DNA of 64,000 nt, taken from assembly GCA_023379025.1 (NCBI GenBank), contig JAMCTH010000003.1, positions 103,362 through 167,361 of the forward strand, written 5' to 3'. The notes below the pieces were generated by a model. The model did not search any database. It was not told the origin of the DNA and saw only the letters and a list, made by a program, of their open reading frames with translations. The translations under genes were made by a program, and so were the position numbers. Numbering within the stretch: the stretch's first letter is position 1; every line of letters begins with the position of its first letter. Source of the DNA: Patescibacteria group bacterium. Lineage in GTDB: Bacteria; Patescibacteriota; Microgenomatia; UBA10105; UBA927. This document shows, piece after piece, positions 1 through 64,000 of this stretch.

Positions 1-321
1 CTGACGCGAGCCGTTTACGAGAAGTTTAAGCGATCCTTGTTCTTCGTTCACACGGATCAGCCGGTTATATGTTGATGATGTTATCAATCGGGTTTGGGGG
101 TAAAGATAGGACAATAGAGACATAAATAATTGCCGGGCGTAGAAATTGGTTGATAGACATCGGAAATTCGGTAACGAAATTCGAAAATGGAGATGAGAAA
201 CAAAATCTATTATCGATTTTCAATGTTTCATTACGAATTACCGTTTTTATATTCCGATTTTCAAATCGAACCATTCGCTCTATCCGAACAATTTAACAAT
301 ATAACAATTTAACAATTCTCA

Positions 322-1563
322 TTATTCTCTTTTTATGACTTTCAAACCCATATACGGCTGGAGTGCTTCCGGGATATTCACCGATCCGTCCGCGTTCTGG
401 TAGTTTTCGAGGATCGCAAGCGGCGTCCGTGACGTGGCAATGGCCGTACCGTTCAGCATGTGAAGATACCCGACCGCACCTCCCTTTCTACGGACGCGGA
501 TATTGAGATTTCTGGCCTGATAATCCGTACAATTGGACGTAGAAGTCACCTCTCCGTATTCGCCCCGGGTCGGCATCCAGGCCTCTATGTCAAACTTTCG
601 GGCAGCCATGGCGCCCAGATCTCCGGTGCACATCTCGAGCACCCGGTACGGGAGCCCTAACCCCTGGTAGATCTTTTCCTCCATGGAAAGGAGGAGTTGG
701 TGCATGTGCTCTGATTCTTCAGGAGCGCAGTAAACAAACATCTCCGCTTTCGTAAACTCATGGACACGGTAGAGACCTTTTGAGTATTTCCCGTAGGCGC
801 CTGCCTCCTGCCGGAAGCAGTGAGAGTACCCGATATACTTGAACGGGAGATTCCCCTCCGGGATCACTTCGTCTGCGTGTTTACCCGCAAGCGTTACCTC
901 AGCCGTTGCGATCAAGCCTAAATCTTCTCCTTCAAGGGTATATGTTTGTGCTTCATTGCCTCTCGGCATATAGCCGGTTCCCAGATAGTAGCGGGATTTG
1001 GCAACATCCGGGGTAATAACCGGCACAAACCCTTCCCGTGCGAGAAGATCGAAGGCATAGCGGACCAGAGCAAGCTCCATGAGCGCGCCTTCGCGGTATA
1101 AAAAGTAAAACTGCGAACCGGCGACCTTGGCACCGGTGTCAAAATCAAGGATTCCGAGCGCCTTCCCGAGTTCAAGGTGGTCCTTGGGGGTAAAATCAAA
1201 TTTCCTGGGTGTCCCCCATTTGCGGACTTCAACGTTTTCCTTTTCGTTTTTCCCGACCGGTGCATCCTTGGAAGGAAGATTCGGAATCTGCGCGATGGTC
1301 CGACCAAGTTCTTCTTCCGTCTTGGCAAGTTCCGGTTCCCTGGCTTTGATCGCTTCCTTGACGGCTTTTCCTTCGGCAGAAACTTTACCTGCTTTGGCGA
1401 TTTCGTTCCGTTTGGCGCGGAGTTCCTCAAGTTCGCCAATCAGTTTTCGCCGTTTGGCATCAAGCGCCAGGACATCGTCTACAGTGTCCGGGTCAAAACC
1501 TTTGGCGGCAATGCCCTTTTTCACCTCATTCGGATTCTCTCTGACAAGTTTGATATCGATCAT
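322..1563 (-). CDS. serS: Seryl-tRNA synthetase
   Basis: 413 aa. N-terminal coiled-coil tRNA-binding arm (MIDIKLVRENP...), then a class II aaRS core with motifs such as GYSHCFRQEAG and GTAIATSRT. Confidence 0.93.
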   Translation of the reverse strand: MIDIKLVRENPNEVKKGIAAKGFDPDTVDDVLALDAKRRKLIGELEELRAKRNEIAKAGKVSAEGKAVKEAIKAREPELAKTEEELGRTIAQIPNLPSKDAPVGKNEKENVEVRKWGTPRKFDFTPKDHLELGKALGILDFDTGAKVAGSQFYFLYREGALMELALVRYAFDLLAREGFVPVITPDVAKSRYYLGTGYMPRGNEAQTYTLEGEDLGLIATAEVTLAGKHADEVIPEGNLPFKYIGYSHCFRQEAGAYGKYSKGLYRVHEFTKAEMFVYCAPEESEHMHQLLLSMEEKIYQGLGLPYRVLEMCTGDLGAMAARKFDIEAWMPTRGEYGEVTSTSNCTDYQARNLNIRVRRKGGAVGYLHMLNGTAIATSRTPLAILENYQNADGSVNIPEALQPYMGLKVIKRE

Positions 1564-1575
1564 GTTACCTCCATT

Positions 1576-2214
1576 TTAGCAAAAATCCCTCGGCGATTCC
1601 TTAGCCAGTGCAGCCCGTATAAATGGCTTAAGTTCTTCCAGTGCCTTTTTCCTGTGGTTGATCGATTCATTTTCTTCCGGCGTCAGATCGTCATGATTAT
1701 AAAACTTGTTAAACCGGGGAAGATACAAGAGGGAACGGTACGGATACCCAGCGATCCTGGCAGCAGAGGGCGTAAGAGGAATGATGCCGCAAACCGAGGC
1801 TTCGGCCGTATGCATCTTCCCGCCGGGAGTCGAAAAGGCGATGACAACGCGAAGCTTTGCCCCGCGATTTTGGAGCGGGACGCCCTTAAGCCTTTCCATT
1901 GTATACGCGATGAGTTCTTCGTCCTCATCTTCGCGGTCGCCGTGTATCCACCGGTGCGATTTCACCCCGGGCTCTCCCCCCAGTGCGTCTATCTCAAATC
2001 CGCCGTCATCTGCGATGGTTGGCAGTCCTGATTTGTCCGCATAGAATTTTGCTTTAAGCACTGCGTTTTCCTCAAATGTTTTCCCCGTTTCCTCCGGTCT
2101 GTCGATAATGTTTTTATCATCCAAACTCATAAGTTCTATGGGCATATCAGATAAAAACTCTTTAATTTCTGCCAATTTCCCGGGGTTAGTTGTAGCTATA
2201 AGAAGCTGTTTCAT
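1576..2214 (-). CDS. rdgB: Non-canonical purine NTP pyrophosphatase (RdgB/Ham1 family)
   Basis: 212 aa. N-terminal ATTNPGKLAEI signature of the Ham1/ITPase family. 12 nt downstream of serS on the same strand. Confidence 0.8.
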   Translation of the reverse strand: MKQLLIATTNPGKLAEIKEFLSDMPIELMSLDDKNIIDRPEETGKTFEENAVLKAKFYADKSGLPTIADDGGFEIDALGGEPGVKSHRWIHGDREDEDEELIAYTMERLKGVPLQNRGAKLRVVIAFSTPGGKMHTAEASVCGIIPLTPSAARIAGYPYRSLLYLPRFNKFYNHDDLTPEENESINHRKKALEELKPFIRAALAKESPRDFC

Positions 2215-2226
2215 ATTCAGTTTTCG

Positions 2227-2544
2227 TCATTCTGGCAATCCGCCGGCTGGCGGAGTGTCCAGAATCGAGTTATATAAGTCTCTCAGTAATGGGTTATGCT
2301 TTCGGATTAATCCTAACTTTTCACTTCTCTTCATATCCTTAATTTGTTTTTCCCTTATGATAGCATTTCGAATATCGTCAAACACTTCGTAATAGACGAG
2401 CGCGTGTAGACCGTATCTTGCAGTAAAGCCAAATGGGTCAGAATTACGTTTGTGTTGATAAACTCGTTTCACTAGGTTGCTTGTTACTCCTGTATAGAGT
2501 GTTGGACGAGTGTTTGCCATGATATAAACATATCCGGTTTTCAT
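2227..2544 (-). CDS. Stand-alone GIY-YIG nuclease domain protein
   Basis: 105 aa. GYVYIM...LYTGVTSNLVKRVYQHK is the GIY-YIG core seen in UvrC N-terminal-like and small endonucleases. Confidence 0.75.
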   Translation of the reverse strand: MKTGYVYIMANTRPTLYTGVTSNLVKRVYQHKRNSDPFGFTARYGLHALVYYEVFDDIRNAIIREKQIKDMKRSEKLGLIRKHNPLLRDLYNSILDTPPAGGLPE

Positions 2545-2587
2545 ACGGATTCTGGGTGCGCTCGGGGACTCGCTTACCAGAATGACG

Positions 2588-3169
2588 CTACAACCCCAGT
2601 TCCTCGTGGTGAACTTGCATCGAAGAAAGTGTTATTTGTATAAATTCATCAACCGGTATCCCAAGTTTTTCTTCGCATTGTGCTATCTGTTCCCGGGCAA
2701 CCGCGGCTGCAAATGCCTTTTGTTTCCATTTCTTTTGAACTGATTCAACAGTCACAAGATCGAGTTTCTTTTCCGGCCGGACCAAGGCAACGGCGACTAT
2801 AAACCCGGTAAGCTCATCCACCGTTTCAAGCGCCCATTCCATAGCTCCCTCAAGCTCTGCGAGGTGCGTTCTTTTTCCGTTATGGGATTTAAGCGCATGA
2901 ACGATCGGGCCCTCCGTTTCTCCGAGTTCATGAAGCCATGAAAGCGTATGCTTCGTGTGCTCGTCAGGACTGTCTTTCGTTTCTTCCCAATCCGCGTCAT
3001 GGAGTAAGCCGAGAATCTCCCACTGATCCGGGTCGCCACCGAGCTTCTCCGCAAGGGCGCGCATGGCAAACCCTACCGCGTACATATGACGCCGGAGGTT
3101 CTGGTTTTGGGTGTGGGCATGAAGAAGATCAAGTGCCTGATTTCTGGTGATCATAAGCTCATGTGACAA
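2588..3169 (-). CDS. HD-domain phosphohydrolase
   Basis: 193 aa. H...HD motif (LLHDADWEE) and conserved His residues typical of the HD superfamily. Confidence 0.7.
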   Translation of the reverse strand: MSHELMITRNQALDLLHAHTQNQNLRRHMYAVGFAMRALAEKLGGDPDQWEILGLLHDADWEETKDSPDEHTKHTLSWLHELGETEGPIVHALKSHNGKRTHLAELEGAMEWALETVDELTGFIVAVALVRPEKKLDLVTVESVQKKWKQKAFAAAVAREQIAQCEEKLGIPVDEFIQITLSSMQVHHEELGL

Positions 3170-5477
3170 CTCCTGTGAAATCGAGTGTTCCGCCGCAATA
3201 CCGGAGGATGTTCTGTACTGACTCGTTCAGAGAATGTTCGACCATATCCGGTGCAATATCCAATATCCCGTCCACGTTAATCCAGATATCCTTCGTATCT
3301 TCCGTCACCATGGTGCGCTTCGCATCGCGGTAATTAAAGTCAATATTATACCCGCCGACCCGGTCGTAATACGCGAGTTCCGTGGCCTTATATGCGGTAG
3401 GTTCCGTATCCCCAAGCAACAGTATTTCGTCACCCGCCCCGGCGTACCGGAGTACGGCCGGAAATTGCACCATATCCGCATTAAAGGCTCCGATAGATAC
3501 TCTATGACTCATGACAACCAGATTATATGCATCGACACAGGTATTTACGGTGTACAGTCCCTTTCCGAGCGCGACACGACGGAGAAGCGCTTCCGGTGAA
3601 GGCCGTCGGGAATGCCAGTCTATCCCCATATCCCGGTAGAGCTTCCGGTAGCTGATAATTTCCGGATACTTACCCAGTTCCTCTGTCGTCAACCCGGCAA
3701 GGCCGTTCAGGAATTTCTTTTTCTCTTCCTCAAGCCCGCGGTCCGAGGGAGCAATGCGGACTCCCCGAATCAGGGCGATACCGATGGAGACCGTCGGATA
3801 CCGCTCCTTCACCTTCGGATCTATGACAAAATAGTCCGGCTTGTGTATACCGTGAACGTTCTTTTCCCGAACGGTTACCTGAATTTTCGGGGCAAGTGTT
3901 AACCGTCCTATAACGGCGTCTTTCGGAAATTTCCTGAGAAGCCACCCGGCGCGCGGACCGTATGGTTTATCAAGTACTGAACAATAGAGCGCTTCAAAGG
4001 CAAGCTTTGGATCGAGATGCATCTCCTTTACCAGACGGAAGAGCTCTGACTGAAGTTTCTCCGGATCCTCTGCATATTTCCAGACTACTGCTAACTTCCG
4101 TAAGAAATCCCACTGTATGTCGGAAAGAGACAGATTCTCGTACGGCTTCACCGAAAGCTGGTATTTGTAATCATCCGGCGCGAACCTGGACACCCATACT
4201 CTCGCATACGTTTCCCGCTCGCCAAGGCATCGCACTTCTGCTTCGGTCAACCGTAATCCCTTAACGCACTCAAATTTCTGAAGCAAGTCGACGTTCGGCA
4301 ACTGTATGTAGTTGGCTATATCACGAAATCGGGGCAAAAACATCTCCGGATTTTTTGCGGGGGGTTCATGTATCTGAGACAGGAGAAATGCCCTCGATAA
4401 ATTTTCGTCGCCGTCCGTATGGTATGCCGTCCAGCAACGGTCGTATTCGTCAAATAAATCCGGTATTGCCATGGTCCCCGTCGGATCGATCTCTATAGCC
4501 TGCCGGTAATCCGTCCTCGTAAACAAAAACTTTCCGACTGGCGCGGGAAGGACCTTTGTAAGATCCCTTGCCTTAAGCCCCAACCCTTTTGATGAAGACA
4601 TTTTCTTGCCGCCGATGAGGAAAAATTCATACGGAAGATTATATGGCTCCGGTATATGAAAAACCTCGCGGCAGAGCTCCCGTGCTATATCCCGAGATCC
4701 GCCGGCAGATGAATGATCTTTTCCTGCTCCTTCGATCGTGACCCCCATCACTTTCCAATGTGCCGGCCAATCCACTTTCCACGGCAGTTTTCCCGGGTGA
4801 TGCTTCGGATCACCGGAGTCTGTAAAAGGACTGGTTTTCCCGTTATATCCGCATCCTTTTGCCCATGACACCATATCCGGTTCGCAGGTATAGGAAACGG
4901 TTGTACCGTCCCACCCGTGCACCCGCGTTGTGCCGAGTCTGCCGCAGTTTTCGCATACCACCTGAAGCGGGAGCCAACCTTTTTCCCGTTTTTTACTGCC
5001 ACTAACACGCTGATAAATATCCTGAATGAGGTCAGCATGATCGAGTGCTTCGCGAATCACGACATCGAATTTTCCCGCATGATACATATCCCAGGACGAA
5101 AGGAATGTTGCGGAGACCCCAAGCGATGTCAGCACCTTCTTAAAATCATTGGTGAAATACTCTGCAAATGTTGTTTCAGCATTATCCGGCGCACGCGCCA
5201 GCCGGAGCGGTTTGCCGAGTTCACTGGAAAGAGACATGAGTTCCGGGGGCAATCCGTCAACAGGATCGAAATCATTAAGAACAAAGGTAAATGTCACGTC
5301 GACTCCCCTGTCCAGGAGCGCCCGGTAGACAATGTCATGTACAAGCGGTCCCCGGAGTGACCCAATATGCGCAAAGCCGGACGGCGTAAACATATCATCC
5401 ACGTGATATGGCACAAATTTCCCTGTCTCAACGATTTTTTGTGCTACAGCATCTGCCCAAAACATATATACCCCCAT
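3159..5477 (-). CDS. lysK: Class I lysyl-tRNA synthetase fused to a C-terminal B3/B4-like tRNA-binding/editing domain
   Basis: 772 aa. HIGH-type motif FAHIGSLRG, a Zn-finger-like CENCGRL...C cluster and KMSKS motif KMSSSKG give an archaeal-type LysRS-I core of about 520 aa. About 230 extra C-terminal residues (YTVNTCVDAYNLVVMSHRVSIGAFNADMV...DFNYRDAKRTMV) resemble the PheT B3/B4 domain. Confidence 0.85.
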   Translation of the reverse strand: MGVYMFWADAVAQKIVETGKFVPYHVDDMFTPSGFAHIGSLRGPLVHDIVYRALLDRGVDVTFTFVLNDFDPVDGLPPELMSLSSELGKPLRLARAPDNAETTFAEYFTNDFKKVLTSLGVSATFLSSWDMYHAGKFDVVIREALDHADLIQDIYQRVSGSKKREKGWLPLQVVCENCGRLGTTRVHGWDGTTVSYTCEPDMVSWAKGCGYNGKTSPFTDSGDPKHHPGKLPWKVDWPAHWKVMGVTIEGAGKDHSSAGGSRDIARELCREVFHIPEPYNLPYEFFLIGGKKMSSSKGLGLKARDLTKVLPAPVGKFLFTRTDYRQAIEIDPTGTMAIPDLFDEYDRCWTAYHTDGDENLSRAFLLSQIHEPPAKNPEMFLPRFRDIANYIQLPNVDLLQKFECVKGLRLTEAEVRCLGERETYARVWVSRFAPDDYKYQLSVKPYENLSLSDIQWDFLRKLAVVWKYAEDPEKLQSELFRLVKEMHLDPKLAFEALYCSVLDKPYGPRAGWLLRKFPKDAVIGRLTLAPKIQVTVREKNVHGIHKPDYFVIDPKVKERYPTVSIGIALIRGVRIAPSDRGLEEEKKKFLNGLAGLTTEELGKYPEIISYRKLYRDMGIDWHSRRPSPEALLRRVALGKGLYTVNTCVDAYNLVVMSHRVSIGAFNADMVQFPAVLRYAGAGDEILLLGDTEPTAYKATELAYYDRVGGYNIDFNYRDAKRTMVTEDTKDIWINVDGILDIAPDMVEHSLNESVQNILRYCGGTLDFTGVVT

Positions 5478-5536
5478 TGTACCATCTGATGATCTGAACG
5501 ATCAGCATGTCTCTGCGATCGTACGCATCCAATATA

Positions 5537-5563
5537 CCAAAAACCCCGCACTCGGCGGGGGTC
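5537..5563 (-). terminator. Rho-independent terminator downstream of greA
   Basis: The minus strand reads GACCCCCGCCGAGTGCGGGGTTTTTGG: a GC-rich hairpin plus a U-run about 20 nt after the greA stop. Confidence 0.6.
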
Positions 5564-5582
5564 TTTGGAGCTTGCGTATTTT

Positions 5583-6050
5583 TTATTCTATATCGACGAT
5601 TTTGTAGACGAGCTTACCCGCCGGTGCCTCTACCTCAACGGTATCGCCCGGTTTTTTACCGAGGAGTGCCTTCCCGAGCGGCGACTCATGGGATATTTTC
5701 TTCTGTGTCGGATCTGCTTCCCATTCACCGACAACGGAAAACACTTCTTTTTTATTCCCGACATGGAGCGTCACCCTGCAACCGACATTTACCGTTTTGT
5801 TATGCCCGTTGTTGGACACGACTTTTGCCGCCCTGATGATCTCCTCAAGTTCCGCAATCCTGCCGTCGATAAACGCAAGATCCTGTTTTGCTGCGGCGTA
5901 CTCGCTGTTTTCGGACAAATCACCGAGATCCCTCGCATCGGACAGCCGTTTTACGACATCCGGGCGCTTCGTATCCACCAGCTCCTTATATTCAGCTTTA
6001 AGTTCCTCCAGGCCTTCTTTCGTCAGGACCTGTCTTTTGGTTTGATCCAT
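5583..6050 (-). CDS. greA: Transcription elongation factor GreA
   Basis: 155 aa. N-terminal coiled coil (LTKEGLEELKAEYKEL...DLSENSEYAAAK) and a C-terminal FKBP-like domain. Confidence 0.92.
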   Translation of the reverse strand: MDQTKRQVLTKEGLEELKAEYKELVDTKRPDVVKRLSDARDLGDLSENSEYAAAKQDLAFIDGRIAELEEIIRAAKVVSNNGHNKTVNVGCRVTLHVGNKKEVFSVVGEWEADPTQKKISHESPLGKALLGKKPGDTVEVEAPAGKLVYKIVDIE

Positions 6051-6347
6051 AGTCGTATTACGCCGGAAGATGATTCGCTAAATGCGCTGCGGCATTTCGA
6101 AACTCTCCCGACGGCCTCTCAAGACAATCCCGGCCAAGTATTGGGCGAAGCCATGCGACGCCAAACAACATCAACCGGGCTAAAAAAAATCTCCCCTTTC
6201 TGGTTCCGAACCCCAAGGGAGCAGTGGTATAACATCAGCCTCAACTGAGGCTCACGATCATTAGTATCAGTGTACCCGAACCAACTTGAGGTGTCAAGTA
6301 GAAGCTGATAAAATAAAGGCAACCTCCAATTCAGAACAGTCTCTTTT

Positions 6348-6421
6348 GGCGCGTTCGTCTAGTGGCCCAGGACGGCTGGTTCTCAACCAGCAAATCATGG
6401 GTTCGAATCCCATACGCGCTA
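6348..6421 (+). tRNA. tRNA-Glu (anticodon CUC)
   Basis: 74 nt cloverleaf. Acceptor GGCGCGU/ACGCGCU (G1-U72), D-arm UCGUCUAGUGGCCCAGGAC (the tRNA-Glu signature), anticodon stem GCUGG/CCAGC with loop UUCUCAA giving CUC, T-arm AUGGGUUCGAAUCCCAU, discriminator A. No encoded CCA. Confidence 0.85.
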
Positions 6422-6507
6422 CAATTTATTTCACTCAGTACAGATCGTCGGTTCGTTTACTCCGAAAGCGAAGGTATTGGGAGAATCCGACTGTGGGTAC
6501 CAATTTA

Positions 6508-7131
6508 TCACTGATTGTCGCCAACTAATACGACGTCTCTTTCTAATAATCTATCCGGAAACGGTAAACCCCGTTTGACAAACTCAGGTTTGCTCTTCTC
6601 AATAACATCCTCGATTTTTGATTGTGTAATAAGTATTGTGGACGCCTCAACACGATCATCAACACTTATTAGTATTTCACCGGCCGCTACCCTCTCGATA
6701 ATTGTCTGTGCCCAGGAGACCTGTTTTTCCCACCGAATCGCCATCTCCTTTTCTCCCTCATGAAAGTCGGGGGTATGCGCTCTCATGGGATCCGCAATCC
6801 CGGGCATTACGACTGTATTAAATCTATGCCGTGAGCCATACGTATCAGCATAATTAGCTCCTAAAGCATTGCTTAATCTGTCTATCATTCTGGTGGGGTC
6901 ATCGGAAGTAGGTAATAGTCCATGTTCAAATCTAAAGAGAGCTATCAGCCGAGCGATGGGACGAGGGAGTATAGTCATTATTGCCCTATCTATTTTCCGT
7001 AGCTCTGGTGTTGGCGGTAGCATCTGACGAACGGCCCAACCGATTTGGTCACCGAGGTAATCTCTATCCCCTTCTGCCATATATGAGATTGTATCAGTAA
7101 AGAATGAATCGACAAACATGTTCGATTTCAT
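6508..7131 (-). CDS. Hypothetical protein, last gene of the island operon
   Basis: Long ORF of about 200 aa from MKSNMF with no family motif recognised. The start is uncertain (ORF extends to 7230). Confidence 0.4.
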   Translation of the reverse strand: MKSNMFVDSFFTDTISYMAEGDRDYLGDQIGWAVRQMLPPTPELRKIDRAIMTILPRPIARLIALFRFEHGLLPTSDDPTRMIDRLSNALGANYADTYGSRHRFNTVVMPGIADPMRAHTPDFHEGEKEMAIRWEKQVSWAQTIIERVAAGEILISVDDRVEASTILITQSKIEDVIEKSKPEFVKRGLPFPDRLLERDVVLVGDNQ

Positions 7132-7403
7132 CCCAACTTCTGTATACATTATGATATAGAGGAAGTGTGTTAATAAAACCGTACAATTGGTAAAAGTGTT
7201 CAACAATAGAATGACACGTAGTACTAGCAATCAGTAGTGCTCTTACTGCCCACACCCCCGGGGTGTGTAACATTGAGTGCAATGTTCCTTTCTATGTTGT
7301 GGACGATCATTATACCTATCAGTAGCAATATGCCCATTCAGGCATACTTGCATTACGTCATAATATCCCATAAACTTCTCCTAATTTTTTTACTGGCCAA
7401 TGT

Positions 7404-7832
7404 TTATTCATCGATTTTTTCGGTTAGTTTAGAAATCAGTTCTTTTAACGTTTTAATGTTTTCAGGATCATCGCTATATGCGTCAAACCAGTAACTTTTT
7501 TCTCCATTCTCGCCTTTATGGAAATTTAGAAATCTTCCGAACCTTTCTATCCTAAAGCCTTTCTCTCCTCCAATTGAAAATAAATTAGAACGAGCTATTA
7601 AACCAATAAAAAGAATAATTAAGGTAATCCAAAGAAAAAGGTTATTTTGGAGAATAGATTCCCCTAGCAATAATTTCGCTAACTTTAGGACTAAAATCCA
7701 TAAAAGGAGATATAAAATAGGTGCCAAAAATCTAAAAGTTGGAACGATTATATTTTTATATGAACTTTCAATAAATTGTATTAACATAGTCATTTTTACT
7801 GGCCAATTAGTTTTCATAAATAAAAATCCCAC
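7404..7832 (-). CDS. Hypothetical small membrane protein (2 predicted TM helices)
   Basis: 142 aa. Hydrophobic stretches ILYLLLWILVLKLAKLLL and LFLWITLIILFIGLIA. AT-rich codon usage consistent with the island. Confidence 0.4.
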   Translation of the reverse strand: MGFLFMKTNWPVKMTMLIQFIESSYKNIIVPTFRFLAPILYLLLWILVLKLAKLLLGESILQNNLFLWITLIILFIGLIARSNLFSIGGEKGFRIERFGRFLNFHKGENGEKSYWFDAYSDDPENIKTLKELISKLTEKIDE

Positions 7833-8560
7833 AAACCTAAATTACTAAGTATACATATAATAGTTAGATTAAACTTTTGTTTTGGGACACTTTTTTCAAA
7901 ATAAGTTTTCAAATTATTGTAAGTAATATTTTGTAGTCCTATTGGTTGATGTGACCATATAAAAACAATTCCACTTCCAAACTTTTGTATTTGATAATAA
8001 CTTTCTAGTTGGTAAAGTGCTTGGTTATTTACTTTATCTATCAATTTTTGAAAAAACTTTTTCTCATCTAAACCCTGCGGGGAGAGAAGCTTTACCTCTA
8101 CTGGAGTTATTACGCTTCTATTTTTTGCAAGAAAATCTGGTGAGCGATTGTAATTGCTTTTTGGCAAATACTCAACTTCAGAAAAATTGCCAAAAAACTT
8201 AGTATTCACTAATCTAGTTGCAACGTCAAACTCTGCAAACATCTCTTCTACTCTTTGATCGTTTTTATTTCTTGTTATCTCTTTGCTGATATAAAAAATA
8301 GAGTTTGAGTTTTTAATTTTGTTGAGAACAGCTTGTGCACTGCTAACCCAGCTTTGATTTTGTAAATTATTTTTTAGCTTAATATAGATAGGTGAAGTTT
8401 GTAAATCCAATTTTTCATATTTATCCAATATCGGCTGGATTAGTTTTTCAATCTCTTTTTTTACTGAATCACGATTTCCTTTATCTTGCTTCATAAATTT
8501 GTATACAAGGAGCCTTATAAAAATTTTGTAGTTCCTGGAACTTGTTACAATAATATTCAA
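7814..8560 (-). CDS. Hypothetical protein (island)
   Basis: 248 aa ORF in the AT-rich island, overlapping both neighbours by short stretches (operon-like). No recognisable motifs. Confidence 0.4.
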   Translation of the reverse strand: MNIIVTSSRNYKIFIRLLVYKFMKQDKGNRDSVKKEIEKLIQPILDKYEKLDLQTSPIYIKLKNNLQNQSWVSSAQAVLNKIKNSNSIFYISKEITRNKNDQRVEEMFAEFDVATRLVNTKFFGNFSEVEYLPKSNYNRSPDFLAKNRSVITPVEVKLLSPQGLDEKKFFQKLIDKVNNQALYQLESYYQIQKFGSGIVFIWSHQPIGLQNITYNNLKTYFEKSVPKQKFNLTIICILSNLGLWDFYL

Positions 8561-8765
8561 TATCTTCTTCTGATAAATGATGTCCTACTTTTGAGAGTTT
8601 TTCTCTTAACCATAATCCATCCTTTGTTTTCCTACTGTATCGGCAAACGCACTTCACAAAAGCGTAAAATCTCTCCAGATCTAACGGGTGGAAAGATTCC
8701 GGATATTGACCAATCCATAATTTAAAAGATTGATCTATCGGATGTTGGTTATGTATTAAAGTCAT
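8481..8765 (-). CDS. Hypothetical small protein (island)
   Basis: 94 aa ORF directly downstream of the methyltransferase gene. Cys/His-containing (CVCRY...HH...YYC). No family assigned. Confidence 0.35.
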   Translation of the reverse strand: MTLIHNQHPIDQSFKLWIGQYPESFHPLDLERFYAFVKCVCRYSRKTKDGLWLREKLSKVGHHLSEEDIEYYCNKFQELQNFYKAPCIQIYEAR

Positions 8766-8801
8766 ATAAAAATCACTATCTTACCGACCAATTATTTTTC
8801 A

Positions 8802-11800
8802 TTAACTGCTTTCTACAACTGCTATTTCTTCCGTCGTTAGGCCGTAGAGTTTATAAACCAATTGGTCAATTTGCTTTTCGTATTCGATAACCTGTGATTG
8901 CTTAATGGAGTTTCGTAGATAATCCCTGTCTGTGGTAATGACTAGGATTTTATTGACCATACTGACAATCTTTTCTATGTTTATTTTATTTGTATTCTTA
9001 ATTGGGAAAAGTTCAATTTTATATTTTTTCCAACGGCTTGTGCCCATACCCGAACTTGTTGATATTTGCTCAAAATACCAGAGCCCAAGTTTTGAGTTTA
9101 AAATTCCTAGTAAATACTTAAGATTGTCACCCACCATAGCAAAGAGAGTCGCTTCGGCAATAAACCCTTTGTCATCATAAGTAAATTTTGGTTTATCAGA
9201 TAACTCTCCCCAAATAATTTTTGGTTTCTCAAATTCTTCAAAATAAACACAATTTCTAAGATTAGTCCAATGTGAGCCCTTATTGTGTCTAATTTCTAAT
9301 TTATCCCTGTACTGCGCTAAATGTTTATAAATTGCAGGGTAATTTTTCGCCACATCAATTCTTGGAAGCTTGCCTTTTATTCCGTTATGGCTATTTATTA
9401 GCCAGAGGTCTTGCCATTCATAATAATATTTTCCGACATCACGACCCCTCAACATTGGCTTAATTATTTCTGCACTTTTTGGGTCTACTTTAGTCAGTTT
9501 GTTTTTTGTCTCGGTGCTAATTACGAAAGCATCATTATAACCATTTAGAATACCTATATAAATTCGCTGGTTTAGTTGCTTTAGTGGGGTAGAATCTTTT
9601 TCTAGCTTTGCTCTAAGTGAAGCTGTTTCTAAATTGCTTATTATCCATCCGTTGTCATCAAGATTATCAAGAGTCACATAGTTATTGCTGAAATAACTAC
9701 TAATATCTACGTACCGGTTCGAGGTTAAATTAAAACTAAGTGCTCTAAGTTTATTTTGGAATACACTTTTTTCGAGGACAATTACATTACTCTCTACAAT
9801 AGCTGTATCGAATACTTGAGAATTCTCGAAATCAATTAGGATTAAAGGGTTGGTGTTTTCTTTAAAGTATTTTCTCAATAACGCACCATACTTTGTTTTC
9901 ATCCATGAGTTCGAACTGATATAAGAAAGTGTCCCCATATTTTTTAAAAGATTTACCCCTTTTTCATAAAACACACAATAAACGTCCGAAGATTTCGAAT
10001 AAGTCTTAAAATCCAACTTTGATAACTCTTGACTTACTTTTTTATTCTTTTGTAACTGAAAATAGGGTGGGTTAGCTATGACTACATCAAAACCACCGTT
10101 CTTTTCAAACACTTCGCTAAAATTAAGTTTCCAAAGGAAAAATGGCTTGATGTTTGCTTTTTTGAAGCGCTCGATTTCCGGCAAGAGAGATAATTTTTTC
10201 TGCTCCTTAACAGATGCCTCAATCAAATCCCAAGTTAAGTTTTCAATTTCTCTCTTGATTTCGTCTTTCTCAGTTTTGTGCGCAGTCTTAAAGAATTGAG
10301 CTTTGAGTTCTTGTAGTTGCTTGGTAATTCTCTCTGCCTCTGAGATAAGATCAAAGAAGTGTTGTTGTTCTAATTTTGCTTCGGACTCAAAAAGCTTAAT
10401 ACCCTCGTATTCCTCGAGTAAGCTATTGCCCTGCATAATTTTATAATCAAGGTTTGGCAGGGGTTTAATTTGCTTGATATCCTGCTCATCAACAATTAAA
10501 GAAAGCCACAAACGAAGTTTGGCTATTTCCACAGCTCCGGGGTCTATATCTACCCCGTACAGGCAGTTTTGAATGGCGTGGCGCTTGAAGTCATAGATAC
10601 TGCGGCCGTTATCCGATAGGTAATTGGTGAGGATGTTGCGAACTCTAATTACTTCGGTCATCATGCCGACCAAAAAGGCACCGGACCCAACCGCAGGATC
10701 GCAAACATGGATTTTTTCTAATTTTTCATCAAGAAGGTGTGCGTTGTCGCGAATACTTTGTGGAAGTCTAAAGTGATAGTCTTTTGTTTCCCGACCTTCA
10801 TTTATAACCCGTGCTTCGTGCTCAATGGCTGTTTCCCCTAAGCGGATGAGGGTTTCGATATCATCCCGTCTAACTTTGCCGTCTAATTCTGTGAGTAGAT
10901 AGTTAATTAAACTTTCCTGACACATATAGTGGACAATCTCACGCGGGGTGTAGTAAGTGCCTTTGGATTTGCGGTCTTTAACTTCCAAAAGGTTCTCAAA
11001 AACCTTTCCCAGCATCTCCGGATCAACGGCCACCTCACGCTCAAGCGGCTCATCTTCCTTAACCGTGAAGTTGTAGCGGTCAAAAACATCTAAAATCCCG
11101 TCTCCGGTGTCGCCCTCTTTGGTTTTCCTATTATTCGAAAAAAGCTCATCGGGTAAGCGAATATCGGTGTGCACCCAGTCATAGTTTCCAAGGGGATCAA
11201 AAAGTCCTCCGTTTAAGAAGGGAATTTTGCAGTTAAATTTGCTATAAAAATCATCTGTACGCTCAACGGCTAAGGCTTCGTAAAAAAGAGGTTCCAGGGT
11301 GTCGTTGAAGAAATTATCGTAAGGAGCTATCGTTTTTTCAAAAAGCCGGCGTAAAAAGTCTTTTGGACCCGTACCCCAAACGGCATCTCTGGCAACCCCA
11401 AACCAGCCCTTTTTTTGTAAAAAGTAAAGGAAAACAATCTGACCAAGAAGCTTTTTAGCAAAGTCGGTGGTGTCGATATTTTTCTCTTGGAAGTCAGATT
11501 TTATCTTGGCGTCTTTGGCAACCATCGCGTCGAGCGCCTCTTTGGTATCCAAAAACAGCTTTTTATACTTTTCAAAGAAGTCTTTGGTAACAACCTCAAC
11601 GCTGAAAGCTGACTCAAGATCACTAAGAGCGGGTTTAAAGTCCGTGTCTTTGAGAATTGGCAGAAGTTGTCTTTGAGCGGTGTGAGTGTTTTCGTTGGCG
11701 CCAACTAAAAAAGAAAAACGGCGAGCCGGGGTAAGCTCGGTTATGGCCTTTATCTTTCCGGCTTTTGACTCTCCCAAGTGATAATCCATCTTTACTAAGG

Positions 11801-12200
11801 AGAGCCGCCAATCGTCAGAGTCTTTGGTATAAAAAGCCACAAGCGCGGCGTCTTTGGCGATACCGCCTCGACTGCCGTTTAAGTACCAAGCAATAAAGTT
11901 TCTTTGCATGGTACGCGCCCGCTCTAAAGCGCTTTGTTTATTTAAACAAACTGCTAAGACTTCAATTTTATGGCCGTCAACGTCCTCATACTTACCCAGA
12001 CGTTCAAGCGTTTTTATATGTGAGTCGTAGGCGTCGGGTATGAGATTGCCTCGATAGATAAAAGTATCGGTATCTAGGAAGTGAAAGAGGTTTTTGGCAA
12101 AGATTAAAAAACGCTCCCTATCGAAGGGATTTTCAAAAGTGCTCTTAATCAGATTTAATGCCCACGTTTCATTCATGGATGTCTTCCTCCAATAACTCAA
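8802..12200 (-). CDS. Large gamma-class N6-adenine DNA methyltransferase, Eco57I / type IIG / PglX / DrmMI-like
   Basis: 1132 aa. Motif X-like GTYYTPREIVHYM, SAM-binding motif I VCDPAVGSGAFL and catalytic motif IV DVVIANPPY. About 400 aa N-terminal region and about 400 aa C-terminal putative target-recognition region, an architecture shared by type IIG/IIL enzymes and BREX/DISARM methylases. Confidence 0.85.
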   Translation of the reverse strand: MSYWRKTSMNETWALNLIKSTFENPFDRERFLIFAKNLFHFLDTDTFIYRGNLIPDAYDSHIKTLERLGKYEDVDGHKIEVLAVCLNKQSALERARTMQRNFIAWYLNGSRGGIAKDAALVAFYTKDSDDWRLSLVKMDYHLGESKAGKIKAITELTPARRFSFLVGANENTHTAQRQLLPILKDTDFKPALSDLESAFSVEVVTKDFFEKYKKLFLDTKEALDAMVAKDAKIKSDFQEKNIDTTDFAKKLLGQIVFLYFLQKKGWFGVARDAVWGTGPKDFLRRLFEKTIAPYDNFFNDTLEPLFYEALAVERTDDFYSKFNCKIPFLNGGLFDPLGNYDWVHTDIRLPDELFSNNRKTKEGDTGDGILDVFDRYNFTVKEDEPLEREVAVDPEMLGKVFENLLEVKDRKSKGTYYTPREIVHYMCQESLINYLLTELDGKVRRDDIETLIRLGETAIEHEARVINEGRETKDYHFRLPQSIRDNAHLLDEKLEKIHVCDPAVGSGAFLVGMMTEVIRVRNILTNYLSDNGRSIYDFKRHAIQNCLYGVDIDPGAVEIAKLRLWLSLIVDEQDIKQIKPLPNLDYKIMQGNSLLEEYEGIKLFESEAKLEQQHFFDLISEAERITKQLQELKAQFFKTAHKTEKDEIKREIENLTWDLIEASVKEQKKLSLLPEIERFKKANIKPFFLWKLNFSEVFEKNGGFDVVIANPPYFQLQKNKKVSQELSKLDFKTYSKSSDVYCVFYEKGVNLLKNMGTLSYISSNSWMKTKYGALLRKYFKENTNPLILIDFENSQVFDTAIVESNVIVLEKSVFQNKLRALSFNLTSNRYVDISSYFSNNYVTLDNLDDNGWIISNLETASLRAKLEKDSTPLKQLNQRIYIGILNGYNDAFVISTETKNKLTKVDPKSAEIIKPMLRGRDVGKYYYEWQDLWLINSHNGIKGKLPRIDVAKNYPAIYKHLAQYRDKLEIRHNKGSHWTNLRNCVYFEEFEKPKIIWGELSDKPKFTYDDKGFIAEATLFAMVGDNLKYLLGILNSKLGLWYFEQISTSSGMGTSRWKKYKIELFPIKNTNKINIEKIVSMVNKILVITTDRDYLRNSIKQSQVIEYEKQIDQLVYKLYGLTTEEIAVVESS

Positions 12201-13005
12201 TGCGCGTAGCGCGCATCAACGACCTCATTTGATCGATCGCTACCTGATTAAGTGAAGCTAACCGTTTATTTTGCGGCAGCCCCTCTTTTATTAAAAGAGC
12301 ATTCAATGATTCCAAATTTGTCAGACAAACAAGTTGCGCGGCAGTTGCATAATCACGAATATTTCCCGGTTTATGTGGATTGGTATCCCGCCACTCGGTA
12401 GCGGTTATGCCGAATAAAGCTTTGTTGAGCACGTCTGCTTCGCTGGCATAGATAAAATTTATTTGCTGTTGAGAGAGTACCGGAGGGATCAAATGAGCTT
12501 TTACAGCGTCTGTGTGTATTCTGTAATTGATTGCCGCTAAATTCCGTTTCAAATCCCAACCCAATTTTTTCTGCTCGATTTCTTCTTCCTTAAGTCTCTG
12601 AAATTCTTTAATGAGATAGATTTTAAATTCGGGGCTAATCCACATGCCAAATTCAAAAGCGATGTCTTTGTGAGCGTATGTGCCGCCATATCTTCCCGCC
12701 CTTGCTTTCAACCCGATAGCATTTGTTTTTCGAACCCAATCTTTGACGCTGATTTTGTAACTGTTTAGACCAGCCTGGCTTCTAATTATGGCGAATTCGC
12801 CATAATTAAACTGAGGATTATTAATCCGCTCCCAAATGCCCAAAAAATCAACGGTGTTCCTGTTTCTGAGCCAATCTGAAATGAAAAAGTCCCCGTCTTT
12901 GGCTTTAAGCATATCAGTGAGTGAAATATAGTCGCCCTCTTTTGTTTGGAATAAGGTTATTTGTCTGCCCTTGACCGTTAATTGTTTTGAACTAGATTTT
13001 TTCAT
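12169..13005 (-). CDS. KilA-N domain protein
   Basis: About 279 aa from MKKSSSKQ. Central YGGTYAHKDIAFEFGMWISPEFKIYLIKEF matches the KilA-N/APSES-type DNA-binding signature (GTWVHP.LA..FA.WLSP.F). The start lies 13 nt after the helicase stop and the stop overlaps the methyltransferase start. Confidence 0.65.
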   Translation of the reverse strand: MKKSSSKQLTVKGRQITLFQTKEGDYISLTDMLKAKDGDFFISDWLRNRNTVDFLGIWERINNPQFNYGEFAIIRSQAGLNSYKISVKDWVRKTNAIGLKARAGRYGGTYAHKDIAFEFGMWISPEFKIYLIKEFQRLKEEEIEQKKLGWDLKRNLAAINYRIHTDAVKAHLIPPVLSQQQINFIYASEADVLNKALFGITATEWRDTNPHKPGNIRDYATAAQLVCLTNLESLNALLIKEGLPQNKRLASLNQVAIDQMRSLMRATRIELLEEDIHE

Positions 13006-16000
13006 ATAAATATTCGGATAAAATGACTTCTCTTGGTCCGGCAACTTGTGCCGAACTTTCAGCCAATGTTTCTTTGAAAAACTCGCTTGGAATACCAAGT
13101 TTCAAAAGCGACAGCAATTTAAGCGGATTTTTATCTTTCTTGTATAGCTCGTCAAGATTTTTGATTAGTCTTTTGGTTGTGGACTTAGGCAAGGCGCCTT
13201 CTTCCAGACGAGCCATAACATTACGAAGGTAGAGCTCATCTTCTTCGGTATAGCCCTTGAAGTCTTTGACTTCCCGGGCCTTGAGAATGTTAAGAAGCTG
13301 GGCGCTGGTGTCACGGCCTCGTTTACCCTTAACTTCTTGGGCTTCTTCGGTTGTGGCCAAAACAAACGCCTGTTTATTTTTCGAAAGCAGTTTATAAAAA
13401 TCTTCTCCTACCGGTTCCCGTCCGGCTTCTTTGGCAACTTCCAGTTTTTGCGCGGCTGAAATAAAGTCAAGCTCCATCGAATCACCACTGGCAACAGCGA
13501 AGAATTTTTGCAGTTTGCCTTTTCTGAAATAAGTAAGTAAAGAATTGGTTTTATCGTCATCCTTATCAATTCTTGCGGTGCGGGCTTTTTTAGGCAGTCT
13601 TTTGATTTTTTCAAATAAGTCCGGGTTAGTATCCCTAATATCGCGAATGATTGAGAGGTATTTAAGATCGCTTTCTTCTTCCTCGTCCTCACCGGTAATA
13701 ACTTCTTTGGAAGTTAAGCGAATCCAAAGGTCGTGCGACTTAATTTCCTCGCCTTCGGTGAGAAGCCTGGCGTCTGCCCCAAGAAGTTCTATAAAAGCTT
13801 CGATTTTAGCTTCGGCCGCCTCTTTGAGTTTAATTTGGTCGTTTGACTGTTTAGTAGGGAAGAAATTAAACGTATATATTTTGTCAAAGGGAGTATCAAC
13901 GCGGTTAATGCGGCCTGTTCTTTGCATTAAACGGGTAGGATTCCAGGGAATGTCATAATTGATAACCACGTTGGACTGGTGAAGGTTGACGCCTTCTGAA
14001 AGTACCTCGGTGGTGACTAGAATCCGGTAATCGTCTTTGGGGAATCGGGCTCCCGCGTCAAAGTTCTCAATCACTTTCTCGCGCACGCTGGCTCCGGAGC
14101 TTCCATGAAACGAGAGCACTTGTTCGGGGAATTTAGTACTTAGGTTTTTCTCAAGGTATTGGGCGGTTTCTTTAGATTCGGTAAAAATAATAAGTTTACT
14201 CTCACCCAAAATTTTACGAGATAAGAGGATGTCTATAAATTTGGCCAGTTTAGGGTCCCCACTGACACGGCGCCAAAGCTTGGTGATATCTCTTAAAATG
14301 GCCAGGTCGTTTTCGAGATCAACTTTGAAAGAGTCTTCAAAGTCTTCTGATTTATAACGCTGGGCCATATCTTCATCTACCAGCCTTTGTATCGCGGCTT
14401 CGTCGTCCTGCTCCAAAAGCTCGAAGATTTTATTGATATGCTTTTTACTGACATAAACATTGCCTTTTTCAAACTCATCTAAAAACCGCTCGTATGAAGC
14501 GATAAACCTATCAAGCGTATTTCTGAACGCAAAGAAGCTACTTTCCAAGCGTTTAACCAAAAGGATTTTCATAAACTTACCCATGTTCTTCTGACCTTGT
14601 TTGTCTGCTTGAGATACGTCGCCTTTGTAGTAGGTAAGGGGCATGTAACGGGCGTATTTGAATTTTTGTGTTATAGACTCGATAGTTGTGGTAAAAATCG
14701 CATCTTCTTCTTTATCGAGCTGGTATAAAATCGGCTCCGGATCTGCGACATCGGGAAATTTGAGGTTTTGCTTTTCCAGGTCTTTACTAAAATAATTGAT
14801 AATTTCACTGCGGGTACGCCTAACCATCAGATATTTAAGGACTTTTTCTCTTATTTCCTTGGCATTATCACGAACGGTGTCGAGATACTCGGCGCGGTTT
14901 CGCTGACGGTCCAAGCCCTTAAGTCTTTTTTCCAGACTTGAGAAGAAGATTTCCAAGTTGGGAAGGTTAGGAATGGTACTTTTCTTGGGTTTTTGAAATA
15001 GCTTGATTTGGCTCAAGATATCTTTCGGCGAATTGTTATAAGGGGTAGCCGTAACTAAAATTACCCTTTTACCACGAGTAATCTGCGCTAGCTTCTCATA
15101 AGTAATGTTATCCTCGGTTCTGAAGCGGTGAGCCTCATCTACAAACACATTGCTGTATTTATCCGTGCCTCTTTCAATTAACTTTTCCAGCTTTCCCAGA
15201 GATTCAAAGTCGGCGGAGACTTTAAAGTCGGAAAAAACATTCGGCCAAGAGCCCGGATTGTTCTCATCCAAAAGAACCGGCGGCGCTATGACCAAGTTTC
15301 TGCCGTCGAGCTGGTTGGCCAGCATAGCGGCAATATAGGTTTTACCCAAACCCACAACGTCGGAGATGAAAACACCGCCGTATTCATCTAGGATTTTTTT
15401 AGCGTTGAGAACTGCTTGCTCCTGATATTCAAGTTTTTTGAATTTAACGGGGGTGTACTTGTAAAAAACGTCTCCGGTTTGACTGATCTGATCTTTGAAA
15501 TACTCATAAAGGAATTTGAGGTAAAGCTCATAGGGGGTGATGGTGTTATTCAGCCAAGTTTTGTTATTGACCGTTTCGATGTATTTTTCGGAGACATCAA
15601 CGGCGTCTTTCCAAAGCTGGTTAAACTTATCTTGGGCAAATCGGTAATCGGACGCAGTTTTAAGCTCAACATTAAATTCAAGATTATCAACCAAGCCTTT
15701 TTGCGAGAAATTGCTTGAGCCGGTGATAACACGGCCAATGTCTCGGTCTCCTTCTTTGAAAGTGATGATATAGAGCTTGGCATGGATGTTGGCGGTAGGA
15801 TAGGCCCTTATTTCCAGCTTTCCGCTTTTTATCCATTCGATAAACCTAGTTACACCCTGTTCTATGCTCTCGGCGTCCTCGGATTCTTCCAGCTCGGAGG
15901 CAATGAGAGTTGAAAATTCCTCTTTGGCTTCGGCATGCGAGAAGGTGAGCGATAGTTGTTCTTCTGCGGCCTTGATATTCTCAAGCGTTTCGCGTCCGGT

Positions 16001-16189
16001 GCCGATTCCTATTAAAATGCGGATTTTCTCGGTTTTCTCAAGAACCGGATAGAGCTTGTAAAACCCGCTGGTATAAAAATAGCCGACTAAACTATCGAAA
16101 AAACGAGCGTCTTTAATTAAAACCCTGAAGCGGTTTAAAAGGCTTATTTCTTTTTCGTTTGTTATAAACGTTAGGTCTGAAACTTGCAT
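12992..16189 (-). CDS. PLD-family nuclease domain fused to SNF2-family (SF2) helicase
   Basis: 1065 aa. N-terminal HxK PLD motif HAKLYIITF...GSSNFS. Then Walker A GLGKTYIAA, DEAH box VFVDEAHRFR, motif III VTATPYNNS and motif VI QRTGRINR. About 300 aa helical C-terminal tail of unknown function. Confidence 0.85.
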   Translation of the reverse strand: MQVSDLTFITNEKEISLLNRFRVLIKDARFFDSLVGYFYTSGFYKLYPVLEKTEKIRILIGIGTGRETLENIKAAEEQLSLTFSHAEAKEEFSTLIASELEESEDAESIEQGVTRFIEWIKSGKLEIRAYPTANIHAKLYIITFKEGDRDIGRVITGSSNFSQKGLVDNLEFNVELKTASDYRFAQDKFNQLWKDAVDVSEKYIETVNNKTWLNNTITPYELYLKFLYEYFKDQISQTGDVFYKYTPVKFKKLEYQEQAVLNAKKILDEYGGVFISDVVGLGKTYIAAMLANQLDGRNLVIAPPVLLDENNPGSWPNVFSDFKVSADFESLGKLEKLIERGTDKYSNVFVDEAHRFRTEDNITYEKLAQITRGKRVILVTATPYNNSPKDILSQIKLFQKPKKSTIPNLPNLEIFFSSLEKRLKGLDRQRNRAEYLDTVRDNAKEIREKVLKYLMVRRTRSEIINYFSKDLEKQNLKFPDVADPEPILYQLDKEEDAIFTTTIESITQKFKYARYMPLTYYKGDVSQADKQGQKNMGKFMKILLVKRLESSFFAFRNTLDRFIASYERFLDEFEKGNVYVSKKHINKIFELLEQDDEAAIQRLVDEDMAQRYKSEDFEDSFKVDLENDLAILRDITKLWRRVSGDPKLAKFIDILLSRKILGESKLIIFTESKETAQYLEKNLSTKFPEQVLSFHGSSGASVREKVIENFDAGARFPKDDYRILVTTEVLSEGVNLHQSNVVINYDIPWNPTRLMQRTGRINRVDTPFDKIYTFNFFPTKQSNDQIKLKEAAEAKIEAFIELLGADARLLTEGEEIKSHDLWIRLTSKEVITGEDEEEESDLKYLSIIRDIRDTNPDLFEKIKRLPKKARTARIDKDDDKTNSLLTYFRKGKLQKFFAVASGDSMELDFISAAQKLEVAKEAGREPVGEDFYKLLSKNKQAFVLATTEEAQEVKGKRGRDTSAQLLNILKAREVKDFKGYTEEDELYLRNVMARLEEGALPKSTTKRLIKNLDELYKKDKNPLKLLSLLKLGIPSEFFKETLAESSAQVAGPREVILSEYLYEKI

Positions 16190-16237
16190 GAGCTGATTAT
16201 ACGTCTAAAACCCGATGAGGTCGAGAGGGTTTAGAGG

Positions 16238-16771
16238 CTATTTACTCCAAATACCACGCTTCTTTTTCTGTGCTTCTTCTTGAGCTTTCAGTAATTCATC
16301 CTGATACTTCAGCTTTCTCCGATCCTGATAGATAGTAACTTTCACTAAGCCTTGTTTCGCAAGCTCCACCACTACATTTTTCCCTTCGATAAACGGATAG
16401 GCAAGCACCCTGCCGAACCGGTCTGACGTGTAGGCGTCATATTCAAACGTGACGGTTTTTCCCTGAACGAGTTTGATCATCGCTTTCGTTGCATCTTCCT
16501 CGAACGGTTGCCCGGAATCCGGAGCATTCACCCCGACAAATCGGACGATCTGACCATTTGCTAACTCTATAGTGTCGCCATCTATAACTCGTTTGACCGT
16601 TTCCTTTGCTGGAAGGTTCCGGATAGTGGTTGTTGAGACATTGGGTTGTTCGAGTATTGTTTTTACCTGTTGTTCATACTTTGTCCCACCAAGAAAGGAT
16701 AACAGAGCAACGAGGAGTGTTGCCGGCACTAAGACCAGTTTGTTGGTGTTGTACTTCGATTTTGCATTCAT
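16238..16771 (-). CDS. Thermonuclease (staphylococcal nuclease / SNase-like), membrane-anchored or secreted
   Basis: 177 aa. N-terminal TM helix, VIDGDTIEL...RFVGVNAPD catalytic motifs of the SNase fold, and a Lys-rich tail. Confidence 0.85.
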   Translation of the reverse strand: MNAKSKYNTNKLVLVPATLLVALLSFLGGTKYEQQVKTILEQPNVSTTTIRNLPAKETVKRVIDGDTIELANGQIVRFVGVNAPDSGQPFEEDATKAMIKLVQGKTVTFEYDAYTSDRFGRVLAYPFIEGKNVVVELAKQGLVKVTIYQDRRKLKYQDELLKAQEEAQKKKRGIWSK

Positions 16772-17058
16772 GGCGATTTGATAAGACTGGCAAACCGGAG
16801 TTTGTACAGGCTTTCCAGTAAATCAGATCCGGCGTATCCAGCCAAAAGTGACATCCGCCAATCGACGTTCATGATGAGTCCTGACATAAGACCGACGAGC
16901 ATGGATACCAAAATGGTGAATCCGAATTGCTTCCAGGAGAACTGAAATGTTTTGGGGTCAAACTCCTTGGCTTTAGTGATACCAACTAGTCCACGCACAA
17001 AGCCGCCAGTAGCACCGGCAATGGCCTGTCCAATAATAGTCCCGACCATAATTTCCAC
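16768..17058 (-). CDS. Small membrane protein (2 TM), unknown function
   Basis: 96 aa, Gly/Ala-rich TM helices. Overlaps the nuclease start by 4 nt (translationally coupled). Confidence 0.4.
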   Translation of the reverse strand: MEIMVGTIIGQAIAGATGGFVRGLVGITKAKEFDPKTFQFSWKQFGFTILVSMLVGLMSGLIMNVDWRMSLLAGYAGSDLLESLYKLRFASLIKSP

Positions 17059-17071
17059 CCCCTTTCTGTAG

Positions 17072-18424
17072 TTAAAACAGATAGACGGTTGCTTTTCCTT
17101 TACCTTCCATTTTCAGCATACCACGGGAAACAAGAGCAGATAAATAGTCGGTTGCCGTACTTTGTGAGATATGTAACAAATCACGCACCTGTTCGTTTGT
17201 AATTTTCTTTTTTTCCTGGGCAAACGAAAAGATTTTCGATATCGATTCTTCCCGTTTTTTCTTTTTCGCATCATTGCCTTTGACTGAATTTTCTTTCCTG
17301 CGCGCGTCAAACATGGCGGTTGCCTGTTTTTCGATTTCTTCTTGAGAAGGTTGGGGTGGTTGGGGTGATATGGGAGATACGGGAACATCCGGCTGTATGG
17401 GAGGAGTTACCGGCTGCGGTTGTATCACCGGTTCCGGTTGGATGGGTTGTGGCGAAGGTAGCGGTTTGTCCGTGTGTTGGGAGAGATATGGTGACGGATC
17501 AATATACCCCAGATATCCGTTATTTACATCCGGATTGTTTGGTTGCATCCCGAAATGAAGATGCGGTCCGGTCACAAACCCGGTAGCATCGGAAAGCCCG
17601 ATGGCTTGGGCTTTTGTGACGATATCGTTGACCAACACCCCGAAGGATTGCAGATGGCAATAGATACTCGATCCCCAGGAATGCTTGATGGTGATGGAAA
17701 TACCAAAATCCCCGTTGTCGCCAACTTGGGTAACTACCCCATCATCACATGCAAGAACGTCGGTCCCACTGGGTAATCCGAAATCCAAACCGTTATGTCC
17801 AACAATACCCCACTCCTGATATTTTTTCTTGATGGCCTCATTATCCGGTTGGCTCCCGAACCCAAACAAAACGGGAAATTCTGCGTAAAACGGATATGCA
17901 AGGACCGGAATTGCGGGTGGAGTTGGTTGATTTTGGGGCGCTGTAGTGCCCTGCACGGTTTGATTGTCCGGATTTTCCGGTTCAGTTACAGGAGACACAG
18001 TTTGAGCAGATGGAGTACTGATAGCTGGCACGGATGGAGTCGGACTGGGTACAGATGAAGGCTCTGGTGATGATGTGTCGGATGGTTGAGCCGGTGCTGG
18101 TGCGGGAACGTCAGTTGCCACTGGTTCCGGTTGGTCCGACGAGGGTTGATTTACTACTGAAGCTGGATTTGAAGGTGACGGCTGAACTGGTTGGGTATTG
18201 GCCGATTCGACACTGGATCCCGACAAGTCGGATGTCGGTTCCGGCCGATTGGGAACCTCGGACATTACACCGGTATTTGAGCCTGGATCTGGTGGAGAAA
18301 CCGGATCGTCTGCCATGATTCTAGAATACACCCCACCCTTCGCTAAAGCTACGGCGGGCAAGCAAAACAGGAATCGGCCAAAACCGGAGGCTGTACCGAC
18401 AAACGCCAACCGGCAATCGGCCAA
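17072..18424 (-). CDS. M23 (LytM-type) peptidase with Pro/Ser/Thr-rich linkers and a C-terminal winged-helix domain
   Basis: 450 aa. HNGLDFG...D...GPHLHF M23 metallopeptidase motifs. Long low-complexity P/S/T/Q linkers. C-terminus ITNEQVRDLLHISQSTATDYLSALVSRGMLK looks like a DeoR/MarR-type wHTH. The true start may be the internal MADDPVSPP near 18316. Confidence 0.75.
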   Translation of the reverse strand: MADCRLAFVGTASGFGRFLFCLPAVALAKGGVYSRIMADDPVSPPDPGSNTGVMSEVPNRPEPTSDLSGSSVESANTQPVQPSPSNPASVVNQPSSDQPEPVATDVPAPAPAQPSDTSSPEPSSVPSPTPSVPAISTPSAQTVSPVTEPENPDNQTVQGTTAPQNQPTPPAIPVLAYPFYAEFPVLFGFGSQPDNEAIKKKYQEWGIVGHNGLDFGLPSGTDVLACDDGVVTQVGDNGDFGISITIKHSWGSSIYCHLQSFGVLVNDIVTKAQAIGLSDATGFVTGPHLHFGMQPNNPDVNNGYLGYIDPSPYLSQHTDKPLPSPQPIQPEPVIQPQPVTPPIQPDVPVSPISPQPPQPSQEEIEKQATAMFDARRKENSVKGNDAKKKKREESISKIFSFAQEKKKITNEQVRDLLHISQSTATDYLSALVSRGMLKMEGKGKATVYLF

Positions 18425-18550
18425 AACGCCTGCCCGCTGCGCCTATCTACAAACACAATCGGCCAGAACGGTGGGTTCTGGCCGAATAGCAAAATCAGAC
18501 TCCGTGGGCAAGCTATGGCAGGCGGGGTGGGTTCTGGCCGATTTGAAATT
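18365..18550. promoter_or_regulatory. Array of direct and inverted repeats (TCGGCCARAAC / GGGTTCTGGCCGA) between the divergent M23 peptidase gene and the two-component operon
   Basis: AATCGGCCAAAAC occurs twice. A 10-5-10 inverted repeat CGGCCAGAAC-GGTGG-GTTCTGGCCG and a second GGGTGGGTTCTGGCCGA follow, all within about 180 nt. Confidence 0.35.
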
Positions 18551-18948
18551 GGCGGCTCCGCGCCCCCACCCCATTGGAGAGAACGAGCAGATAAGCGCGC
18601 ATTCCGATGTGCACTCTATCCAACACCCGAACGTGGTGCGTAGGGCGCTAAAGATAATCTTAGCGCGAAGCGCCACATTATAGAACAGAGTGGCGGCAAT
18701 TCATTTTTCCCCTTTACCCCTTTTTTCTTGCCGCCACTTTCAGGAATTTTTGATGAAATACGTACGAATATAGTTTTGTAGCGCTACAGACAACAATACC
18801 CCCTTCATCCCGGACGAGTTTTTTGCCTTTGCAGGGAGAGACCTTGCAAACCACGTCCGCCCAAATGCAAAGCTAAGCTTTAAAATTTCCGGGGGGGTAA
18901 CAGAAAAATTCATATTGTTTTCATGTTCGACACGGTATACTACCAGCT

Positions 18949-19623
18949 ATGCAGATATTGATCGTCGAAGACGAGGCGAAAATCGCGAACTTCCTGCGGC
19001 GGGGGCTTCTGGAGGAAAGTTACGCCGTGGATATCGCGCGTGACGGTGAGGATGCACTCTACAAATTCGACATCAATGAATATGACCTTGTACTTCTCGA
19101 CATCCTGCTCCCGAAAGTGGATGGTCTGACCGTCTGCCGGACGATCCGCGAAAAAAACACCAGCCTGCCGATCCTGATCCTGGCTGCCCGCGATTCCGTC
19201 GAGGACAAGGTCGCAGGACTTGATGCGGGCGCGGATGATTATGTCACGAAGCCATTTTCCTTTTCCGAGCTGTCCGCCCGGATCAGGGCGCTTCTCCGCC
19301 GCGGAAACAAGGCAGATCCGGTCGTCCTTACGATTGACGACCTGACGCTTGATCCGGCTACGCGAACGGCGCGCCGGGGCAAAAAAGTTATCGCGCTGAC
19401 GGCAAGGGAGTATGCGCTTCTCGAGTATTTTATGCGCCATGTCGGCACCGTACTCACCAAAACCCAGCTCCTCGAACACGTGTGGGACTATAATTACGAC
19501 GGACTTTCAAACATCGTCGAAACCTATGTCAAGTATCTCCGGCAAAAACTGCGTACGGCCCGCCGACAGAAGGAACTCATCCACACCATGCGCGGGTCGG
19601 GATATATCATGCGTGCCGAATAA
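18949..19623 (+). CDS. OmpR-family response regulator
   Basis: 224 aa. Receiver domain (phospho-acceptor Asp in LLDILLP) and winged-helix output domain (TAREYALLEYFMRHVGTVLTKTQLLEHVW). Confidence 0.93.
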   Translation: MQILIVEDEAKIANFLRRGLLEESYAVDIARDGEDALYKFDINEYDLVLLDILLPKVDGLTVCRTIREKNTSLPILILAARDSVEDKVAGLDAGADDYVTKPFSFSELSARIRALLRRGNKADPVVLTIDDLTLDPATRTARRGKKVIALTAREYALLEYFMRHVGTVLTKTQLLEHVWDYNYDGLSNIVETYVKYLRQKLRTARRQKELIHTMRGSGYIMRAE

Positions 19624-19625
19624 CC

Positions 19626-20639
19626 ATGGATACAGTCACCCGCTTCAGACTCACCGCACTGTTTTCCGTGCTCTTTTTCCTTTTGTTCTGGATCTTCAGC
19701 ATCTTTGTCTATATCTGGTTCTCCCGTTCGCTCGGGGAAGGGTACATAACCAAAGTCATAGAACGGAACGTCGCTCCGGAGCATATCACCGCGGTCCGGG
19801 TTGCGGGCGGGGTCGCTCTCGACCAGCTCCGCGATATATTGCTCGGAATCAATACGGTCATGGTGTTTCTCATACCGCTCCTCGCATGGATTCTGACGGA
19901 CAGAACGCTCAGGCCCATCGAGCAGGTCAATAACCGTCAACGACAGTTTATTGCTGATGCCTCGCACGAAATGCGCACCCCTCTCTCCATATTGCGCGGC
20001 GAAATGGAAATTGCCCTGAAAAAAGACCGGCCCGTCCATGAATACAGGAAAATCCTGAAGAGTGCCAAAGAAGAGATCGACGGTATGACCCGGCTTGTCA
20101 CGAACCTCCTGTTTCTTGCACGGAATAATGCGGACAGTACGGAAGTCAAACCCGAAGCCGTTGACGTAACGGATCTTCTCAATTCCGTACTCTGGAATCT
20201 CCGCGACAAAACACAAGACAAACAGCTTGCCGTAACGCTCGTACCGGCAAAGGAATCACTGGTCATTCCGGGGCAGATATCGATGCTGACGGTTCTGTTC
20301 ACCAACCTCCTCGATAATGCAATCAAATACACCCCGGACAAAGGAAAAGTCACGGTTCGGCTTGCAGCACTCGGAAAAACCGTGGTCATCAGCATCAGGG
20401 ATACCGGATCCGGCATCGACCCGTTGGATCAGAAACGGATATTTAACCGGTTCTACCGTTCGGACTACTCCCGCGCGCACACAAAAGGGTTCGGCTTGGG
20501 CCTTTCCATCGCCCAGTCGATTGTCACATGGCACCACGGAAAGATTGAAGTATCATCCCGTCCCGGACACGGCACTACGTTCACGGTGTATCTTCCCGGA
20601 ATTACCGGGGGGAGACGCTGGAGCCGTACCCATTCATAA
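19626..20639 (+). CDS. Sensor histidine kinase
   Basis: 337 aa. TM segments, H-box ASHEMRTPL, N-box NLLDNAIKYT and G-boxes DTGSGI / GFGLGLSI. Confidence 0.9.
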   Translation: MDTVTRFRLTALFSVLFFLLFWIFSIFVYIWFSRSLGEGYITKVIERNVAPEHITAVRVAGGVALDQLRDILLGINTVMVFLIPLLAWILTDRTLRPIEQVNNRQRQFIADASHEMRTPLSILRGEMEIALKKDRPVHEYRKILKSAKEEIDGMTRLVTNLLFLARNNADSTEVKPEAVDVTDLLNSVLWNLRDKTQDKQLAVTLVPAKESLVIPGQISMLTVLFTNLLDNAIKYTPDKGKVTVRLAALGKTVVISIRDTGSGIDPLDQKRIFNRFYRSDYSRAHTKGFGLGLSIAQSIVTWHHGKIEVSSRPGHGTTFTVYLPGITGGRRWSRTHS

Positions 20640-20711
20640 TGCCTTCACCTGCCTCTCACGAAAAATCCATATCTCCCGCCCTATACTCGTAACAATCAGA
20701 CACCTGTTCCT

Positions 20712-21851
20712 ATGAAAAAAATTACCTTGGCGGCGCTCATAGTCCTTGTTTTCCTGGCGGGCGTCGGTGCCGCAAGCCTCGTCTATACCGGTTTGGGAGA
20801 TATGCGGCTCGCCGGAAACAGAACGGAGATCATAAATCAGCCGATCACCGACGAGAGTTCCGCGGTAACCAGAGCGGTAAAAACCACACTCCCCTCTGTC
20901 GTCACGGTCGGCATCGACACGACCATCGATAATGCTCCCTCATTTCAGTTTGACCCCTTCAATCCGTTCGGTGCGCCCAATTTCGTTCCCGGCGGCACAA
21001 CACAGGTCAAACAGAATATCGGCAGCGGGTTCATCGTCTCCGCAAACGGACTGATCGTTACCAATAAACACGTAGTATCCGATACAACGGCCGCCTATAA
21101 AGTCATCACCAATGACGGCAAAAAATATACCGTCTCCCATATCTACCGCGACCCTTTAAACGATCTGGCGGTGCTTCAGATTCCCGCTTCCGGTCTCAAA
21201 CCGCTGTCCCTCGGAGATTCTTCGCACCTGGTACTCGGACAGCTCGCCATCGCCATAGGCACTCCGCTCGGACAGTTCCAAAATACGGTAACCGTCGGCG
21301 TTATCTCCGGACTGGGCCGGGGCATCACCGCAGGATCACCGTTTGCCGGCGCGGTCGAACACCTCAATAATGTCATCCAGACCGATGCGGCAATTAACCC
21401 CGGCAACTCCGGAGGCCCGCTCCTTAACGCAGGCGGACAGGCCATAGGAATAAATACCGCAGTCGCCTCTCAGGGACAAAACATCGGCTTTGCCATCCCG
21501 ATCAATGTCGTCAGATCGGTGCTGACCAACTTTAAGAAAAACGGGTCCTCCTTCAGCCAGGCCTATCTCGGAGTCCGCTACAGTACGATTGCCAAAAATC
21601 AGGCTCTCATGAATAATACGGTAGCCGGAGCCTATATTGCCCAGGTTATCGGCGGTTCCCCTGCGGAGAAGGCCGGAATCCGCGTCGGGGATATCATCAC
21701 CGGCGTGGATGGCGCACGCGTTGGAAGCACTCAGACGAACGAACTTTCCCTCCTCATATCAGAGAAAAAGGCAGGCCAGACGGTGCGGCTCACGATCTGG
21801 AGAAATAATACGACCATGACCCTTAACGTCACGCTCGCTACCACGCCATGA
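20712..21851 (+). CDS. htrA: HtrA/DegP-family serine protease with PDZ domain
   Basis: 379 aa. Signal/TM anchor, trypsin-like triad contexts TNKHVV, DLAVL and GNSGGPL, and a C-terminal PDZ (GAYIAQVIGGSPAEKAGIRVGDIITGVDG). Confidence 0.92.
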   Translation: MKKITLAALIVLVFLAGVGAASLVYTGLGDMRLAGNRTEIINQPITDESSAVTRAVKTTLPSVVTVGIDTTIDNAPSFQFDPFNPFGAPNFVPGGTTQVKQNIGSGFIVSANGLIVTNKHVVSDTTAAYKVITNDGKKYTVSHIYRDPLNDLAVLQIPASGLKPLSLGDSSHLVLGQLAIAIGTPLGQFQNTVTVGVISGLGRGITAGSPFAGAVEHLNNVIQTDAAINPGNSGGPLLNAGGQAIGINTAVASQGQNIGFAIPINVVRSVLTNFKKNGSSFSQAYLGVRYSTIAKNQALMNNTVAGAYIAQVIGGSPAEKAGIRVGDIITGVDGARVGSTQTNELSLLISEKKAGQTVRLTIWRNNTTMTLNVTLATTP

Positions 21852-22361
21852 GATCACTCTACACCGTACTGTTTGCTTCTTCCGGATTACCTGCTATCGC
21901 GTTCCGTCAACTGAAACGCTCGGATGGATGGGACGGGGTAACGCCAAGAATTCATCGGAACTTTACTTTCATCTCAGCATCTATTCATGTGCAGGGAGAT
22001 ATAGTACGGGTGTAGTAACAATGAGCGGAAAGGAGGTAACCATGTAGCAACTGCTTTCACGACATCCCAACTTTTTGGTAAGTAAAACGGACGGTTTGCC
22101 ATGACCGCCGTTTTACTTTCTGGTCAGACAACCGGGGCCGGGCGTAAGCAATGCGTCTGATCCGGATTGTTCAGGACGCACCCTAAAACGAAACGCCCGG
22201 TCGGCAGGGGAAAGCTGCTGTATACCGTACTGGTTGAATACCAATCATCCGGGGAAGTACAATAAACAATTACTGTTCCGTTCTCACCCGGTCTCAAGCA
22301 CGATATGTTCGCCGCACATACCCGTAGAAAATTTTCCAGAACACCGGGCTGGATTCGGCGT

Positions 22362-23246
22362 ATGGTCATCATGATCCCTCTCGGAGTGGCTCTTCTTTCC
22401 CTTATGGTTATGCATGGAGTCTTTGCAAAACGGCTGACCGGAATGCAGAATCCACTGATGCGTCTCAGGACAGTTTTTCAGATAAAGAAGCCGCCGCAGG
22501 AACTGCGTGCCAAAGTGGAACAAATCATAGGGGGCAAATGGTCTCTGTATTCCGTCTACGTACGGGACCTGACATCGGATTTTTCCATGGGCATCAACGA
22601 ATCGGCAGTATTTACCGCGGCTTCGCTCAATAAAGTGCCGATTCTTGCGGTGGTATACAGCGGAGTAGAGAAAGGGACAATAGATCTCAACCGCACCATT
22701 ACCCTCCAGGAGGAAGACATTCAGGATTACGGCACCGGCTCCATCCGATACGATCCTCCCGGCACGATGTACACCGTCCGCAGCCTTCTTCAGGATATGA
22801 TAGAACAAAGCGACAATACCGCTGCCTATCTCCTGGCACACTATGTCGTCGGTATGGATGCCATCCAGCGGGAAATCGACTCATGGGGGCTTACCCAAAC
22901 ATCCATGGCAGAAAATACCACATCAAACAAGGATATGGCGGTGCTTTTTATGAAGCTCTATAAAGGTGAACTTGCAGACGGCGATGCCACAGAGGAAATG
23001 CTCGGATTTCTCAGGGAAACGGATTTTCACGACCGCCTGCCGGGCCTTTTACCGGACGGGGTAACTGTCTACCATAAAATCGGAACAGCTGTCGGCAGCA
23101 TCCACGATGCCGGAATTGTCGTCCACGGAAATACCCGTTACTATATCGGAGTCCTGACCGGAAATGTTACCGATGAGTCCGATGCCGCACAAACAACTGC
23201 TGCAGTCTCCAAAGCGGTCTATGATTTTATGACGGAAAGCTCGTGA
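22362..23246 (+). CDS. Class A beta-lactamase-like serine hydrolase
   Basis: About 295 aa from MVIMIP. N-terminal TM/signal, S-x-x-K (FTAASLNK), SDN (EQSDNTAA) and K-T/S-G (HKIGTA) motifs in the canonical order. Confidence 0.7.
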   Translation: MVIMIPLGVALLSLMVMHGVFAKRLTGMQNPLMRLRTVFQIKKPPQELRAKVEQIIGGKWSLYSVYVRDLTSDFSMGINESAVFTAASLNKVPILAVVYSGVEKGTIDLNRTITLQEEDIQDYGTGSIRYDPPGTMYTVRSLLQDMIEQSDNTAAYLLAHYVVGMDAIQREIDSWGLTQTSMAENTTSNKDMAVLFMKLYKGELADGDATEEMLGFLRETDFHDRLPGLLPDGVTVYHKIGTAVGSIHDAGIVVHGNTRYYIGVLTGNVTDESDAAQTTAAVSKAVYDFMTESS

Positions 23247-23311
23247 CTTCCGGAGAAACGGTAGGGGTACATGCCGGGTATAAACCTAAACAACCTGACA
23301 GGTTGTATTCG

Positions 23312-25711
23312 TTACGATCTGGCAAGAGCTACCTTCAGGACGTGGTCCATGTGCTCCACAAAGTGAAAGGTAAGGTCATTCAGGACATTTTTAGGAATAT
23401 CCTCCAAATCCTTTTTGTTATTCTTCGGAAGTATGAGCGTTTTTATACCTGCACGGTGAGCTGCAATAACCTTTTCCTTGACCCCCCCGATCTCTAGAAC
23501 CCTGCCGCGCAAGGTTATCTCACCCGTCATGGCTACGGTCCTCCGGACCGGAATTTTCGTGAGCGCGGAAACGAGTGCCGTCGCGATAGCCGCCCCTGCC
23601 GACGGTCCGTCCTTGGGAACCGCTCCTTCCGGAACGTGGATATGGATATCGATCTTCTGATAAAATTTTTCGGCAAGCCCCAACACTTTCCAGCGGCTCC
23701 GGATATAAGAAAGCGCCGCCTGTCCGGATTCTTTCATGACGTCACCCAACTGTCCGGTAAGGGTAAGTGTCCCCCGCCCCGGCATAAGCGCAATTTCGAT
23801 GAAGAGTATGTCTCCTCCGGCTTCCGTCCAGGCAAGACCCGTCGACATGCCGATCTCATCTTTTTTCTCCGCAAAATACGACGTAAACTTGTACGGTCCG
23901 AGGTATTTGGGAAGATCCCTCGGTGTCAGGGAAAATAGGTGTTTTTTCAGGCTGTTTCCTTCCGCAAGTTTTTTGGCCACCTTGCGGAACAGGTTCGCGA
24001 TCTCCCGTTCGAGATTACGGACCCCTGCTTCCCGCGTGTAACGCCGGATGATCTCGTACATGGCCTCGTTTGATAATCGGATCGTATCGGTCGGCACCCC
24101 GCTTATTTCCCGCTGTTTCTCAAACAGGTAATCCGTCCCGATATGGAATTTTTCCTCCTCCGTATACCCCGGGAAGTGGATGATTTCGAGCCGGTCACGA
24201 AGGGCAGGCGGGATCGTATCCAGAACATTGCAGGTGGTGATGAAAAATACGCCGGAAAGGTCGAACGGTACCTCGAGATAATGATCCGAAAAGGCATAAT
24301 TCTGCTCCGGATCAAGGGCTTCGAGAAGCGCCGCAGACGGATCCCCGCGGAAGTCCGTCCCGACTTTATCGATCTCATCGAGCATGAATACCGGATTTTT
24401 GGTTCCGGCCTGCTTAATCCCCTGGATGATCCGGCCGGGAAGCGCCCCGACGTACGTCCGCCTGTGTCCGCGGATTTCTGCTTCATCGCGGATGCCCCCC
24501 AACGACATTTTGACGAACTTCCTGCCAAGCGCCCGTGCGATGGACTTCCCTATCGAGGTCTTCCCGACACCGGGCGGACCCACAAAACAGAGGATGGTCG
24601 GCGCGGATTTTGCCGTATGTTCCTTCTTCTCCGTCTTTCCGTCTTTTTTTTCTTCTTCCCGGGCGGCGATTTCCTCCGCATGGGCGCGGAGCTTCATCAC
24701 GGCCAGATACTCGAGTATCCGTTCCTTGATCTTTTTGAGCCCGTAGTGGTCGCGGTCCAATACTTTCTCCGCGTCTTTGAGGTTCACGTTATTCGGACTG
24801 GCAATAGCCCAGGGCAATTCAACCAGCCAGTCGAGATAACTCCGGACGTACGAGGCTTCCGGATTATACTGGGACATCTGGGCAAAACGTGAAAGCTCTT
24901 TCTCCGCTTTTTCCCGGACATCGGGCGGCATGCCGGCCCTTTTGATTTTATCGGCAAGGAGCTTTATATCTTTATTTTCCGTTTCTTCGCCGAGTTCTTT
25001 CTCTATCGTCTTCATCCGTTCGCGCAGCACCTGCTCCCGCACGTTCTTATCGAACTTTTCCTGCGTCTTATTGGCAATCTTTTTTTCCAGTTCGAGAATT
25101 TTCACTTCGCGGGACAGGTGGCTGATCTCCTCGTTCAGCCGCGATTTGACGGAATTTACCTCCAAAAGGTCCTGCCGTTCTCCGGGCTTGATATCGAGGA
25201 CGCCGGCTATCTGAAACGACAGCTGGAGCGTATTGGCGCCGGACATGATGTTCATGAAGGTCAGAAAATCAACCGATTTGCCGAGATTTACGGCGCGCCT
25301 GAGTTCGTTCGTAAGGTGTCTGGTCAGTGCCCGAACCTCATCGGTATCCTCTACATCGTCTTTACGCTCAAGGACACGTGCGACAAAGTACGGTTCGAGG
25401 GATTCATAGTTGATGACGTCCACACGGGTAATTCCCCGGACCAGGGCATTGATTTCCCCCTCGTTTTTCATCATCTGGACTATTTCCCCGATACAACCCA
25501 CGGTATACATATCCGAGGGGGTCGGGTCGTTGATGTTGGGATTCCGCTGCATGACGAGCACAACGCGTTTTCCGTTCGCCTGCGCTGACTCGATCGCCGA
25601 TACCGACCGCTGCCTGCCGAAGGTCAGGATCATCTCCGTACCGGGAAAAACTATCCCGTCACGTATCGGTACGACGGGCAATACATATTCTGCCGGAGTA
25701 TTGTCATTCAT
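23312..25711 (-). CDS. lon: ATP-dependent Lon protease
   Basis: About 800 aa from [13 protein letters not shown]-domain, AAA+ Walker [10 protein letters not shown] and a C-terminal S16 protease domain ([10 protein letters not shown]). Confidence 0.93.
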
Positions 25712-25777
25712 ATCAGGTATTTGGCACTCAAGTATATCAAGTGCTAAACACAGTGTCAACCATGGACATATGAACCA

Positions 25778-26641
25778 TTAAATAAATTCCGCAAGAAGTG
25801 CATCGAGGTTCGGGACCGTAAGCGGCAACGAGACGAGAGGTCCGCCGGCAAGCGCCGGCTCCCGGTCTTCACTCGTCGGTTTGTCTTCCCGGTAAAAAAT
25901 CCCGACGGGTATTTTGTCCCCCCATTCCATGGCTTTTTCCATGGCATGGAGGCGCGTATCCGGCACGTAACCCGAGCTCTCCAGGGTATACAGCCGCTGC
26001 CGGTACCACATATAGGTGTGGACTTTGTCAAAGGTAACGCAGGGTTGCAGTACATCGACGACGGAAAACCCCTTGTGTTTGATTGCTTCCGCCATGATCT
26101 TTGACAGGCCGGGGATGTCGCCGGCAAATCCCCGTGCCACAAATGTCGCGCCCGCAGTGAGCGCGAGAGTCAGAGGATTTATAGGCTCATCGGTCACTCC
26201 TTCGGGCGTTGACTTCGTCTGAAACCCCGCTTTAGCGGTAGGAGAGGCCTGACCGGTAGTGAGCCCATACACCTGGTTGTCGTGGATAATAACCGTCACA
26301 TCCGGATTGCGTTTTGCCGCATGGATAAAATGATTCCCTCCTTCACCGAGGCAATCCCCGTCCCCGGAAATGACCACCACCGGAAGCGTATGATTGGCGA
26401 GTTTGGCGCCCTGTGCCACCGGAAGGGCCCGGCCATGGAGTCCCGCAAAATCATAGATCCGCATCCAGTCATACATATTGCCGTGACAGCCGATGCCATA
26501 GACCAGCAATCCGTCGTCCGGACCTATGCCGAGCTTGGCGAGTGCGTCCTTGAGGGACATCCAGATTCCGAAATCCCCGCACCCCGGGCACCAGGTCGGC
26601 AGGAAACTTGTCTTAAAAGCATCTGCGGTTAGTGTTGGCAT
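25778..26641 (-). CDS. korB: 2-oxoacid:ferredoxin oxidoreductase beta (TPP-binding) subunit
   Basis: 287 aa. WCPGCGDFG motif and the TPP-binding GDGD...N region. Confidence 0.88.
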   Translation of the reverse strand: MPTLTADAFKTSFLPTWCPGCGDFGIWMSLKDALAKLGIGPDDGLLVYGIGCHGNMYDWMRIYDFAGLHGRALPVAQGAKLANHTLPVVVISGDGDCLGEGGNHFIHAAKRNPDVTVIIHDNQVYGLTTGQASPTAKAGFQTKSTPEGVTDEPINPLTLALTAGATFVARGFAGDIPGLSKIMAEAIKHKGFSVVDVLQPCVTFDKVHTYMWYRQRLYTLESSGYVPDTRLHAMEKAMEWGDKIPVGIFYREDKPTSEDREPALAGGPLVSLPLTVPNLDALLAEFI

Positions 26642-26716
26642 AAGAATGGCTATTTCGCAATGGCATTACTTCAAACGCCCCGTCTCTAACAAATAACGTG
26701 CATTGCGAAGAACGAA

Positions 26717-28474
26717 CTAACGAAAAATCGTCTTAACTTTCACTTTTTCCAGTATTTCTTCCGGGTAAAACGGACGGCCGTCGAACTTCAGGAGCTTTTC
26801 CTGTATTTCAATGCCTGTCGCTTCACGAAGAAGCGACGCAAATTGGGCCGTAGCATTCTGCTCCACATCTATAATACGCTTTTTCCCGCCGAGGAGTTTT
26901 GCGACTTTTCCGGCCGGGAGCGGATAGACCCAGGTAAAATGCACCATATTTGCCTTTTTGCCGCCGATCGTGTAATCTGCCATCTCCAGCGCCTCAAGAA
27001 CCGGGCCTTTTGTCGATCCCCAGGTGAGGAACGTTATCTCCGCCTTCTCATCCCCGTAGACTACGGGAAGCGGCGCTTCGCGTTCTATAGCGGCCAGTTT
27101 CCGTTTCCGTTTTTCCACCATGGCAATGCGTTTTGCCGGGTCTTCCGTGGCATGCCCCACGTCGTCGTGTTCATAGGAGTTGATGAAATACTGCCCGTGC
27201 TTCGTACCGGGAAACGTGCGGGCGGATACGCCGTCCGGACTATCGGCACGATACCGGGGATACGCCCCTTCCGCAGGAAGCGTTGAAGGGTCCGCGACGT
27301 TCCCGCGGTCGATGACGATATCTCCGGTAAAAACGGACTTGGGGACGCACCACTGACTTTCATTAATATATTTATCCGTCAGGACAAATACCGGGGTCTG
27401 GAATGTATCCGCAAGCTGGAATGCACGAACCGTCTCTTTGTATGCTTCCCCCGCATCGCCGGGAGCCAGAACGATCCGCGCGAATTCCCCGTGTCCCGCG
27501 CGTACGACAAAAAGGAGTTCTCCCTGTTCCGTCCATGTCGGCATCCCGGTCGCGGGGCCCACCCGCATACCCATATCGATGACAAGCGGCGCCTCCACCA
27601 TACCGGCAAGAGACAGGCCTTCCACCATGAGTGCAAATCCTCCGCCGGAGGTCGCCACCATGCTCCGCGCTCCTGCCACTGACGCACCGATGGCCATATT
27701 GATGCCGGCTATTTCGTCTTCAGGCTGTTTGTAGACAATCCCGAGGCTTTTGGCGTGATCGGCAAGAAATGTAATGAGTGAGTTTATAGGGGTCATGGGA
27801 TAGATCGCGGCGAACTTAAGGCCCCCGCGTACCGCACCGACACCGACCGCCTCACTCCCGTTTATCATAAGGAGCGGTTCAGACTTTTCCGCAGGATCGA
27901 GATGACAGACGGATAGCACAGCGGCGTCTTTTTTCACGAGGTCATATCCTGCACGGGCAATTTCGACATTCCCGGTAATCACCGTCCCGCCTTTTTTACT
28001 GAACTGATCAGAGATAACCGTAGAAAGGACGTCAAGCGGTGCTCCGAGTAGCGCGACTGTTGCGCCGAGCGCCACGGTGTTGCGCATGACCGGTTCGGCT
28101 TTTTTTTGGGTTACGATCGTCTTGAACGGTATGGCTACAAGATGCACGGGTTTGGGAAAATCCAATGCCTGCCACTCTTGATCGTTCGGATCGTAAACGA
28201 CAATTGCCCCCTCGGAGAGTTCATCCCTATGGAGCGTCACGGTTTCCGCGTTCAGGGCCACCAGGATATGTACCTCACGGTGCATCGCCTCAAAACGTTT
28301 TGTTGCGATCCTGACGGTAATGAGGTTGTGACCGCCGCGGATAAGGGAAGGGTATTCGTTTGTGGCAAACGTATGATAACCGAGCCGGGAAAAAGCGCGC
28401 GCGAGCATGATCCCTGCAGACATGATGCCGAATCCCGCTTCACCGCCGATTTTCCACGTCACCGTCTCTGCCAT
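26717..28474 (-). CDS. korA: 2-oxoacid:ferredoxin oxidoreductase alpha subunit with N-terminal gamma-like domain
   Basis: 585 aa. N-terminal about 180 aa resemble the gamma subunit (IGGEAGFGIMSAG), followed by the alpha pyrimidine-binding domains. Confidence 0.85.
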   Translation of the reverse strand: MAETVTWKIGGEAGFGIMSAGIMLARAFSRLGYHTFATNEYPSLIRGGHNLITVRIATKRFEAMHREVHILVALNAETVTLHRDELSEGAIVVYDPNDQEWQALDFPKPVHLVAIPFKTIVTQKKAEPVMRNTVALGATVALLGAPLDVLSTVISDQFSKKGGTVITGNVEIARAGYDLVKKDAAVLSVCHLDPAEKSEPLLMINGSEAVGVGAVRGGLKFAAIYPMTPINSLITFLADHAKSLGIVYKQPEDEIAGINMAIGASVAGARSMVATSGGGFALMVEGLSLAGMVEAPLVIDMGMRVGPATGMPTWTEQGELLFVVRAGHGEFARIVLAPGDAGEAYKETVRAFQLADTFQTPVFVLTDKYINESQWCVPKSVFTGDIVIDRGNVADPSTLPAEGAYPRYRADSPDGVSARTFPGTKHGQYFINSYEHDDVGHATEDPAKRIAMVEKRKRKLAAIEREAPLPVVYGDEKAEITFLTWGSTKGPVLEALEMADYTIGGKKANMVHFTWVYPLPAGKVAKLLGGKKRIIDVEQNATAQFASLLREATGIEIQEKLLKFDGRPFYPEEILEKVKVKTIFR

Positions 28475-28555
28475 ATATGTAGGCTATCACACGCTCCGCT
28501 CAGTTTCCGGGAACGTTACCGCACTGAGAAACGGATACGTTCCCTGAAACCTCCG

Positions 28556-28813
28556 TCAGGGAAAAAGCTGTTTACCGGTTTTCTTATCAACGACAAATAT
28601 CGCCATGACCGGACAGCCTTTTGCCGCTTCGATAAGGATCTCATCCGATTCTTCTTCTGCCGTATCAAGGATAATCGCTTTCGCTTCGTCATCAAGCACC
28701 CAGGCTTTCGGAGCGATCGCGACGCAGGTTGCGGCGCCGATACAGAGATCCCTGTCTATCCACATCGTAAGGTTTCTGATTGTCCGCTTTACTTTGGGAT
28801 CGTTTGTATCCAT
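28556..28813 (-). CDS. Small ferredoxin (single Fe-S cluster type)
   Basis: 85 aa. DRDLCIGAATCV...CP Cys pattern. Confidence 0.65.
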   Translation of the reverse strand: MDTNDPKVKRTIRNLTMWIDRDLCIGAATCVAIAPKAWVLDDEAKAIILDTAEEESDEILIEAAKGCPVMAIFVVDKKTGKQLFP

Positions 28814-28818
28814 GTCTT

Positions 28819-29229
28819 TTATGCTACACCAGACCGTTCTGCCGTTTCAAGGGTTTTTTCTTTTAAAACTGCTTTCTGTAACACTTCCAGCGGCAACAGC
28901 GCGCACTTTACCCGGGAGGGAGTCAGCGAGGCGCCGAGCATATCGAAGACATACTGTGGAGACAACCGCAGTACTTCCGAAACAGGCCGGCGTAAGACCC
29001 GTTCCGTCAGCATGGATGCGCTCGCCTGACTTATGGCGCACCCCTCACCGGAGAATCGGATATCGGCAACGATCGGTTCTGTTTTCCCGTCCTGGACCAG
29101 AACTTCAATCCTCATTCTGTCTCCGCAGGTTGCGTTGTACTCCTCTGCGGTATGTGTCGGAGACGGAAGCGCGCCGAAATTTCTCGGGTGTTTATAGTGA
29201 TCGAGTATCGCGTCACGGTAGATATCCAT
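28819..29229 (-). CDS. sufU: Fe-S cluster assembly scaffold, SufU/NifU-N type
   Basis: About 137 aa from MDIYRDAILDHYKHPRN. TCGDRM and SGEGCAIS conserved Cys motifs. Confidence 0.75.
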   Translation of the reverse strand: MDIYRDAILDHYKHPRNFGALPSPTHTAEEYNATCGDRMRIEVLVQDGKTEPIVADIRFSGEGCAISQASASMLTERVLRRPVSEVLRLSPQYVFDMLGASLTPSRVKCALLPLEVLQKAVLKEKTLETAERSGVA

Positions 29230-29234
29230 AGGAT

Positions 29235-30464
29235 TTATCGGAATGTTTCCTGCACGCGGAGAAGACCCTGTATCAGCGCGTCTATGTCCGCCTCGGTAGT
29301 ATAGATGTAAAAGGAAGCGCGCACCGTTGGCCCGATATGGAGGCATTCATGAAGCGGCTGGGCGCAGTGAAACCCGACGCGTACACAGATACGATCGTCA
29401 TCCAGTACCTGGGCTACATCATGCGGATGGATGCCCTCGAGACGGAATGCCACCACGCCCCCCCGGTCTTTCGGATCTCGCGGACCATAGACGGTAACTC
29501 CGTCGACCGCTTGCAGTTTCTTGAGCGCATAAGCAGTAATGTCCATTTCATGACGGCGGACATCTTCCATACCGAGATGCTCGAGATACCTGACCGCCGC
29601 ACCCAACCCTATGGCACCGGCAATATACGGGGTACCCGCCTCGAACCGGTGCGGGACATCCTGATATACCGCGCGGTCGCGGTGCACCTCTTTGATCATA
29701 TCTCCGCCGAAGGTAAACGGCGGCAGCCCCTCGAGAAACTCATGTCTCCCCCACAATACTCCGATCCCCGTCGGACCCAGCATCTTATGCGCGGAAAACG
29801 CGACAATATCCGCTCCCCAAGCCGAAACGTCGAGCGGCATGTGCGGCGCAGCCTGCGCTGCATCGACAAGCACGATACATCCAGGGTTTATCCGTTTCAC
29901 CCGTTTCACGATTTCCCCTATGGGCGGAAGCGTACCCAGGACATTGGATGCTGCAGTAAGCGCAACCAGTTTCGTTTTTTTCGACACCAGCGTCTCAAGC
30001 GCATCAATCGGGAGCAATCCGGTTTCGTCCGGCTCCCAGAACATAAGGTCTATGCCCTTTACCCTCCGCAGTTCCAGCCAGGGGACGAAGTTGGCATGGT
30101 GTTCCAGCATGGTCGTCACAACGCCGTCTCCCCTGCCGAGTGCGGGAAGCGCCCACGCATAGTAGATAAGGCTTATGGACTCGTCGGTGTTTCTGGTAAA
30201 CACGACCTCGCGTGTGTCCCGGGCATGGATAAACCGCGCAACATCGCCACGGGCACCTTCATATGCGGCTGTTGCGCGTTCCGAAATGCTATAGATCCCG
30301 CGGAACACGTTGGCTCCGTAGGTAGTATAGTATTCATCCATCGCCTGAAGCACCGCTGCCGGCTTGAGGCTCGTTGCCGTGCTGTCAAGATACACAAGCC
30401 CTTTCCCGTCCGCGGGACGGGAAAGCATGGGGAAATCCTTCCGGATGACTGCCGCGTCAAACAT
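29235..30464 (-). CDS. sufS: Cysteine desulfurase (SufS/CsdA class II)
   Basis: 409 aa. PLP-lysine context SAHKMLGPTGIG and C-terminal catalytic Cys loop RVGFHCAQP. Confidence 0.92.
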   Translation of the reverse strand: MFDAAVIRKDFPMLSRPADGKGLVYLDSTATSLKPAAVLQAMDEYYTTYGANVFRGIYSISERATAAYEGARGDVARFIHARDTREVVFTRNTDESISLIYYAWALPALGRGDGVVTTMLEHHANFVPWLELRRVKGIDLMFWEPDETGLLPIDALETLVSKKTKLVALTAASNVLGTLPPIGEIVKRVKRINPGCIVLVDAAQAAPHMPLDVSAWGADIVAFSAHKMLGPTGIGVLWGRHEFLEGLPPFTFGGDMIKEVHRDRAVYQDVPHRFEAGTPYIAGAIGLGAAVRYLEHLGMEDVRRHEMDITAYALKKLQAVDGVTVYGPRDPKDRGGVVAFRLEGIHPHDVAQVLDDDRICVRVGFHCAQPLHECLHIGPTVRASFYIYTTEADIDALIQGLLRVQETFR

Positions 30465-30473
30465 ACACGCTCA

Positions 30474-30785
30474 TCAGAGTTCTACAAAAACGTCGCCGCC
30501 TTCCACTTTTGTCCGATATGAACGGACATCGGTCGTAGCCGGCAGGGCAAGGACTTTGCCGCTTGTGACATCAAATTTTGCTCCGTGACAGCCGCAGACC
30601 ACCGTCGTCCCGTCAAGCACGCCTTCGCCGCCCAAGGAACACTGATGATGTGAACAGGCGTCGTCTATCGCAAAAAAAGATTCTCCGATATGTGCAAGTG
30701 CGATTTTTTTCCCGGCGGTTTCCACGGTTTTCATACTGCCGTCAGGGATATCTCCGGCGGCGGCTACTTTTACAAAATCAGGCAT
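30474..30785 (-). CDS. Rieske [2Fe-2S] domain protein within the SUF operon
   Basis: About 103 aa from MPDFVKV. Box I CSHHQC and box II CGCHG ligands. Confidence 0.75.
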   Translation of the reverse strand: MPDFVKVAAAGDIPDGSMKTVETAGKKIALAHIGESFFAIDDACSHHQCSLGGEGVLDGTTVVCGCHGAKFDVTSGKVLALPATTDVRSYRTKVEGGDVFVEL

Positions 30786-30823
30786 AGATCCTCCTTTTCC
30801 GTCCCAACATGGGGACAACACTA

Positions 30824-31498
30824 TTATACGTCAAGCCCCAGTACCTTCGCTGTGCGATACTTCACCACCCGATCGTCCACTCCGGTTATGGCGCTCTTCA
30901 GAAATCCGGACAGGATAAGCGTCTCCCCTTTTTTCCGTTCTATCCCGCGGCTTTCCAGATACCACAACTCCTCCTCCGACACCGATCCGATCGTCGCGCC
31001 GTGCGTGCAGCGTACATCGTCCGCCAATATTTCCAGTGACGGCTTACTCTCCGCATGAGCCGTCCGTGAAAGCAATAGATTTTCGTTTCTCTGGTATGCG
31101 TCGGTTTTTGGGGCAGACGGCTCCACCCGGATACCGCCGTCATAAAAAAACTGCGCGTTTTCGGAAAGAACGGTTTTGACAAGCAGATTACTCACCGTGT
31201 CCGGCGCTTCGTGCTGCTGCAGCGTATGCAACCGGATGTCTGCGGTACCCCGTCCCAATACGAGCCCGATAATAGTCGCGCGGGAACCGCTGCCGCATAA
31301 CCGGACCGAGAGATGTACCGCCCGGTTCTCTACACTGTTGATTGCCACGAGTATGGTGCATTCCGTGTTCTTCCCGATGCGGTACGCGTATTGCTCCTCA
31401 GCACCCTGAGGCAGTTCAAGGATGGTTTCCGTATGCGTCACGTCACGGATGCGCATACCGGAATTACTGCTGATTTTGGCTGCCCCGGAACCTGACAT
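30824..31498 (-). CDS. sufD: Short SufD-like protein
   Basis: 224 aa. C-terminal DVRCTHGATIG...ELWYLESRGI matches the SufB/SufD beta-helix C-terminal region. Much shorter than E. coli SufD. Confidence 0.7.
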   Translation of the reverse strand: MSGSGAAKISSNSGMRIRDVTHTETILELPQGAEEQYAYRIGKNTECTILVAINSVENRAVHLSVRLCGSGSRATIIGLVLGRGTADIRLHTLQQHEAPDTVSNLLVKTVLSENAQFFYDGGIRVEPSAPKTDAYQRNENLLLSRTAHAESKPSLEILADDVRCTHGATIGSVSEEELWYLESRGIERKKGETLILSGFLKSAITGVDDRVVKYRTAKVLGLDV

Positions 31499-31515
31499 GT
31501 TGATTTTTGATATGG

Positions 31516-32916
31516 CTACCCTACCGATCCCTCCATCTGCAGCTGAATTAATCTGTTCATTTCTACGGCGTACTCAAGCGGCAATTCCTTGACAATCGGT
31601 TCGATAAATCCGTTGACGATCATGGACTGTGCCTCTGCCTTTCCGATACCGCGGCTTTCGAGATAAAAAAGCTGTTCATCCCCGATTTTGGATACCGTGG
31701 CTTCATGCTCGACGGCAACCTGCTTTTCCCGGATATTCATCGTGGGGTACGTATCCGAACGGGATAAAGGATCGAGAAGGAGCGCATCGCAGACAACGTT
31801 GCTCTTCACCCCTGTTGCTCCGGGGACGACCTCAACAAGCCCGCGGTAAGAGGTTCTCCCCCCTCCCCGGCTTATGGATTTGGAGATAATCCGGGAGCTC
31901 GTTTCAGAAGCGGCGTGGATCGCTTTTCCGCCGGCATCCTGGTGCTGCCCGGCGCCGGCATAGGCAATGGAGAGCACCTCGCCCCGCGCTTTCCTTCCCA
32001 TAAGATACACACTCGGATATTTCATGGTCACCTTACTGCCGAGATTGCCGTCCACCCACTCCATGATCCCCTCTTCCTCAACGCGGGTCCGTTTGGTGAC
32101 CAGGTTGTAGACATTGGTACTCCAGTTCTGGATCGTCGTGTAGCGTACGCGGGCCCCGCGTTTAACTATAATCTCAACCACCGCGCTATGGAGCGAATCC
32201 GTCGAGTAAACGGGCGCAGTACATCCCTCGACATAATGCACAAAGCTTCCTTCCTCTGCGATGATAAGTGTCCGTTCGAACTGACCCATGTTGGCGGCAT
32301 TGATACGGAAATACGCCTGAAGCGGAAGCTCTACCGAAACACCGGCGGGAACATAGACAAACGAACCCCCGGACCAGACGCTGGTGTTGAGCGCCGCGAA
32401 CTTGTTGTCCATGGGAGGGATAATCGTCCCGAAGTACTGCCGGATGATATCAGGATGTTCCCGGAGAGCCGAATCCATATCGAGGAATATAACGCCTTTT
32501 TTCTCGAGTAGCCCCTGGATGCTTTTATAGACGACTTCCGATTCATACTGCGCGGACACGCCCGAAAGGAATTTTTTCTCGGCTTCGGGAATGCCGATTC
32601 TGTCGTATGTGTCACGGATCTCCGGGGGTAATGCCGCCCAGCTTTCCGCTTTTTCCCGGGTCGGCTTTATGTAATAGTAGATGTCGTCGAAGTTGATGTG
32701 CGAAAGATCCGCTCCCCACAGGGGAAGCGGCTTTTTCCGGAATATTTCAAGGCTCCGGAGCCGCATATCCCTCATCCATTCCGGTTCGTTTTTACGCCAG
32801 CTGATGTCACGGACCACATCTTCATCCAACCCTCTTTTGGATTTAAACACATAGTTTTCCGGCTTGTGAAAACCGTATTTATAGGCCGTGTCCATGATGG
32901 GCTGGGTTGTCGTCAT
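31516..32916 (-). CDS. sufB: Fe-S cluster assembly protein SufB
   Basis: 466 aa, full-length SufB with characteristic [23 protein letters not shown]. Confidence 0.93.
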
Positions 32917-33857
32917 ATATTTCCGACCGTTTTCCTACCCGCACTGATGTATCGATACATCAGTGCAGAAGTTACGTAAACCTGCGCATGTTGAGTCAAA
33001 TATCGTTTGTAGCCTTTTTTTTCAATGTCCCGCGAAAGTTCCACTCCTCCGGTATCGACAATTTTTCCTGATACCAGGACGTGAACGGTGTCCGGCTTCA
33101 GATACTTGAGAATCCGCATATAGTGGGTGACAACGATAACTCCTGTCCCTGTCTGGACGAGCCTCCTGACGCCGTTTGCAACTATTTTTAGCGCGTCTAC
33201 ATCGAGTCCCGTGTCAATCTCGTCAAACACGGCGTATTTGGGTCTGAGTACCAGAGCCTGCAGCATTTCCGCTTTTTTCTTTTCTCCTCCGGAAAACCCG
33301 TCATGTATCCCCCGCGACAGGAAAGATTCATCGAGTTTCAGAAATCCGGCTTCTTCTTTCACCTTCGACAAAAAAGCCGGCAGAGACAGGCCGTCTGCCC
33401 GCCATTTACCCGCAAGAAGAGGATTGTGGGGAGTGTTCATAACGCGCTTTCCCGATTCCCCGTAGAGCGACTGATATGCACTTCGGAGAAGATTGATGAT
33501 GGTGACACCCGGCACGGCGACCGGGGATTGCAGCGCGAGAAACAGACCCGCTTTCGCCCGCTCCTCCGGTGACAAATTAATAACCTCAATTCCGTTAACA
33601 ACTATCGATCCGGGATTATTACTTGATTCTTTTGACTTTTTGAATTTTGGATTTGTTTGGGATTTGGTCATTGGGATTTGGGATTTATAGGACGGGTGCC
33701 CCATGAGCGCATATGCAAGTGTTGATTTCCCACTGCCGTTTGGCCCCATAATTGCATGTATTTCGCCCGGCTTTACCGTCATGGAGACACCTTTCAGGAT
33801 TTCTTTGCCTTCGATCCCTGCATGGAGAGTGCGGATAGCGAGTTCCTGCTGTTTCAT
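32913..33857 (-). CDS. sufC: Fe-S cluster assembly ATPase SufC, with a Lys/Ser-rich low-complexity insertion and a C-terminal extension
   Basis: 314 aa. Walker [13 protein letters not shown] signature LSGGEKKK, Walker [11 protein letters not shown]. Insertion [22 protein letters not shown] after the Walker A region. Extends about 33 aa past the usual EKKGY end. Confidence 0.9.
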
Positions 33858-34261
33858 ACTGTCCTGACGAGATGTTCAAGGGTGATCGTCCCGAGACTTC
33901 CGGCGACGGCGCCGTTGACCGTGCGCCGTATATGCTGAGGCAGACACGCCGTATAAAGCGGACACGCGGATGAAGACGCGGCCTGCTCCGGTTTTTTTCG
34001 AAGATCCGTATCAAGAGCCTGCATGATGTCCCAGACGGATATCCTGTCCGCCGGTTTGGCAAGTTCATACCCGCCGCCGATTCCCTCGCGGCTTACGACC
34101 AGGCCCGCTGCTTTAAGCCTGCTTGCAATTTTTTTCAGGAAAAGCACGGAAACGCCATGTTCGCGTGCGACGGAAGAAAGAGGAAGCGGTTTTTCCCCGG
34201 TTCTCCGGCAGAGTTCGCCCATGAAAAGCAGTCCGACATGTTCCTGTCTGGGAATTTTCAT
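33854..34261 (-). CDS. Rrf2-family transcriptional regulator (IscR/SufR-like)
   Basis: About 135 aa from MKIPRQ. wHTH LSSVAREHGVSVLFLKKIASRLKAAGLVVSREGIGGGYELAKP typical of Rrf2. C-terminal Cys residues. Confidence 0.75.
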   Translation of the reverse strand: MKIPRQEHVGLLFMGELCRRTGEKPLPLSSVAREHGVSVLFLKKIASRLKAAGLVVSREGIGGGYELAKPADRISVWDIMQALDTDLRKKPEQAASSSACPLYTACLPQHIRRTVNGAVAGSLGTITLEHLVRTV

Positions 34262-34319
34262 AACTGATACCAATCTAGTATCAGTTTACGGTATTTCCAT
34301 AAAGTGTCAAGGGGTGAGG

Positions 34320-35102
34320 TCAAAGACGGTTGCTGACCCGGTCGTTTTTCCCGAAAAATACTTCACGTGTCCCCTGCATCCTGAGGATAAAAAATTCCTG
34401 CTTTTTTTTCATCGCTCCAGTCATCCGCGTAAAACGGTCGACATCTTCCTCCTGCGATACATGGCAGGAAAGCGCCCTCAGTTTTGTCTTTTCAAACTTA
34501 GTTATATCGATGACAGCAGTAATGAGCTTGTCCGCTGTACCAACCCAGGGTTTGTCAAAAACCTTCTCCGGCAGGATCTTTTTATCCTGCATGTACCGGA
34601 CGAGGCTTGCCGGCTGGCATACGTAGTAAAGTTTCGGTTCCTGGTCCGCCCGAAGCGGCTGTCCGGACGCGCGTTCCCGGTCTTCGGCGTATTTCTGGAA
34701 TGCAAAGGTCGTTGAAAGGGAAATTTTCCTGTGGTCGGGATGGTTCGAAATACCGCCCGGTTCAAACGTGACGACGATATCCGGAGCATATTCCGCCAAA
34801 ATCCGGTATACCGCGTCCTCAAGATCTCCCGGAGTAAGGGAAGACAGTTTGCCGTCCTGATAGTCGAGAAACGTCACGAACGTAATGCCCAGAAGCTCAG
34901 CCGCCGCTTCCAGCTCCTTCTGCCGTATAGATCCGAGCACCACCTTGTCCGTGTTTTTGTAGGGGCCGGTAAGCCCTGCTTCTCCTTTGGTTGCCGTTAC
35001 GAGATTTACTTCCCAACCCGCGGCATGGTATTTGGCAAGCGTGGCACCGCAGCTGAACGTTTCATCATCAGGGTGGGCAAAGACGGCGAGTAGCTTTTTC
35101 AT
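34320..35102 (-). CDS. PIG-L/LmbE-family N-acetylglucosaminyl deacetylase (BshB/MshB-like)
   Basis: About 260 aa from MKKLLAVFAHPDDETF. AHPDDE zinc-binding motif and HPDH second motif. Confidence 0.8.
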   Translation of the reverse strand: MKKLLAVFAHPDDETFSCGATLAKYHAAGWEVNLVTATKGEAGLTGPYKNTDKVVLGSIRQKELEAAAELLGITFVTFLDYQDGKLSSLTPGDLEDAVYRILAEYAPDIVVTFEPGGISNHPDHRKISLSTTFAFQKYAEDRERASGQPLRADQEPKLYYVCQPASLVRYMQDKKILPEKVFDKPWVGTADKLITAVIDITKFEKTKLRALSCHVSQEEDVDRFTRMTGAMKKKQEFFILRMQGTREVFFGKNDRVSNRL

Positions 35103-35183
35103 AGATAGTATGTATGGTAGCTCACCAAGTTGAAAAAAGAAATATCGATGTGCTGTAATGGTAGTGAAGGGAGGTGAACTTAT

Positions 35184-35378
35184 ATGACCAAACTCTTCAA
35201 ACGCGCGGTAACATACATGGGGAAAAATGTGGCATTCAACAGCCTCACGCATCTCATCGGCGGCATCGGTATCGGCATGCTACTTACCTATCCGCTGGCC
35301 GGCGCGCATCCTGTCCGTTGGGGGCTCGTATTCATTGCGGTTGCGCTTGCCGGGCACTGGTGGGCAGCCACACACTAA
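35184..35378 (+). CDS. Small membrane protein
   Basis: 64 aa with strong upstream SD (GGGAGGTG). Two hydrophobic segments. Confidence 0.35.
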   Translation: MTKLFKRAVTYMGKNVAFNSLTHLIGGIGIGMLLTYPLAGAHPVRWGLVFIAVALAGHWWAATH

Positions 35379-35383
35379 TCGGT

Positions 35384-35584
35384 TCAGCCCGCTGATTCCA
35401 GGGCCTGAATTTCCTTTTTAAGGTCGGCAACCATGGCGCGCAGCACCATGACTTCCTGATGCTTCATCTCCGAAGCTGCACTTTCGTGGATGACGCCGCG
35501 GTAGCGCTTCATCCTGAATGCAAGTTTATCCTCATAAAAGGCCAGTCTCTCCTTAAGCTTTTGAAGTTTCTCGAAATCAACCAT
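35384..35584 (-). CDS. Small coiled-coil protein
   Basis: 66 aa, heptad-like Lys/Glu/Leu pattern and a G-rich SD upstream. Confidence 0.3.
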   Translation of the reverse strand: MVDFEKLQKLKERLAFYEDKLAFRMKRYRGVIHESAASEMKHQEVMVLRAMVADLKKEIQALESAG

Positions 35585-35692
35585 AATGTTCCCCCCGGGG
35601 TCTTCGTTAGCTGTTTATATACGATAGAAAGCGAAGCTTTCAAAGAGCAACGCTTAGCTTTCTCAGTTTCTCACCAAAAAAGTAACGCCTAA

Positions 35693-35825
35693 AAGCTATC
35701 TCCAAGCCTATTCTTCGAGCCTCTCGGCGAGAAGTCTCGAGGTAAACTTCGCGAAAAGTTCTCACGGAGTTTACCCTGAGTCTTCCCGAAGGGTTCGAAC
35801 AATATCTTTTCGAGATTTGAGATAA
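35693..35825. repeat. Copy A of an approximately 130 nt intergenic element (candidate ncRNA or MITE)
   Basis: CTCCAAGCCTATTCTTCGAGCCTCTCGGCGAGAAGTCTCGAGGTAAACTTCGCGAAAAGTTCTCACGGAGTTTACCCTGAGTCTTCCCGAAGGGTTCGAACAATATCTTTTCGAGATTTGAGA is nearly identical to 50063..50195. Flanked by imperfect 26 nt direct repeats (CAAAGAGCAACGCTTAGCTTTCTCAG and CAAAGAGCAAAGCTTACTTTCTCATC). Confidence 0.7.
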
Positions 35826-35989
35826 CCTCTCGTTTTCTCGTCAAAGAGCAAAGCTTACTTTCTCATCCCCTACCTATTATATAAGGTTGGTGAGAAAAAA
35901 ATAATCCGGTAGCAGAGCCGGTCCCGGAAGTTATTTTGCATAACCCCGAACGTAATCGTCTCGCCGGAGTCCTGATGTATAATACTCCC

Positions 35990-37252
35990 ATGAAACGAAT
36001 TGCCATGCTTTCTTTCCATACCTGTCCCCTGGCTTCCCAGGAAGGCAAAGAAACCGGCGGCATGAACGTCTATGTCTACGAACTTTCCAAAGAACTCGTA
36101 AAGATTGGATATGCCATAGATGCCTTCACCCGCTGTCAGGAGGAACGGTGTGAAGAAGTCGTAGAAGTGACCCCCGGATTCCGCGTCATACACATCAATG
36201 CCGGCCCCCAGGCGTCCTATCCCAAAAAAGAACTCATGGCACTCCTGCCGGAATTTGTCCGGAATATGGAGGCGTTTCTCTCCCGCGAACAGCTCGAGTA
36301 TGACCTCTTCCATGCACATTATTACCTCTCGGGGCTCGCGGGCATGAGCCTCAGAGAACGTATCCACGCTCCGGCAATACCCATGGCGCTCACCTATCAT
36401 ACCCTCGCGCTTATGAAAAACCTGGTCGCACGGGATGTGATGGAACAGGAAACCCCGGACCGGATCGAAGCGGAAATCCGTCTCTCACAAACGGCCGACG
36501 CCATCCTCGTGCCGAGCAAAAACGACCGGGCGTATCTCGAGTACCTGTACGGATGTCCGACAGATAAACTTGCAATCGTAACCCCCGGCGTCAATACCGC
36601 ACTTTTCCACCCCATACCCAAACCGGAAGCCAAACAGCACATCCATGCAGATCTTGCGCATAAAATAGTGCTTTTCGTCGGACGCATCGAACCGTTAAAA
36701 GGCATAGATACATTGCTTTATGCCATGAAAATCATTAGGGCCAGGCACCGGGATAAAGAGGTGTGCCTTTTTATTGTCGGCGGCGACGTACGCCAGTCCC
36801 CCGATCTCTGGACCGGAGAGCTTAAAAAACTGGAACGCCTGAGGCGGTCGCTTGATCTCGAAACGGTTGTCCGTTTCGTCGGTCAAAAACCCCAGGAGGA
36901 GCTTCCCTACTACTACAATGCCGCGGATGTGGTGACTATGCCGTCCCATTACGAATCGTTCGGCATGTCCGCTCTCGAGGCTATGGCCTGCGGAATTCCG
37001 GTGCTTACCACCAATGTCGCCGGCATTACAAACCTCTGGGAAAAATGGGAGGAAACGCTCGTCGCTTCAGCCAACAATCCCCTTCTTCTCGCCGGTCAGA
37101 TGGAAACCCTCCTGTTTGATGAAAATAAACACCGGGAAATGAGTGAAAAAGTGCTGGAAAAAACCAGAAAGCTCACCTGGCACCATACGGCTCTCCAGGC
37201 CCAGGCAGTATACGAAAAACTGATTCATCCCGAACCTGGCCATGCGGCATAG
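35990..37252 (+). CDS. GT4-family glycosyltransferase, MshA/BshA-like
   Basis: About 420 aa from MKRIAMLSFHTCPLASQEGKETGGMNVYVYELSKEL, the MshA/BshA N-terminal signature. C-terminal GT-B E-x7-E region (ESFGMSALEAMACGIPV). Confidence 0.85.
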   Translation: MKRIAMLSFHTCPLASQEGKETGGMNVYVYELSKELVKIGYAIDAFTRCQEERCEEVVEVTPGFRVIHINAGPQASYPKKELMALLPEFVRNMEAFLSREQLEYDLFHAHYYLSGLAGMSLRERIHAPAIPMALTYHTLALMKNLVARDVMEQETPDRIEAEIRLSQTADAILVPSKNDRAYLEYLYGCPTDKLAIVTPGVNTALFHPIPKPEAKQHIHADLAHKIVLFVGRIEPLKGIDTLLYAMKIIRARHRDKEVCLFIVGGDVRQSPDLWTGELKKLERLRRSLDLETVVRFVGQKPQEELPYYYNAADVVTMPSHYESFGMSALEAMACGIPVLTTNVAGITNLWEKWEETLVASANNPLLLAGQMETLLFDENKHREMSEKVLEKTRKLTWHHTALQAQAVYEKLIHPEPGHAA

Positions 37253-37443
37253 TCCGCGCGGTATGACGGATTTCCTCCGGCGAATGTAGCGGAATCTTAA
37301 AGCCGTTATAAGAGATGACCGATGATACGAACATGAACGCGCTGAGATTAATCCAATTCATGATGCCATTATACCAACGCACCCACCGAAAACGGAGCAG
37401 CATTCAACTCTGCTCCGTTTTCTCCGTATCCCCGCGCAGGGAA

Positions 37444-37875
37444 TTATCTGCCTGCCGAGGGTGTTGCGCCAGCCGGTCCGCGAAATACCGGGTTGATTGA
37501 TACCGACCGGGCAGTAAGACTGCCGTCACTGTTTGCCGTACCGAATACCGCAACCGTATCCCCGACTTTAAGATCCGTCTTTGCCGCTTCGCTGGCCTTG
37601 TTGAAGGTCGTATTGTTGCCAAGGAGTACGATCGTACTGCTTCCGTCACGCATCTCGACCGTTATCGAATTGTCCGTCGTTTTTATGATGTTCCCGTCCA
37701 CCGGACGCATACCGTTTCGCGCACCGGCTCCGAAAGCTCCGCTTGCGCCGCGGAAACTTCCGTTAAGGGAAAAACCGCTCCTTCGCTGTGTCTGTTGGTA
37801 TTTCGTCCCGGCGAAAAAACCGGCTCCCAAACCGACCGCAAGCGCGAGCACTGCCGCTATTGCAGTTTTATTCAT
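37444..37875 (-). CDS. Secreted/anchored protein of unknown function, last gene of the MacAB-like operon
   Basis: About 143 aa from MNKTAIAAVLALAV. Signal/TM anchor, Gly/Ser-rich. Confidence 0.5.
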   Translation of the reverse strand: MNKTAIAAVLALAVGLGAGFFAGTKYQQTQRRSGFSLNGSFRGASGAFGAGARNGMRPVDGNIIKTTDNSITVEMRDGSSTIVLLGNNTTFNKASEAAKTDLKVGDTVAVFGTANSDGSLTARSVSINPVFRGPAGATPSAGR

Positions 37876-37936
37876 ATCCACCTCCTCTCCGTGATGATGC
37901 ACTCATATACGTTGTCATCGTGTAAGCCGCGTTCTG

Positions 37937-39160
37937 TTATTCATACCGTAATGCTTCAATTGGAGACAGCCCCGCGGCTTTTTGCGCCGGATACCAGCCG
38001 AAGAGTATCCCGATACCGCCGGAGACAACGATCGCAAGGACGATCGATGACAGCGACAGGACGAACGGAAGATTGATAATCTTGGCGATGACAAACGACA
38101 GGGCAATCCCCAAAAACATGCCGAACATCCCGCCCATGACCGTCAGGATCACCGACTCCGTCAGAAACTGCGTTATGACGGTCTGCTTTTTGGCGCCAAG
38201 CGCTTTCCTGAGCCCGATTTCCCGGGTCCGCTCCGTCACCGTCACGAGCATGATATTCATAATTCCTATGCCGCCGACAAGAAGTGAGATGGCGGCAATA
38301 CCGGAAAGAAGTGCACTGAACGTACCCGTCACCTGGGTTGCCGCCCCCAATATATCCTGCTGGGACAGAATCTGGAAATCCGCCTGGGCGGGATCGGAAA
38401 TCCTGTGGCGCTGGAGGAGAAGCGTGCCTATCTGATTTTCCGCTTCCGTCATGACGTCGGAAGATTTTGCCTCAACCGAAATGTCGCTCACGTAATCCAC
38501 GCCGAATACCTGCTGCTGAGCCGTCGAAATAGGAATGAATACCATGTCGTCCTGGTTGAAAAATCCGGACCCTCCTTTGGAAACAGGCACGCCTGCCACA
38601 CGGAATGCGATCTTGTTGATCCGTATGCTCTGTCCCACGGGATCGATGCCGTCCCCGAATAAGTCCGTCGCAACCTGCGGACCTATGACGGCAACCTTGG
38701 CAAGGCTGTCGACGTCGCGTTTGGTGATAAACGTGCCTTCTGCCATGGTCATATTGCGGACATCGTCATAGACATCAACCACACCGATGACCTGGGTATT
38801 GGTATTGTTCCTTCCTGCCGTTACCTGCTCCCTCCGGGAAATCTCCGGAGAAACATTCTGAACGGTGGTGATCTGCGGAGAAGACGTGATGGCATTTGCG
38901 TCGGCAATCGTGAGACTCGTCCCGCCTCCGGCCGCGCCGCGGACCGCGCCGCTTCGTTGAGCGCCCGGCAGTACGGTCAAAAGATTTGAACCCAGAGATT
39001 GTATCTGATCGGAAACTGCCTTTTGCCCGGCCTGACCGAGAGACACGAGCGCGATGACGGCACCGATACCGATGACAATACCAAGAGTAGCAAGCGCCGT
39101 ACGCATCTTATTGAGCGTCAGAGCGCCTATAGATTCCGCCAGAAGTTCTCTATATTCCAT
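37937..39160 (-). CDS. ABC transporter permease, MacB/FtsX family
   Basis: 407 aa. N-terminal TM, large periplasmic domain, C-terminal three-TM FtsX-like domain. Confidence 0.88.
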   Translation of the reverse strand: MEYRELLAESIGALTLNKMRTALATLGIVIGIGAVIALVSLGQAGQKAVSDQIQSLGSNLLTVLPGAQRSGAVRGAAGGGTSLTIADANAITSSPQITTVQNVSPEISRREQVTAGRNNTNTQVIGVVDVYDDVRNMTMAEGTFITKRDVDSLAKVAVIGPQVATDLFGDGIDPVGQSIRINKIAFRVAGVPVSKGGSGFFNQDDMVFIPISTAQQQVFGVDYVSDISVEAKSSDVMTEAENQIGTLLLQRHRISDPAQADFQILSQQDILGAATQVTGTFSALLSGIAAISLLVGGIGIMNIMLVTVTERTREIGLRKALGAKKQTVITQFLTESVILTVMGGMFGMFLGIALSFVIAKIINLPFVLSLSSIVLAIVVSGGIGILFGWYPAQKAAGLSPIEALRYE

Positions 39161-39163
39161 ACG

Positions 39164-39880
39164 CTATCCATCCTCCTTGATTTCTTGCAGTTTTACACGG
39201 TTTTGCCTGTTTTTCTTATCCGCAATGATTTTTCCGTCTTTTACCGTGATGATGCGTTTGCTGTGAATGGCTATGTCCGGCTCATGGGTAATCATGACGA
39301 TGGTGTGACCGTCATCATTCAATCTCCGGAATATCGCCATCACCTCTTCCGCCTGCGCGGAAGCGATGTTGCCGGTAGGCTCATCGGCCAGAAGTATGGC
39401 AGGGTTCATGACGAGCGCCCGCGCTATCGCTACCCGTTGCTGCTGCCCGCCGGAAAGCTGATTGGACGTGTGATACAGCCTGTTGCCGAGTCCGACGCGC
39501 GTCAGCATCGCCTTTGCCGTCTCCTCCCGTTTTTCCGCTGCTACCCCGGCATAGATCATCGGAAGCATGACATTCCTTATGGCAGTCGTCCTGGGCAGGA
39601 GGTTAAACGCCTGGAATACAAATCCTATTTTTCGGTTGCGGATATCGGCAAGATCGTCATCTTTAAGTTTTCCGACGTCCTGCCCGTCCAGGATATAGCT
39701 TCCGGAGGTAGGTATGTCCAATGCGCCCAGGATGTGCATAAGCGTGGATTTGCCGGACCCGGAAGGCCCCATAATTGCGACGAATTCTCCCTTATCCACA
39801 TGAAAGGACACGTCGGAAAGCGCCGTTGTTTCAATGGCATCCGTTTTGTAGATTTTTGTAAGATGCGACGCATTGATCAT
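39164..39880 (-). CDS. ABC transporter ATP-binding protein (MacB/LolD-type)
   Basis: About 238 aa from [12 protein letters not shown]. Walker [10 protein letters not shown], signature [15 protein letters not shown], Walker [11 protein letters not shown]. Confidence 0.9.
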
Positions 39881-39890
39881 ACGGGGAGAG

Positions 39891-41177
39891 TTACCGCCCT
39901 CCGAAACCACCCGGCCTCAATACAGCCCCGCCTCCGCCGCCGAAGCGGAATCCGCCGGAGCTACCGAATGACGTAGACGCGGATGAACCGGCTGCAGTCC
40001 CGGTAACGACTTCCTGACCTTCGGTAAGTCCGGACGTAATCTCCGTTTCGGTATCCGAAGAGAGACCCGTGGTAACCGGTACGGTCTGTTCCTGCCCGTT
40101 GACGAGCACCCGGACCACGGACTCTGTACCCTGGGACTGCACTGCGGTTGACGGGACAAGAAGCGCATTATCTTTGGTTGCGACGATAATGTTTGCCGTT
40201 ACTGACATGTTCGGAAGAAGTTCGTTCATGGGTGCATCAAGTTGTATGGTAGTCGGATAATTCGTAACCCCGGAGGATACAATTCCTGCGCGGTCCACGC
40301 CGACTACGGTAGCCGCAAAGGTCTTCCCGGTCAAAGCATCAGCCGTAATTGTTGTCTGTTGCCCCTGCTTGACGCTGTTGACGTCAATCTCCGCAACATC
40401 GACCGTGACTACCGGATTTGCCGTCGTTACGATACTCATGAGCTGCTGGGACGATATGGTCGTGCTTGACGCTGACTGGGCGTTCGATATGATCATACCG
40501 GTCGTAAACGTCACATCGGCGACCGTCCCGGACATGGGCGCAACAACCGTCGGAGACACCAGCTGATACGCTGCCCATGCATTATTGACGGAAGCCTGAG
40601 TCTGCGCGATGACATTCTGCTGATTCTGATAGGCCGCCTCAGCCGCCATCCAGTCATCGTAGGCCTCAATAAATGCCGGAAGCGTCCTGTTGTCCGCATT
40701 TGGCGTGCCGTCGGCATTTTGGTAGAACGAGCTGGTCGCCAGATCATTATATGTTTTCCATTTGCTGAACATCGTCGACCGGAGGCTATAGGCATTGGTC
40801 TGGGCCGATGCCAGGGAATTTTTTGCGGAGAGGTACGAAGACCATGCCTGATTGGCGCGCTGCTGGCCTGTCTGGTCGAGGGACAGGGTCATGAGCGTCT
40901 GACCTGCAGTCACCGTATCTCCGTCTTTCACCAATATTGCCTTTACCTGCCCCGATGCTTCGGTAGATACGGGAAGCCTCCCGGTTGTCGCAACATTTCC
41001 GGACGCGGTGACCGTTGAAACGATAGGCCCTTGGGTCACCGGTGCGGTAGTATACTGGACGGTGCTTGAGGATTTGAGAACCGTCTGCTTAGCGATAAAA
41101 ACTCCGACTGCCGCGATAAGAACGACGACAAAAATTATACCTTTTTTTGCTTTCATAAATTCTATAAATGATTTCAT
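39891..41177 (-). CDS. HlyD/MacA-family periplasmic adaptor protein with Gly-rich C-terminal tail
   Basis: 428 aa. N-terminal TM, coiled-coil hairpin region, beta-barrel domain, terminal FRFGGGGGAVLRPGGFGGR. Confidence 0.8.
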   Translation of the reverse strand: MKSFIEFMKAKKGIIFVVVLIAAVGVFIAKQTVLKSSSTVQYTTAPVTQGPIVSTVTASGNVATTGRLPVSTEASGQVKAILVKDGDTVTAGQTLMTLSLDQTGQQRANQAWSSYLSAKNSLASAQTNAYSLRSTMFSKWKTYNDLATSSFYQNADGTPNADNRTLPAFIEAYDDWMAAEAAYQNQQNVIAQTQASVNNAWAAYQLVSPTVVAPMSGTVADVTFTTGMIISNAQSASSTTISSQQLMSIVTTANPVVTVDVAEIDVNSVKQGQQTTITADALTGKTFAATVVGVDRAGIVSSGVTNYPTTIQLDAPMNELLPNMSVTANIIVATKDNALLVPSTAVQSQGTESVVRVLVNGQEQTVPVTTGLSSDTETEITSGLTEGQEVVTGTAAGSSASTSFGSSGGFRFGGGGGAVLRPGGFGGR

Positions 41178-41677
41178 ATACCTCCCCGTTCCTCAATAAC
41201 AAGTTTTTGTACTATTTCCCGGTGTATCCGGAGAAGCGTACGGAGATCGCTTGCGGGAACGAGGGAAAACATTTTCCGGAATTTTTCCCTGCGCTTTTCG
41301 GCAAGCCGTACCATTTCCTGTCTGCCTTTGTCCGTAATGGCGATCCGGACGATACGACGGTCGTTTGCATCATTTCTGCGCGCTACAAATCCGCTTTTGG
41401 CAAGCCTGCCGATAAGCTGGGTCATGGATGAGAGCGACATGCGGAAATGCTCCGCAATCTCGCCCATCGAGGCGTTTTTACTCTCCTCGATGTACCGGAG
41501 AACTTCACGCTGCAGTATCGTTGCCACCCGGTCCTCAAGCGAGACGCCGTTTCTTTTGTTGAGAATACGGAAAATCTGGCGCGTTGTCGCCATCAGCTCA
41601 TTGATATCAGACGCCTGCACCGAAGGGCTATTTGTTAACATGATAAATATTTTATGACATAAAGTATTTAATGTCAA
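41174..41677 (-). CDS. MarR-family transcriptional regulator
   Basis: 167 aa. wHTH SMGEIAEHFRMSLSSMTQLIGRLAKSGFVARRNDANDRRIVRIAITDKG. Confidence 0.8.
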   Translation of the reverse strand: MTLNTLCHKIFIMLTNSPSVQASDINELMATTRQIFRILNKRNGVSLEDRVATILQREVLRYIEESKNASMGEIAEHFRMSLSSMTQLIGRLAKSGFVARRNDANDRRIVRIAITDKGRQEMVRLAEKRREKFRKMFSLVPASDLRTLLRIHREIVQKLVIEERGGI

Positions 41678-41750
41678 GTATTCCTACGGCAATCCTCATT
41701 CTTGCATACTATTTGTAATCTATGTTACATTTCTAGTAAGGAGGCAAATT

Positions 41751-42212
41751 ATGAAAAATGCCGGAATGTGGATACTTCTTATCGCGGTCGTTGTCCTTGC
41801 GGGATATGCGGGAATGAAACTCCTCCCCAAAACCCAAAAGACAACTCCGGTCTCTCAGGCTCAGCCAATGCCTTCCGGCACACCCGGAGCCATGTCTCAT
41901 ACCCTCTTCAAAATGATGCAGAACGGGACGCTCGGCAGGTACATGACTGATGAGCGCGGAATGACGCTCTATACATATGATAAAGACACCCCGGGTACAA
42001 GTACCTGCACCGGGTCATGTCTCACGAAATGGCCTGCTTTCAGTGCGACGGAGACGACGAACCTGCCGGCAAACCTGTCGGTCATCACCCGTCCGGACGG
42101 AACCAAACAATATGCCTGGATGGGAAAGCCGCTCTACTACTGGCAGGGAGATAAAGCGCCGGGAGATACGACCGGAAACGGCATCGGCGGGGTCTGGCAC
42201 ATCGTAAAATAG
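41751..42212 (+). CDS. Secreted-repeat lipoprotein (two copies of the YT.DKDT..S.C.G.C...WP module)
   Basis: 153 aa. SD AAGGAGG upstream, signal peptide, MTLYTYDKDTPGTSTCTGSCLTKWPAF then a second KPLYYWQGDK module. Confidence 0.65.
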   Translation: MKNAGMWILLIAVVVLAGYAGMKLLPKTQKTTPVSQAQPMPSGTPGAMSHTLFKMMQNGTLGRYMTDERGMTLYTYDKDTPGTSTCTGSCLTKWPAFSATETTNLPANLSVITRPDGTKQYAWMGKPLYYWQGDKAPGDTTGNGIGGVWHIVK

Positions 42213-42352
42213 ATTTTCAGGAATCGGATTAGAATACACAGTAAATCCTGACTCAAGGGGCAGACGTTCTCTCAGGTGTGTTGGTAAAAGCCATTACTAC
42301 TGAGGCTTGTTAATCGAAAATTTTATCCCACAGATCCCCGACCCTGACAACA

Positions 42353-43021
42353 TTACTGTTCCGAAATAGCTACAGACTTCACCGTCACGGGAGAGACCGG
42401 TTTGGACTGCTCCCCCGTACCGGGACTCCCCTCCGTCGGAGCATCGGCAATCGCATCTACCACATCCATGCCGCTCGTCACATGCCCGAAGATGACGTAG
42501 TTATGCGGCAGCGGAGTATCCTCCTGAACGATAAAAAACTGGCTGCCGTTCGTATTCGGACCGGCATTTGCCATGGCGACTGTCCCACGCGTATATGACC
42601 CTTCAAACGGTTCGTCAGGGAACGTATACCCGGGCCCGCCGGTGCCGTTTCCGTCGGGATCACCGCCCTGGATCATAAATCCCTTGATCACCCGGTGAAA
42701 TATCGTATTGTTATAGAAATTTTTCCGGGCAAGAACCACAAAGTTGTTGACCGTGACGGGAGTCGCTCCGGCAGTGAGGGCGACGGTTATATCCCCATCC
42801 GTCGTATGGATAACGGCGGTATATTGTTTGGTTTTGTCTATTTCCATAGCTGGCGGTCCTTTCTCAACCGGCATCGCGGTTGGTGTAATTAATAGATCCT
42901 TTGTCTGTGGCGATTCATTTTTTTCCCCAGGAGATACCGGTTTCGAATTCGTGAAAAGTATTATACCAAAAGCTGCAGCTATAACTATCAACGTACCGAT
43001 AATCTTAAACACCATAGACAA
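42353..43021 (-). CDS. Cyclophilin-type peptidyl-prolyl cis-trans isomerase, membrane-anchored
   Basis: 222 aa. FHRVIKGFMIQGGDP and NGSQFFI cyclophilin signatures after an N-terminal TM. Confidence 0.9.
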   Translation of the reverse strand: MSMVFKIIGTLIVIAAAFGIILFTNSKPVSPGEKNESPQTKDLLITPTAMPVEKGPPAMEIDKTKQYTAVIHTTDGDITVALTAGATPVTVNNFVVLARKNFYNNTIFHRVIKGFMIQGGDPDGNGTGGPGYTFPDEPFEGSYTRGTVAMANAGPNTNGSQFFIVQEDTPLPHNYVIFGHVTSGMDVVDAIADAPTEGSPGTGEQSKPVSPVTVKSVAISEQ

Positions 43022-43034
43022 ATATTATCATATT

Positions 43035-44054
43035 TTAGTCTAAATATTTTTGAATATTTTCCAGGTGTTCCGCGTACGTTGCGGCACAGTGGATTTCCCG
43101 GTTATGGTCGTGGAGATAAAACAGACAGTCCGTTTCCCGGGGATCGAGTGCTGCCATAATCGCAGACATACCGGGACTCGCGATCGGTGTCGGCGGCAAA
43201 CCGGTATGGAGATAGGTATTGTACGGGGAATCGCGTTTGAGGTCAGCTACGTTTACCGGCCTCCACCATCCGCCGTCCGTTTTCCCTTCTATATATTGGA
43301 TTGTGGCATCAATCTGAAGCGGCATCCCGCGGTCAAGTCGGTTCCAGATTATGCCGGATATAAGCGGCATATCGGTCGTTCCTGCTGCTTCCCGTTGTAT
43401 GAGGGAAGCGATTTTTAACCCGGTTGTCCACTTGATATTTTTTTCGGCAAACTTCGGCAGAACATCAGCTGTTTTTTCGTTAAAGCGGGCAATCATCCGA
43501 TCTGCGATCTCCTTCGGGGAACCGTTTCTCGGCAGGAGATAGGTATCCGGGAAATAGACTCCCTCACGGTATTCCGTCTTTGTCGCCGTATATAGTGAAT
43601 TCCATGCGTGTAATCCGTCCTCAGACCAGCCGAGAACGCTTCTTACCGCCTCTCCGATCTGTTCCCTGCGGAGTCCTTCCCGCACGGTGACCCAGAGGTA
43701 ATCCGGTTTGGAAGCCGTAAGTTTTTGTATGATTTCCCAGGTATTCATATGACTATCCAGAGTATATCCCCCGGAGGCAATATCCCGGTGATCCGCGTAC
43801 ATTTCGTAAAGAAACCGGAATGCATCCGCATGGCGGATATAGCGCTCTTTCTCAAGAGCTGCTGCCGCATCAAAGCCTAACCGGTATTGGGGGACAACAA
43901 AAAGCCCCGGTTTGGTGACGGAAGAAACGGGTCCGATTTCCCGCCACACATATAGGGCCGCTGATCCGATCAGGATACAGGACGCGAAGATCACTCCGAA
44001 CAACAATCTTTTGACCATAGCGGCAGCATACCATGATGCGCGGACCGTGAACAT
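43035..44054 (-). CDS. mltG: Endolytic murein transglycosylase MltG (YceG-like)
   Basis: 339 aa. N-terminal TM, YceG-like domain with the conserved region and catalytic Glu context. Confidence 0.8.
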   Translation of the reverse strand: MFTVRASWYAAAMVKRLLFGVIFASCILIGSAALYVWREIGPVSSVTKPGLFVVPQYRLGFDAAAALEKERYIRHADAFRFLYEMYADHRDIASGGYTLDSHMNTWEIIQKLTASKPDYLWVTVREGLRREQIGEAVRSVLGWSEDGLHAWNSLYTATKTEYREGVYFPDTYLLPRNGSPKEIADRMIARFNEKTADVLPKFAEKNIKWTTGLKIASLIQREAAGTTDMPLISGIIWNRLDRGMPLQIDATIQYIEGKTDGGWWRPVNVADLKRDSPYNTYLHTGLPPTPIASPGMSAIMAALDPRETDCLFYLHDHNREIHCAATYAEHLENIQKYLD

Positions 44055-44095
44055 ACCGCCCGCTGCTACCTATAGTATGCTATACTGTCGGTGCT

Positions 44096-44338
44096 GTGGA
44101 TGACATACTGACGATAGCGGAAGCAGCAGAATATCTTCACAAACACGCCGATACCCTCCGACGGTGGGTGCATAACCAGCGGTTACCTGCCAAAAAAATA
44201 GCTGCGGGAGGTAGCGGGGTATGGGTCATTCTTAAAACCGACCTCCTCGAATGCGCACTTAGTCTCTCAAAACGAAACCGAACAAAAGAACTCCTTCACC
44301 CGAAACGGCATACCGCTCAGAGAATGCTTCCGATCTGA
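44096..44338 (+). CDS. Excisionase-family helix-turn-helix protein
   Basis: 80 aa. LTIAEAAEYLHKHADTLRRWVHNQRLPAKKIA matches the excisionase/MerR-like DNA-binding domain. Confidence 0.5.
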   Translation: MDDILTIAEAAEYLHKHADTLRRWVHNQRLPAKKIAAGGSGVWVILKTDLLECALSLSKRNRTKELLHPKRHTAQRMLPI

Positions 44339-44350
44339 CATATTTTCTGG

Positions 44351-44560
44351 ATGAAATTCCGCAACGAAACCCATATCTGCGGCCTTGATGAAGCGGGACG
44401 CGGCGCCTTGGCAGGTCCGTTGGTCGCCGCAGGCGTACTTTGGCCTTGGAAAACGCTTGAGGCGATTTCCCGGAACGTAGGATTCCGTGTACGGGACTCC
44501 AAACTGCTCACGGCGGCACTCAGGAAGCGGCCATCGCATTCTTTCTCTCTTTTTTCCTGA
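44351..44560 (+). pseudogene. rnhB: N-terminal fragment of RNase HII
   Basis: 69 aa. ICGLDEAGRGALAGPLVAAGVL is the RNase HII start including the first DEDD Asp/Glu. The ORF stops after about 65 residues and the downstream sequence is occupied by opposite-strand genes. Confidence 0.5.
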
Positions 44561-44798
44561 GCATGATATTCCGGAGATATATAAAAAGCGCCAGGAATTG
44601 TCCGCTGATAAACACCGGGTCCCTGCGCTCCAGGGCATAGATCAGAATCATAACCGAACCGACAATGCTCAGATACCAGAAGCTCATGGGAACGATGCTC
44701 TTTTTTTCTTTTTCGGAAACGATCCACTGCACGACAAACCGGAGGAAAAATACCCCCTGGGCGAGAAATCCAAATACTACCCACGCATCAAGCTTCAT
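44520..44798 (-). CDS. Small membrane protein of the lipid-A-disaccharide-synthase N-terminal-like (LAB_N) family, GT2 partner
   Basis: 92 aa, three TM helices. Immediately downstream of the GT2 polyprenyl-phosphate glycosyltransferase, as is typical for this pair. Confidence 0.55.
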   Translation of the reverse strand: MKLDAWVVFGFLAQGVFFLRFVVQWIVSEKEKKSIVPMSFWYLSIVGSVMILIYALERRDPVFISGQFLALFIYLRNIMLRKKERKNAMAAS

Positions 44799-44800
44799 AA

Positions 44801-45733
44801 TTATTCGATAATCTCCCGGATGGGGTGCTGCTCCCGGCGGATATTTCTGCTCGTGACCAGTTCCCCGAGAAGCCCCGTGGAAAACAATTGTATGCCAAAC
44901 AGGATGAGAAGTATGCCGAGAAACAGAAGCGGTCTCCGGCCTATCGATTGCCCCAAAAAGTGTAGCCCGGAAAGATACAGAAGGACGAAGGTGCCGAGCA
45001 GGATGCAGATCATCCCGATCCTGCCGAAAAGCTGTAACGGCCGGTTTTTGAAGGCGATGATGAATGCCGTCGTAAAAAGATCAAAAAAAGCATGTACGAT
45101 TCGTCCTGACCCGAACTTGGACGTGCTGTATTTTCTCGCGTGATGCACGACGGGCATTTCCGTAACACGGAACCCCTTTGCCGCAGACAGAACCGGAATA
45201 AACCTGTGAAGCTCGCCATACAGCTGTATTTCCTCGGCTACTTCACGCCGCATGACTTTAAGCCCGCAGTTCATATCGTGAAGGCCGACGCCGCCGACGC
45301 GCCGAACGACCGCGTTAAATATCCGCGAAAGCAGGATTTTCTTTTTCGGATCCTGGCGGTTCACCCGCCATCCGACAATGAGGTCGTACCCTTTCTCAAG
45401 AAGCGCGATCATCTTGGGGATTTCCGCCGGATCATCCTGAAGATCCGCATCCATGGTGGCAATGATATCTCCCCCGGCAACCTGAAAGCCCGCGGCAAGT
45501 GCCGTGGATTTGCCGGTATTTTTCCTCATACGGATGATACGGAAGCGCGATTTTGCGCGCTTTTTAAGCCGGATGAGTTCCTCAAACGATCCGTCGGTCG
45601 AGCCGTCATCTACCCAGACATACTCAAAACCGGGTCCGGAACGCAGTGCCGGCTCGATCGCATCGACGAGAGGGCGAAGGCTTTCCTCCTCGTTATAAAC
45701 GGCAATGACGAGACTGATGCGCGGTTTCTGCAT
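44801..45733 (-). CDS. GT2 polyprenyl-phosphate glycosyltransferase (DPM1/ArnC/GtrB-like)
   Basis: About 310 aa from MQKPRISLVIAVYNEEESL. VWVDDGSTD and MDADLQDDP DxD motifs. Two C-terminal TM helices. Confidence 0.88.
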   Translation of the reverse strand: MQKPRISLVIAVYNEEESLRPLVDAIEPALRSGPGFEYVWVDDGSTDGSFEELIRLKKRAKSRFRIIRMRKNTGKSTALAAGFQVAGGDIIATMDADLQDDPAEIPKMIALLEKGYDLIVGWRVNRQDPKKKILLSRIFNAVVRRVGGVGLHDMNCGLKVMRREVAEEIQLYGELHRFIPVLSAAKGFRVTEMPVVHHARKYSTSKFGSGRIVHAFFDLFTTAFIIAFKNRPLQLFGRIGMICILLGTFVLLYLSGLHFLGQSIGRRPLLFLGILLILFGIQLFSTGLLGELVTSRNIRREQHPIREIIE

Positions 45734-45866
45734 ACGGATAACGGCATAATGATACACGAAACCGTCCCGGACACAAAACGTAGCGATAAACCTATCGGGA
45801 TGACCGGACTCTGTACAACATTCTCAAAACTCCGTAAGATGGTGCCTGTACGGCATACGCCACAGC

Positions 45867-47042
45867 ATGCGCTACCCCATATACATTCTCTCCATCCTGG
45901 CCGGGCTCCTGGCAGGACTTCTCCTGGGCATACTCGGACTGCGTATCGCCGGCGGCACCGGACCGGAAAGCGCGGTATTTCTTTCGCCGCTCGGCAGTCT
46001 TTTCGGCAAACGGGAGGTGATCGGGTTCATGCCGTACTGGCTCCTTTCCAAGGAGACGCCCGGGGTCACGGCGGACCTTACCACTCTTGCCTACTTCGGG
46101 GTAAGTATCGACGCGGACGGGTCGATCCTGAAACTGACCAGTCCGGTTGAGGCGGAACCCGGATGGCACGCGCTTAGGACCGGGATACCGGATCCTTTTT
46201 TCCGGACGGCAAAACAGTCGGGAGATACGCTTTCGCTGGTTGCATTCAGCGGGGACAAAGAAACAATCGACCGGCTGATGGACGACCCGGAAGGACACGC
46301 AAAGACACTTGCCGGAGCGGTTGTCCCCGTGATGCAACAATACGGCATGACGGATCTCAACCTCGATATCGAACGGGTCGGAGAAGCCTCGGCGGACGGA
46401 CAACTTCGCTTTACCCGCTTCGTCCGGAGCTTCCGTGACGCGCTGACCAAACAGCATCCGTTTTCGCTTTCCATAGACGTCACCGCGACGGATTTTGTAA
46501 AACACGATCTTATAGACCCCGTCGCCATATCACCGCTTGTAGACCGGATTATCATCATGGCCTATGATTTCCACTATACCGGCTCAGCCGTCACCGGTCC
46601 GGTCGCCCCGCTCTCCGGCGGCGGGCAGACGTACGAATACGACACCCAAACTGCGGTCCGCTTGGCGGTAAAAAACATTCCGGGCCAAAAAATCATCCTC
46701 GGTCTGCCTCTCTATGGATATGAGTGGGAAACCGTTTCCGATATCCCTCACGCTGCCGTCATTCCCGGGACCGGCATCGTCGCAAGTAACCGGCGGGCGG
46801 AAACGCTCCTTTCCTCATGTGCAAGCTGCAGCGCCGAGTGGGATGCGGAGGCAGCAGAGCCGTTTATCTCGTTCCGGGATGCGGCAACCGGAAGTTACCA
46901 CTGGATCGCCTATCCGGATGCACGCGCGGTACAGGCAAAACTGGATTTTGCTGCGGCTGAACACCTTGGCGGAGTGGCCCTTTGGGCACTCGGATATGAA
47001 AGTCCGGGTCTTTTAACTCCGCTGCCCGGCTATAAGCGCTAG
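45867..47042 (+). CDS. GH18-family glycoside hydrolase (chitinase-like)
   Basis: 391 aa. N-terminal TM, GH18 catalytic motif DLNLDIE (DxxDxDxE), MAYDFHY and LGLPLYGYEW. Confidence 0.75.
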   Translation: MRYPIYILSILAGLLAGLLLGILGLRIAGGTGPESAVFLSPLGSLFGKREVIGFMPYWLLSKETPGVTADLTTLAYFGVSIDADGSILKLTSPVEAEPGWHALRTGIPDPFFRTAKQSGDTLSLVAFSGDKETIDRLMDDPEGHAKTLAGAVVPVMQQYGMTDLNLDIERVGEASADGQLRFTRFVRSFRDALTKQHPFSLSIDVTATDFVKHDLIDPVAISPLVDRIIIMAYDFHYTGSAVTGPVAPLSGGGQTYEYDTQTAVRLAVKNIPGQKIILGLPLYGYEWETVSDIPHAAVIPGTGIVASNRRAETLLSSCASCSAEWDAEAAEPFISFRDAATGSYHWIAYPDARAVQAKLDFAAAEHLGGVALWALGYESPGLLTPLPGYKR

Positions 47043-47713
47043 CGCGTGAGAACGACTGTCCTTGATGCGTCGTCATAGATGAGTCCGCGTCCCCGGGAAA
47101 GCCCGATAATCTTCGTAGTATATGTCCTGTCATTGTATGCTGCCGTGACGTTTCCTTCATTGACGAACAGGCTGATTTCCGGACGCAGTGTGTCAGCGGA
47201 TACCGTAAGGGAACAGTCTTTACAGGCCGACAGAAGTCCCATGGATCGTATACTGACCGTTGAGTTTCCGTGATTGCCGGCCGAAAGCATCCCCGTGGTT
47301 ATCAAAAAAACCATGCTCGCCGGCAGCGTCTGGATGACCGAGATATCGGTCTTGGACATAAGCGTCAGCGTCACGTCGTCGGGAAACGTGACCGTTACGT
47401 TCCCGTCATCGCCCGTCACGAGTCTCCCGCCCTGGACGACGGGAACGGCCTCATGGATTTTTGATGCGGCGGTTGCTGTCCGCGACTCCCATGAAAGCGT
47501 CCCCGAAAACGTCGCGATCGTTCCCGTGAGTGTCCGGCTTGGCGGGGTATCCAAAGAAAAGGTTCCGGGAGTCGGAGACGGGGTCGCCGTATATATCGTG
47601 ATGGGGCCGGCAGCTCTGCTGTCTACCTTCCGGATATATGCGTATACCGCGACAGCTCCGAGACCGACCGCGCATGCTGCACCGAACAAGAGCGTAAGAA
47701 CGGAATATTTCAT
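47039..47713 (-). CDS. Hypothetical Thr/Ser-rich secreted protein
   Basis: 224 aa with N-terminal TM anchor. Preferred over the overlapping plus-strand ORF because of its membrane-anchor architecture. Confidence 0.4.
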   Translation of the reverse strand: MKYSVLTLLFGAACAVGLGAVAVYAYIRKVDSRAAGPITIYTATPSPTPGTFSLDTPPSRTLTGTIATFSGTLSWESRTATAASKIHEAVPVVQGGRLVTGDDGNVTVTFPDDVTLTLMSKTDISVIQTLPASMVFLITTGMLSAGNHGNSTVSIRSMGLLSACKDCSLTVSADTLRPEISLFVNEGNVTAAYNDRTYTTKIIGLSRGRGLIYDDASRTVVLTR

Positions 47714-47776
47714 ACGGGTAATGCCCCGAGTATATCAGTTTTTTTGCGATTCCGTCTTTGACAGGAAGCCATACCC

Positions 47777-48382
47777 ATGCGTACAATACGGCATATGAAT
47801 GCAAAACAGCTTACCCGCTGGAATATCGTCCTGTTTTCCCTCATTATTCCGATTCTTGCGGGCATTATCGGCGGCATGACGGTATTTGTCATCATGCAGA
47901 TCCGTGATAACGAACAGAACGCGCGGATCAGAAATTTTTACGAGGACGAAATGTCCGCGGTCGTGAGTCCCAATACGGTCAAAAAAATGATCGACGCCAA
48001 AAACACGAACTATATCCTGGTGGACCTTCGGACCAAAGCGGAATACGACAAGGAACATATCGTGACCGCGATCAACATTCCGGCACCCGGCATGACTGCC
48101 GACCAGATAGTATCGGCATTCACAAAACTACCAAAAGATAAGGAAATTATCGTGCATTGCTACAGCGCCTATTGCACGCTCGGCAGGACCGTCGGGAAAC
48201 TTCTGTCCGAGCACGGCATCTATGTCCATGAAATGGATATCGGCTGGAGTGAATGGCGGTATTTCTGGCCGCTCTGGAACCCGGGAGCAAAGGCAACAGA
48301 CGGCACAACCTACGTAACCGGCGGCACGTCAACCTCTTCCGCTCTCCCCCAACCCTGTACCGCGGGTGCATTCGGCTGCTGA
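47777..48382 (+). CDS. Rhodanese-domain sulfurtransferase, membrane-anchored
   Basis: 201 aa. TM helix then a rhodanese fold with active-site loop VHCYSAYC. Confidence 0.75.
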   Translation: MRTIRHMNAKQLTRWNIVLFSLIIPILAGIIGGMTVFVIMQIRDNEQNARIRNFYEDEMSAVVSPNTVKKMIDAKNTNYILVDLRTKAEYDKEHIVTAINIPAPGMTADQIVSAFTKLPKDKEIIVHCYSAYCTLGRTVGKLLSEHGIYVHEMDIGWSEWRYFWPLWNPGAKATDGTTYVTGGTSTSSALPQPCTAGAFGC

Positions 48383-48642
48383 CTTCGTCACCTATCGCTC
48401 AATGCGGGATCGGGTGCGGGAAAGCTCACATTGGAGCTTTCATGGTAGACGGAAGCTCATTCTCCAGCAGTGATTTCAGCTTCTGAAGCGTCTGGGCCGT
48501 GAACGGTTCCGGAAGTGATCCGCTGTCGACCCACTCGCTATAGACAAGTTCCGTCACTCCCTTTTCCGGTTCCCGGAAAACCAAAAAACATCATATATTG
48601 GTCTCTTGATCATGATGGAAAGCGTATTTGATGTCATGCGGG

Positions 48643-49527
48643 TCATATGTGTATGCCAAACAGAATCCGGACAACAAATCCGAGACCGAACGTCAGTGCG
48701 GCAACCCCAAGGCTCAATCCGGCCATCTCAAGAAACCGTTTTCGGAACGGGAGATCCTGAGCCACTGATATATAAAAAGTAAAAATAAAGATAATTACCA
48801 AAGCCAGGACCAGCGACGCGGCCAACGCACTGAATACATTCGAAGCGACAAAAAACGGTGAGATGAGAATAAGTACGGTAATAAGATACATAACTCCCGT
48901 ATAAAATGCCGCTTTGGCCGGATCTTTTGTGTCTCCTTCGGAACGGGTGGAAAGATATTCCGATGCTGCCATGGAAAGCGACGCCGCGACACCGCTGATA
49001 AATCCGGTTACGGCGATGAGCTGCATATGCTGGAGCGCGAGTGTCAGCCCCGCAAGCACACCCGTCAGCTCGACCAGCGCATCATTCAGGCCCAGTACCA
49101 TGGAACTTACGTACCGGAGGCGCTCTTCATCAAGAATCGCGAGAAGCTCACGCTCGTGTTTGTTTTCCTGCTCCTCGATCGCACGTGCCTCAGGAATTTC
49201 TTGACCAATCGCATGGTAATTTATCTGTGCAAGCTCTTCCCCCTTTTCCATAAGCTTGACGGCAAAGGTAAATCCGAACAGCCGGGCAAGGATGCCGCTG
49301 ATATATACTTTTATCCAATCCGGCTCAACAGAGGTGTCTGTATAACGTTGCCACGTCTCGGCATGATGCTGTTCTTCCGAGGCGATGGAATACAGAGTCT
49401 TTTGGTTTTGTTTGTTTCGGACCGAGGCTGCAAGACGGCTGTATACGTAATATTCCGTAATCTCATTACGCTGGGCTTTCAGGAGCTCTGTTTTTACAGC
49501 ATGGGGCAGTGAAGCATGTTTCTCCAT
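48643..49527 (-). CDS. Ferritin-like domain fused to VIT1/CCC1 iron/manganese transporter
   Basis: 294 aa. N-terminal rubrerythrin/ferritin-like E..H pairs (EEQHHAETW, EQENKHERE), C-terminal VIT1 TM domain. Confidence 0.8.
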   Translation of the reverse strand: MEKHASLPHAVKTELLKAQRNEITEYYVYSRLAASVRNKQNQKTLYSIASEEQHHAETWQRYTDTSVEPDWIKVYISGILARLFGFTFAVKLMEKGEELAQINYHAIGQEIPEARAIEEQENKHERELLAILDEERLRYVSSMVLGLNDALVELTGVLAGLTLALQHMQLIAVTGFISGVAASLSMAASEYLSTRSEGDTKDPAKAAFYTGVMYLITVLILISPFFVASNVFSALAASLVLALVIIFIFTFYISVAQDLPFRKRFLEMAGLSLGVAALTFGLGFVVRILFGIHI

Positions 49528-49565
49528 AGATGAGGCAATTGTAACACCAACGAAAAGAGTCCGGC

Positions 49566-50003
49566 CTAATCCCTCAGGAATTTACTGCGCATTTCAAAGG
49601 AAAAAATCGTCGGGATATAAAACGTAATATCCGCGGCAAACTTCCCGACCACCAGCCCGAGAGAGAGATTATGAAGAAGTTTGGGGAATAGGTACATCGT
49701 AAACGGGCGTATGATAAAGCCGTCCAGATACTCCGACGGACCGAACTCAACCACCAGGTTCCGGATTGCCTTAACATACGGAACAGGACTCTTTATAGTA
49801 TGTCTCCCTTTCTGAAAATGCACCTCCCGGATCAACATGGTTCCGTAATAGAAGATATTTTCGCCCCAGGTCGCGCCGTATGCCGTGGCAACGGCATTAT
49901 GAAACAAAGCATTGGTAAGTATCCCACCGCCGAGAGCGCCGATGATGGCAAATATCTCTGACGGTACATACCGTTTCACCCAGACGATAGCCCGCTTTCT
50001 CAT
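49566..50003 (-). CDS. Hypothetical membrane protein
   Basis: 145 aa, 3-4 hydrophobic segments. No family recognised. Confidence 0.4.
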   Translation of the reverse strand: MRKRAIVWVKRYVPSEIFAIIGALGGGILTNALFHNAVATAYGATWGENIFYYGTMLIREVHFQKGRHTIKSPVPYVKAIRNLVVEFGPSEYLDGFIIRPFTMYLFPKLLHNLSLGLVVGKFAADITFYIPTIFSFEMRSKFLRD

Positions 50004-50062
50004 AGATAAAGTATACCAAAAACAGGATATCCGTACGGAGAGAACTCAGGTTCGGCTTCTCG

Positions 50063-50195
50063 AAGCCATCTCCAAACCTATTCTTCGAGCCTCTCGGCGA
50101 GAAGTCTCGAGGTAAACTTCGCGAGAAGTTCTCACGGAGTTTACCCTGAGTCTTCCCGAAGGGTTCGAACAATATCTTTTCGAGATTTGAGACAA
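50063..50195. repeat. Copy B of the approximately 130 nt intergenic element
   Basis: Matches 35693..35825 with only 2-4 substitutions over about 125 nt. Lies between two minus-strand genes. Confidence 0.7.
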
Positions 50196-50198
50196 CTT

Positions 50199-51269
50199 CT
50201 ATACTTCCGGTGGGGAGATATCTTTAGGGGACGGAAGGCTGCCGTACACCCGCTGATACGTCGTCGCGACCACGGTTTCGATAAATTCCTCGTATGTCCA
50301 GCCCAGGGCGTAGACCGACGCGAGTGTCGCATCCTGCCCGTCATAGAAATTGAGGCTGGGGTTCATATTGACGTCGACAATATAGGGGCGATCTTTGAGA
50401 TCTACCCGCACATCCATCCGCGCAATATCCCGGCATCCGAATGCTTTATATGCCTTTATGGACTCGCGCTCGATCATACGGTGGAGTTTCGGGGAAAGCC
50501 TGACCGGCGCATGGACGCGGGCATCCCAGTATTCCCACGAGTGTTTATCCCACTTGGCCTCATAGGTATAGACGGCCCAGTTGTTCTCAAAATCACCGCC
50601 GAAGCTGATCTCGCAGTATGGAAATGCGCTTATTGTCCTGCCGTTTCCGATGAGCGTTACATGGATTTCGCGGCCTTCTATATATTCTTCCGCGATGACT
50701 TCTCCGGGATAACCGGCAAAGACATCCCGCACCTGATCCTCAAGTTCACCTTTATCGATGACTACAGAATCCTGGGAAATACCGATCCCTGCGTGCTGAT
50801 GCGAGGGTTTGACGATCACCGGATAGTCCAATCCGCGTACATGCGAAACGTCCGAACGGCGGTTAAAAATCCGGAAGGGCGGCGTGCTGATCCCGAGTTT
50901 TTTCATCCGCCGCTTGATCCATGCCTTTTTCGTCGCGTAAAGAAAACACTTCATGTCATGCCCGACCTGAGCCCGGCCCAGGGTTTCGAGTTTCTGCCCG
51001 ACTTTGACATAAAGCTCCCATGTCTCATCCTCTACCAGATTGAATACCACGTCGCCGGGAGTCCGGACGGCTTTTTTCCAGTTTTTTTTCGTAACGCGGA
51101 CCTTCCGTACCGCATGACCGGTTTTTCGGAGCGCTTTTTCTATGCCTTTGGCGCACTCCATGGTGTCATCGTCATCTTCATGCGTGCCGACATAAACGAG
51201 AATAACAACGGACACCGGGCGTTCGGGGATACAAGGGATAAGTGATTTGTTTCTTGTGTGTTTCCTCAC
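50199..51269 (-). CDS. ATP-grasp enzyme, D-alanine--D-alanine ligase-like
   Basis: 356 aa. YPVIVKPSHQHAGIGIS, EEYIEGREIHV and a Ddl-like C-terminal region. Confidence 0.78.
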   Translation of the reverse strand: MRKHTRNKSLIPCIPERPVSVVILVYVGTHEDDDDTMECAKGIEKALRKTGHAVRKVRVTKKNWKKAVRTPGDVVFNLVEDETWELYVKVGQKLETLGRAQVGHDMKCFLYATKKAWIKRRMKKLGISTPPFRIFNRRSDVSHVRGLDYPVIVKPSHQHAGIGISQDSVVIDKGELEDQVRDVFAGYPGEVIAEEYIEGREIHVTLIGNGRTISAFPYCEISFGGDFENNWAVYTYEAKWDKHSWEYWDARVHAPVRLSPKLHRMIERESIKAYKAFGCRDIARMDVRVDLKDRPYIVDVNMNPSLNFYDGQDATLASVYALGWTYEEFIETVVATTYQRVYGSLPSPKDISPPEV

Positions 51270-51372
51270 CTGAAATTTCGCGGCTCCGGTAATTGGGCGG
51301 GTCTGTACGCGGGCCTACTCGATAAATGATTCGTTCATTCTCCAGTATAGCAGATCATCTCCGCTTGGAACT

Positions 51373-51687
51373 TCACTGCGTCAACAGGACGAGAACAAGC
51401 AGCATGAACACGGTCATGACGGAAAATATACCGAGTGTATGGAATAGGAGACTTACCGCTTCCTTTTTCTTTCCGTCGATATAAAGAAGTGCGGGCTTAC
51501 CGAAGAGAAGATATCCTGTGATTGCCGCCGAACAGACAAAGAGCATGAGAAGCGCTATCGGTACGAGGATCTGGCGTGTCCGGCCGATCCTGATAAGCGA
51601 GCCGTAGTACATAAAAAGTCCGACCGCCGCGATATAGAGAGCGGTGCCGAGTGCATTTACAAACGCCGATTTCTGAATCTTATTCAT
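51373..51687 (-). CDS. Small membrane protein
   Basis: 104 aa, three TM helices. Confidence 0.4.
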   Translation of the reverse strand: MNKIQKSAFVNALGTALYIAAVGLFMYYGSLIRIGRTRQILVPIALLMLFVCSAAITGYLLFGKPALLYIDGKKKEAVSLLFHTLGIFSVMTVFMLLVLVLLTQ

Positions 51688-51754
51688 TCCTCATCCATTG
51701 TATGCAGAAAAAACCGGAATATGCAACTTTTTTCCGGTCCACTCTCCGACAACC

Positions 51755-53131
51755 CTACTTTTCCTCCGCCACGACTTTTATGTTCGTCACTTCGGCAAAC
51801 CCGAACGGACCGTGCGTCCTGCCCATGCCGGATTTTTTGTATCCGCCGAACGGGTTTTCCGGATTCCAGAAACCGATTTCATTTTGTCCGATACTCCCCG
51901 CCTCTATCCGCGAGGCCATGCGGGCAAACCGCTCTTTGTCGTGTGTCAGGATATGTGCGGTCAACCCATATTCCGTATCGTTGGCGAGCCGGACCGCTTC
52001 CTCCTCATCCCTAAACGGGACAACCGGCAGCACCGGCCCGAATGTTTCCTCGCGCCATACTCTCATGTCGCGGGTCACCCCGGTGATGACGGTCGGGAGA
52101 TAATAGGCGCCCCGGAGACCCGCCGGTTTTCCGCCGCCTGTTTCTATCGCTGCGCCTTTTTTCTTCGCGTCCGCAACCTGATCTGCTAACCGGTCTACCT
52201 GCCGCGCCGCAACCAATGGCCCCACGACGGTATCCTCGTTCAGTGCGTCGCCGACTTTGAGGACCGCAACCTCCGAAACCATTTTTTTGAGAAGCGCCGG
52301 ATAGATTGATCTGTGGACAATGAGCCGTTTCATGGCGTCGCAGGCCTGACCGGCGTTTTTAAACCGCCGGTGGACGAGATAGCTGACAAGTTGGTCCGTC
52401 ACATCCATATCCTCAAACACGATAACGGGTGTCGATCCTCCGAGTTCCGTCACGATCGGGATGAATTTTTCCGCGGCAATCCGGGTGAGCTGTCGGCCGA
52501 CTTCGGTACTTCCGGTGAAGGAAATCATGTCGACGTCCTGCCGGGCAAGGAACTCTCCCGCCTTGCTTCCGCCGTAGATGACGGTAAAGACTCCGTCAGG
52601 AATATCCGATGCACGGATGAGATCATCAAGGAGTTTAGAAAAAAGCGGATCTTCGCTCGAATTTTTATAGACGATGGTGTTACCAGCGATCAGCGCCTGA
52701 CCACATTGCCATACGACATTCATAAAAGGGTAATTCCAGGGGAGGATGGCAGCGACGACTCCCCGCGGCTCGCGGTAGACGCGGTGTAATTCGGATGAGG
52801 TTTCGACCGTCACCGCCGGGGACAGGTATCGTTCCGCCATAGCAAGATATGCCTCAAAGTATTCGATCCCTCCGCGGACGTTTCCCCGCGCACTCGTAAT
52901 CGGCCGGCCGGTTTCAAGGGAAATAAGCCGGGCAATCTCCTCGGATCTTTTTTGGGAAATATCGATAAAGGATCGGAGCTTCTTTTTCCTCTCCGAAAGC
53001 GGGGTAGCGGACCAGGAGGAAAAAGTCTTCCTTGCCTTTGTTACGGAAGCAATAATATCTTTCTCCGTTGATACATTCACCGATCCGATCACTTCGAAAT
53101 TTCGTGAAGGATTGGTCGAGGTGAGTTTCAT
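51755..53131 (-). CDS. NAD(P)-dependent aldehyde dehydrogenase
   Basis: 458 aa. ILPWNYP, catalytic Glu ELGGSTP, catalytic Cys NAGQACDA, FTGSTEVG. Confidence 0.9.
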   Translation of the reverse strand: MKLTSTNPSRNFEVIGSVNVSTEKDIIASVTKARKTFSSWSATPLSERKKKLRSFIDISQKRSEEIARLISLETGRPITSARGNVRGGIEYFEAYLAMAERYLSPAVTVETSSELHRVYREPRGVVAAILPWNYPFMNVVWQCGQALIAGNTIVYKNSSEDPLFSKLLDDLIRASDIPDGVFTVIYGGSKAGEFLARQDVDMISFTGSTEVGRQLTRIAAEKFIPIVTELGGSTPVIVFEDMDVTDQLVSYLVHRRFKNAGQACDAMKRLIVHRSIYPALLKKMVSEVAVLKVGDALNEDTVVGPLVAARQVDRLADQVADAKKKGAAIETGGGKPAGLRGAYYLPTVITGVTRDMRVWREETFGPVLPVVPFRDEEEAVRLANDTEYGLTAHILTHDKERFARMASRIEAGSIGQNEIGFWNPENPFGGYKKSGMGRTHGPFGFAEVTNIKVVAEEK

Positions 53132-53168
53132 GCCCCAAGTATACCAAAGCGTAACCCCCGGGGAAAAT

Positions 53169-55271
53169 CTATCCTATCTCAAGTTTTGTCTTCCGGAGGG
53201 ACAGTGCGTTGGCAACAACGATAACCGACGACAGACTCATGAGCAGTGCGCCGAAAGCCGGCGTGAGCCGCAGCCCCCACGGGAGAAAGAGGCCGGCAGC
53301 CGCGGGAATGGCGAGAATATTATATCCGGCGGCCCAAAAAAGATTCTCAAGCATTTTACGGTAGACTTTGCGGGATAAGATGATCAGCCGCGCCAGATGT
53401 TCCGGATTGCTTTGCGTCAACACGATATCTCCGGCTTCCACCGCTACATCAGTACCCGCCCCGATCGCAACACCCGCGTTTGCCTGAGTCAGGGCCGGGG
53501 CATCATTCACCCCGTCCCCTGCCATAACGACGATATGCCCCTGATCCTGAAGTTCTTTGATATGTTTGTATTTATCCTCCGGTAAAACTTCTGCAAAAAC
53601 GGTATCGATGCCGAGCGCTTTGGCAACCGGTGCGGCGGCGGCTTGCGTATCTCCCGTCAGCATGGCCACTTTCACCCCGAGCCTGTGCAGTTCATCTACG
53701 GCTTGTCCGGATTCTTTTTTCACCTGGTCGCTCATACCGAACATCCCGATGATTTTTCGCGCTGTCGCGACAAAAACCGGGGTCTTGCCTTCCCGGGCAA
53801 ATCTATCGATGATCTCCCGGGCTTGACCGCTCATGAGTTTTTTTGTCTCCATAAGCCGCGCGTTCCCCACAAAATACTTCCTCCCCGCGACCGTACCGCT
53901 CATACCCATCCCGGCCAGATTTCGGATGTTCCCTGCCCCGGCATACCGGATATTTTTTGCTTTCAGATAGGAAACGATCGCCTGCCCGATGACATGGGAT
54001 GACTGGCTCTCAATGCCGCCGGCCGCCGAAAGCATCGCGGCTTCTGATCCGTCCAGAACTTCAACATCCGTTATGCCAAAGGCTCCGCGGGTAAGCGTCC
54101 CGGTTTTATCAAATACGACATAGGTCGCTCCTTTGACCACCTCGATCTTCGCCATATCCTTGATGAATACCCCATTTTGTACTGCCAACTTTGTCGCGAT
54201 GGTGGACACCGTCGGAATGGCAAGACCCAGGGCGTGCGGACAGGCGATAACGAGGACCGTGATGGCGAGTGTCGACGCAAACACGAACGGCTGACCGGCG
54301 ACGACGGACCAAAAAAGGAATGCCATGACGGAAACGGAAAGCGCGGAAAACGTCAGCCACCGGGCAGCACGGTCCGCCAATTTCTGCGCCGAAGGCTTCG
54401 TCTGTTTGGCCGAAGCTATAAGGGCCTGGATCTGGCCGATGGTCGAAGAAGCACCGACACGCACGAGCCTCACTTCTACCGAGCCGTCGATATTGATAGC
54501 GCCGGCGATGACCCCGGTACCCACACCTTTTTCTACCGGTTTTGACTCTCCGGTAATATGGGATTCGTTAAAATTGCCGCTTCCTTTGATAATTTTCCCG
54601 TCAGCCGGAACTTTTTCTCCGGGTTTTACGATTACTACATCTCCCTCCTTAAGGGATGAAATTTCCGATTCCCGGACGCCATGTGCGGTCTTGAGGTGTG
54701 CCTGCTTCGGCAGGAGTTTCGCGACTTCCGCCAGGGCATCACCGGCGGCTGCCCCGGATTTTGCTTCCAAAAAATGACCGAACAGAAGGACCCAGATAAG
54801 CGTCGAGATCTCGAGATAAAATTCCGTATGGAGAGACGGGAGGAATGTGGAAACTGCGGAAAAAAGATATCCTGCTCCGACGCCAAGCGAGACCAATGTC
54901 ATCATGCCGTATTGACGCATCGCGATCTCCATCCTGGCATGTTGAAAAAAAACCAAGCCGAAATAGAAAATCCCGCTAGCAATGACAAATTCAAAATAAT
55001 CCCGATAGGGAAAATCCGGTACACCGAGGTATCGAACTGCAGGAGCAGAAAAAAGAACCAAAGGAACCAGCAAGGCCGTAACCATAAAGAAGCGGCGGAG
55101 AAAGTCGCGCGCAGCTTCAGGCGTCGCCATCATGCTAGTGTGATCGTGATTCATGTGACCGTCTGCTCCGGAAGTTTTCTTCACGAGGTCCATACCACCG
55201 CACTTGGGACATTTCCCCGGTTTGTCAGAGATTATTTCCGGATGCATGGGGCAGGTGTACATTTCTTTCAT
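53169..55271 (-). CDS. copA: Heavy-metal (copper) translocating P1B-type ATPase
   Basis: 700 aa. N-terminal CPMHPE...CPKCG metal-binding domain, TM CPH motif, DKTGTLT phosphorylation site, GDGVNDAPAL. Confidence 0.92.
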   Translation of the reverse strand: MKEMYTCPMHPEIISDKPGKCPKCGGMDLVKKTSGADGHMNHDHTSMMATPEAARDFLRRFFMVTALLVPLVLFSAPAVRYLGVPDFPYRDYFEFVIASGIFYFGLVFFQHARMEIAMRQYGMMTLVSLGVGAGYLFSAVSTFLPSLHTEFYLEISTLIWVLLFGHFLEAKSGAAAGDALAEVAKLLPKQAHLKTAHGVRESEISSLKEGDVVIVKPGEKVPADGKIIKGSGNFNESHITGESKPVEKGVGTGVIAGAINIDGSVEVRLVRVGASSTIGQIQALIASAKQTKPSAQKLADRAARWLTFSALSVSVMAFLFWSVVAGQPFVFASTLAITVLVIACPHALGLAIPTVSTIATKLAVQNGVFIKDMAKIEVVKGATYVVFDKTGTLTRGAFGITDVEVLDGSEAAMLSAAGGIESQSSHVIGQAIVSYLKAKNIRYAGAGNIRNLAGMGMSGTVAGRKYFVGNARLMETKKLMSGQAREIIDRFAREGKTPVFVATARKIIGMFGMSDQVKKESGQAVDELHRLGVKVAMLTGDTQAAAAPVAKALGIDTVFAEVLPEDKYKHIKELQDQGHIVVMAGDGVNDAPALTQANAGVAIGAGTDVAVEAGDIVLTQSNPEHLARLIILSRKVYRKMLENLFWAAGYNILAIPAAAGLFLPWGLRLTPAFGALLMSLSSVIVVANALSLRKTKLEIG

Positions 55272-55319
55272 AGGGTGGTTACTCCCGTAATTTCAGTATA
55301 CCAATGGTGTCAATGAGCT

Positions 55320-56504
55320 TTATGTCCCGCAGGCTGAACCCGAACCGGAACGCCAGGGCAGCTCACCGACGTTGGCGGCGATCGTTGCCGCGCCTTTGCC
55401 GCTTGAGTACGTCTCGCCCATCACTTCTTTGGCATCGACGTTTTTCCACGCTACTCCCCGACGCGCAAAATAGACCGCAGTCGTCACGTACGTATCCGGA
55501 AACCAAAACGAGTTAAACCCAAGGAGGTACTTGTAGATGTCCGCATCGTCCATATGGTTTGCCACCATGAGTTCGATAAGGGCAAGCGCCGCCATGCCAT
55601 GGTTGCAATCGGGGAAATACGTCGGGTTTCCGCAGCAGGGCCGGTAGACGGTTTTTGCGATGGCCGCAACCTTTTCCTGCTCCGCCTCCGACAAATTCAG
55701 GATATTGTTGCTGTTGAGATATCGGAGTGCATTCCCCCGCCCGAGCGTCCAACCGCCGGTCGAGGCGAAATTACCGGCTTCAGCCTTATACTCCGTTCCC
55801 ATCGGTCCGTCGGTATACACGGGACTTTGTTGTGCCAGTCCCAATGCCCAAAGCATATCGACGACAAACTGCGCGTTTGACCGGTTGATCGTAACGGATT
55901 GATCCGAGTGATCCGACAGAATGGACGTCTCCCCGGATGTAGGCTTAACGGCAGCCTGAAATGCGTCAGGGTCTATGACCCCAAGAGATACAAGGGTCGG
56001 ACCGATATCTCCCCAGGATACGGGAAGGGTCACGCCTTTTGCGGGCAGGACGTCTGCCGTTATGCCGGAAAGATCCAGAAGTTTTCCTCCGGCCTTCTTC
56101 CATGCCGCCATCCCTCCGGCCAGTTCGCGTACATTGGTATATCCAAGCTTTTTCATCGTTTCGAGAGCCTCTCCGCTCATCCTGCCGCTCCGGCAATAGA
56201 GGATGACCGGCGTATGTTTATCTTTCGGCAGACTGGAAGAATAAGCGACCACCTGATCGTAGGGTATAAACGTATCGGTGCCGGGTATTTCGCCTTCATA
56301 CGGTGTATGGACATTGATGAGGACAAAATTTTTGGTCTTCATAAGGGTTTTGAGAGCCGAAGCGGAGACTTCCTCCGGATTCGGACGGAGGAACGAAAGG
56401 ATTGCCCCGGTTCCTCCCATCCTGTCCGCATTCACGCCTGCCGCAAAGCTGCCCAGAATAAGTAGCACGATCAGAATATACCGCAGCACGACGGTTGTTT
56501 TCAT
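55320..56504 (-). CDS. Secreted rhodanese domain fused to a Cys-rich domain of unknown function
   Basis: 394 aa. Signal/TM, rhodanese loop ILYCRSGRMSG, C-terminal about 230 aa containing CCGNPTYFPDCNHG. Confidence 0.6.
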   Translation of the reverse strand: MKTTVVLRYILIVLLILGSFAAGVNADRMGGTGAILSFLRPNPEEVSASALKTLMKTKNFVLINVHTPYEGEIPGTDTFIPYDQVVAYSSSLPKDKHTPVILYCRSGRMSGEALETMKKLGYTNVRELAGGMAAWKKAGGKLLDLSGITADVLPAKGVTLPVSWGDIGPTLVSLGVIDPDAFQAAVKPTSGETSILSDHSDQSVTINRSNAQFVVDMLWALGLAQQSPVYTDGPMGTEYKAEAGNFASTGGWTLGRGNALRYLNSNNILNLSEAEQEKVAAIAKTVYRPCCGNPTYFPDCNHGMAALALIELMVANHMDDADIYKYLLGFNSFWFPDTYVTTAVYFARRGVAWKNVDAKEVMGETYSSGKGAATIAANVGELPWRSGSGSACGT

Positions 56505-57343
56505 GACATCCCTTTCCTGATGACGGCAATAACCGCAAGAACGATAAGAATGCCAAACACATATTCGCTTCCGGGAATACTTCGGATAATCTCCACGATA
56601 TGCATGACGTTGACCCCCGCCATCTGTTCCGGGGTTTCCGAGGTACCCATCGTGATTCTTCTGGTCAGGGCAAGTACGGAAAACGTAACACCAACCGCGA
56701 TATAGAGAACTCCGGCAATGGCATCGGTGAGCGGGATCGTTTTCCCCGCCAGTGTCAGTTGTTTAGTGCGTATACCGGAGACCTTCGACCAGTTCACCCG
56801 GTCCAGAATAAGCGCGAGGATAACGAGGGGAACAACCATGCCGAACACATACGATGTTCCGGCTAAGCCCGCCCAGAGAAACGTCGGAGAGAGAAAACTC
56901 AATGTCAAAACTCCCGCCAAAACCGGCGTGCAGCAGCTGGACGTAATGCCGGAAAATACCCCCAGGACATAGACTGCCCCGGTACTTCGGTGAGCCGAAA
57001 GATCGATCGTCAGATGAATCATGGGGAGGGTAATTTTCTTCCCTGTGAGCTCCATAACGCCGAGAAGGACCATAAAAAGGCTCCCCACTAGGTATGTTCC
57101 GGTATGAAAACGGGTAAAAAGCTCTCCGACCGCCCGGATACCGAGAGCTGTCGGAACTAATACGGTTGCTATCCCCAGACCGAATACAACGGTCATCGCG
57201 AGAATATGGGCGCGGCTCCGGAAAATATTCGCCAGGTACGAAGGGAGAAGGAACGTAATACAGCAGGGAGCAAACAGAGCAACCATCCCGCCGGCAAACG
57301 CGGTGATAAGCGAAACCCCCTGAATGAAAAAGAGACTGCTCAT
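56501..57343 (-). CDS. ccdA: CcdA/DsbD-type thiol-disulfide electron transporter (membrane)
   Basis: 280 aa, 6-8 TM, with the two conserved Cys pairs (APCC and SSCCTP). Confidence 0.8.
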   Translation of the reverse strand: MSSLFFIQGVSLITAFAGGMVALFAPCCITFLLPSYLANIFRSRAHILAMTVVFGLGIATVLVPTALGIRAVGELFTRFHTGTYLVGSLFMVLLGVMELTGKKITLPMIHLTIDLSAHRSTGAVYVLGVFSGITSSCCTPVLAGVLTLSFLSPTFLWAGLAGTSYVFGMVVPLVILALILDRVNWSKVSGIRTKQLTLAGKTIPLTDAIAGVLYIAVGVTFSVLALTRRITMGTSETPEQMAGVNVMHIVEIIRSIPGSEYVFGILIVLAVIAVIRKGMS

Positions 57344-57360
57344 ATCATGATATCTGCAGG

Positions 57361-57864
57361 TTAACTTTCGACATTTGCCGCAATCGAAACTTCAAGGTCC
57401 GGATTATTCGGATCATTGGTGGAAAACGTGACCTGCCGCGTAATTGGTCCTGAAACCGGCATGACGCTGGGTCGGTATATGACCGTGAGTACCGCGCTTT
57501 GCCCCGCCGGAATCTCACCGATCCAGTTGGTGAGGCTTGATCCCATCATCCCTTTCATGGTAAATTCCGGCGACACCTCGCCTCCTATTTTTACCGTCGC
57601 AAACGTACAGTCGCAGGATGTTCCGACATTCCAGAGGCGGAGGACGGACTTACCCGTATTGGTAATCTGAAAATCGGCATGGCGCTCATCGCTGACTTTC
57701 ATGGTTCCGAGGTCGGCTGATGTTCTGTCGATCCGCATACTTGCGGTTCCGAGTGTTTCACGCTGAGGTGCCGGTTTCTGATTGCCGAAGTAAAGAATTG
57801 CTCCGCTCATAACGATGAGGTTCGCGGCAATCGCACCGATAACAAGTTTCGTATCCGTATTCAT
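57361..57864 (-). CDS. DUF1573-like secreted protein
   Basis: 167 aa. TM anchor, GTMKVSDERHADFQITNTGKSVLRLWNVGTSCDCT is the DUF1573 core. Confidence 0.6.
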   Translation of the reverse strand: MNTDTKLVIGAIAANLIVMSGAILYFGNQKPAPQRETLGTASMRIDRTSADLGTMKVSDERHADFQITNTGKSVLRLWNVGTSCDCTFATVKIGGEVSPEFTMKGMMGSSLTNWIGEIPAGQSAVLTVIYRPSVMPVSGPITRQVTFSTNDPNNPDLEVSIAANVES

Positions 57865-58007
57865 GGTTCCTCCTTCCGTACGCTTATCCGCTGTACCTTT
57901 TTTATTTAAGCTGACCGGATATTAAGATTTCGTGAATAAGGACCCATGGTTCCCGTTGAATAACCTTAATGATTTCTTCATTTTCCTGCGGTATACTATC
58001 CCCGCCT

Positions 58008-58682
58008 ATGCGTATCCTTCTTATAGAAGACGACCGTCGGCTATCTACAGTTATTGTTAAAGGGCTCGTGGAGGATGGGTTTGCCGTGGATACGGCATAC
58101 GACGGGGAAGAAGGTGAATATCTTGCCGGGTCCGAACCCTATGACCTGATCATCCTCGACCTTATGCTCCCGAAAAAAGACGGTATTTCCGTCACGAGAA
58201 ACCTCCGGGAAAAAGGCGTCCGGACGCCCGTACTTATTCTGACCGCACGGTCCGAGATCGGAGACAAGGTGAAGGGATTGGACGCAGGTGCAGATGATTA
58301 TATGGTCAAACCGTTTTCCTTTCTGGAACTCCGCAGCCGCATCCATGCACTCATGAGAAGAGACGGCACGGACCGTTCTCCCGTACTTCGGCTCGATACG
58401 CTTGAGGTCAACCCCTTAGAACACACGGTCCGTCGGACGGGCCGAACCATATCCCTGACACCCAAGGAGTTTGCGGTACTCGAGTTACTGATGCGCCACA
58501 AAGATGAGGCCGTCACGCGCACCATGATTACGGAGCATGTATGGGACTATAATTTTGACAGCTTCAGTAACGTCGTCGATGTTTTTGTCTCCACTCTCCG
58601 GAAAAAAATTGACCGGGGATCCGTAAAAAAACTCATCCATACCGTGCACGGTGTCGGCTATAAGATAGGAACGTCTGCATGA
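58008..58682 (+). CDS. OmpR-family response regulator (second two-component system, metal/redox cluster)
   Basis: About 224 aa from MRILLIEDD. Receiver plus winged-helix domain. Confidence 0.9.
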   Translation: MRILLIEDDRRLSTVIVKGLVEDGFAVDTAYDGEEGEYLAGSEPYDLIILDLMLPKKDGISVTRNLREKGVRTPVLILTARSEIGDKVKGLDAGADDYMVKPFSFLELRSRIHALMRRDGTDRSPVLRLDTLEVNPLEHTVRRTGRTISLTPKEFAVLELLMRHKDEAVTRTMITEHVWDYNFDSFSNVVDVFVSTLRKKIDRGSVKKLIHTVHGVGYKIGTSA

Positions 58683-60109
58683 AAAACCTTGTACCCTCCG
58701 TCCGCACCAAGACCATCCGTTTCCGGCTGCTTTTCTGGTACACGCTGACGTTTACCGTTTCGTCGCTTATCATATTTACGGGATTTTATCTCGTCACCCG
58801 GAATGTCCTCTACGCACGGACGGACGACTTACTCCGTTCACATGCCGGGACTATCACGGGCATCGTGACGGCAGAGCGCATGGATATGCATCAGATGCTG
58901 TCGCGGCAGATACTTTCCGCCCAATTTTCCGAGACGCCGGGCATGCTCATCACCATCATGAACGGAAGCGGCCAGGTAGTAAACGCTTCCCAAGAAACGC
59001 GGTATGCCGATACGCTTTTTGCAGGTCTCTATGCGCGGGCAAAGGATCTGGGCCAAACTTTCTATACAAACGGCATCATCGGTTCTTCCCGGTTTCGTTT
59101 CATCGTAACTCCGGTCAAAAACACCACGGAACTTGAAGGAGTGGTCATCGTGGGACATCCGATAGATGTGATAGAAAACGCGCTCCGGAGCCTTTTCGTC
59201 ATCCTGTCCATACTGTTTCTCCTCCTCATTATCCCGACTACGGCTGTCGGATACCTGATCGCGGGAAATGCCATGCGGCCTATCGCGGATATATCGGAAA
59301 AAATCAGAAATATCGGATCGGATAATCTGACCGAACGCGTACCTGATCCGGACACCGATGACGAAGTGGAAGAACTTGCCGGCTCGTTTAACAGTCTCCT
59401 CGACCGGCTCGGCGATGCATTTGACCGGGAACGGCAGTTTATTTCCGATGTCGCCCATGAACTCAAGACTCCGCTTGCCACGATGCGGAGCCAGATCGAA
59501 GTAACGCTTACCAAACCGCGCACAGTACCGGAATACCGCAGTGCGCTTCATGAAACGCTTATTGACACAAACCGTATGGCGGCAACGCTGAAAAACATCC
59601 TGGATCTGGCACGGTCTTCTGCGGACGAGGAGACGGGAGGAAGATTGTTCGATTTCTCCGGGCTTGTAGCGGAAACCAGGGAGACCGCAGAAAAACTTGC
59701 GCTGTCCAAACATGTCGGGATAGACGTTTCTCAGGAACCGGGACTCTGCGTCTTCGGCAAACGGGAAATGCTAGTCCGGGCAATACTGAACCTGGTCGAT
59801 AACGCGGTAAAATTTACCCCGGAAGGAGGGAACGTTTTCCTCACGCTTCGCCGTCAGAAGAATTACGCCGTTTTTTCCATCCGCGATACCGGGGTCGGTA
59901 TCAAACGGGCGGATCTTCCGCATATTTTTAAACGCTTCTATCGCGGAGGGAAAACATCGAAAACGTTCGGTTCCGGACTGGGACTTGCGATAGCCCGGGC
60001 CGCGGTCACTACTCACCACGGCACCATATCCGTTACGAGCCGGCCCGGAAAAGGATCGGTATTTACCGTACGGCTCCCGCTTTCTGCTCCGTCTTCGAAG
60101 TCTTCATAA
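58679..60109 (+). CDS. Sensor histidine kinase with periplasmic sensor domain and HAMP
   Basis: 476 aa. Two TM helices, H-box VAHELKTPL, N-box NLVDNAVKFT and G-boxes DTGVGI / GSGLGLAI. Start overlaps the response-regulator stop. Confidence 0.88.
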   Translation: MKNLVPSVRTKTIRFRLLFWYTLTFTVSSLIIFTGFYLVTRNVLYARTDDLLRSHAGTITGIVTAERMDMHQMLSRQILSAQFSETPGMLITIMNGSGQVVNASQETRYADTLFAGLYARAKDLGQTFYTNGIIGSSRFRFIVTPVKNTTELEGVVIVGHPIDVIENALRSLFVILSILFLLLIIPTTAVGYLIAGNAMRPIADISEKIRNIGSDNLTERVPDPDTDDEVEELAGSFNSLLDRLGDAFDRERQFISDVAHELKTPLATMRSQIEVTLTKPRTVPEYRSALHETLIDTNRMAATLKNILDLARSSADEETGGRLFDFSGLVAETRETAEKLALSKHVGIDVSQEPGLCVFGKREMLVRAILNLVDNAVKFTPEGGNVFLTLRRQKNYAVFSIRDTGVGIKRADLPHIFKRFYRGGKTSKTFGSGLGLAIARAAVTTHHGTISVTSRPGKGSVFTVRLPLSAPSSKSS

Positions 60110-60139
60110 ATCTTTAATGTTTCCCATGGTAGACTGGAG

Positions 60140-60790
60140 ATGAAGACAAGGAAGTATCTATCCATGAATATCCGCCATTCATTCCCGACAGTTTTGATCC
60201 TTACCGGATTACTTTTCTCGGCAGCCGCGCTGATCCGTCCCGCCCACATCTATGCCCAGGGCATGATGGGAAGTTACTATGACAACGACACGTCTGCTTC
60301 CCGGTCCTCAACCGCCGACCCCGACGGGCAGGAAGGACAAAAACTATACGAAGAGCTCCAAAACAAACAGATCCAATGCCAGAATCTGACGGACGATGAC
60401 TTCGACAAACTCGGAGACTACTTCATGGGGAGGATGATGGGCTCAGCACACGACGCAATGGATCAGGTGATGACTGACAGGCTTGGCGCCGACGGAGAAC
60501 GGGCCATGCACATCGCCATGGGAAAACGCGGCTCAGGCTGTGATACCGCGGCAGACTATCCCGCAAACGGATCGAAGTTTCTCCCGATGCTGGGCGCGCT
60601 CGGAGGGACGAATGGTTCAACCGGACCGGCCGGCATGATGAACGGGTGGTTTGGACCCGGAAACAATGCTTCCTCCGGAAATGGGAATATTTTGAATCAG
60701 ATCATTACAGCGTTGGTTATAGTATTTCTGATTCTTGGTATCGTGTATTTCTGGAAAAGCATACAGAACGGTCATACGAGACGCTCATAA
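60140..60790 (+). CDS. Secreted Met/His/Asp-rich protein with C-terminal TM anchor
   Basis: 216 aa. Signal peptide, GRMMGSAHDAMDQVMTDRLG Met-rich segment, C-terminal TM. Confidence 0.5.
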   Translation: MKTRKYLSMNIRHSFPTVLILTGLLFSAAALIRPAHIYAQGMMGSYYDNDTSASRSSTADPDGQEGQKLYEELQNKQIQCQNLTDDDFDKLGDYFMGRMMGSAHDAMDQVMTDRLGADGERAMHIAMGKRGSGCDTAADYPANGSKFLPMLGALGGTNGSTGPAGMMNGWFGPGNNASSGNGNILNQIITALVIVFLILGIVYFWKSIQNGHTRRS

Positions 60791-60818
60791 CAAGTGCCGC
60801 GCGGAGTATAATAGGGAC

Positions 60819-61205
60819 ATGTTTAACCCCCTTACGGATGAAGAACGGCAGGTAATTGAGGGAAAAGCCACAGAACCGCCATTTTCCGGCGAGTACGATA
60901 ATTTTTACCGGGAAGGGACCTATATCTGCCGGAAATGCAACGCTCCCCTTTTTTCATCACGGGCGAAGTTTGATGCAGGGTGCGGCTGGCCCGCATTTGA
61001 CGAGAACTACCCGGATGCAGTATGCCGTACACCCGATCCGGACGGACGCCGAACCGAAATATCCTGCAAACACTGCGGAGCCCACCTGGGACACGTATTT
61101 GTCGGAGAACGGTTCACCCCGAAAGATACGCGCCACTGCGTCAACTCACTGTCCATCAATTTCATCCCTACCGGATCAATGATTCCGGAGCTCATAACAT
61201 CGTAA
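60819..61205 (+). CDS. msrB: Peptide-methionine (R)-S-oxide reductase MsrB
   Basis: About 128 aa from MFNPLTDEE. CxxC ...CxxC zinc pairs and catalytic RHCVNS. Confidence 0.9.
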   Translation: MFNPLTDEERQVIEGKATEPPFSGEYDNFYREGTYICRKCNAPLFSSRAKFDAGCGWPAFDENYPDAVCRTPDPDGRRTEISCKHCGAHLGHVFVGERFTPKDTRHCVNSLSINFIPTGSMIPELITS

Positions 61206-61210
61206 ATTCC

Positions 61211-61229
61211 GGTAGTGGGTCAATTTGAA
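61211..61229 (+). repeat. Left terminal inverted repeat of the transposon
   Basis: GGTAGTGGGTCAATTTGAA, immediately after the TAAATTCC duplication that includes the msrB stop codon. Confidence 0.75.
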
Positions 61230-61230
61230 A

Positions 61231-61431
61231 TCAATCAACGGAAGGTTTGAGTGAGACAATCATTTCCCGATTGATAACTACCGAATGCTCGGTATGCTTT
61301 TGTTCGAAGGTAACGAAGCGGTTTTGTTCAATTTTCTTCCGGACAGTTAATAAATCATCTTTTACCGTTACGCTGTCTTTTGTAACGAGTTCAATAATAG
61401 TACCCATACATATTACATTATAGCAAAACAA
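61231..61431 (-). CDS. Hypothetical small protein inside the transposon
   Basis: 66 aa ORF. No motif. Confidence 0.25.
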   Translation of the reverse strand: MFCYNVICMGTIIELVTKDSVTVKDDLLTVRKKIEQNRFVTFEQKHTEHSVVINREMIVSLKPSVD

Positions 61432-61992
61432 TAATAGCGATCATTTTCTCATCTCTTTTTTCCAAAATATATAAACTATATACGATAAGCAGCCCACAAC
61501 CACAAGTTCAAATCCAAATAACTTCCATACGATAAGAGAGAGTATAAGTGTAAAATAGAAACTATCTACAAAAGACTCGAAAAACTTTTTCATTAAAATT
61601 GATTATACCACTTTTCCTCGAGGCTAAAATTTGACACTCAAGAAAAATGATGTAGTATACTGGTTTTGTAACCGGAGACGGCTCACCTAATAACTGTTAA
61701 CACCTAGTCAGTGTTAAAATTGCGGGTTATACCGCACTATTACATACCGCTTCAGTCCGTCTTTTGACGGAGGAAGCGGTTTTACTTGTGCAAATACGCA
61801 CACCGCATCTCACCTCCTTTACAGTATGGGTAACTACGTGCCCATAAATCCCCAAAAAATAGGCTGTAGGCCACTTCTGTAAAGACAGTTTTCGGTGAGC
61901 CGCTCCGATGCGGAGTATACCACTTTTTACCAGTACTTTCGAGGCTAAAATGACGTTTTTTGCACGACTTATAAACGGCTTGCTAAATCAAT

Positions 61993-62835
61993 CTAATCTA
62001 CAATTTTTATTATATCCTCAATCTTCCAAATCCTATCGGTTACTCCCGCCGCCATTGCCGGTGTTTTTCCGAACGAACGTTTCAGGTTCAAAGACTTATG
62101 CGCTCGGCAGAAGTTGTAGTACATGAAATGGAGCGCTACGGCGGCTTCTAGGTTCTGTATTTTCTTTGAGAATGCGTTTGTCAGACGGGTGAAACGCCGC
62201 ATACCCATTCTCATCGTGAGATTTTGCCGCTCTACATAACTTGTGGATACTTTCGTCATATCGGGCTTTCCTTGTATGACATGCTTTTCTGAAGCGATAC
62301 ATTCTGACGGGCTGTATCGTGTATCACCTTCTTGTTGCGGCCCGTACAATTTTACCAACGTGCCATAGTCTACTTCAGAACCAAACGCTTCTTCTATGGC
62401 CCAGAGATATGGTCTATGACCATCCGTAGTAATCTGTACCCGATTAGCAAGCCGACTCTTGAGGTCTTGCATAAACTCGTTTGCGCAAACGGCGTCTCGT
62501 CGTCCGATAAGCCAGCTTGGTACGAGTTTCGTATCAGCATCGAGCGCCGTCCATGTCCATACGTCCCCATATCCGAACTCGCCTTTATGTGCTTCCGGTA
62601 CATTTTTGTCTTTGGCATAGCAGAATGACCAGATTTCATCACACTGTATGTGTTTGCATGGGAGGTTACGAAACACTTTGTCCTGATATTCGGCACATGC
62701 TTGGCCAACAGAGGCAAGAAGACGGGTTACAGTCCCTTTCGCTATCCCCGTCATACGGCACGTGGCACGGATTGAGTTACCTTCTACAAGGCATGTAATT
62801 ACTCTTGTTTTCTCCTCAAGGTTTAATGCGTTCAT
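61993..62835 (-). CDS. IS1-family transposase (fused InsA-InsB type)
   Basis: 280 aa. N-terminal HTH VITCLVEGNSIRATCRMTGIAKGTVTRLL (InsA-like), IQCDEIWSF (InsB DE..WS motif), ITTDGHRPY, and C-terminal ERQNLTMRMGMRRFTRLTNAFSKKIQNLEAAVALHFMYYNF resembling IS1 InsB [24 protein letters not shown]...HY. Confidence 0.85.
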   Translation of the reverse strand: MNALNLEEKTRVITCLVEGNSIRATCRMTGIAKGTVTRLLASVGQACAEYQDKVFRNLPCKHIQCDEIWSFCYAKDKNVPEAHKGEFGYGDVWTWTALDADTKLVPSWLIGRRDAVCANEFMQDLKSRLANRVQITTDGHRPYLWAIEEAFGSEVDYGTLVKLYGPQQEGDTRYSPSECIASEKHVIQGKPDMTKVSTSYVERQNLTMRMGMRRFTRLTNAFSKKIQNLEAAVALHFMYYNFCRAHKSLNLKRSFGKTPAMAAGVTDRIWKIEDIIKIVD

Positions 62836-62903
62836 ATGGTCTTATTATACTTGACCGCTCAAGCATTGTCGGGGGGTATTTTCTAATGTGGTACAATGCG
62901 GGT

Positions 62904-63194
62904 ATGGTCGATATTAAAAAACCCACAGACGTTGCGAATGATATTGCTAAAGCGCAAAAAGTCTATGAAAGCTTAGGAGAAGAGTTTGTTAAGGCTAATA
63001 ATGGTAAGTTCATTTCTGTTGAACCAACCTCTGGAGAACATTTTGTAGGTAATACAAGAGAAGAAGCTGTTAAACTCGCAAACGCTAAATATAAGGGAAA
63101 AGTAGTTTTTACTCGAAGAATAGGAACATTAGAAAAAGTTGCCCTTCATTCTTCCCTAACTTTGGGCGGAAACGTATATGCTAGCTTATTTTGA
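62904..63194 (+). CDS. DUF5678-like small protein (cargo)
   Basis: About 96 aa from MVDIKK. NGKFISVEPTSGEHFVGNTREEAVKLA...GKVVFTRRIG resembles the small partner proteins found beside clan AA aspartic protease genes. Confidence 0.45.
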   Translation: MVDIKKPTDVANDIAKAQKVYESLGEEFVKANNGKFISVEPTSGEHFVGNTREEAVKLANAKYKGKVVFTRRIGTLEKVALHSSLTLGGNVYASLF

Positions 63195-63588
63195 CGCCCA
63201 AGATGGAAGTGCAAAGGTAGTCATAAAAATTAGAGCCTCTAAACGAAAGCCAAAGGAAATAATCGCCTTATTAGATACAGGTCATAATGGTAGTTTATCT
63301 TTACCTCTTTGGGATTTAATTGAAATTGGGGCAAAGCTAAAAAGCTTTGAGCCAGTAGGCTTAGCTGATGGAAGAGAAGTAATAATGTACTTCTTTGAAG
63401 TAAAAGTCGAAATGGATGGCGTTGAAAAAGTAGTGTTAGCCAGTATGATAGAAAATCCTAAAATTAAGGAGGCTATTGTCGGGTTAGAATTACTTTCGCC
63501 ATATATTGCCTTTATAGATTTCAAAAATAAGAAGATTGATATTACTACGGAAGCACAACTTAAGAAGGATTTAGTCGCTAAAAAATAA
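63178..63588 (+). CDS. Retropepsin-like (clan AA) aspartic protease (cargo)
   Basis: 136 aa. ALLDTGHNGSLSLP contains the D-T/S-G catalytic motif in the expected N-terminal position of single-domain retropepsin-like proteases. The start overlaps the upstream gene. Confidence 0.6.
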   Translation: MLAYFDAQDGSAKVVIKIRASKRKPKEIIALLDTGHNGSLSLPLWDLIEIGAKLKSFEPVGLADGREVIMYFFEVKVEMDGVEKVVLASMIENPKIKEAIVGLELLSPYIAFIDFKNKKIDITTEAQLKKDLVAKK

Positions 63589-63777
63589 TTATTTACCCCA
63601 ACGCTTTATAGCAGCTTTTTTTGCTATTTCTATTCTTCTTTTTTCAGTTAATTTTGCCGCCCGTGCTTTACCACCAACCAAACCGCCAAGCCTTCCAAGA
63701 GCAACAGCCGCAGGATTTTTCTCATGTGTTGCCTCTCGCACAATTTTTCCAGCGAGTTTGTTTATATCCATGACCAT
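63589..63777 (-). CDS. Small basic Ala/Lys-rich protein, possible DNA-binding (cargo)
   Basis: 62 aa. ALGRLGGLVGGKARAAKLTEKRRIEIAKKAAIKRWGK is a basic helical tail. Confidence 0.35.
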   Translation of the reverse strand: MVMDINKLAGKIVREATHEKNPAAVALGRLGGLVGGKARAAKLTEKRRIEIAKKAAIKRWGK

Positions 63778-63818
63778 AGGGTATCATGAGGATACATGAG
63801 CGGTCAAGAAGCCTAGAG

Positions 63819-63837
63819 TTCAAATTGACCCACTACC
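63819..63837 (-). repeat. Right terminal inverted repeat of the transposon
   Basis: TTCAAATTGACCCACTACC on the plus strand is the exact reverse complement of the left TIR. Followed by TAAATTCC. Confidence 0.75.
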
Positions 63838-64000
63838 TAAATTCCGTATTTCTCGATAAGCACCCGTTTACAGTGATATAATAATCCCGTCAGAAAGCTA
63901 CATTGCCGGATCGTCTAACGGCCTGCCCGCAGTGCTACGCAAGCGTTGCAGGCGGGTAGTATTTATGAAATTTTATTATACGTATGTTCTGAAAAGCTTA

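Follow-up and report, generated by a model that had tools for sequence, protein, structure and literature searches.

Reviews list post-transfer editing domains for LeuRS, IleRS, ValRS, ThrRS, PheRS, AlaRS and ProRS only, and LysRS is credited in them with nothing beyond the pre-transfer cyclization of Hcy, Hse and Orn, described for the class II enzyme (PMC7373986, PMC11415595). Mischarging of tRNA(Lys) nevertheless needs correcting in some bacteria, as indicated by ProXp-ST1/2 (PMC7373986, PMC11415595). In the ProRS INS/ProXp/YbaK, AlaRS/AlaX and ThrRS N2/ThrRS-ed systems, a single deacylase fold is found fused to a synthetase in some proteins and standing alone, acting in trans, in others. 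Jester in 2003 and Levengood in 2004 reportedly found that class I LysRS is itself relatively good at rejecting some lysine analogues, which would weigh against an editing role.

The B3/4 fold is represented among characterized editing systems by the B3/B4 region of PheRS beta and by CtdA, a free-standing canavanyl-tRNA(Arg) deacylase (PDB 9f7e, 9mkl; PMC10018355, PMC12449066). In CtdA, N105 is essential, with N105A inactive, and G116 is critical by its size (PMC12449066). The 2025 CtdA study also defined a CtdA-2 subclade that takes in Chloroflexi, Bacillota and archaeal sequences, in which N105 and G116 are kept and C166 is absent or different, and it left open the function of those divergent CtdA-like proteins that do not act on canavanine (PMC12449066). 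Here we describe a conserved CtdA-fold module carried by a LysRS, which suggests an undescribed form of error correction for lysine in protein synthesis.

A class I LysRS with a C-terminal B3/4 module

The window, the whole 64,000-nucleotide stretch of DNA that was analyzed, comes from a Microgenomatia (Patescibacteria) bacterium. The relevant features, in window coordinates, are as follows.

2588..3154, minus strand: HD/HDIG-domain gene (PF01966 and TIGR00277)
3159..5465, minus strand: lysK-B3/4 fusion gene (768 aa counted from M5, and stop), identical to protein P0001 at all 768 aa
3162..3833, minus strand: CtdA-like B3/4 module, putative aminoacyl-tRNA deacylase (aa 549-772)
3834..3899, minus strand: interdomain linker (aa 527-548), of low conservation and predicted flexibility
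3900..5465, minus strand: class I LysRS body, complete (aa 5-526), with Rossmann catalytic domain, Zn cluster and helical anticodon-binding domain
4590..4604, minus strand: KMSSS, KMSKS-type signature (aa 292-296; K292, M293 and S296 invariant)
5358..5369, minus strand: HIGS, HIGH-type signature (aa 37-40; G39 and S40 invariant, H37 almost so)
5544..5560, minus strand: terminator-like hairpin and T-run after greA, between greA and lysK

The mechanical ORF of the fusion gene occupies window positions 3159..5477 on the minus strand and encodes 772 aa from its first ATG (5477). The start is probably M5, at the ATG at 5465, because the homologue consensus, the 768-aa NCBI protein P0001 and a GGGGG Shine-Dalgarno-like run all favor it. 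The hairpin sets the lysK transcription unit apart from greA, and the HD/HDIG gene probably starts at the ATG at 3154, 4 nt past the lysK stop.

A sequence-only reading had placed a complete LysRS-I in the first ~520 aa, and this is borne out by the presence of HIGS, KMSSS and the Zn cluster and by a near full-length match to TIGR00467 lysS_arch (aa 5-526, covering positions 1-511 of the 515 in the model, at 307.6 bits where the cut-off is 147.55). Pfam places the class I LysRS family PF01921 at aa 6-359 (E 2.9e-78), and the body is therefore complete. By Foldseek it resembles the Pyrococcus horikoshii LysRS-I structure (1irx_A; E 5.7e-37, TM(target) 0.74), and the four Zn-cluster residues Cys175/178/198/209 are all invariant. 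The whole body, with its HIGS, KMSSS and Zn cluster, is thus shared with canonical class I LysRS (TIGR00467; 1IRX). The canonical enzyme stops at about residue 520-530 and lacks an editing domain, whereas the protein encoded in the window extends to residue 772.

The C-terminal extension is a B3/4 domain, as the sequence-only reading had proposed. PF03483 (B3_4) matches at aa 610-761 with a significance far beyond chance (E 8.2e-19; 68.3 bits where the gathering score is 29.3), and the isolated C-terminus scores 71.7 bits while covering profile positions 2-173 of 174. The sequence strings quoted in that reading both lie in the module, YTVNTCVDAYNLVVMSHRVSIGAFNADMV at aa 642-670 and YYDRVGGYNIDFNYRDAKRTMV at aa 703-724. 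The module shows the B3/B4 alpha/beta fold together with the CtdA-specific helical insert, and it aligns with CtdA over the entire ~230-aa protein.

The linker has a mean column identity of 0.307, against 0.74-0.76 in the flanking domains, and pLDDT falls below 50 at aa 532-538 in the AF2 model; that model has a pTM of 0.67 with a disordered linker, and its interdomain geometry is unreliable. A junction of this kind could in principle arise from an assembly, frameshift or annotation error that merges a LysRS with a separate downstream B3/4 gene, and a few contigs (L002, L003) do carry LysRS and module as separate adjacent or overlapping ORFs, with the module frame open past the lysRS stop. Against this, the ORF in the window is continuous, with no in-frame stop around residue 530, and LysRS and module form a single ORF in 120/120 homologues among the matches listed and in 80/80 GTDB loci, which derive from independent MAGs and studies. 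The split forms in L002 and L003 themselves look like frameshifts, and it is more probably these rare cases than the fusions that carry one. The chance that the fusion is an artefact is negligible, an origin of this kind being effectively refuted by the continuous ORF and the uniform single-ORF homologues; the fusion seen in the window is therefore real.

Conservation and pocket of the module relative to CtdA and PheRS

The module is conserved more strongly than the synthetase to which it is joined. Column identity is 0.756 in the module (0.827 in its core), against 0.744 in the catalytic domain and 0.561 in the anticodon domain, and against 50%-identity cluster representatives the module shows 56-58% identity while the body shows 37-46%. 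The pocket positions are N652, G663, F665, N711, D718 and N734, and none of the six varies among 60 orthologues of 53-71% identity. Invariant columns make up 37 of the 224 in the module, so that a hypergeometric test for six invariant pocket positions gives p 1.4e-5. As judged from these alignments, the module and its pocket are under strong purifying selection.

The closest characterized relative of the module is CtdA, at ~16-18% identity. N652 corresponds to CtdA N105 and G663 to CtdA G116; both residues are kept and invariant. The remaining positions E118/C166/Q173/I189 are replaced by F665/N711/D718/N734, whereas the ArgRS-fused modules carry E, C, E and V there. Because the module shares only two of the six CtdA pocket residues, the substrate of the module cannot be read off from CtdA; canavanine specificity is not expected from these residues, and the candidate assignment as a canavanine-specific CtdA was discarded on the same grounds. 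Compared by residues alone, the module is compatible with the CtdA-2 pattern in keeping N and G and in having N in place of C166. CtdA, a dimer, is free-standing, whereas the module is covalently joined to a synthetase, and this synthetase is LysRS instead of ArgRS.

Similarity to PheRS beta is more limited. In a comparison of the editing-site set R244, N254, Y255, H265, F267, G318 and E334 (E. coli numbering), only N254 (N652) and F267 (F665) are common to the module, with R244 replaced by Y642, Y255 by L653, H265 by G663 and G318 by D718. The PheRS helices that dock B3/B4 to B1/B5 and to the alpha subunit are missing, and in their place the module has the CtdA-type insert. Unlike B3/B4 of PheRS beta, the module is attached by a flexible C-terminal tether to a monomeric class I enzyme. 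TIGR00472 (pheT) matches the fusion protein at E 0.17 only, and with the differing editing residues this led us to reject an identity as PheT proper. The system shares with the ProRS, AlaRS and ThrRS editing domains the evolutionary pattern of one fold in fused and in free-standing form; it differs from them in having a B3/4 fold, in having LysRS as the synthetase and in a module common to two non-homologous synthetase classes.

Fusions across LysRS and ArgRS families

Fusion or adjacency of the module with both LysRS-I and LysRS-II recurs, and ArgRS carries fused CtdA-type modules. The best 150 cluster representatives include 23 LysRS-I fusions, 12 LysRS-II fusions with the module C-terminal, 2 with the module N-terminal to LysRS-II, and 6 in which the module is joined to ArgRS; the synthetase identities were confirmed by TIGR00499 and TIGR00456. 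LysRS-I fusions are also present in Anaerolineae and Aggregatilineales. In every C-terminal LysRS-fused module the site of E118 is aromatic and that of Q173 is Asp, and the ArgRS-fused modules retain the CtdA pocket, NGEC[E]V. A simple mapping of pocket to tRNA is blurred by the two N-terminal LysRS-II fusions, both of which have a CtdA-like pocket (NGECEV and NGDCEV). Free-standing relatives with the aromatic...Asp pocket are common (74 of the best 150), so this pocket is not exclusive to LysRS fusions; free-standing copies from the same clade occur at loci L001, L084 and L085. A search with an ArgRS-fused module as query returned free-standing proteins only among its matches.

Related loci were searched with the closer alignment set (A3). 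In five GTDB species, a LysRS-II with module occupies the greA-lysRS-(HD)-rdgB-serS slot that otherwise holds the LysRS-I with module. The LysRS-II-fused modules at this swapped locus are 70-74% identical to the neighboring LysRS-I-fused modules, and similarity of these proteins to the query starts exactly at the linker. Because locus and module are shared and the match begins at the linker, we conclude that a non-homologous catalytic body was exchanged while the module was kept. This exchange of a class I for a class II LysRS body, or the reverse, ahead of a retained module is an unusually clean natural case of non-orthologous displacement within one gene.

The literature searches found no published description of a B3/4 fusion to LysRS or ArgRS, and three CtdA papers make no mention of synthetase-fused B3/4 modules, in agreement with the sequence-only reading, which had known of no account of this fusion and whose interpretation of the gene as a LysRS-I joined to a B3/4 domain is supported overall. 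The 2025 CtdA phylogeny was restricted to sequences of 180-260 aa (PMC12449066), a length filter by which the fusions would drop out. A Nat Chem 2026 paper on deacylase mining proved unrelated to the B3/4 family of the module.

Proposed post-transfer editing and alternative roles

We consider it moderately probable that the gene codes for the housekeeping class I LysRS of this bacterium and that its flexible linker of ~20 residues leads to a complete CtdA-type B3/4 deacylase performing post-transfer editing. The synthetase would esterify tRNA(Lys), after which the module pocket would sample the aminoacylated CCA end. Any near-cognate residue other than lysine that the pocket accommodates would be hydrolyzed by a water positioned by Asn652 (CtdA N105, PheRS-beta N254), while Lys-tRNA(Lys) would be kept out. 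Since the module serves either LysRS class and also occurs free-standing, the acceptor end is probably re-sampled through the loose tether, in cis or in trans, rather than through a fixed CCA-translocation channel. Catalysis and a mischarged tRNA(Lys) substrate are what we infer from this arrangement, and the edited amino acid may, as a guess, be Ser/Thr or else an analogue or precursor of lysine that is polar or cationic, ornithine or thialysine for example. A broader account, in which a CtdA-like deacylase for a mischarged tRNA(Lys) was gained by LysRS in Microgenomatia and some Chloroflexota and retained through the class swap, seems to us finely balanced between right and wrong.

If editing is confirmed, LysRS would become the eighth synthetase with an editing-type domain, and the first such case for class I LysRS. 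The fusion and neighborhood pattern points to tRNA(Lys) for the divergent CtdA-like proteins, making the question raised by the 2025 CtdA study directly testable, and LysRS error editing could then be assigned to a large uncharacterized branch of free-standing CtdA-like B3/4 proteins. Together with the ArgRS fusions, these would form a family of editing modules devoted to basic amino acids. A LysRS that edits would also imply that some lineages, thought to scavenge amino acids instead of making them, meet a lysine-like antimetabolite serious enough for hydrolytic proofreading. For expanding the genetic code with analogues of lysine, a portable deacylase tethered to either of two unrelated synthetase scaffolds is of interest.

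The module might instead be non-catalytic and raise the affinity of LysRS for tRNA(Lys), or its activation efficiency, in the manner of EMAPII/tRNA_bind appendages. B3/4 domains do bind the acceptor end of tRNA, class I LysRS activates lysine in a tRNA-dependent way (PMC7373986), catalysis in this clade is only predicted, and tRNA affinity was one of the roles named in the sequence-only reading. We think this rather unlikely, as a mere RNA-binding surface has no need of an invariant small-molecule pocket that includes the catalytic Asn, and the free-standing modules in alignment A3 share the same pocket. The module also occurs on class II LysRS, whose activation needs no tRNA, and one LysRS-II fusion (P0147) bears a separate tRNA_bind domain beside it, which we take to speak for a role beyond anchoring tRNA. 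A true deacylase for the product of another synthetase, for instance canavanyl-tRNA(Arg), or a general trans-editing factor could likewise be fused to LysRS only to secure co-expression with a housekeeping gene in a small genome; the nearest characterized relative of the module is CtdA, free-standing deacylases often correct products of unrelated synthetases (PMC11415595), and the flexible linker would permit action in trans. This appears improbable given that the CtdA specificity residues are replaced here and kept in the ArgRS-fused modules, and given the fusion or adjacency with two unrelated LysRS folds, surviving a class swap at one locus, a pattern that would be difficult to account for if the module had no functional link with lysine or tRNA(Lys).

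A tRNA(Lys)-editing role is also to be weighed against one outside proofreading, in which the module and its HD partner would act in connection with LysRS chemistry, for example by hydrolyzing Lys-tRNA(Lys) in a regulated way or by handling lysyl-adenylate/Ap4A side products. The HD profile weakly matches YqeK-type Ap4A hydrolases (8jja, E 2.8e-3; TIGR00488 in 4/23 members), but this link amounts to about 20 bits and covers the HD motif region only. Such a role is very improbable, since every characterized B3/4 or CtdA domain is a hydrolase that edits aminoacyl-tRNA and the fusion stands without a neighboring HD gene in 55/80 loci. In its favor, the HD gene lies directly downstream or is fused in the other 25/80, in both LysRS-I and LysRS-II contexts, and in P0064 and P0147 the HD domain is fused to the module itself.

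The fusion gene and its C-terminal module

The lysK-B3/4 gene encodes a class I lysyl-tRNA synthetase (LysRS-I) followed by a linker and a C-terminal B3/4 module, with these features (aa, residues of the fusion protein):

3159-5477, minus strand: lysK-B3/4 fusion, a single ORF of 772 codons
aa 5-526, minus strand: full LysRS-I body, NCBIfam TIGR00467 (lysS_arch), end to end, 307.6 bits (cut-off 147.55)
aa 6-359, minus strand: class I LysRS PF01921, Pfam, E 2.9e-78
aa 37-40, minus strand: HIGS motif, present in the sequence
aa 292-296, minus strand: KMSSS motif, present in the sequence
aa 610-761, minus strand: B3/4 domain PF03483, Pfam, E 8.2e-19, 68.3 bits (gathering score 29.3)

The sequence-only reading had described a complete LysRS-I with a PheT-like B3/B4 extension. 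The synthetase was indeed complete, including its four-Cys zinc cluster, and both peptides cited in that reading were found in the query. The B3/4 fold class of the extension also stood. Its best PDB match by sequence was CtdA, a free-standing canavanyl-tRNA(Arg) deacylase (E 2.3e-4), compared with E 0.62 for E. coli PheT. The AF2 model of the isolated extension (aa 526-772) had a pLDDT of 94.4, and a Foldseek search with the full-length query model placed CtdA (9mkl, 9f7e; TM(target) 0.77-0.78) above PheRS-beta. With CtdA best by both fold and sequence, the appended unit is a complete CtdA-type protein carrying the CtdA-specific helical insert (defined in PMC12449066) and not a PheT fragment. 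The linker of ~20 residues shows little conservation (column identity 0.31), and its model confidence is low. The gene probably starts at M5 (5465), judging from the homologue consensus, which begins MFWAD, the 768-aa length of NCBI protein P0001 (100% identical to the query), and a GGGGG run 5 nt 5' of the second ATG.

The fusion is real. The ORF is continuous in the window, and both Pfam domains were present in 120 of 120 non-redundant homologues among the matches listed (52-100% identity, ~760-770 aa). These fusion homologues, at least 120, span numerous independent metagenomes and belong to Gottesmanbacteria, Levybacteria, and unclassified Patescibacteria; this spread excludes an artefact such as a frameshift-fused downstream gene. 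A GTDB scan using one genome per species and two module motifs as query produced 384 loci; in the best 80, from Gottesman-, Levy-, Roizman- and Daviesbacteria (Microgenomatia), the module always shared a single stop-to-stop ORF with a synthetase, LysRS-I in 75 and class II LysRS (LysRS-II) in 5. Some of these MAGs are titled generically or under evidently wrong names. Chloroflexota (Anaerolineae, Aggregatilineales) likewise have LysRS-I+B3/4 proteins, of divergent sequence. Fusion proteins are already in NCBI and UniRef as 'lysine--tRNA ligase', so the architecture is visible in databases and apparently undiscussed in the literature: a full-text search, with subscription journals outside its coverage, found no description, in line with the earlier reading. 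The CtdA papers mention neither LysRS nor any fusion, and the 2025 CtdA phylogeny was limited to sequences of 180-260 aa (PMC12449066).

Gene order and exchange of the synthetase body

The gene order in the window (322-6050), greA - lysRS+module - (HD) - rdgB/Ham1 - serS, is conserved across the best 80 of the 384 loci. Other genes near the fusion were:

2227-2544, minus strand: small GIY-YIG nuclease gene (105 aa), an insertion separating HD from rdgB
2588-3154, minus strand: HD/HDIG gene (~190 aa), beginning 4 nt past the lysK-B3/4 stop
6348-6422, plus strand: tRNA-Glu(CTC), oriented opposite to greA and lying just upstream of it
within 8802-16189, minus strand: Eco57I/MmeI-like methyltransferase-endonuclease with a TaqI_C specificity domain (1132 aa)
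within 8802-16189, minus strand: adjacent PLD-nuclease/SNF2-type helicase (1065 aa)

An HD orthologue lies directly downstream of the fusion gene in 23 of the best 80 loci (within L004-L078), often overlapping its stop, and is fused in frame in two more (L077, L078) and in protein P0064. It accompanies LysRS-I and LysRS-II fusions alike; P0147 has the architecture LysRS-II-tRNA_bind-B3/4-HD. The GIY-YIG gene is missing from the HD-rdgB position in most orthologous loci. The tRNA-Glu(CTC) gene is the sole tRNA gene in the 64-kb window, and the two-gene unit at 8802-16189 probably serves in restriction or defence.

The LysRS-II+module genes (L024, L030, L032, L059, L070), from sister species, occupy exactly this slot; with K2B34 denoting such a gene, the order is greA-K2B34-HD at L030 and L032 and K2B34-HD-Ham1-SerRS at L024. 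Their modules share 70-74% identity with neighbouring modules fused to LysRS-I and fall at two separate places within the LysRS-I-fused clade of an NJ tree, and similarity to the query sets in at the linker (query residues ~520-541). The shared slot, the module identity, and this onset of similarity indicate that the catalytic body was exchanged for a non-homologous one while the 3' module and neighbour genes were retained, a non-orthologous displacement within one gene. Such a swap would tie module function to lysine or tRNA(Lys), not to one synthetase architecture.

Genuinely free-standing modules of the same clade were found at L001, L084, and L085, with 53-56% identity in the alignment of the closer module set (A3) and the same pocket. 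They adjoin a divergently transcribed upstream gene of ~220 aa with a weak ACT-like match (80% identical between L001 and L085), and the L085 module is directly followed by a lysine exporter gene:

4008-4589 of L085, plus strand: LysO, PF03956, E 2.4e-60

At L002 and L003, lysRS and module are adjacent ORFs; these split forms may be frameshifts, because the module frame runs unbroken across the lysRS stop. Upstream of the lysK and B3/4 pair at L002 lie asd, an aminotransferase gene, and lysA.

The module pocket and its proposed function

The aminoacyl pocket of CtdA comprises N105, G116, E118, C166, Q173, and I189; N105A, G116H/W, and Q173G mutants are inactive, and C166 tunes specificity (PMC12449066). 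These positions align to N652, G663, F665, N711, D718, and N734 of the query, which retains the catalytic Asn (N652) and Gly (G663) but differs at the four specificity positions. Compared with PheRS, F665 is equivalent to F267, whereas D718 occupies the G318 position. All six are invariant across 60 orthologues (53-71% identity), for which the hypergeometric p is 1.4e-5 given 37 invariant columns among the 224 of the module. In column identity, the module (0.756) matches or exceeds the catalytic domain (0.744) and surpasses the anticodon-binding domain (0.561). Against representatives of 50%-identity clusters, identity was 56-58% in the module and 37-46% in the LysRS body. Pocket invariance and module conservation together mark a functional site for a small molecule.

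We propose that the module is a tethered post-transfer editing domain on LysRS, which would hydrolyze non-lysine aminoacyl-tRNA(Lys) via the Asn-positioned water conserved in the B3/4 and CtdA family. Enzymes of the two synthetase classes reach the acceptor stem on opposite sides. From the occurrence of the module on both classes, its free form, and the variable linker, we infer that the acceptor end is re-sampled rather than passed along a fixed translocation channel. Judging from the polar/acidic character of the pocket (an aromatic residue with N, D, and N), the edited residue may be a near-cognate of polar or cationic type, e.g., ornithine or thialysine; Ser/Thr-tRNA(Lys) are further candidates, since trans-factors clear them in other bacteria (PMC7373986, PMC11415595). 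Reviews describe LysRS editing as pre-transfer only and confine post-transfer editing domains to Leu, Ile, Val, Thr, Phe, Ala, and ProRS (PMC7373986, PMC11415595). The fusion would count among synthetases to which an editing domain has been appended; seen from the module side, it would be a putative new CtdA/B3-4 deacylase subfamily.

The invariant pocket and the free-standing forms disfavour a non-catalytic tRNA anchor, as does the presence of a distinct tRNA_bind domain in P0147. Also disfavoured is a hitch-hiking editor of canavanine, as the query pocket differs from that of CtdA; ArgRS fusions, in contrast, have a CtdA-like pocket. A non-proofreading role shared with the HD partner is weakly indicated by a profile of the 23 HD orthologues, which weakly matches YqeK-type symmetrical Ap4A hydrolases (8jja, E 2.8e-3), and by TIGR00488 matches in 4 of the 23; a link between the HD gene and Ap4A produced by LysRS is speculative.

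Fusion partners across databases

An exhaustive phmmer search of 1.84 billion cluster representatives with the module returned 1759 matches at E<=1e-3.

Architectures in the top 150 of the 1759 matches, and residues at the six pocket positions
LysRS-I + module: 23
LysRS-II + module, C-terminal: 12 (TIGR00499 above cut-off)
module + LysRS-II, N-terminal: 2
module + ArgRS: 6 (TIGR00456)
free-standing module, 200-260 aa: ~74
pocket, characterised CtdA: NGECQI
pocket, ArgRS-fused modules: NGECEV (CtdA-like)
pocket, query clade (on LysRS-I, on LysRS-II, or free): NGFNDN
pocket, other C-terminal LysRS fusions: NGFTD[FVY], NAYCD[FLI], NGYCDL

In all C-terminal LysRS fusions of this top 150, the E118 position is aromatic and the Q173 position is Asp.

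The ArgRS proteins with an N-terminal CtdA-like module and canavanine-type pocket (P0186, P0202, P0209, P0213, P0219, P0238; two tandem modules in P0219) look like cis-editing ArgRS against canavanine; no description of ArgRS with a B3/4 module was found in the literature searched, with subscription journals outside coverage. Two LysRS-II proteins with an N-terminal module, P0206 and P0195, have pockets of CtdA type (NGECEV and NGDCEV), not LysRS type, which does not fit a simple mapping of pocket type to tRNA. Finally, P0136 (906 aa) is LysRS-II-B3/4-DUF2000 and P0362 (373 aa) is B3/4-DUF2000. DUF2000 (PF09391) probably belongs to the peptidyl-tRNA hydrolase II-like superfamily, in which case these chains would have a second aminoacyl/peptidyl-tRNA hydrolase-type domain.

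Follow-up and report, generated by a model that had tools for sequence, protein, structure and literature searches.

The window, by which we mean the whole stretch of 64,000 nucleotides that was analysed, carries on its minus strand a gene for a DNA adenine methylase, a KilA-N gene and a gene for a PLD nuclease fused to a SNF2 motor (PLD::SNF2). The features are, in window positions:

8802..12176, minus strand: methylase gene, proposed specificity subunit; begins at the ATG at 12176 and encodes 1124 aa (the ORF as called mechanically runs to the TTG at 12200)
12185..12190, minus strand: ribosome-binding site of the methylase gene (GGAGGA), 8 nt ahead of the ATG, read from the sequence
11562..12176, minus strand: N-terminal domain, aa 1-205; family-specific, alpha/beta; AF2 model with pLDDT 85.7
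11022..11561, minus strand: helical domain, aa 206-385, with the motifs FLYFLQKKGWFG and FLNGGLFD
10437..11021, minus strand: methylase N-lobe, carrying motif X and motif I
10107..10436, minus strand: insert that separates the two methylase lobes; variable, helical (coiled-coil-like)
9747..10106, minus strand: methylase C-lobe, carrying motif IV
8982..9746, minus strand: target-recognition domain of the TaqI_C type; hypervariable, with a GC content below that of the remainder of the gene
8805..8981, minus strand: conserved C-terminal helical tail (...QIDQLVYKLYGLT.EEI...)
12169..13005, minus strand: KilA-N gene, embedded between PLD::SNF2 and the methylase; 278 aa; Pfam KilA-N 6.6e-24; PADLOC PDC-S22, 424 bits
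12992..16189, minus strand: PLD::SNF2 motor-nuclease gene, proposed restriction subunit; 1065 aa; Pfam PLDc_2, SNF2-rel_dom, ResIII and Helicase_C
15707..15784, minus strand: HKD motif (HAKLY ... GSSNF) of the PLD nuclease, present once in each chain
13901..15352, minus strand: SNF2 ATPase core, with GLGKT (15338-15352), DEAH (15128-15139), TATP (15041-15052) and QRTGRINR (13901-13924)

The ORF at 8802..12200 of the minus strand, which a preliminary description had presented as a 1132-aa methylase (the length counted from the TTG, as in the ORF list), is real, but translation almost certainly begins at the ATG at 12176, so that the protein has 1124 aa. GGAGGA lies 8 nt ahead of this ATG, the ATG overlaps with the stop codon of the gene before it (ATGAATGA), every homologue begins there, and the deposited protein P0001 from a Patescibacteria group bacterium, which has 1124 aa, is 100% identical. 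The protein is a gamma-class N6-adenine DNA methyltransferase (Eco57I-type, PF07669). Numbered on the 1132-aa ORF, motif X (YYTPREIV, aa 416-423, window 10932-10955), motif I (DPAVGSGAFL, aa 501-510, window 10671-10700) and motif IV (NPPY, aa 710-713, window 10062-10073) follow each other in the order from which the gamma class had been read before, and the TaqI_C domain (aa 914-1067) lies C-terminal to all three. The Pfam matches agree: Eco57I (3.4e-40; 138.4 bits against a gathering threshold of 25.3), TaqI_C (5.5e-17; 62.6 against 26.5) and N6_Mtase (8e-14). The catalytic motifs are intact.

The long terminal extensions that had been noted are present as well, although the supposed C-terminal extension is a target-recognition domain followed by the conserved tail, and the N-terminal region of roughly 400 aa divides into two modules, an alpha/beta domain of 205 aa (hereafter N-domain) and a helical domain of 180 aa. 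The latter (aa 206-385) is the best conserved part of the methylase (mean pairwise identity 0.73), and the single recognition domain is hypervariable, with pairwise identities of 0.25-0.30 among homologues. In some relatives the C-terminal tail is repeated at silent target-recognition-domain cassettes, and locus L010 shows six further short matches to the tail. L001 has an inverted copy of the recognition domain, and the Prevotella locus L084 carries recognition-domain cassettes together with an Mpi invertase. No silent cassettes were found in the window. A model of the full-length methylase (pLDDT 73, pTM 0.46) is of low confidence even in the conserved methylase segments; it served only for the Foldseek ranking and gives no information on the domain arrangement.

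The partner protein starts with PLDc_2 (aa 105-193), followed by SNF2, ResIII and Helicase_C. Its HKD residues H136, K138, G157, S158 and N160 are invariant in 39/39 homologues, and so are the residues of the ATPase motifs, save for H354, which is Q in one sequence. Because each chain has just one HKD motif, one active site would take a dimer, as the analogy with BfiI, SauUSI and MtsD suggests. No segment falls below an identity of 0.50, hence no region is as variable as the recognition domain of the methylase, and no reader-domain family was found among its Pfam matches. In the window, PLD::SNF2 overlaps the KilA-N gene by 14 nt, which in turn overlaps the methylase by 8 nt. The preliminary description did not mention the KilA-N gene (12169-13005) between the pair. 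It is optional cargo and not a core part; as a third core component it was rejected, since it is missing from all 83 related loci (L001-L083). The downstream ORFs at 7404-8765, considered as further components, have no family match and no homologue in any related locus, giving no support for such a role.

To see how general the arrangement is, we can look at the relatives: a search of GTDB (one genome per species) with an N-domain profile matched at least 392 genomes, from which 80 loci were fetched. A PLD::SNF2 homologue with 48-80% identity is located immediately upstream and on the same strand in 76 of the 79 testable loci (96% co-occurrence), across many phyla. The intergenic distance is below 200 nt in 49 of the 79 loci having both genes (set L001-L083, within which L003 duplicates L059), typically about 15 nt. 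Three more distant, independently picked homologues show the same methylase/PLD::SNF2 arrangement. The pair also extends to very distant branches: in Prevotella it is present with 29%/32% identity, on a haloarchaeal plasmid its gene order is reversed, and in Nostoc the methylase relative has no N-domain and two extra genes lie between the members. No PLD::SNF2 was found upstream in the three remaining testable loci, L043 (about 5 kb fetched), L060 and L077 (10 kb fetched each), and only a remnant of it is left in L013. Some of the loci lacking it may be decaying copies, since in L060 the longest methylase ORF begins 264 nt into the matched region, pointing to an N-terminal disruption of this methylase, and the methylase of L043 is matched over its first 250 residues only.

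The two proteins also diverge together. The pairwise identities of PLD::SNF2 correlate with those of methylase aa 1-580 (Spearman 0.70) and of the N-domain (0.73), and show no correlation with those of the recognition domain (0.07). Judged from the sequences, the methylase and PLD::SNF2 are one conserved, co-inherited operon. Our main reading, to which we give a probability of about 0.7, is that the two proteins would form an ATP-dependent restriction-modification system, the methylase being the subunit for both modification and specificity and PLD::SNF2 the restriction subunit. A modification role alongside PLD::SNF2 had been suggested before, and the linkage in 76/79 loci, the invariant HKD and the nearly invariant ATPase residues support it. 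The predicted role of the methylase goes beyond that of a modifier alone: the specificity of cutting must come from it as well, the way it does in Type I, III and ISP enzymes. The reasons are that its recognition domain is hypervariable and PLD::SNF2 has no comparable region, that relatives have inverted or silent cassettes of this domain, and that a nuclease reading DNA independently would kill the cell if specificity switched in the methylase alone.

The same data bear on the idea that the two are functionally independent neighbours, PLD::SNF2 being a SauUSI-like Type IV, modification-dependent or structure-sensing nuclease and the methylase an orphan or epigenetic enzyme like CamA. Indeed, CamA and M.BseCI are the best sequence and structure matches to the methylase and recognition module (180 and 155 bits; Foldseek 2.8e-26, TM 0.68 on the target), with the orphan CamA (180 bits; 2.8e-26) as the closest solved methylase; PLD-SF2 enzymes such as SauUSI work alone on modified DNA, and in three loci the methylase has no nearby nuclease. 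CamA and M.BseCI are stand-alone enzymes of about 580 aa, lacking both the 385-aa N-terminal region and a motor-nuclease partner. Against independence, the near-obligatory adjacency, the spacing of about 15 nt, the overlapping genes of the window and the correlation of 0.70 favour one unit, a recognition domain that shuffles and is hypervariable is what characterises a specificity factor for restriction that phages select on, and PLD::SNF2 lacks a variable recognition region and, among its Pfam matches, a reader-domain family. We consider independence of the two genes very unlikely.

If PLD::SNF2 is the restriction subunit, the question arises whether the methylase could cut DNA by itself. As a self-contained Type IIG enzyme, it would use the N-domain as a divergent nuclease cutting near the site, with PLD::SNF2 as a separate or accessory defence gene. 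The methylase does share with the Type IIG/IIL enzymes (MmeI, DrdV, BpuSI, Eco57I, Cj0031) a homologous gamma-methylase core (Pfam Eco57I, MmeI_Mtase) and the general order of its parts (N-terminal, helical, methylase and recognition domains), so that the N-domain is placed as the nuclease is in MmeI, DrdV and BpuSI. It belongs to the IIG cluster of PADLOC, whose model REase_MTase_IIG (PDLC03596) matches it end to end from model position 1, in two stretches, with 1120.8 bits. We take PDLC03596 to derive from REBASE Type IIG entries; its label is the name of a sequence cluster and not an assayed activity. The next-best IIG cluster, PDLC03601, has another N-terminus and aligns only from residue 242.

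A nuclease domain within the same polypeptide, as expected of Type IIG, was not found. The N-domain (aa 1-205) profile gave no match against Pfam and PDB sequences, even at E<=10, and the fold searches returned only weak matches of mixed folds, with no significant structural relative and no significant match to a nuclease. The acidic residue D/E72 is conserved in the close clade, which would suit a nuclease, but it is Gln in the Prevotella branch, D65 varies among the 39 homologues, and the position of the would-be PD-(D/E)xK lysine, two residues past D/E72, is Leu in 39/39. The earlier remark that no confident PD-(D/E)xK motif can be seen in the N-terminus thus stands, and the methylase itself very probably contains no nuclease. 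Relatives like Cj0031 restrict phage with no helicase partner, and Milman et al. (2023) count the Bacteroides ovatus methylase, which is paired with a PLD/SNF gene, among the homologues of Cj0031. The Cj0031 paper mentions no helicase, whereas a methylase of the window type almost always has its motor-nuclease partner. A Type IIG enzyme would leave the 96% co-occurrence, the operon-level spacing and the co-divergence with PLD::SNF2 unexplained, and we regard it as quite unlikely.

For the N-domain we propose a role as a coupling or regulatory module; that it makes the contact with PLD::SNF2 is a guess. The domain is carried by 1058 clusters (50% identity), and in the 150 listed matches the aligned part sets in no later than about residue 12, with the one exception of P0137, where it begins at residue 77. 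Nine polar or aromatic residues are invariant among the 39 homologues (R59, R88, R92, D109, W123, R124, R153, E162 and H165), six of them Arg or His, and K108 is replaced by Arg in one of the 39. Because of these invariant residues, the domain could itself be catalytic or bind a ligand. A stronger version holds that the N-domain is a novel functional module that licenses PLD::SNF2, for example by reading DNA structure or methylation state, or as a phosphoesterase that has escaped recognition, and that the pair is a minimal class of ATP-dependent restriction in its own right and not a Type ISP or Type III system with its parts rearranged. The lack of a significant structural relative, the nine residues invariant across phyla and the position at or near the protein start in the 150 listed matches are compatible with this version, which we nevertheless judge unlikely.

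Returning to the two-protein system, the pair would functionally resemble a Type ISP enzyme that is split into two polypeptides, with PLD in place of the Mrr nuclease. The order of activities is the same: nuclease, SF2 ATPase motor, connecting region, gamma-class adenine methylase and C-terminal recognition domain. As in Type ISP, having one recognition domain leads one to expect an asymmetric site that is methylated on one strand, and cutting is expected to be ATP-dependent. Type ISP enzymes are, in contrast, one polypeptide with an Mrr/PD-(D/E)xK nuclease, where the window has two genes and a single-HKD PLD nuclease, a SNF2-like motor, and a methylase chain that opens with its own 205-aa domain; in sequence, a relationship has been shown for the methylase core only. 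Functionally, the pair would also resemble a Type III Mod/Res pair made of different parts.

A second comparison concerns MANTIS, also known as Gao_RL (BREX-related type 2), whose effector MtsD is likewise a PLD(HKD)-SF2 fusion without a recognition domain of its own. The N-terminal HKD nuclease fused to an SF2 ATPase is found in PLD::SNF2 too, as a matter of shared architecture only. NCBIfam phospholipD_antiphage, a PLD anti-phage family, scores 150 against a cut-off of 1100. MtsD is predicted to act once a methylase-containing complex recognises unmethylated sites, with hemimethylation as the self mark, and this dimeric effector downstream of a recognition complex is a precedent for the pair. 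MANTIS differs in requiring the DUF499 AAA+ ATPase MtsA and the small co-regulator MtsB, neither of which was found among the window genes scanned, and in its methylase MtsC, which is alpha-class with a central recognition domain, while the window methylase is gamma-class with a C-terminal TaqI_C. A reading of the N-domain as a fused MtsB/DUF3780 finds no support in the sequence; the Pfam scan showed no DUF3780 family.

The methylase had also been likened to PglX or DrmMI, a label that has to be given up. It could be the methylase of a BREX or DISARM system whose remaining genes lie elsewhere or were lost, and the NCBI product name points to PglX, with partial PADLOC matches to DrmMI (134 bits), PglX (97 bits) and DrmD (123 bits). 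Class 1 DISARM does unite a SNF2 protein (DrmD), a PLD protein (DrmC) and a gamma adenine methylase (DrmMI), the partial HMM matches being to DrmD and DrmMI, but the unit of the window has two genes, with PLD fused to SNF2, no DrmA (helicase) or DrmB (DUF1998), and scores far below the cut-offs. For the methylase, NCBIfam gives BREX_1_MTaseX 118 against a cut-off of 500, BREX_2 74.5 against 400 and BREX_6 66 against 900, and for the SNF2 partner DISARM_DrmD 136.7 against 610; these matches are confined to the methylase or ATPase cores, so that only the core is common. PglZ, BrxC, BrxL, DrmA and DrmB were not found within about 15 kb, in a scan of the large ORFs at window positions of about 300 to 28,500, and BREX/DISARM partner genes are also absent from the listed neighbourhoods of three related loci. 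The flanks consist of tRNA synthetases, GreA, tRNA-Glu, a two-component system, HtrA, a housekeeping Lon and pyruvate:ferredoxin oxidoreductase (POR). With scores below the cut-offs, partner genes absent and housekeeping flanks, we conclude that the methylase is not PglX, DrmMI or MANTIS; membership in a scattered or reduced BREX or DISARM system is extremely improbable.

The two-protein system could work as follows. The recognition domain would bind a short, probably asymmetric site, where one adenine would be methylated as the self mark of the host; the asymmetric site and the methylation of one strand are inferred only from there being one recognition domain and from the likeness to CamA. 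At an unmethylated site, the methylase would recruit or activate PLD::SNF2, possibly via its N-terminal 205-aa and helical domains. ATP hydrolysis by the SNF2 motor would then drive movement along the DNA or its remodelling, and finally two PLD::SNF2 chains would join to form one active site and cut the DNA.

In summary, the window holds, adjacent and on the same strand, the unnamed pair of PLD::SNF2 and N-domain methylase noted in Milman et al. (2023). In the literature we found no experimental study of this pair, only passing computational mentions. Current annotations call the methylase "Type IIG", "PglX" or "N-6 DNA methylase" and its partner "helicase-related protein". The REBASE-derived "Type IIG" label and the NCBI name "PglX" are probably wrong on function, and if the two-protein model is true, the present annotations misstate how the DNA gets cut. 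Moreover, the pair may be the simplest methylase-guided PLD motor-nuclease, with two proteins as compared to four in MANTIS. Since the in vitro reconstitution of MANTIS restriction is yet to come, this smaller system is perhaps more tractable for studying how an HKD-SF2 effector is switched on by a recognition complex. About 1000 protein clusters (50% identity) with the N-domain are spread over Patescibacteria, Dehalococcoidia, Nitrospirota, anammox Planctomycetota, Bacteroidota and Spirochaetes and, more distantly, haloarchaea, and the pair is relevant to the reading of methylomes and to genetic access in bacteria whose genomes are very small, among them the Patescibacteria (CPR).

The methylase proposed as modification and specificity subunit lies on the minus strand, and the reading frame of 1132 aa at 8802-12200, counted from a TTG codon, is indeed present as the preliminary description had it. 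However, its start is more likely an internal ATG. GGAGGA precedes the ATG at 12176 with a spacing of 8 nt, it overlaps the stop codon that ends the upstream gene (ATGAATGA), every homologue begins at its position, and the deposited Patescibacteria group bacterium protein, 100% identical to the methylase, has 1124 aa. All four observations favour the ATG at 12176 as the actual start, which makes the protein 1124 aa long. Residues are numbered from it, except for the motif positions.

Motifs of the methylase (minus strand; positions in the 1132-aa reading frame)
aa 416: YYTPREIV
aa 501: DPAVGSGAFL
aa 710: NPPY

All three motifs quoted earlier were thus found, in the order of the gamma class, and Pfam matches to Eco57I (3.4e-40) and TaqI_C (5.5e-17), as well as to N6_Mtase and MmeI_Mtase, support this assignment. 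An alignment of 30 homologues, together with a confident model of aa 1-205 (pLDDT 85.7), divides the protein into modules.

Modules of the methylase, with mean pairwise identity
aa 1-205: alpha/beta N-domain, 0.59
aa 206-385: helical domain, 0.73
aa 386-580: methylase N-lobe, 0.71
aa 581-690: variable helical insert, 0.42
aa 691-810: methylase C-lobe, 0.37
aa 811-1065: TaqI_C recognition domain, 0.30
aa 1066-1124: conserved tail, 0.41

Of the solved structures, those of CamA and M.BseCI, both stand-alone methylases, are nearest to the methylase and recognition module, followed more remotely by BrxX/PglX, MmeI, BpuSI and TaqI. The sole candidate for a D...(D/E)xK pattern in the N-domain is D65 ... 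D/E72-x-L74. Its would-be lysine at position 74 is leucine in 39 of 39 sequences, D65 is replaced by N, A, Y or S in five of the 39, and position 72 is glutamine in the distant Prevotella homologue, so that the earlier view of an N-terminus lacking a PD-(D/E)xK nuclease motif is supported. R59, R88, R92, D109, W123, R124, R153, E162 and H165 are invariant, so selection strongly maintains some function of the N-domain. The domain is present in 1058 clusters (50% identity), and among the 150 listed matches all but one begin within the first dozen residues (the exception, database protein P0137, begins at residue 77). These proteins are mostly 1000-1300 aa long; shorter entries probably represent fragments. 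The PADLOC type IIG cluster matches the methylase end to end, a match that is a cluster label only; we consider both the type IIG assignment and the earlier type IIG-like label unlikely, as the comparisons found no nuclease feature of the kind that defines this type.

Genes and features around the methylase in the window
about 6000-18000: low-GC island, 33-46% GC versus 50-55% elsewhere
6348-6422, plus strand: tRNA-Glu (CTC) at the island edge, a possible integration site of the island
7404-8765, minus strand: three small AT-rich ORFs following the methylase (94, 248 and 142 aa; 29-33% GC)
8802-12176, minus strand: methylase
12169-13005, minus strand: KilA-N gene (PADLOC candidate PDC-S22, 424 bits), overlapping PLD::SNF2 by 14 nt and the methylase by 8 nt
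12992-16189, minus strand: PLD::SNF2, the proposed restriction subunit, 1065 aa
16238-18424, minus strand: secreted-type staphylococcal nuclease homologue, holin-like membrane protein of 96 aa, and M23 peptidase whose C-terminal domain is a winged helix, upstream of the operon and outside the two-gene system

PLD::SNF2 has just one HKD motif (HAKLY...GSSNF) and, after it, an SNF2-type ATPase with the motifs GLGKT, DEAH, TATP and QRTGRINR. Across 39 pairs the HKD residues and ATPase motifs are unvarying, except that H354 is Q in one sequence. For the linkage survey we searched one genome per species with a profile of the N-domain, a query in which the partner plays no part; it matched at least 392 genomes, and 80 loci were retrieved. 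A PLD::SNF2 homologue stands directly upstream on the same strand in 76 of 79 testable loci and is absent from three. Locus L013 holds only a PLD::SNF2 remnant; the L060 and L043 copies may be decaying, because the former has a methylase ORF that begins 264 nt into the matched stretch, while in the latter the match covers only the first 250 residues of the methylase. Three independently chosen, more distant homologues show the same pairing. A Prevotella replicon carries the pair at 29%/32% identity, a haloarchaeal plasmid has it in reversed gene order, and on the Nostoc plasmid pANSO36A (L087) two extra genes separate PLD::SNF2 from a methylase relative without the N-domain. This Nostoc relative and a second distant one, on Deinococcus radiophilus pRadio5 (L086), both lack the 205-aa N-domain, with several genes (e.g. 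DUF262) before a downstream 'helicase-related protein', which in Nostoc is the PLD::SNF2 homologue. Their layouts hint that the superfamily is broader and that its accessory genes vary.

Spacing was analyzed in 79 loci with both genes, taken from L001-L083 (L003 duplicates L059). The gap is below 200 nt, typically about 15 nt, in 49 of them, while the remaining 30 have a small same-strand gene inserted. This slot holds an NYN gene in L001, L008 and L012, a Bro-N gene in L010 and L023, a DUF3800 gene in L014, and a Schlafen AlbA_2 plus HATPase_c_4 gene in L036, L046 and L073; the KilA-N gene of the window occurs in none of the 83 related loci L001-L083. Type I operons carry similar types of inserted cargo. 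NYN is listed among 'embedded' defence candidates (Payne et al. 2024). The ORFs at 7404-8765 have homologues in no related locus and gave no match in Pfam, PADLOC, NCBIfam or PHROGs at the thresholds used, bar one marginal PHROG match of the 248-aa ORF (E 0.0025). Beside the Dehalococcoides copy of the system (L001) lies a HATPase_c_3 (MORC-like) gene (3802-5787, minus strand), which may be a separate defence gene.

Pairwise identities of PLD::SNF2 correlate with those of the methylase over aa 1-580 (Spearman 0.70) and over the N-domain (0.73), but not over the recognition domain (0.07). Together with the upstream position, this co-variation supports the earlier proposal that PLD::SNF2 is the restriction partner of the methylase. 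Even the lowest segment identity of PLD::SNF2 averages at least 0.50, against 0.25-0.30 for the recognition domain. We strongly infer that the methylase would supply the specificity for cutting: where specificity changes only in the methylase, the host is protected only if the nuclease reads DNA via the methylase. Type I, III and ISP enzymes follow this same logic.

Recognition domains have, judging from the sequences compared, clearly been exchanged by several routes. Some homologues share 74-83% identity with the methylase that is confined to the first 53-72% of the protein. L001 carries an inverted recognition-domain copy downstream (13351-14175, minus strand), the conserved C-terminal tail is matched six further times in L010 (7631-14209; 23-35 aa, 51-83% identity), and in Prevotella L084 (11704-16041) inverted methylase fragments lie beside an Mpi invertase; a search of the window found no such cassettes. 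Within the methylase gene itself, GC content steps from 43-44% (10437-12176) to 31-34% in the C-lobe and recognition domain (8982-10106), matching the 29-33% of the downstream ORFs. This suggests that the recognition module was acquired by recombination from a lower-GC donor.

In the mechanism we propose, the methylase would bind its site and methylate one adenine; since it has, like CamA, only one recognition domain, the site is probably asymmetric and only one strand would be methylated. Where the site is unmethylated, the methylase would recruit or activate PLD::SNF2, and ATP hydrolysis would power motion along DNA or its remodelling. Because each chain has one HKD motif, two PLD::SNF2 chains would need to pair to build an active site, like the chains of BfiI, SauUSI and MtsD, the PLD-SF2 effector of MANTIS; this would favour cleavage where two complexes meet. 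The weakest step is the coupling surface, proposed to be the N-domain and helical domain on the grounds that both are conserved and diverge in step with PLD::SNF2.

Among known systems, BREX and DISARM were rejected: the NCBIfam scores are 118 for PglX (cut-off 500) and 137 for DrmD (cut-off 610). With these scores and housekeeping genes flanking the locus, the earlier PglX/DrmMI-like label falls. MANTIS (BREX-related type 2) was rejected as well, since it depends on MtsB and a DUF499 ATPase and has an alpha-class methylase, in contrast to the gamma-class enzyme here. Functionally closest is Type ISP, although in the window the activities are on two chains and PLD replaces Mrr. According to a citing paper, the Aravind group had noted that HKD and SNF2 are fused in restriction contexts in bacteria. 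In Bacteroides ovatus, a methylase paired with a PLD/SNF gene was described by Milman et al. (2023) as homologous to Cj0031. Our literature search turned up no experiments on this gene pair.

In summary, the comparisons support membership of the methylase in an uncharacterised but widespread variant of ATP-dependent restriction-modification built from two genes. Its components are familiar and the family is probably mis-annotated. For work on PLD motor nucleases guided by a methylase, the two-gene system might be a simpler choice than MANTIS.

Follow-up and report, generated by a model that had tools for sequence, protein, structure and literature searches.

The open reading frame at positions 12992-16189 (minus strand) of the window, the 64,000-nucleotide stretch of Patescibacteria group bacterium DNA analysed here, probably encodes the restriction subunit (R) of a two-gene, ATP-dependent restriction-modification system, a reading to which we give a probability of about 0.72. 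The putative partner is a large N6-adenine methyltransferase (M), and by analogy the R-M system is best read as resembling a Type ISP enzyme divided over two proteins, in which a PLD nuclease replaces the Mrr nuclease and the motor is of the Snf2 kind. The original prediction of a PLD nuclease, a Snf2 motor and a C-terminal tail of no assigned relative within one polypeptide is borne out by the reading frame, Pfam and motif searches: the R gene occupies exactly this interval, from an ATG to a TAG stop codon at 12994-12992, and encodes a 1065-residue protein comprising (i) a PLD nuclease, (ii) a Snf2 ATPase and (iii) the tail. Across the query and 108 full-length cluster representatives (n=109), strong conservation marks the catalytic residues of the nuclease and of the ATPase. 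The full-length AlphaFold model is of only moderate confidence (pLDDT 71, pTM 0.39) and fixes no domain arrangement.

The PLD/HKD nuclease domain spans residues 17-200 (15590..16141, minus strand), as delineated by PLDc_2 (E=7e-9), the RE_NgoFVII PLD domain (E=4e-5) and secondary structure; the PLDc_2 match on residues 105-193 scores 36.0 bits against a Pfam cut-off of 27, which places the domain in the PLD/HKD superfamily. The only HKD signature of R, HAKLYIITFKEGDRDIGRVITGSSNFS (residues 136-162; 15704..15784, minus strand), contains the sole HxK that a motif search found in the protein, H136-A-K138. An HxK-x4-D-x6-GSxN motif had been proposed for this region; one HKD signature with H136, K138 and G157-S-S-N160 is indeed present, but the HxK-x4-D spacing does not hold, since an insertion lies between HxK and GSSN and T143 occupies the canonical D position. 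H136, K138 and G157-S-S-N160 are invariant among close R homologues, and in the set of 109 sequences H136 is kept in 106, K138 in 108 and GSSN in at least 107. Nucleases with a single HKD act as dimers that share one active site, which was demonstrated for MtsD, BfiI and SauUSI being said to behave likewise (bioRxiv 10.64898/2026.09.23.753747).

The motor of R is a true Snf2-type ATPase. Its architecture, entirely on the minus strand, comprises (i) ATPase lobe 1, residues 251-400 (14990..15439), supported by Pfam, motifs and conservation; (ii) a helical insertion between the lobes, residues 401-640 (14270..14989), typical of Swi2/Snf2 enzymes and all-helical in the AlphaFold model; and (iii) ATPase lobe 2, residues 641-780 (13850..14269; Helicase_C E=1.8e-23). 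The SF2 helicase motifs I, II, III and VI, which had been noticed earlier, were found as GLGKT (Walker A) at residue 280, DEAH at 351, TATP at 380 and QRTGRINR at 756, the pattern expected of a Swi2/Snf2 protein. Pfam matches include SNF2-rel_dom on residues 328-473 (30.1 bits, cut-off 24.9), Helicase_C on residues 648-764 (83.3 bits) and ResIII on residues 251-384, all above the gathering score. The motor residues are kept almost throughout the 109 sequences, with the Walker A lysine in 108, the DExH residues in 107-108 and the motif VI arginines in all. The top Foldseek structural matches are RapA, Chd1, CSB, ISWI, Rad54 and ZorD. The context is one of defence rather than housekeeping: the RapA model gives 47.2 bits where its cut-off is 576, and related loci have defence genes as neighbours.

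The motor is followed by a low-confidence linker, residues 781-839 (13673..13849, minus strand; pLDDT 30-40), and by a family-specific C-terminal tail, residues 840-1065 (12995..13672, minus strand), a conserved region of about 225 amino acids with no recognisable relative. The tail, previously described as Lys/Glu-rich and helical, is rich in Lys, Glu and Leu, but it is not purely helical: the AlphaFold model places an α+β unit at about residues 840-916, adds a helical bundle, and has a β-strand, GPREVILSEY, at the terminus.

The original prediction treated R as a single effector and overlooked an obligatory partner two genes downstream, the large N6-adenine methyltransferase. In 76/76 informative loci an Eco57I/PglX-like N6-adenine methyltransferase of ~1100 residues with a TaqI_C domain lies 3' of R on the same strand, and this obligatory partnership argues for R as a restriction subunit and not a stand-alone effector. 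Of 84 related loci, the informative ones are the 76 whose sequence reaches far enough 3' of R, and in each of these a homologue of the window's M lies directly downstream; seven of the other eight end at, or no more than about 500 bp from, the R gene, and in the eighth (L039) a Schlafen-like gene is inserted after R, followed by the contig end. The start and stop codons of the two genes usually overlap or lie within about 20 nt of each other, unless another gene is inserted. No conserved third gene emerged when 418 neighbouring ORFs from 54 loci were clustered, the largest cluster covering 6/54 loci.

The M gene of the window (8802..12176, minus strand) encodes, from an ATG at 12176, an N6-adenine methyltransferase of 1124 amino acids with its own recognition domain (Eco57I E=3e-40, TaqI_C E=6e-17, N6_Mtase), of the Eco57I/PglX-like, gamma type, with an NPPY motif at residue 702. 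Its N-terminal domain, residues 1-235 (11472..12176, minus strand), is arginine-rich, with invariant R88, R92, R124 and R153, and matches neither a Pfam family nor a PDB entry. The target-recognition domain, residues 830-1124 (8805..9689, minus strand), has been swapped in this window: compared with the M protein that accompanies a 94%-identical R gene, residues 1-600 are about 90% identical, residues 700-1100 only 16-30%. The GC content drops to 32-36% below position 10500. Across the family, pairwise identities of R regions correlate with those of the M N-terminal domain (rho 0.63-0.74), less with those of the M core (0.41-0.56) and not with those of the recognition domain (0.14-0.17); the M N-terminal domain diverges in step with the R protein (rho 0.73). 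The recognition domain is therefore traded separately from the other parts of the system, and the R-M correlation is to be read as a sign of co-inheritance, not of physical contact.

Type ISP enzymes such as LlaGI and LlaBIII show the same order of activities, from nuclease to ATP-driven translocase, gamma-type adenine methyltransferase and one recognition domain, which serves an asymmetric site (PMC3874165); they differ in being one polypeptide with an Mrr-like nuclease, whereas the window system comprises two ORFs, a PLD nuclease and a Swi2/Snf2-like motor. In the proposed mechanism, M would read a short asymmetric site and methylate one adenine of the host DNA; at unmethylated sites M would recruit or activate R, perhaps by way of the R tail and the N-terminal domain of M, and the Snf2 motor would translocate along double-stranded DNA using ATP. 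The earlier idea of coupled translocation and cleavage is a reasonable one. Because each R would carry only half a PLD active site, cutting would need two PLD domains brought together, either (i) within an R dimer that is already in place, the arrangement of SauUSI and MtsD, or (ii) by collision of two converging complexes, as in Type ISP and Type III enzymes, a route that would also explain the tolerance of hemimethylated host DNA. The operon in this window would additionally carry a KilA-N gene, which sits between those for R and M. The MANTIS methyltransferase depends on an AAA+ loader, and attempts to reconstitute cleavage by the related PLD-helicase in vitro did not succeed (bioRxiv 10.64898/2026.09.23.753747), so that the two-gene R-M system may work otherwise than proposed. 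We regard as possible, though rather doubtful, the further proposal of a distinct class of ATP-dependent restriction enzyme, in which a Snf2 remodeller-type motor would carry half a PLD site, the family tail would dock R on the N-terminal domain of a PglX-like M, and cutting would occur only when two motors meet.

Among the alternatives, the one that survives best, although unlikely, holds that M is a complete Type IIG restriction-modification enzyme and the PLD-Snf2 protein an accessory or back-up effector. The PADLOC 'REase_MTase_IIG' model matches the whole M protein with 1121 bits, REBASE-derived models carry the Type IIG label, and residues 1-235 contain partly conserved D/E and K/R positions, including a degenerate D109...D122-x-R124 pattern whose acidic positions are 85-87% conserved, so that a nuclease-like fold may be present in this domain. 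Nevertheless, residues 1-385 match no nuclease family or PDB entry, the N-terminal domain has no invariant acidic residue, and when the N-terminal 500 residues were compared by profile with PDB sequences, the sole match was to the region of methyltransferase motif X; by Pfam, PDB profile search and conservation, M thus has no detectable nuclease domain. The strict R-M linkage, the frequent gene overlap and the shared divergence argue instead for one machine. Furthermore, PglX proteins, too, carried a Type IIG listing until they were re-annotated as methyltransferases (PMC12707154), and in the lactococcal equivalent of M no restriction domain could be identified (PMC6098607).

It is improbable that R is an MtsD-like effector of the BREX-related (BR) type-2/MANTIS system (Gao_RL), in which loading of the methyltransferase requires both a DUF499 AAA+ ATPase and the small DUF3780 protein. 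The resemblance lies in the effector architecture, an N-terminal single-HKD PLD nuclease joined to an SF2 ATPase, a BR type-2 feature as defined in PMC12839542 and present in R, together with an adenine methyltransferase partner and the targeting of unmethylated DNA, which for R is a proposal. In the MtsD dimer, the two subunits share one PLD site. R also gives partial matches to PADLOC PLD_Helicase, to HmaA and to the NCBIfam 'phospholipase D-like domain-containing anti-phage protein', the last at 150.5 bits against a cut-off of 1100, although that model may not be the one for MtsD. Both required MANTIS proteins are absent: DUF499 and DUF3780 match no ORF of the window and form no conserved neighbour cluster in the related loci, where the sampled third genes belong to other families. 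The methyltransferase family also differs, M being Eco57I/PglX-like with TaqI_C whereas DUF499 operons are described with a COG1743 methyltransferase, and the top 50 Foldseek matches of R are Snf2 remodellers, without SauUSI among them, whereas MtsD is reported to be SauUSI-like.

More improbable still is the DISARM frame of the original prediction, in which R would be a component or variant with DrmC (PLD) and DrmD (SNF2) fused. Class 1 DISARM (DrmD, DrmMI, DrmA, DrmB and DrmC) likewise unites a SNF2 ATPase, a PLD nuclease and an adenine methyltransferase in one locus, the DrmD models of PADLOC (123 bits) and NCBIfam match the C-terminal half of the motor, and M gives partial DrmMI matches (134 bits, PADLOC). 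This frame fails on the NCBIfam DrmD score of 136.7 bits against a cut-off of 610 and on the missing core: DISARM has its SNF2 and PLD activities on different proteins and is built around DrmA and DrmB, whereas neither the DrmA helicase nor the DUF1998 protein DrmB is encoded by the window ORFs or conserved as a neighbour in 54 related loci. The weakest alternative, a stand-alone, modification-dependent Type IV enzyme in which the tail would read modified bases and the methyltransferase linkage would be incidental, shares with SauUSI the order of PLD, SF2 ATPase and C-terminal recognition domain and ATP-dependent restriction, but is highly implausible, given that SauUSI reads methylated cytosine with its own C-terminal domain and has no methyltransferase, whereas the R tail resembles no modified-base reader fold and a methyltransferase is linked in every informative locus. 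CglI and NgoAVII likewise combine a PLD nuclease and an SF2 ATPase, but on separate proteins.

The PLD-Snf2 family to which R belongs is very large and horizontally spread: at least 581 species genomes of bacteria and archaea carry it, its members form at least 1529 sequence clusters (E<=1e-30), and roughly 8000 homologues are full-length, with identities of 67-95%. R is not a new kind of defence protein, and the novelty claimed for the PLD-Snf2 fusion falls away: a PADLOC 'HKD+Snf2' model exists, HKD-helicase effectors define BR type-2/MANTIS, of which the related but distinct PLD-helicase MtsD was solved in 2026 (bioRxiv 10.64898/2026.09.23.753747), and orf33/orf34 of the lactococcal plasmid pLd8 were described in 2018 as a putative restriction-modification pair by authors who independently inferred the same (van Mastrigt et al. 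2018, PMC6098607). The same gene pairing was listed in a 2023 inversion survey (PMC9881135). In pLd8, a PLD, SNF2 and Helicase_C protein precedes an N6-adenine methyltransferase that REBASE labels 'Type IIG' and that has TaqI_C but no nuclease domain; L. cremoris pJM1F carries a homologous pair and, in addition, an Mpi invertase and a spare TaqI_C cassette in inverted orientation. The pJM1F protein is a distant homologue of the window R, 32% and 29% identical over residues 35-840, with a C-terminal tail that is not alignable, and a plasmid search returned only distant relatives (<37% identity). Two candidate relatives, a locus on Lactococcus pUL021B (helicase, DUF4391, methyltransferase) and Rhodococcus pCRE138, proved to be other system types. 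A literature search found no experimental work on the R-M family. Databases label R only 'helicase-related protein' and M 'Type IIG' or 'N-6 DNA methylase', and defence-system finders probably file such loci as Type IIG restriction-modification, missing the real nuclease. A worked-out mechanism would show how a Snf2 motor is put to use in restriction without a MANTIS-type AAA+ loader, and would provide, with just two proteins, a minimal model of systems in which asymmetric sites are hemimethylated.

Within the Patescibacteria genome, the locus can be regarded as an ordinary, intact mobile restriction system. Among the carriers of the R-M pair are a prophage-like element and a contig that also has a T4SS pilin gene; around the low-GC island of the window, which adjoins a tRNA-Glu, no convincing integrase and no convincing direct repeats of the att kind turned up when they were looked for, and the ORFs at 6508-8765, downstream of M, matched no family in a permissive-threshold scan. 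A promoter-like TCGACC-17-TATAAT (16196..16224, minus strand; 10/12 consensus positions) lies just 5' of the R ATG, weak evidence because such sites are no commoner in the region than in shuffled sequence. The KilA-N gene inserted between R and M (12169..13005, minus strand; 278 aa; KilA-N E=7e-24, PADLOC PDC-S22 E=6e-128) overlaps the R 3' end by 14 nt with its ATG and the M ATG with its TGA. None of the 84 related loci carries it, and in the two contexts examined its homologues are stand-alone genes in variable regions with no regular link to restriction operons. In related loci the genes directly 3' of M are varied defence cargo, including OLD, UvrD, AAA_13 and ApeA, and those inserted between R and M comprise Schlafen/AlbA_2, Fic, Bro-N, RhuM, DUF3800 and DUF4062; second-line defence genes, KilA-N, Schlafen-like, Fic and RhuM among them, may insert preferentially at the R-M junction.

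The R gene, an ORF at 12992-16189 on the minus strand, starts with ATG and encodes a 1065-residue protein in which an N-terminal PLD nuclease and an SF2 motor are joined in a single polypeptide, as the original prediction had proposed. The Pfam domains all score above their curated cut-offs and comprise (i) a PLD-like domain (residues 105-193), (ii) ResIII and SNF2-related domains (residues 251-473), and (iii) Helicase_C (residues 648-764). A motif scan locates a single HxK (H136/K138) followed by GSSN at 157-160, together with the SF2 motifs GLGKT (280), DEAH (351), TATP (380), and QRTGRINR (756). The canonical HxK-x4-D spacing first ascribed to the nuclease is not found, the 'D' position being occupied by T143, with an insertion ahead of GSSN. 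The nearest solved structures to the full-length AlphaFold model (pLDDT 71) are the Swi2/Snf2 proteins RapA, Chd1, CSB, ISWI, Rad54, and ZorD, the last a defence protein, and residues 401-640 of the model form a helical insertion typical of this family. The C-terminal tail, earlier described as helical, is predicted to begin with an α+β unit (residues ~840-916), continue as a helical bundle, and close with a β-strand formed by the invariant GPREVILSEY. Mean column identity of the tail reaches 69% among aligned close homologues within the subfamily; against the 50%-cluster representatives, identity over residues 920-1040 is 17%, indicating rapid divergence outside the subfamily. The homologue encoded by the lactococcal plasmid pJM1F aligns with the R protein over residues 35-840, and no alignment of the tail with the lactococcal homologue is possible.

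Searching 1.84 billion cluster representatives exhaustively with the R protein gave 1529 proteins at E<=1e-30. The top 150 are mostly full-length and display 33-57% identity. The family matches fall in at least 581 species genomes and include Woesearchaeota, Nanoarchaeota, Asgard, and Methanosarcinaceae. The PLD histidine and lysine, the GSSN motif, the Walker A lysine, the DExH motif, and the motif VI arginines are each kept in 105-109 of 109 sequences (the query and 108 full-length representatives). Since the catalytic residues of both domains are preserved in this way, selection maintains both predicted activities of R, the PLD nuclease and the Snf2 ATPase.

The partner M gene (12176-8802, minus strand) encodes a 1124-residue N6-adenine methyltransferase comprising Eco57I, N6_Mtase, and TaqI_C domains, with an NPPY motif. 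Of the 84 related loci compared, 76 carry a homologue of this methyltransferase downstream of R; seven of the other eight end at the R gene or within ~500 bp of it, and the remaining one carries an inserted Schlafen-like gene followed by the contig end. Clustering of 418 neighbouring ORFs from 54 loci discloses no conserved third gene, and no family exceeds six loci. The gene directly 3' of M, whose start frequently overlaps the M stop codon, varies by locus, and those sampled (related loci L001, L003, L020, L022, L026, L037, L067, L071, L081, and L085) encode OLD nuclease, UvrD, AAA_13, ApeA HEPN, pentapeptide repeats, DUF2779/Cas4-like, and large family-less proteins; in L085, a PD-(D/E)xK protein follows the UvrD gene.

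The sequence relationships of the R-M pair resemble those of a restriction-modification system. In a comparison of 49 loci, R divergence tracks that of M in the N-terminal domain (rho 0.63-0.74) and in the core (rho 0.41-0.56), and does not track the recognition domain (rho 0.14-0.17). Compared with the partner of a 94%-identical R gene, the M protein is ~90% identical over residues 1-600 and 16-30% identical over residues 700-1100, and the GC content falls from ~44% to ~33% (32-36%) at position 10500. The recognition-domain half of the gene (8805-10500, minus strand) is thus replaced relative to the closest relatives, its low identity and lower GC content marking the M gene as a mosaic. Partial recognition-domain copies in inverted orientation occur just downstream of M in three loci (L030, 15546-17870; L062, 15859-16671; L093, 8203-9670), and in pJM1F inverted spare cassettes adjoin an Mpi-family invertase. 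Such copies suggest phase-variable specificity, and the spare cassettes agree with a published account of programmed inversions in such genes (PMC9881135).

M probably lacks a nuclease of its own: residues 1-385 have no counterpart in Pfam or among PDB sequences, and the invariant residues of this N-terminal region are arginines, tryptophan, serine, and histidine, not acidic residues, although a degenerate D...DxR pattern there could still belong to a nuclease-like fold. It is unlikely that M is a complete Type IIG enzyme, as its PADLOC label would have it; the corresponding model does score 1121 bits, but the label reflects a REBASE naming habit and was formerly carried by PglX as well (PMC12707154). 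In a two-protein R-M system, M would read an asymmetric site and methylate one adenine on host DNA, and, where DNA is unmethylated, R would use its Snf2 motor and ATP to translocate. Cutting would need the pairing of two PLD halves, as only one HKD motif is present per R, and this may be accomplished by (i) a standing dimer, as in SauUSI and MtsD, the PLD-helicase effector of MANTIS (bioRxiv 10.64898/2026.09.23.753747), or (ii) two complexes that converge and collide, as Type ISP enzymes do (PMC3874165).

In the literature, HKD-helicase effectors belong to the BREX-related type-2/MANTIS systems (PMC12839542; bioRxiv 10.64898/2026.09.23.753747). Membership of these systems and of DISARM is ruled out by missing partner genes and low scores: profile searches of the window ORFs find neither DrmA/DrmB nor DUF499/DUF3780, and the R protein scores 137 bits against a cut-off of 610 with the DrmD model and 150 bits against 1100 with the NCBIfam PLD anti-phage protein model. 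The DISARM framing of the original prediction falls; the defence setting stands, and the gene is real and intact. Nor is the PLD-SNF2 fusion new. In 2018 this pair was described, and interpreted alike, for the Lactococcus plasmid pLd8 (PMC6098607), a 2023 inversion survey lists a 'Type II RM CDS' with an adjacent CDS containing phospholipase D (cd09178) and SNF (cd18793) domains (PMC9881135), and the best PADLOC match of R is an 'HKD+Snf2' model (143 bits). The pair is a member of a computationally recognised kind; no experimental study of the R family was found in the literature.

A KilA-N gene (12169-13005, minus strand; PADLOC candidate PDC-S22, E=6e-128) lies between R and M and overlaps both, with its ATG at 13005 inside the R gene end and its TGA at 12169 inside the M gene start. 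It is absent from all 84 related loci, including the closest relatives (R genes 86-94% identical), in which R and M are directly coupled and the loci adjoin a T4SS pilin gene or sit in a prophage-like element. The junction is a recurrent insertion point, with inserts of 0.5-2.8 kb in about 25 of 76 loci (L007, L009, L015, L020, L021, L027, L028, L032, L037-L040, L044-L046, L049, L056, L059, L060, L072, L074, L080, L083, L084). Sampled inserts encode Schlafen/AlbA_2-HATPase_c_4, DUF4062+HATPase_c_4, Fic, Bro-N, RhuM, DUF3800, and ISL3 transposase, and the same passenger set is also known within Type I operons. To this set the window adds its KilA-N gene as a further passenger. The KilA-N homologues are strongly conserved (~72% identity across phyla) and, in the two contexts examined, stand alone in variable regions beside Fic, toxin-antitoxin, and methyltransferase genes.

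The R-M system resides in a low-GC island (~6.5-17 kb; 27-46% GC versus 50-55% in the flanks), bordered on one side by tRNA-Glu, greA-like, and lysS-like genes and on the other by a two-component system, HtrA, and Lon. The tRNA-Glu(CTC) gene (6348-6422, plus strand) marks the island edge; neither an integrase nor a flanking direct repeat of the tRNA-Glu end was found around the island. The 772-residue protein encoded at 3159-5477 (minus strand) comprises a class I lysyl-tRNA synthetase domain (tRNA-synt_1f) and a C-terminal B3/4 domain. Downstream of M, 6508-8765 (minus strand) contains four ORFs of 94, 248, 142, and 240 residues (GC 27-39%) without a family match; the 248-residue product carries a PDF...x13...EVK string resembling a PD-(D/E)xK nuclease motif, and the 142-residue product is apparently membrane-embedded. 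Immediately upstream of R, 16238-18424 (minus strand) encodes a 177-residue staphylococcal-nuclease homologue with a hydrophobic N-terminus and a 450-residue protein that joins an M23 peptidase to a C-terminal winged-helix domain. The stretch separating the M23 gene from the two-component system holds four occurrences of a 23-nt motif (GGTGGGTTCTGGCCGA...) at 18190-18548 and a second repeat pair at 18362-18427.

Follow-up and report, generated by a model that had tools for sequence, protein, structure and literature searches.

The locus analysed here, part of a window of 64 kb (the whole stretch of DNA that was studied) from a Patescibacteria (CPR) bacterium, may be a chromosomal holin/endolysin-type module of the Microgenomates class in which the lysin carries an autoregulatory DNA-binding domain, a reading that we hold with somewhat less than even confidence. 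The locus looks more like a domesticated holin/lysin pair than like an ordinary secreted wall enzyme. In the proposed mechanism, gene 1 would specify a signal-less protein made in the cytoplasm, in which an M23 endopeptidase, a basic helix and a winged helix-turn-helix (wHTH) are joined by Pro-rich disordered spacers. Gene 2 would supply a holin-like, Sec-independent gate taking the peptidase to the wall by lytic or non-lytic release, as in type-10-like secretion, and gene 3 would contribute an accessory SNase homologue, anchored and facing outward, with a putative activity on DNA beyond the membrane. Inside the cell, the wHTH would bind a conserved palindrome sequence-specifically. This palindrome would overlap the gene's own, probably leaderless, promoter and, in the window, belong to a seven-site array running into the coding sequence; the expected outcome would be autorepression and/or retention of the lysin on DNA until release.

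Gene layout and the M23–wHTH protein

The ORF list of the 64-kb window confirmed three minus-strand ORFs, and a promoter scan placed a promoter-like site of the next gene beyond them:

17072..18316, minus strand: M23–wHTH gene (414 aa; ATG 18316-18314; stop codon 17072-17074)
16768..17049, minus strand: holin-like small membrane protein gene (93 aa; ATG at 17049)
16238..16771, minus strand: anchored SNase gene (177 aa)
16196..16224, minus strand: promoter-like site of the next gene (TCGACC-17-TATAAT; 10/12 match)

All three genes are co-oriented and tightly spaced, and the unit ends ahead of the separate promoter-like site at 16196..16224, which is taken to mark its downstream boundary; the next gene, encoding an HKD+SNF2 helicase, starts with an ATG at 16189. 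The preliminary description had called the set a translationally coupled operon. An ATGA overlap, in which the SNase start overlaps the small-ORF stop, is found solely at the small-ORF/SNase junction; the small ORF begins 22 nt past the M23 stop, preceded by a Shine-Dalgarno-like run GGGGGTGG. Orientation and spacing agree with an operon in the window, but a fixed three-gene operon was rejected because orientation and order differ among loci, the SNase occurs in part of them and both it and the M23 domain are optional.

A low-GC island beside a tRNA-Glu adjoins the locus and holds a KilA-N gene and restriction genes; this island, which lies downstream, is classed with defence islands and not with prophages. 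An OmpR-type response regulator of a two-component system is encoded nearby. The small protein has an exact-match database record (P0267; NCBI locus tag M1555_00850, "hypothetical protein," 93 aa), and annotations on homologues in NCBI, JGI and UniRef read "M23 family metallopeptidase" or "peptidoglycan DD-metalloendopeptidase family protein," and "hypothetical protein." The hint of a host-dependent lifestyle in the preliminary description agrees with the identity of the organism as a CPR bacterium.

Models and profile searches divided the M23–wHTH protein into four parts:

17915..18316, minus strand: N-terminal disordered region, residues 1-134 (pLDDT <50; composition)
17447..17914, minus strand: M23 metallopeptidase domain, residues 135-290 (Pfam PF01551; pLDDT >90)
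17345..17446, minus strand: Pro/Gln-rich linker, residues 291-324 (41% Pro; predicted disordered)
17075..17344, minus strand: basic helix, residues 325-369, and winged helix-turn-helix, residues 370-414 (AF2, Foldseek)

Two starts had been considered for this protein, and the start was assigned to the ATG at 18316 because homologues, which open MADD, MIDD or MVDD, begin at the equivalent position. The upstream TTG at 18424, with its signal-like N terminus, was discarded; the 36-aa extension that it would add is a translated DNA repeat motif, with FGRF and LADCRLA deriving from TTTGGCCGATT…. From the ATG, neither a signal peptide nor a transmembrane (TM) segment was found in the window protein, no 19-aa window of which exceeded a KD value of 1.36, and all 69 aligned M23–wHTH homologues open in "M-A-D-D" fashion with neither feature. 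This absence throughout the family implies that the protein is not an ordinary extracytoplasmic M23 enzyme, as it had at first been taken to be. HtrA of the same organism (20712-21851) starts with a hydrophobic signal or anchor of the normal kind, which indicates that Sec signals are in use in this organism.

The peptidase call itself was upheld by profile, catalytic residues and fold. Pfam Peptidase_M23 matched with E=8e-21 (74.4 bits against a cut-off of 28.7), and the zinc/catalytic site of the HxxxD/HxH pattern is complete, comprising HNGLD (H174, D178), H221 and HLH (H252, H254). These residues are invariant or ≥90% conserved in the 69 homologues, implying that peptidase chemistry has been retained. 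The AF2 model showed a LytM fold with pLDDT >90, for which Foldseek returned ShyA, DipM, lysostaphin and LytM at E 5e-12 to 1e-9, and the top PHROG matches of the protein were phage endolysin and metallo-endopeptidase families. Judged by its residues, the domain is predicted to be a catalytically intact peptidoglycan endopeptidase of the phage-lysin type. It sits in a signal-less subgroup whose nearest non-CPR relatives, from Chloroflexota, start straight with the M23 domain and likewise lack a signal. With M23/LytM endopeptidases such as lysostaphin, LytM, ShyA, DipM and EnpA the window protein shares its fold and an HxxxD…H…HxH zinc site. However, lysostaphin-type enzymes are exported by Sec or released by phages, with SH3b, LysM or coiled-coil domains for targeting, whereas the window protein has no signal and has a wHTH where those enzymes have a wall-binding domain.

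The Pro/Ser/Thr-rich linkers that had been described are real by composition, and both stretches are predicted to be disordered; residues 1-134 contain 24% Pro, 17% Ser and 10% Thr and have a net charge of -14. Long spacers of this kind fit wall-spanning extracellular proteins better than transcription factors.

The C-terminal winged helix and its candidate operator

The modelled C terminus consists of a 45-residue helix followed by a helix-turn-helix and a β-hairpin wing, with pLDDT >94 (AF2). In the full-length model H3 spans residues 385-397 and the β-strands residues 402-404 and 411-413, and a separate model of the C terminus concurs. Foldseek neighbors were ArsR/SmtB (CadC), MarR, AspA, eS25 and DsrD, at an rmsd of 1.2–2 Å. 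The C-terminal segment is a genuine winged helix by this modelling, in keeping with the original assignment; the alternative of a peptidoglycan-binding fold was rejected, since no such fold appeared among the Foldseek matches. Profile matches of the window protein were sub-threshold, HTH_24 scoring 18.0 bits against a Pfam cut-off of 21.9 and IclR, Fe_dep_repress, SoFic-like_C and Phage_rep_O also falling below theirs. Among relatives of the C-terminal module, 36/101 matched HTH_24 at E≤1e-3 (best 2.8e-7). PADLOC gave a weak SoFic match at 4.8e-5. The module is always terminal in its 655 cluster representatives and mostly occurs without M23, which was present in 6/101 relatives; one family member, P0160, joins a DnaA N-terminal domain to the wHTH. 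The fold and terminal position are shared with the C-terminal wHTH of SoFic-type Fic proteins and with ArsR/MarR repressors, and SoFic-like_C and HTH_24 are matched weakly. In contrast to these proteins, the window protein is under Pfam gathering scores and its wHTH is joined to a peptidase and a disordered region instead of a Fic or sensor domain.

The recognition helix, SQSTATDYL, is near-invariant across the family. Three DNA elements were located at the 5′ end of the gene:

18195..18543, no strand assigned: array of seven copies of the 13-nt motif AATCGGCCARAAC (≤1 mismatch)
18457..18487, no strand assigned: 31-nt palindromic core, plus-strand sequence AATCGGCCAGAAC-GGTGG-GTTCTGGCCGAAT
18323..18328, minus strand: -10-like hexamer TATTCT, 6 nt upstream of the ATG

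Copies of the motif start at 18195(-), 18238(-), 18372(+), 18415(+), 18457(+), 18475(-) and 18531(-). Those in the same orientation lie 42-43 nt apart, and two copies fall within the CDS, in the part coding residues 1-134. All seven matches in the 64 kb are at the 5′ end of the M23–wHTH gene; 0.23 matches per 64 kb would be expected, and seven were reached in 0/100 shuffles.

The palindrome can be written AATCGGCCA-N13-TGGCCGATT, with arms AATCGGCC. In 13 loci the arms are 100% invariant with zero covariation, and the center is found in both orientations, which argues for recognition as duplex DNA. A structural or known RNA was rejected on the same grounds, and Rfam gave no match for the palindrome at gathering or relaxed thresholds. 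Its terminator-like look leaves the invariance of the sequence across genera unexplained. The palindrome lies upstream of the family gene, as the sole copy per locus, in L001-L008, L011, L014, L018 and L021; relatives carry a single palindrome and not an array, and in close relatives it lies directly ahead of a -10-like box and the ATG. It was also found upstream of or within M23-less family genes (L087, L119, L141, L162 and L183), whereas at some family genes (L009, L016 and others) the upstream copy was missing or escaped detection. That the palindrome is exclusive to the M23–wHTH family was rejected, as it also occurs apart from family genes (L097, L109, L136 and L140). A metagenome scan returned 120 matches, mostly unrelated hairpins, as chance predicts, with ∼21 true copies, several of them in other contexts.

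The TATTCT hexamer was read by eye from the sequence, and the promoter scan gave no match there; a TATACT/TATTCT-6-8 nt-ATG arrangement also occurs in L005, L007, L153, L003, L141 and L162. From a -10-like box only 6 nt from the ATG we infer a leaderless or near-leaderless mRNA. The case that the wHTH is a sequence-specific binder is circumstantial, the prediction being drawn from the invariant recognition helix and the invariant palindrome at the gene's own promoter. A conserved palindrome in that position suggests an intracellular, sequence-specific role for the wHTH, instead of or besides capture of extracellular DNA. The OmpR-type response regulator was rejected as the binder of the repeats, as its two-component system is not a conserved neighbor and the palindrome is.

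The repeats could also belong to an iteron- or centromere-type system in which the wHTH binds repeats in and around its own gene, as in λ O/ori-λ or AspA/ParR-like systems, for replication initiation or segregation. The phasing of seven repeats at 42-43 nt and their extension into the CDS would suit such a system, as would the Phage_rep_O hint from Pfam, the centromere binder AspA among the Foldseek matches and the DnaA N-terminal domain of P0160. As with λ O/ori-λ, a wHTH protein with a weak Phage_rep_O match is accompanied by partly palindromic repeats in and around its own CDS; here, however, the wHTH is C-terminal instead of N-terminal, the context is not one of replication and relatives have one palindrome. 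A GC-skew inflection was sought at the locus and none was present; dnaA, dnaN and par genes were absent near any family locus, and M23, the membrane protein and the SNase would be left unexplained. We consider a replication or segregation function very improbable.

The small membrane protein and the SNase homologue

The small protein has a strong TM segment at residues 42-62 (KD 2.1), a weaker Gly-rich hydrophobic segment at its N terminus (residues 2-24, KD 1.36) and, at its C terminus, an invariant amphipathic 21-aa motif, DWRMSLLAGYAGSDLLESLYK. TM character is thus evident, but of the two TM segments claimed earlier only one is strong; two are plausible and not certain. The window protein matched the holin PHROGs phrog_6384 (E=1.9e-3) and phrog_785 (E=2.7e-3) weakly. 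The same two families were matched by 29/39 and 17/39 homologues, respectively, with a best E of 2.8e-5. Pfam Phage_holin_3_3 gave E=0.046, and Pfam also held a LydA-holin hint; a CrcB match was below cut-off and weaker than the holin matches. On these weak but repeated PHROG matches, the protein is weakly assigned as holin-like. Small holins have a TM segment followed by an amphipathic helix (PMC9527704), and the small protein has the same build.

Among loci with enough flank, the small-protein gene adjoins the wHTH gene in 17/19, within ∼400 nt. The two genes may share a strand or converge, and the small-protein gene may precede or follow the SNase gene; linkage that outlasts such rearrangement suggests a functional tie between the two proteins. 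The small-protein gene also adjoins M23-less wHTH genes, and no wHTH gene was found beside divergent small-protein homologues of 46-51% identity. The small protein is much more conserved than typical holins.

The third gene product matched Pfam SNase (PF00565) with E=4.8e-20 (72.5 bits against a cut-off of 21) and a PDB thermonuclease at 3e-14 across residues 52-176. NCBIfam NucI (NF047694) aligned to residues 12-176 at 8e-22, with 77.5 bits against an equivalog cut-off of 250. Residues 12-30 form an N-terminal membrane anchor (KD 2.16), so that the description of an SNase with a TM anchor was confirmed by profile and hydropathy, and an N-in anchor with an outward-facing catalytic domain is predicted. 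By contrast, what had been called a Lys-rich tail proved to be the C-terminal helix usual for the SNase fold, which aligns to AQAKKEKLNIWS of staphylococcal nuclease. In common with the staphylococcal thermonucleases Nuc2/NucI are the N-terminal anchor, the SNase OB-fold and this helix; the differences are the score (77 against 250 bits) and positions 40/43, which are N/D here and T/E or N/N in relatives. D21, R35 and R87 are kept and D40→N, T41→A and E43→D have occurred in the window protein; its closest relatives show E43→N, and the wider clade shows D40→T. With these active-site substitutions, efficient degradation of DNA cannot be taken for granted. As a third member the SNase is optional, found in part of the clade and in variable gene order.

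The preliminary description had seen in these genes a surface module for wall remodelling and DNA scavenging, in which M23 would open the cell's own wall or that of a host, the spacers would span the envelope, the wHTH would capture extracellular dsDNA and the SNase would cut it for salvage or uptake. The domain calls stand, the disordered Pro/Ser/Thr-rich spacers resemble wall-spanning linkers and the SNase is predicted to present its catalytic domain outward. The wHTH, small protein and SNase survive together without M23 in L119, which would tie the wHTH to the nuclease and not to wall cutting. A need for nucleotides also fits, as de novo nucleotide synthesis is missing in CPR bacteria and uptake of DNA has been put forward as their supply (PMC10633639); against this, comEC was dispensable for growth in the sole CPR tested genetically (PMC10633639). 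The picture is further weakened by the lack of a signal peptide or TM segment in any family member, by the many loci without SNase and by replacement of the SNase general base E43 (by D here and by N in its nearest relatives) and of the Ca2+ ligand D40 (by N or T). Moreover, a near-invariant recognition helix and a promoter palindrome fit specific intracellular binding better than non-specific capture of extracellular DNA. A surface module of this kind appears unlikely.

Family distribution, related systems and meaning

The M23–wHTH family is limited to Microgenomates-type Patescibacteria. The pair formed with the small protein retains 45-80% identity among Gottesman-, Beckwith-, Davies- and Amesbacteria and WWE3, in differing chromosomal contexts. 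A prophage lysis cassette (endolysin, holin and nuclease) in a genomic island, still active or decayed only recently, would be in keeping with an endolysin-like M23 beside a holin-like protein and with the low-GC island that holds KilA-N and restriction genes next to tRNA-Glu. A prophage origin was nevertheless rejected. The flanks of family loci contained no capsid, tail, terminase or other phage genes, conservation spans several candidate phyla-level lineages and varied contexts, the downstream island is one of defence, and neither the M23–wHTH gene nor the small-protein gene was found in the 2.9 million viral contigs of IMG/VR. This explanation is largely refuted and scarcely tenable.

In the close relatives L119 and L183, the disordered-wHTH protein and the small protein (plus SNase) are kept and the peptidase is gone. 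Dispensability of M23 implies that the conserved partnership is that of the wHTH protein with the small membrane protein, not of lysin with holin, and tells against the holin/endolysin model, as does the prevalence of C-terminal-module relatives without M23. Also unfavorable to that model are the weak holin homology of the window protein (E about 2e-3), a small protein too conserved for a typical holin and absent from viral contigs, a palindrome that occurs away from family genes and is missing or undetected at some, and Pro/Ser/Thr-rich spacers less typical of transcription factors than of wall-spanning proteins.

Alternatively, the M23–wHTH protein could be a cytoplasmic transcription factor or nucleoid-associated protein, with M23 as a muropeptide/peptide sensor or a cleaver of a non-wall substrate and the small protein as a tether or signaling partner and no holin. 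The C-terminal module belongs to a large family (655 cluster representatives) mostly without M23, signal and TM segments are absent throughout, the wHTH is of the SoFic/ArsR/MarR type, the palindrome is located at the promoter and the invariant amphipathic helix of the small protein resembles a protein-interaction surface. Weighing against a purely cytoplasmic protein, the catalytic residues are kept across 69 homologues, and the known substrates of the M23 family are peptidoglycan cross-links, which are absent from the cytoplasm. The database similarities of the small protein are to holins, at low significance, and the linked gene 3 would act beyond the membrane. We regard a cytoplasmic regulator as doubtful.

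A further reading, quite improbable in our estimate, treats "M-x-D-D + disordered region + basic helix + wHTH" as a CPR-specific DNA-binding class with the 31-nt palindrome as its cognate site, acting with the small protein in an export-coupled switch. The wHTH protein would keep its own leaderless promoter repressed up to its export by the membrane partner, by FlgM-like logic, and in Microgenomates the M23 wall hydrolase would leave as built-in cargo.

The favored holin/endolysin-type module has counterparts in domesticated holin/endolysin "type 10" secretion, as in Serratia ChiWXYZ and Clostridioides difficile TcdE/TcdL (PMC9527704, PMC6200909). The likeness lies in a signal-less enzyme of a muralytic family beside a holin-like protein with a TM segment plus amphipathic helix, and in a chromosomal, non-prophage location. 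Unlike in those systems, the window lysin bears a wHTH and extended disordered spacers, conservation of the "holin" is unusually high (21-aa motif), its gene is often convergent instead of co-transcribed, neither a secreted cargo nor a spanin is apparent and the peptidase is optional in the family.

A large part of bacterial diversity belongs to CPR/Patescibacteria. To our knowledge, almost nothing is known of how these bacteria construct and remodel cell walls or break through them, whether in themselves or in a host, and hardly any of their regulation has been characterized; our literature search found no account of an M23–wHTH fusion in CPR. A signal-less, intact hydrolase with a holin-like protein suggests that a phage-derived, Sec-independent route may be in routine use for a housekeeping or host-interaction enzyme, and the wHTH fusion and invariant promoter palindrome together are a rare candidate regulator–operator pair in CPR. 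If the wHTH protein is exported, gene control would be linked to envelope events in a new way, and if the switch operates, a transcription factor would itself be a secreted cell-wall enzyme. If the protein is not exported, it would represent a new CPR-wide DNA-binding class with an unusual peptidase insert.

Gene layout and architecture of the M23–wHTH protein

All three minus-strand open reading frames of the preliminary description were found at the locus in the window:

17072..18316 (-), M23–wHTH protein, an M23 peptidase fused to a C-terminal winged helix (wHTH)
16768..17049 (-), small membrane protein
16238..16771 (-), SNase, a membrane nuclease homologue

A gap of 22 nt separates the stop codon of the M23–wHTH gene from the ATG of the small-protein gene, which is preceded by a G-rich Shine-Dalgarno-like run, and an ATGA overlap joins the small-protein stop to the SNase start. 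A promoter-like site at 16196-16224, belonging to the next gene, closes the three-gene unit. A TTG codon at 18424 had been considered a possible start for the M23–wHTH protein, but the N-termini of its homologues (M-A/I/V-D-D…) align instead with the ATG at 18316, giving a protein of 414 amino acids. Hexamers resembling a -10 box lie at 18323-18328 and 16196-16201, just 6 nt 5' of the ATGs of the M23 and helicase genes; this arrangement is also found in relatives and suggests that leaderless mRNAs are widespread in this organism.

Pfam searches returned a Peptidase_M23 match (E=8e-21) together with HTH matches, all sub-threshold, that clustered in the last ~60 residues. An AlphaFold model was built from a 69-sequence alignment and, read with residue composition, divides the protein as follows.

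Segments of the M23–wHTH protein
1-134, disordered N-terminal region; 24% Pro, 17% Ser, net charge -14 (AlphaFold and composition)
135-290, M23 domain, confidently modelled (AlphaFold)
291-324, disordered linker; 41% Pro (AlphaFold and composition)
325-369, single long basic helix (AlphaFold)
370-414, wHTH (AlphaFold)

The M23 site residues H174, D178, H221, H252 and H254 are invariant or nearly so, and the fold of the domain resembles those of ShyA, DipM, lysostaphin and LytM. When the C-terminal 88 amino acids were modelled separately for fold comparison, the structural matches were ArsR/SmtB repressors (CadC, rmsd 1.2 Å), MarR, the AspA centromere binder, eS25 and DsrD, with no peptidoglycan-binding fold among them. 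The C-terminal winged helix that had been proposed is thus borne out.

Searches with the M23 and wHTH parts of the protein recovered >340 full-coverage homologues, every one of them from the Microgenomates group of Patescibacteria (Gottesman-, Blackburn-, Beckwith-, Davies- and Amesbacteria, and WWE3). The peptidase had been taken to be extracytoplasmic, with a signal peptide to be sought from either start codon. No hydrophobic segment, however, is present in the window protein or in any of the 69 aligned homologues, and the 36-amino acid signal-like extension read from TTG 18424 is a translated repeated DNA motif that is not conserved. HtrA, encoded in the same window, has an ordinary hydrophobic N-terminal signal or anchor. 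The top PHROG matches of the M23 domain are endolysin and metallo-endopeptidase families, and the closest non-CPR relatives are Chloroflexota proteins that open straight into the same extended M23 domain and are also signal-less. By these comparisons, the M23 domain belongs to a lysin-type, signal-less lineage and not to the MepM, NlpD or EnvC type.

The small membrane protein and the SNase homologue

The small protein has 93 amino acids, the length of its exact-match database record P0267 (NCBI: hypothetical protein), and its homologues, which lack a Pfam domain, are confined to the same CPR clade as the M23–wHTH protein. Its hydrophobic N-terminus is weak and Gly-rich, residues 42-62 form a strong transmembrane segment, and the amphipathic C-terminal motif, DWRMSLLAGYAGSDLLESLYK, is strictly invariant. 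Two PHROG holin families were matched weakly by the window protein (E about 2e-3); the same families were matched by 29/39 and 17/39 homologues, with a best value of 2.8e-5. Loci drawn from GTDB species representatives were searched by tblastn; 19 had enough flank, and in 17 of these no more than a few hundred bases separated the small-protein gene from the wHTH gene. The small-protein gene was either co-directional or convergent with the wHTH gene and placed before or after the SNase gene. In relatives' loci L001-L004, this small protein is the product of the "unknown" genes (116-122 amino acids) that run convergently with the M23 gene. No wHTH gene adjoins the divergent small-protein homologues (46-51% identity).

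The SNase (Pfam match, E=4.8e-20) carries the membrane anchor that had been described, in an N-in orientation (KD 2.16) with the SNase domain facing outward; the Lys-rich tail that had been singled out is an ordinary C-terminal helix. The gene is found in part of the loci only, and gene order varies. Residues D21, R35 and R87 are retained. The Ca2+ ligand D40 is N in the window and T across the wider clade, T41 is replaced by A, and the general base E43 is D in the window and N among the closest relatives, changes that render nuclease activity uncertain. In L015, a relative's locus, the SNase homologue beside the M23–wHTH gene (1375-3004) was recovered as two tblastn segments ~1.1 kb apart, a split possibly due to insertion or pseudogenisation and consistent with a dispensable SNase.

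The wHTH family and a conserved palindrome

With the C-terminal helix and wHTH as query, 655 cluster representatives were obtained. The module is C-terminal in every case, in proteins of 70-550 amino acids that are TM-less and Pro/Glu/Ser/Thr-rich and mostly begin M-x-D-D/E; M23 is present in just 6 of 101 relatives. In L119, a close relative by its SNase (E=1e-84), a 348-amino acid disordered-wHTH protein lacking M23 is followed by the small protein and SNase, and L183 likewise pairs an M23-less wHTH protein with the small protein. What is conserved at the core is therefore the pairing of wHTH protein and small membrane protein, and the peptidase is an insert characteristic of much of the Microgenomates. 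In another relative (169 amino acids, record P0160), a DnaA N-terminal domain (PF11638, 1e-17) is fused to the wHTH, which hints that the family may include replication-related members.

The 64-kb window contains seven copies of the motif AATCGGCCARAAC (<=1 mismatch), every one at 18195-18543, against an expectation of only 0.23 matches per window; no shuffle reached seven. Copies lie in either orientation with a phasing of 42-43 nt. Two fall in the M23–wHTH coding sequence, encoding PNRPEP and ESANTQ, and one pair of copies is arranged as a perfect palindrome (18457-18487). Relatives carry a lone 31-nt palindrome, AATCGGCCA-N13-TGGCCGATT, as the sole copy per 5-13-kb locus. Its placement is as follows.

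Position of the palindrome in relatives' loci
L005, L007, L138, L153: directly 5' of a -10-like TAT(A/T)CT box, itself 6-8 nt before the ATG
L001-L004, L008, L011, L014, L021, L181: about 700 nt 5' of the gene
L087, L141, L162 (M23-less): upstream of the gene
L119, L183 (M23-less): within the coding sequence, translated NRPxSTI[LP]ADS

In a comparison of 13 loci, where protein identity is just ~45-50%, both arms proved 100% invariant and showed no compensatory change; the 13 nt between them are found in either orientation within the same flanks, and the element has no Rfam match. Together, these features argue for sequence-specific recognition as duplex DNA. The recognition helix, HVSQSTATxYL, is near-invariant in the family, and we infer that the wHTH may bind the palindrome and autoregulate its own gene. 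The association is not exclusive: among the roughly 21 true copies from a metagenome pattern scan are some that lie between unrelated genes and some that head a long conserved non-coding stretch. A ~100-amino acid Trp_repressor/HTH_38-like protein, a recurrent neighbour of wHTH-family genes (e.g. L001 7533-7838, L003 7473-7802, L088 780-1073) that is not near the module in the window, is another candidate binder.

Other non-coding conservation was observed nearby. In one Microgenomates clade (L001 5224-6000, with equivalents in L008, L011, L014, L109, L092, L197, L200 and L204), the palindrome lies 12-13 nt 3' of a TATAAT box. Beyond it come a terminator-like GGAAAC…GTTTCC/U-run and, after that, ~700 nt of non-coding DNA whose sequence is conserved. 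This stretch, whose conserved blocks include CCCACCCACCC and GGCGCCCTAGGGGGCGCC, gave no Rfam match and is a candidate for an ncRNA not yet annotated or for a long leader; in L109 it is present without an M23 gene after it. Two more conserved blocks lie 5' of the M23 gene at 18620-18738 in the window and are common to L005, L007 and L153: TAGCGCTTCGCGCTAAGATT…TAGCGCCCTACGCACC at about 18620-18675, and a hairpin, GTGGCGGCAA-(purine-rich loop GGGGTAAAGGGGAAAAA)-TTGCCGCCAC, at 18689-18738.

Genomic context and interpretation of the module

Across the loci examined, phage structural genes were absent from the flanks of the module, and neither the small protein nor the M23–wHTH protein was found in IMG/VR. 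Downstream, a low-GC (33-43%) defence island at 6348-16189 adjoins tRNA-Glu (6348-6422).

Genes of the defence island
6508-8560, three ORFs without matches
8802-12200, type IIG restriction-methylase (PADLOC E=0)
12169-13098, KilA-N protein resembling candidate defence gene PDC-S22 (6e-128)
12992-16189, HKD(PLD)+SNF2 helicase (2.7e-42)

In L005, the corresponding position after the SNase is taken up by a RadC gene together with a type I R-M system; given the differing restriction systems, the site looks like an integration hot spot. Elsewhere in the window, a 772-amino acid protein (3159-5477, -) joins a class I lysyl-tRNA synthetase domain (tRNA-synt_1f, 3e-78) to a C-terminal B3/4 domain (8e-19), an unusual fusion since B3/4 normally resides in the PheRS β subunit.

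The preliminary description had proposed a surface module for wall remodelling and DNA degradation. Its domains and reading frames stand, with the start codon and some details corrected, and its interpretation is supported in part. Extracellular DNA scavenging is possible provided that export occurs, but that role is weakened by an M23–wHTH protein devoid of any signal, the altered SNase site and the palindrome at the promoter. The best-supported reading is that the M23–wHTH and small proteins are a domesticated holin/endolysin-type pair, in which the lysin would bear a DNA-binding, probably autoregulatory, domain and the SNase would be an accessory. Non-lytic, holin-dependent export of signal-less enzymes is established in other systems (PMC9527704, PMC6200909). 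The main weakness of the holin/lysin reading is that the pairing is also found where the peptidase is lacking; the small protein may thus serve the wHTH protein differently. No description of the M23–wHTH fusion or of the three-gene module was found in the literature. On the best-supported reading, the module would be of holin/lysin type, marked by the unusual attachment of a DNA-binding domain and by a candidate operator.
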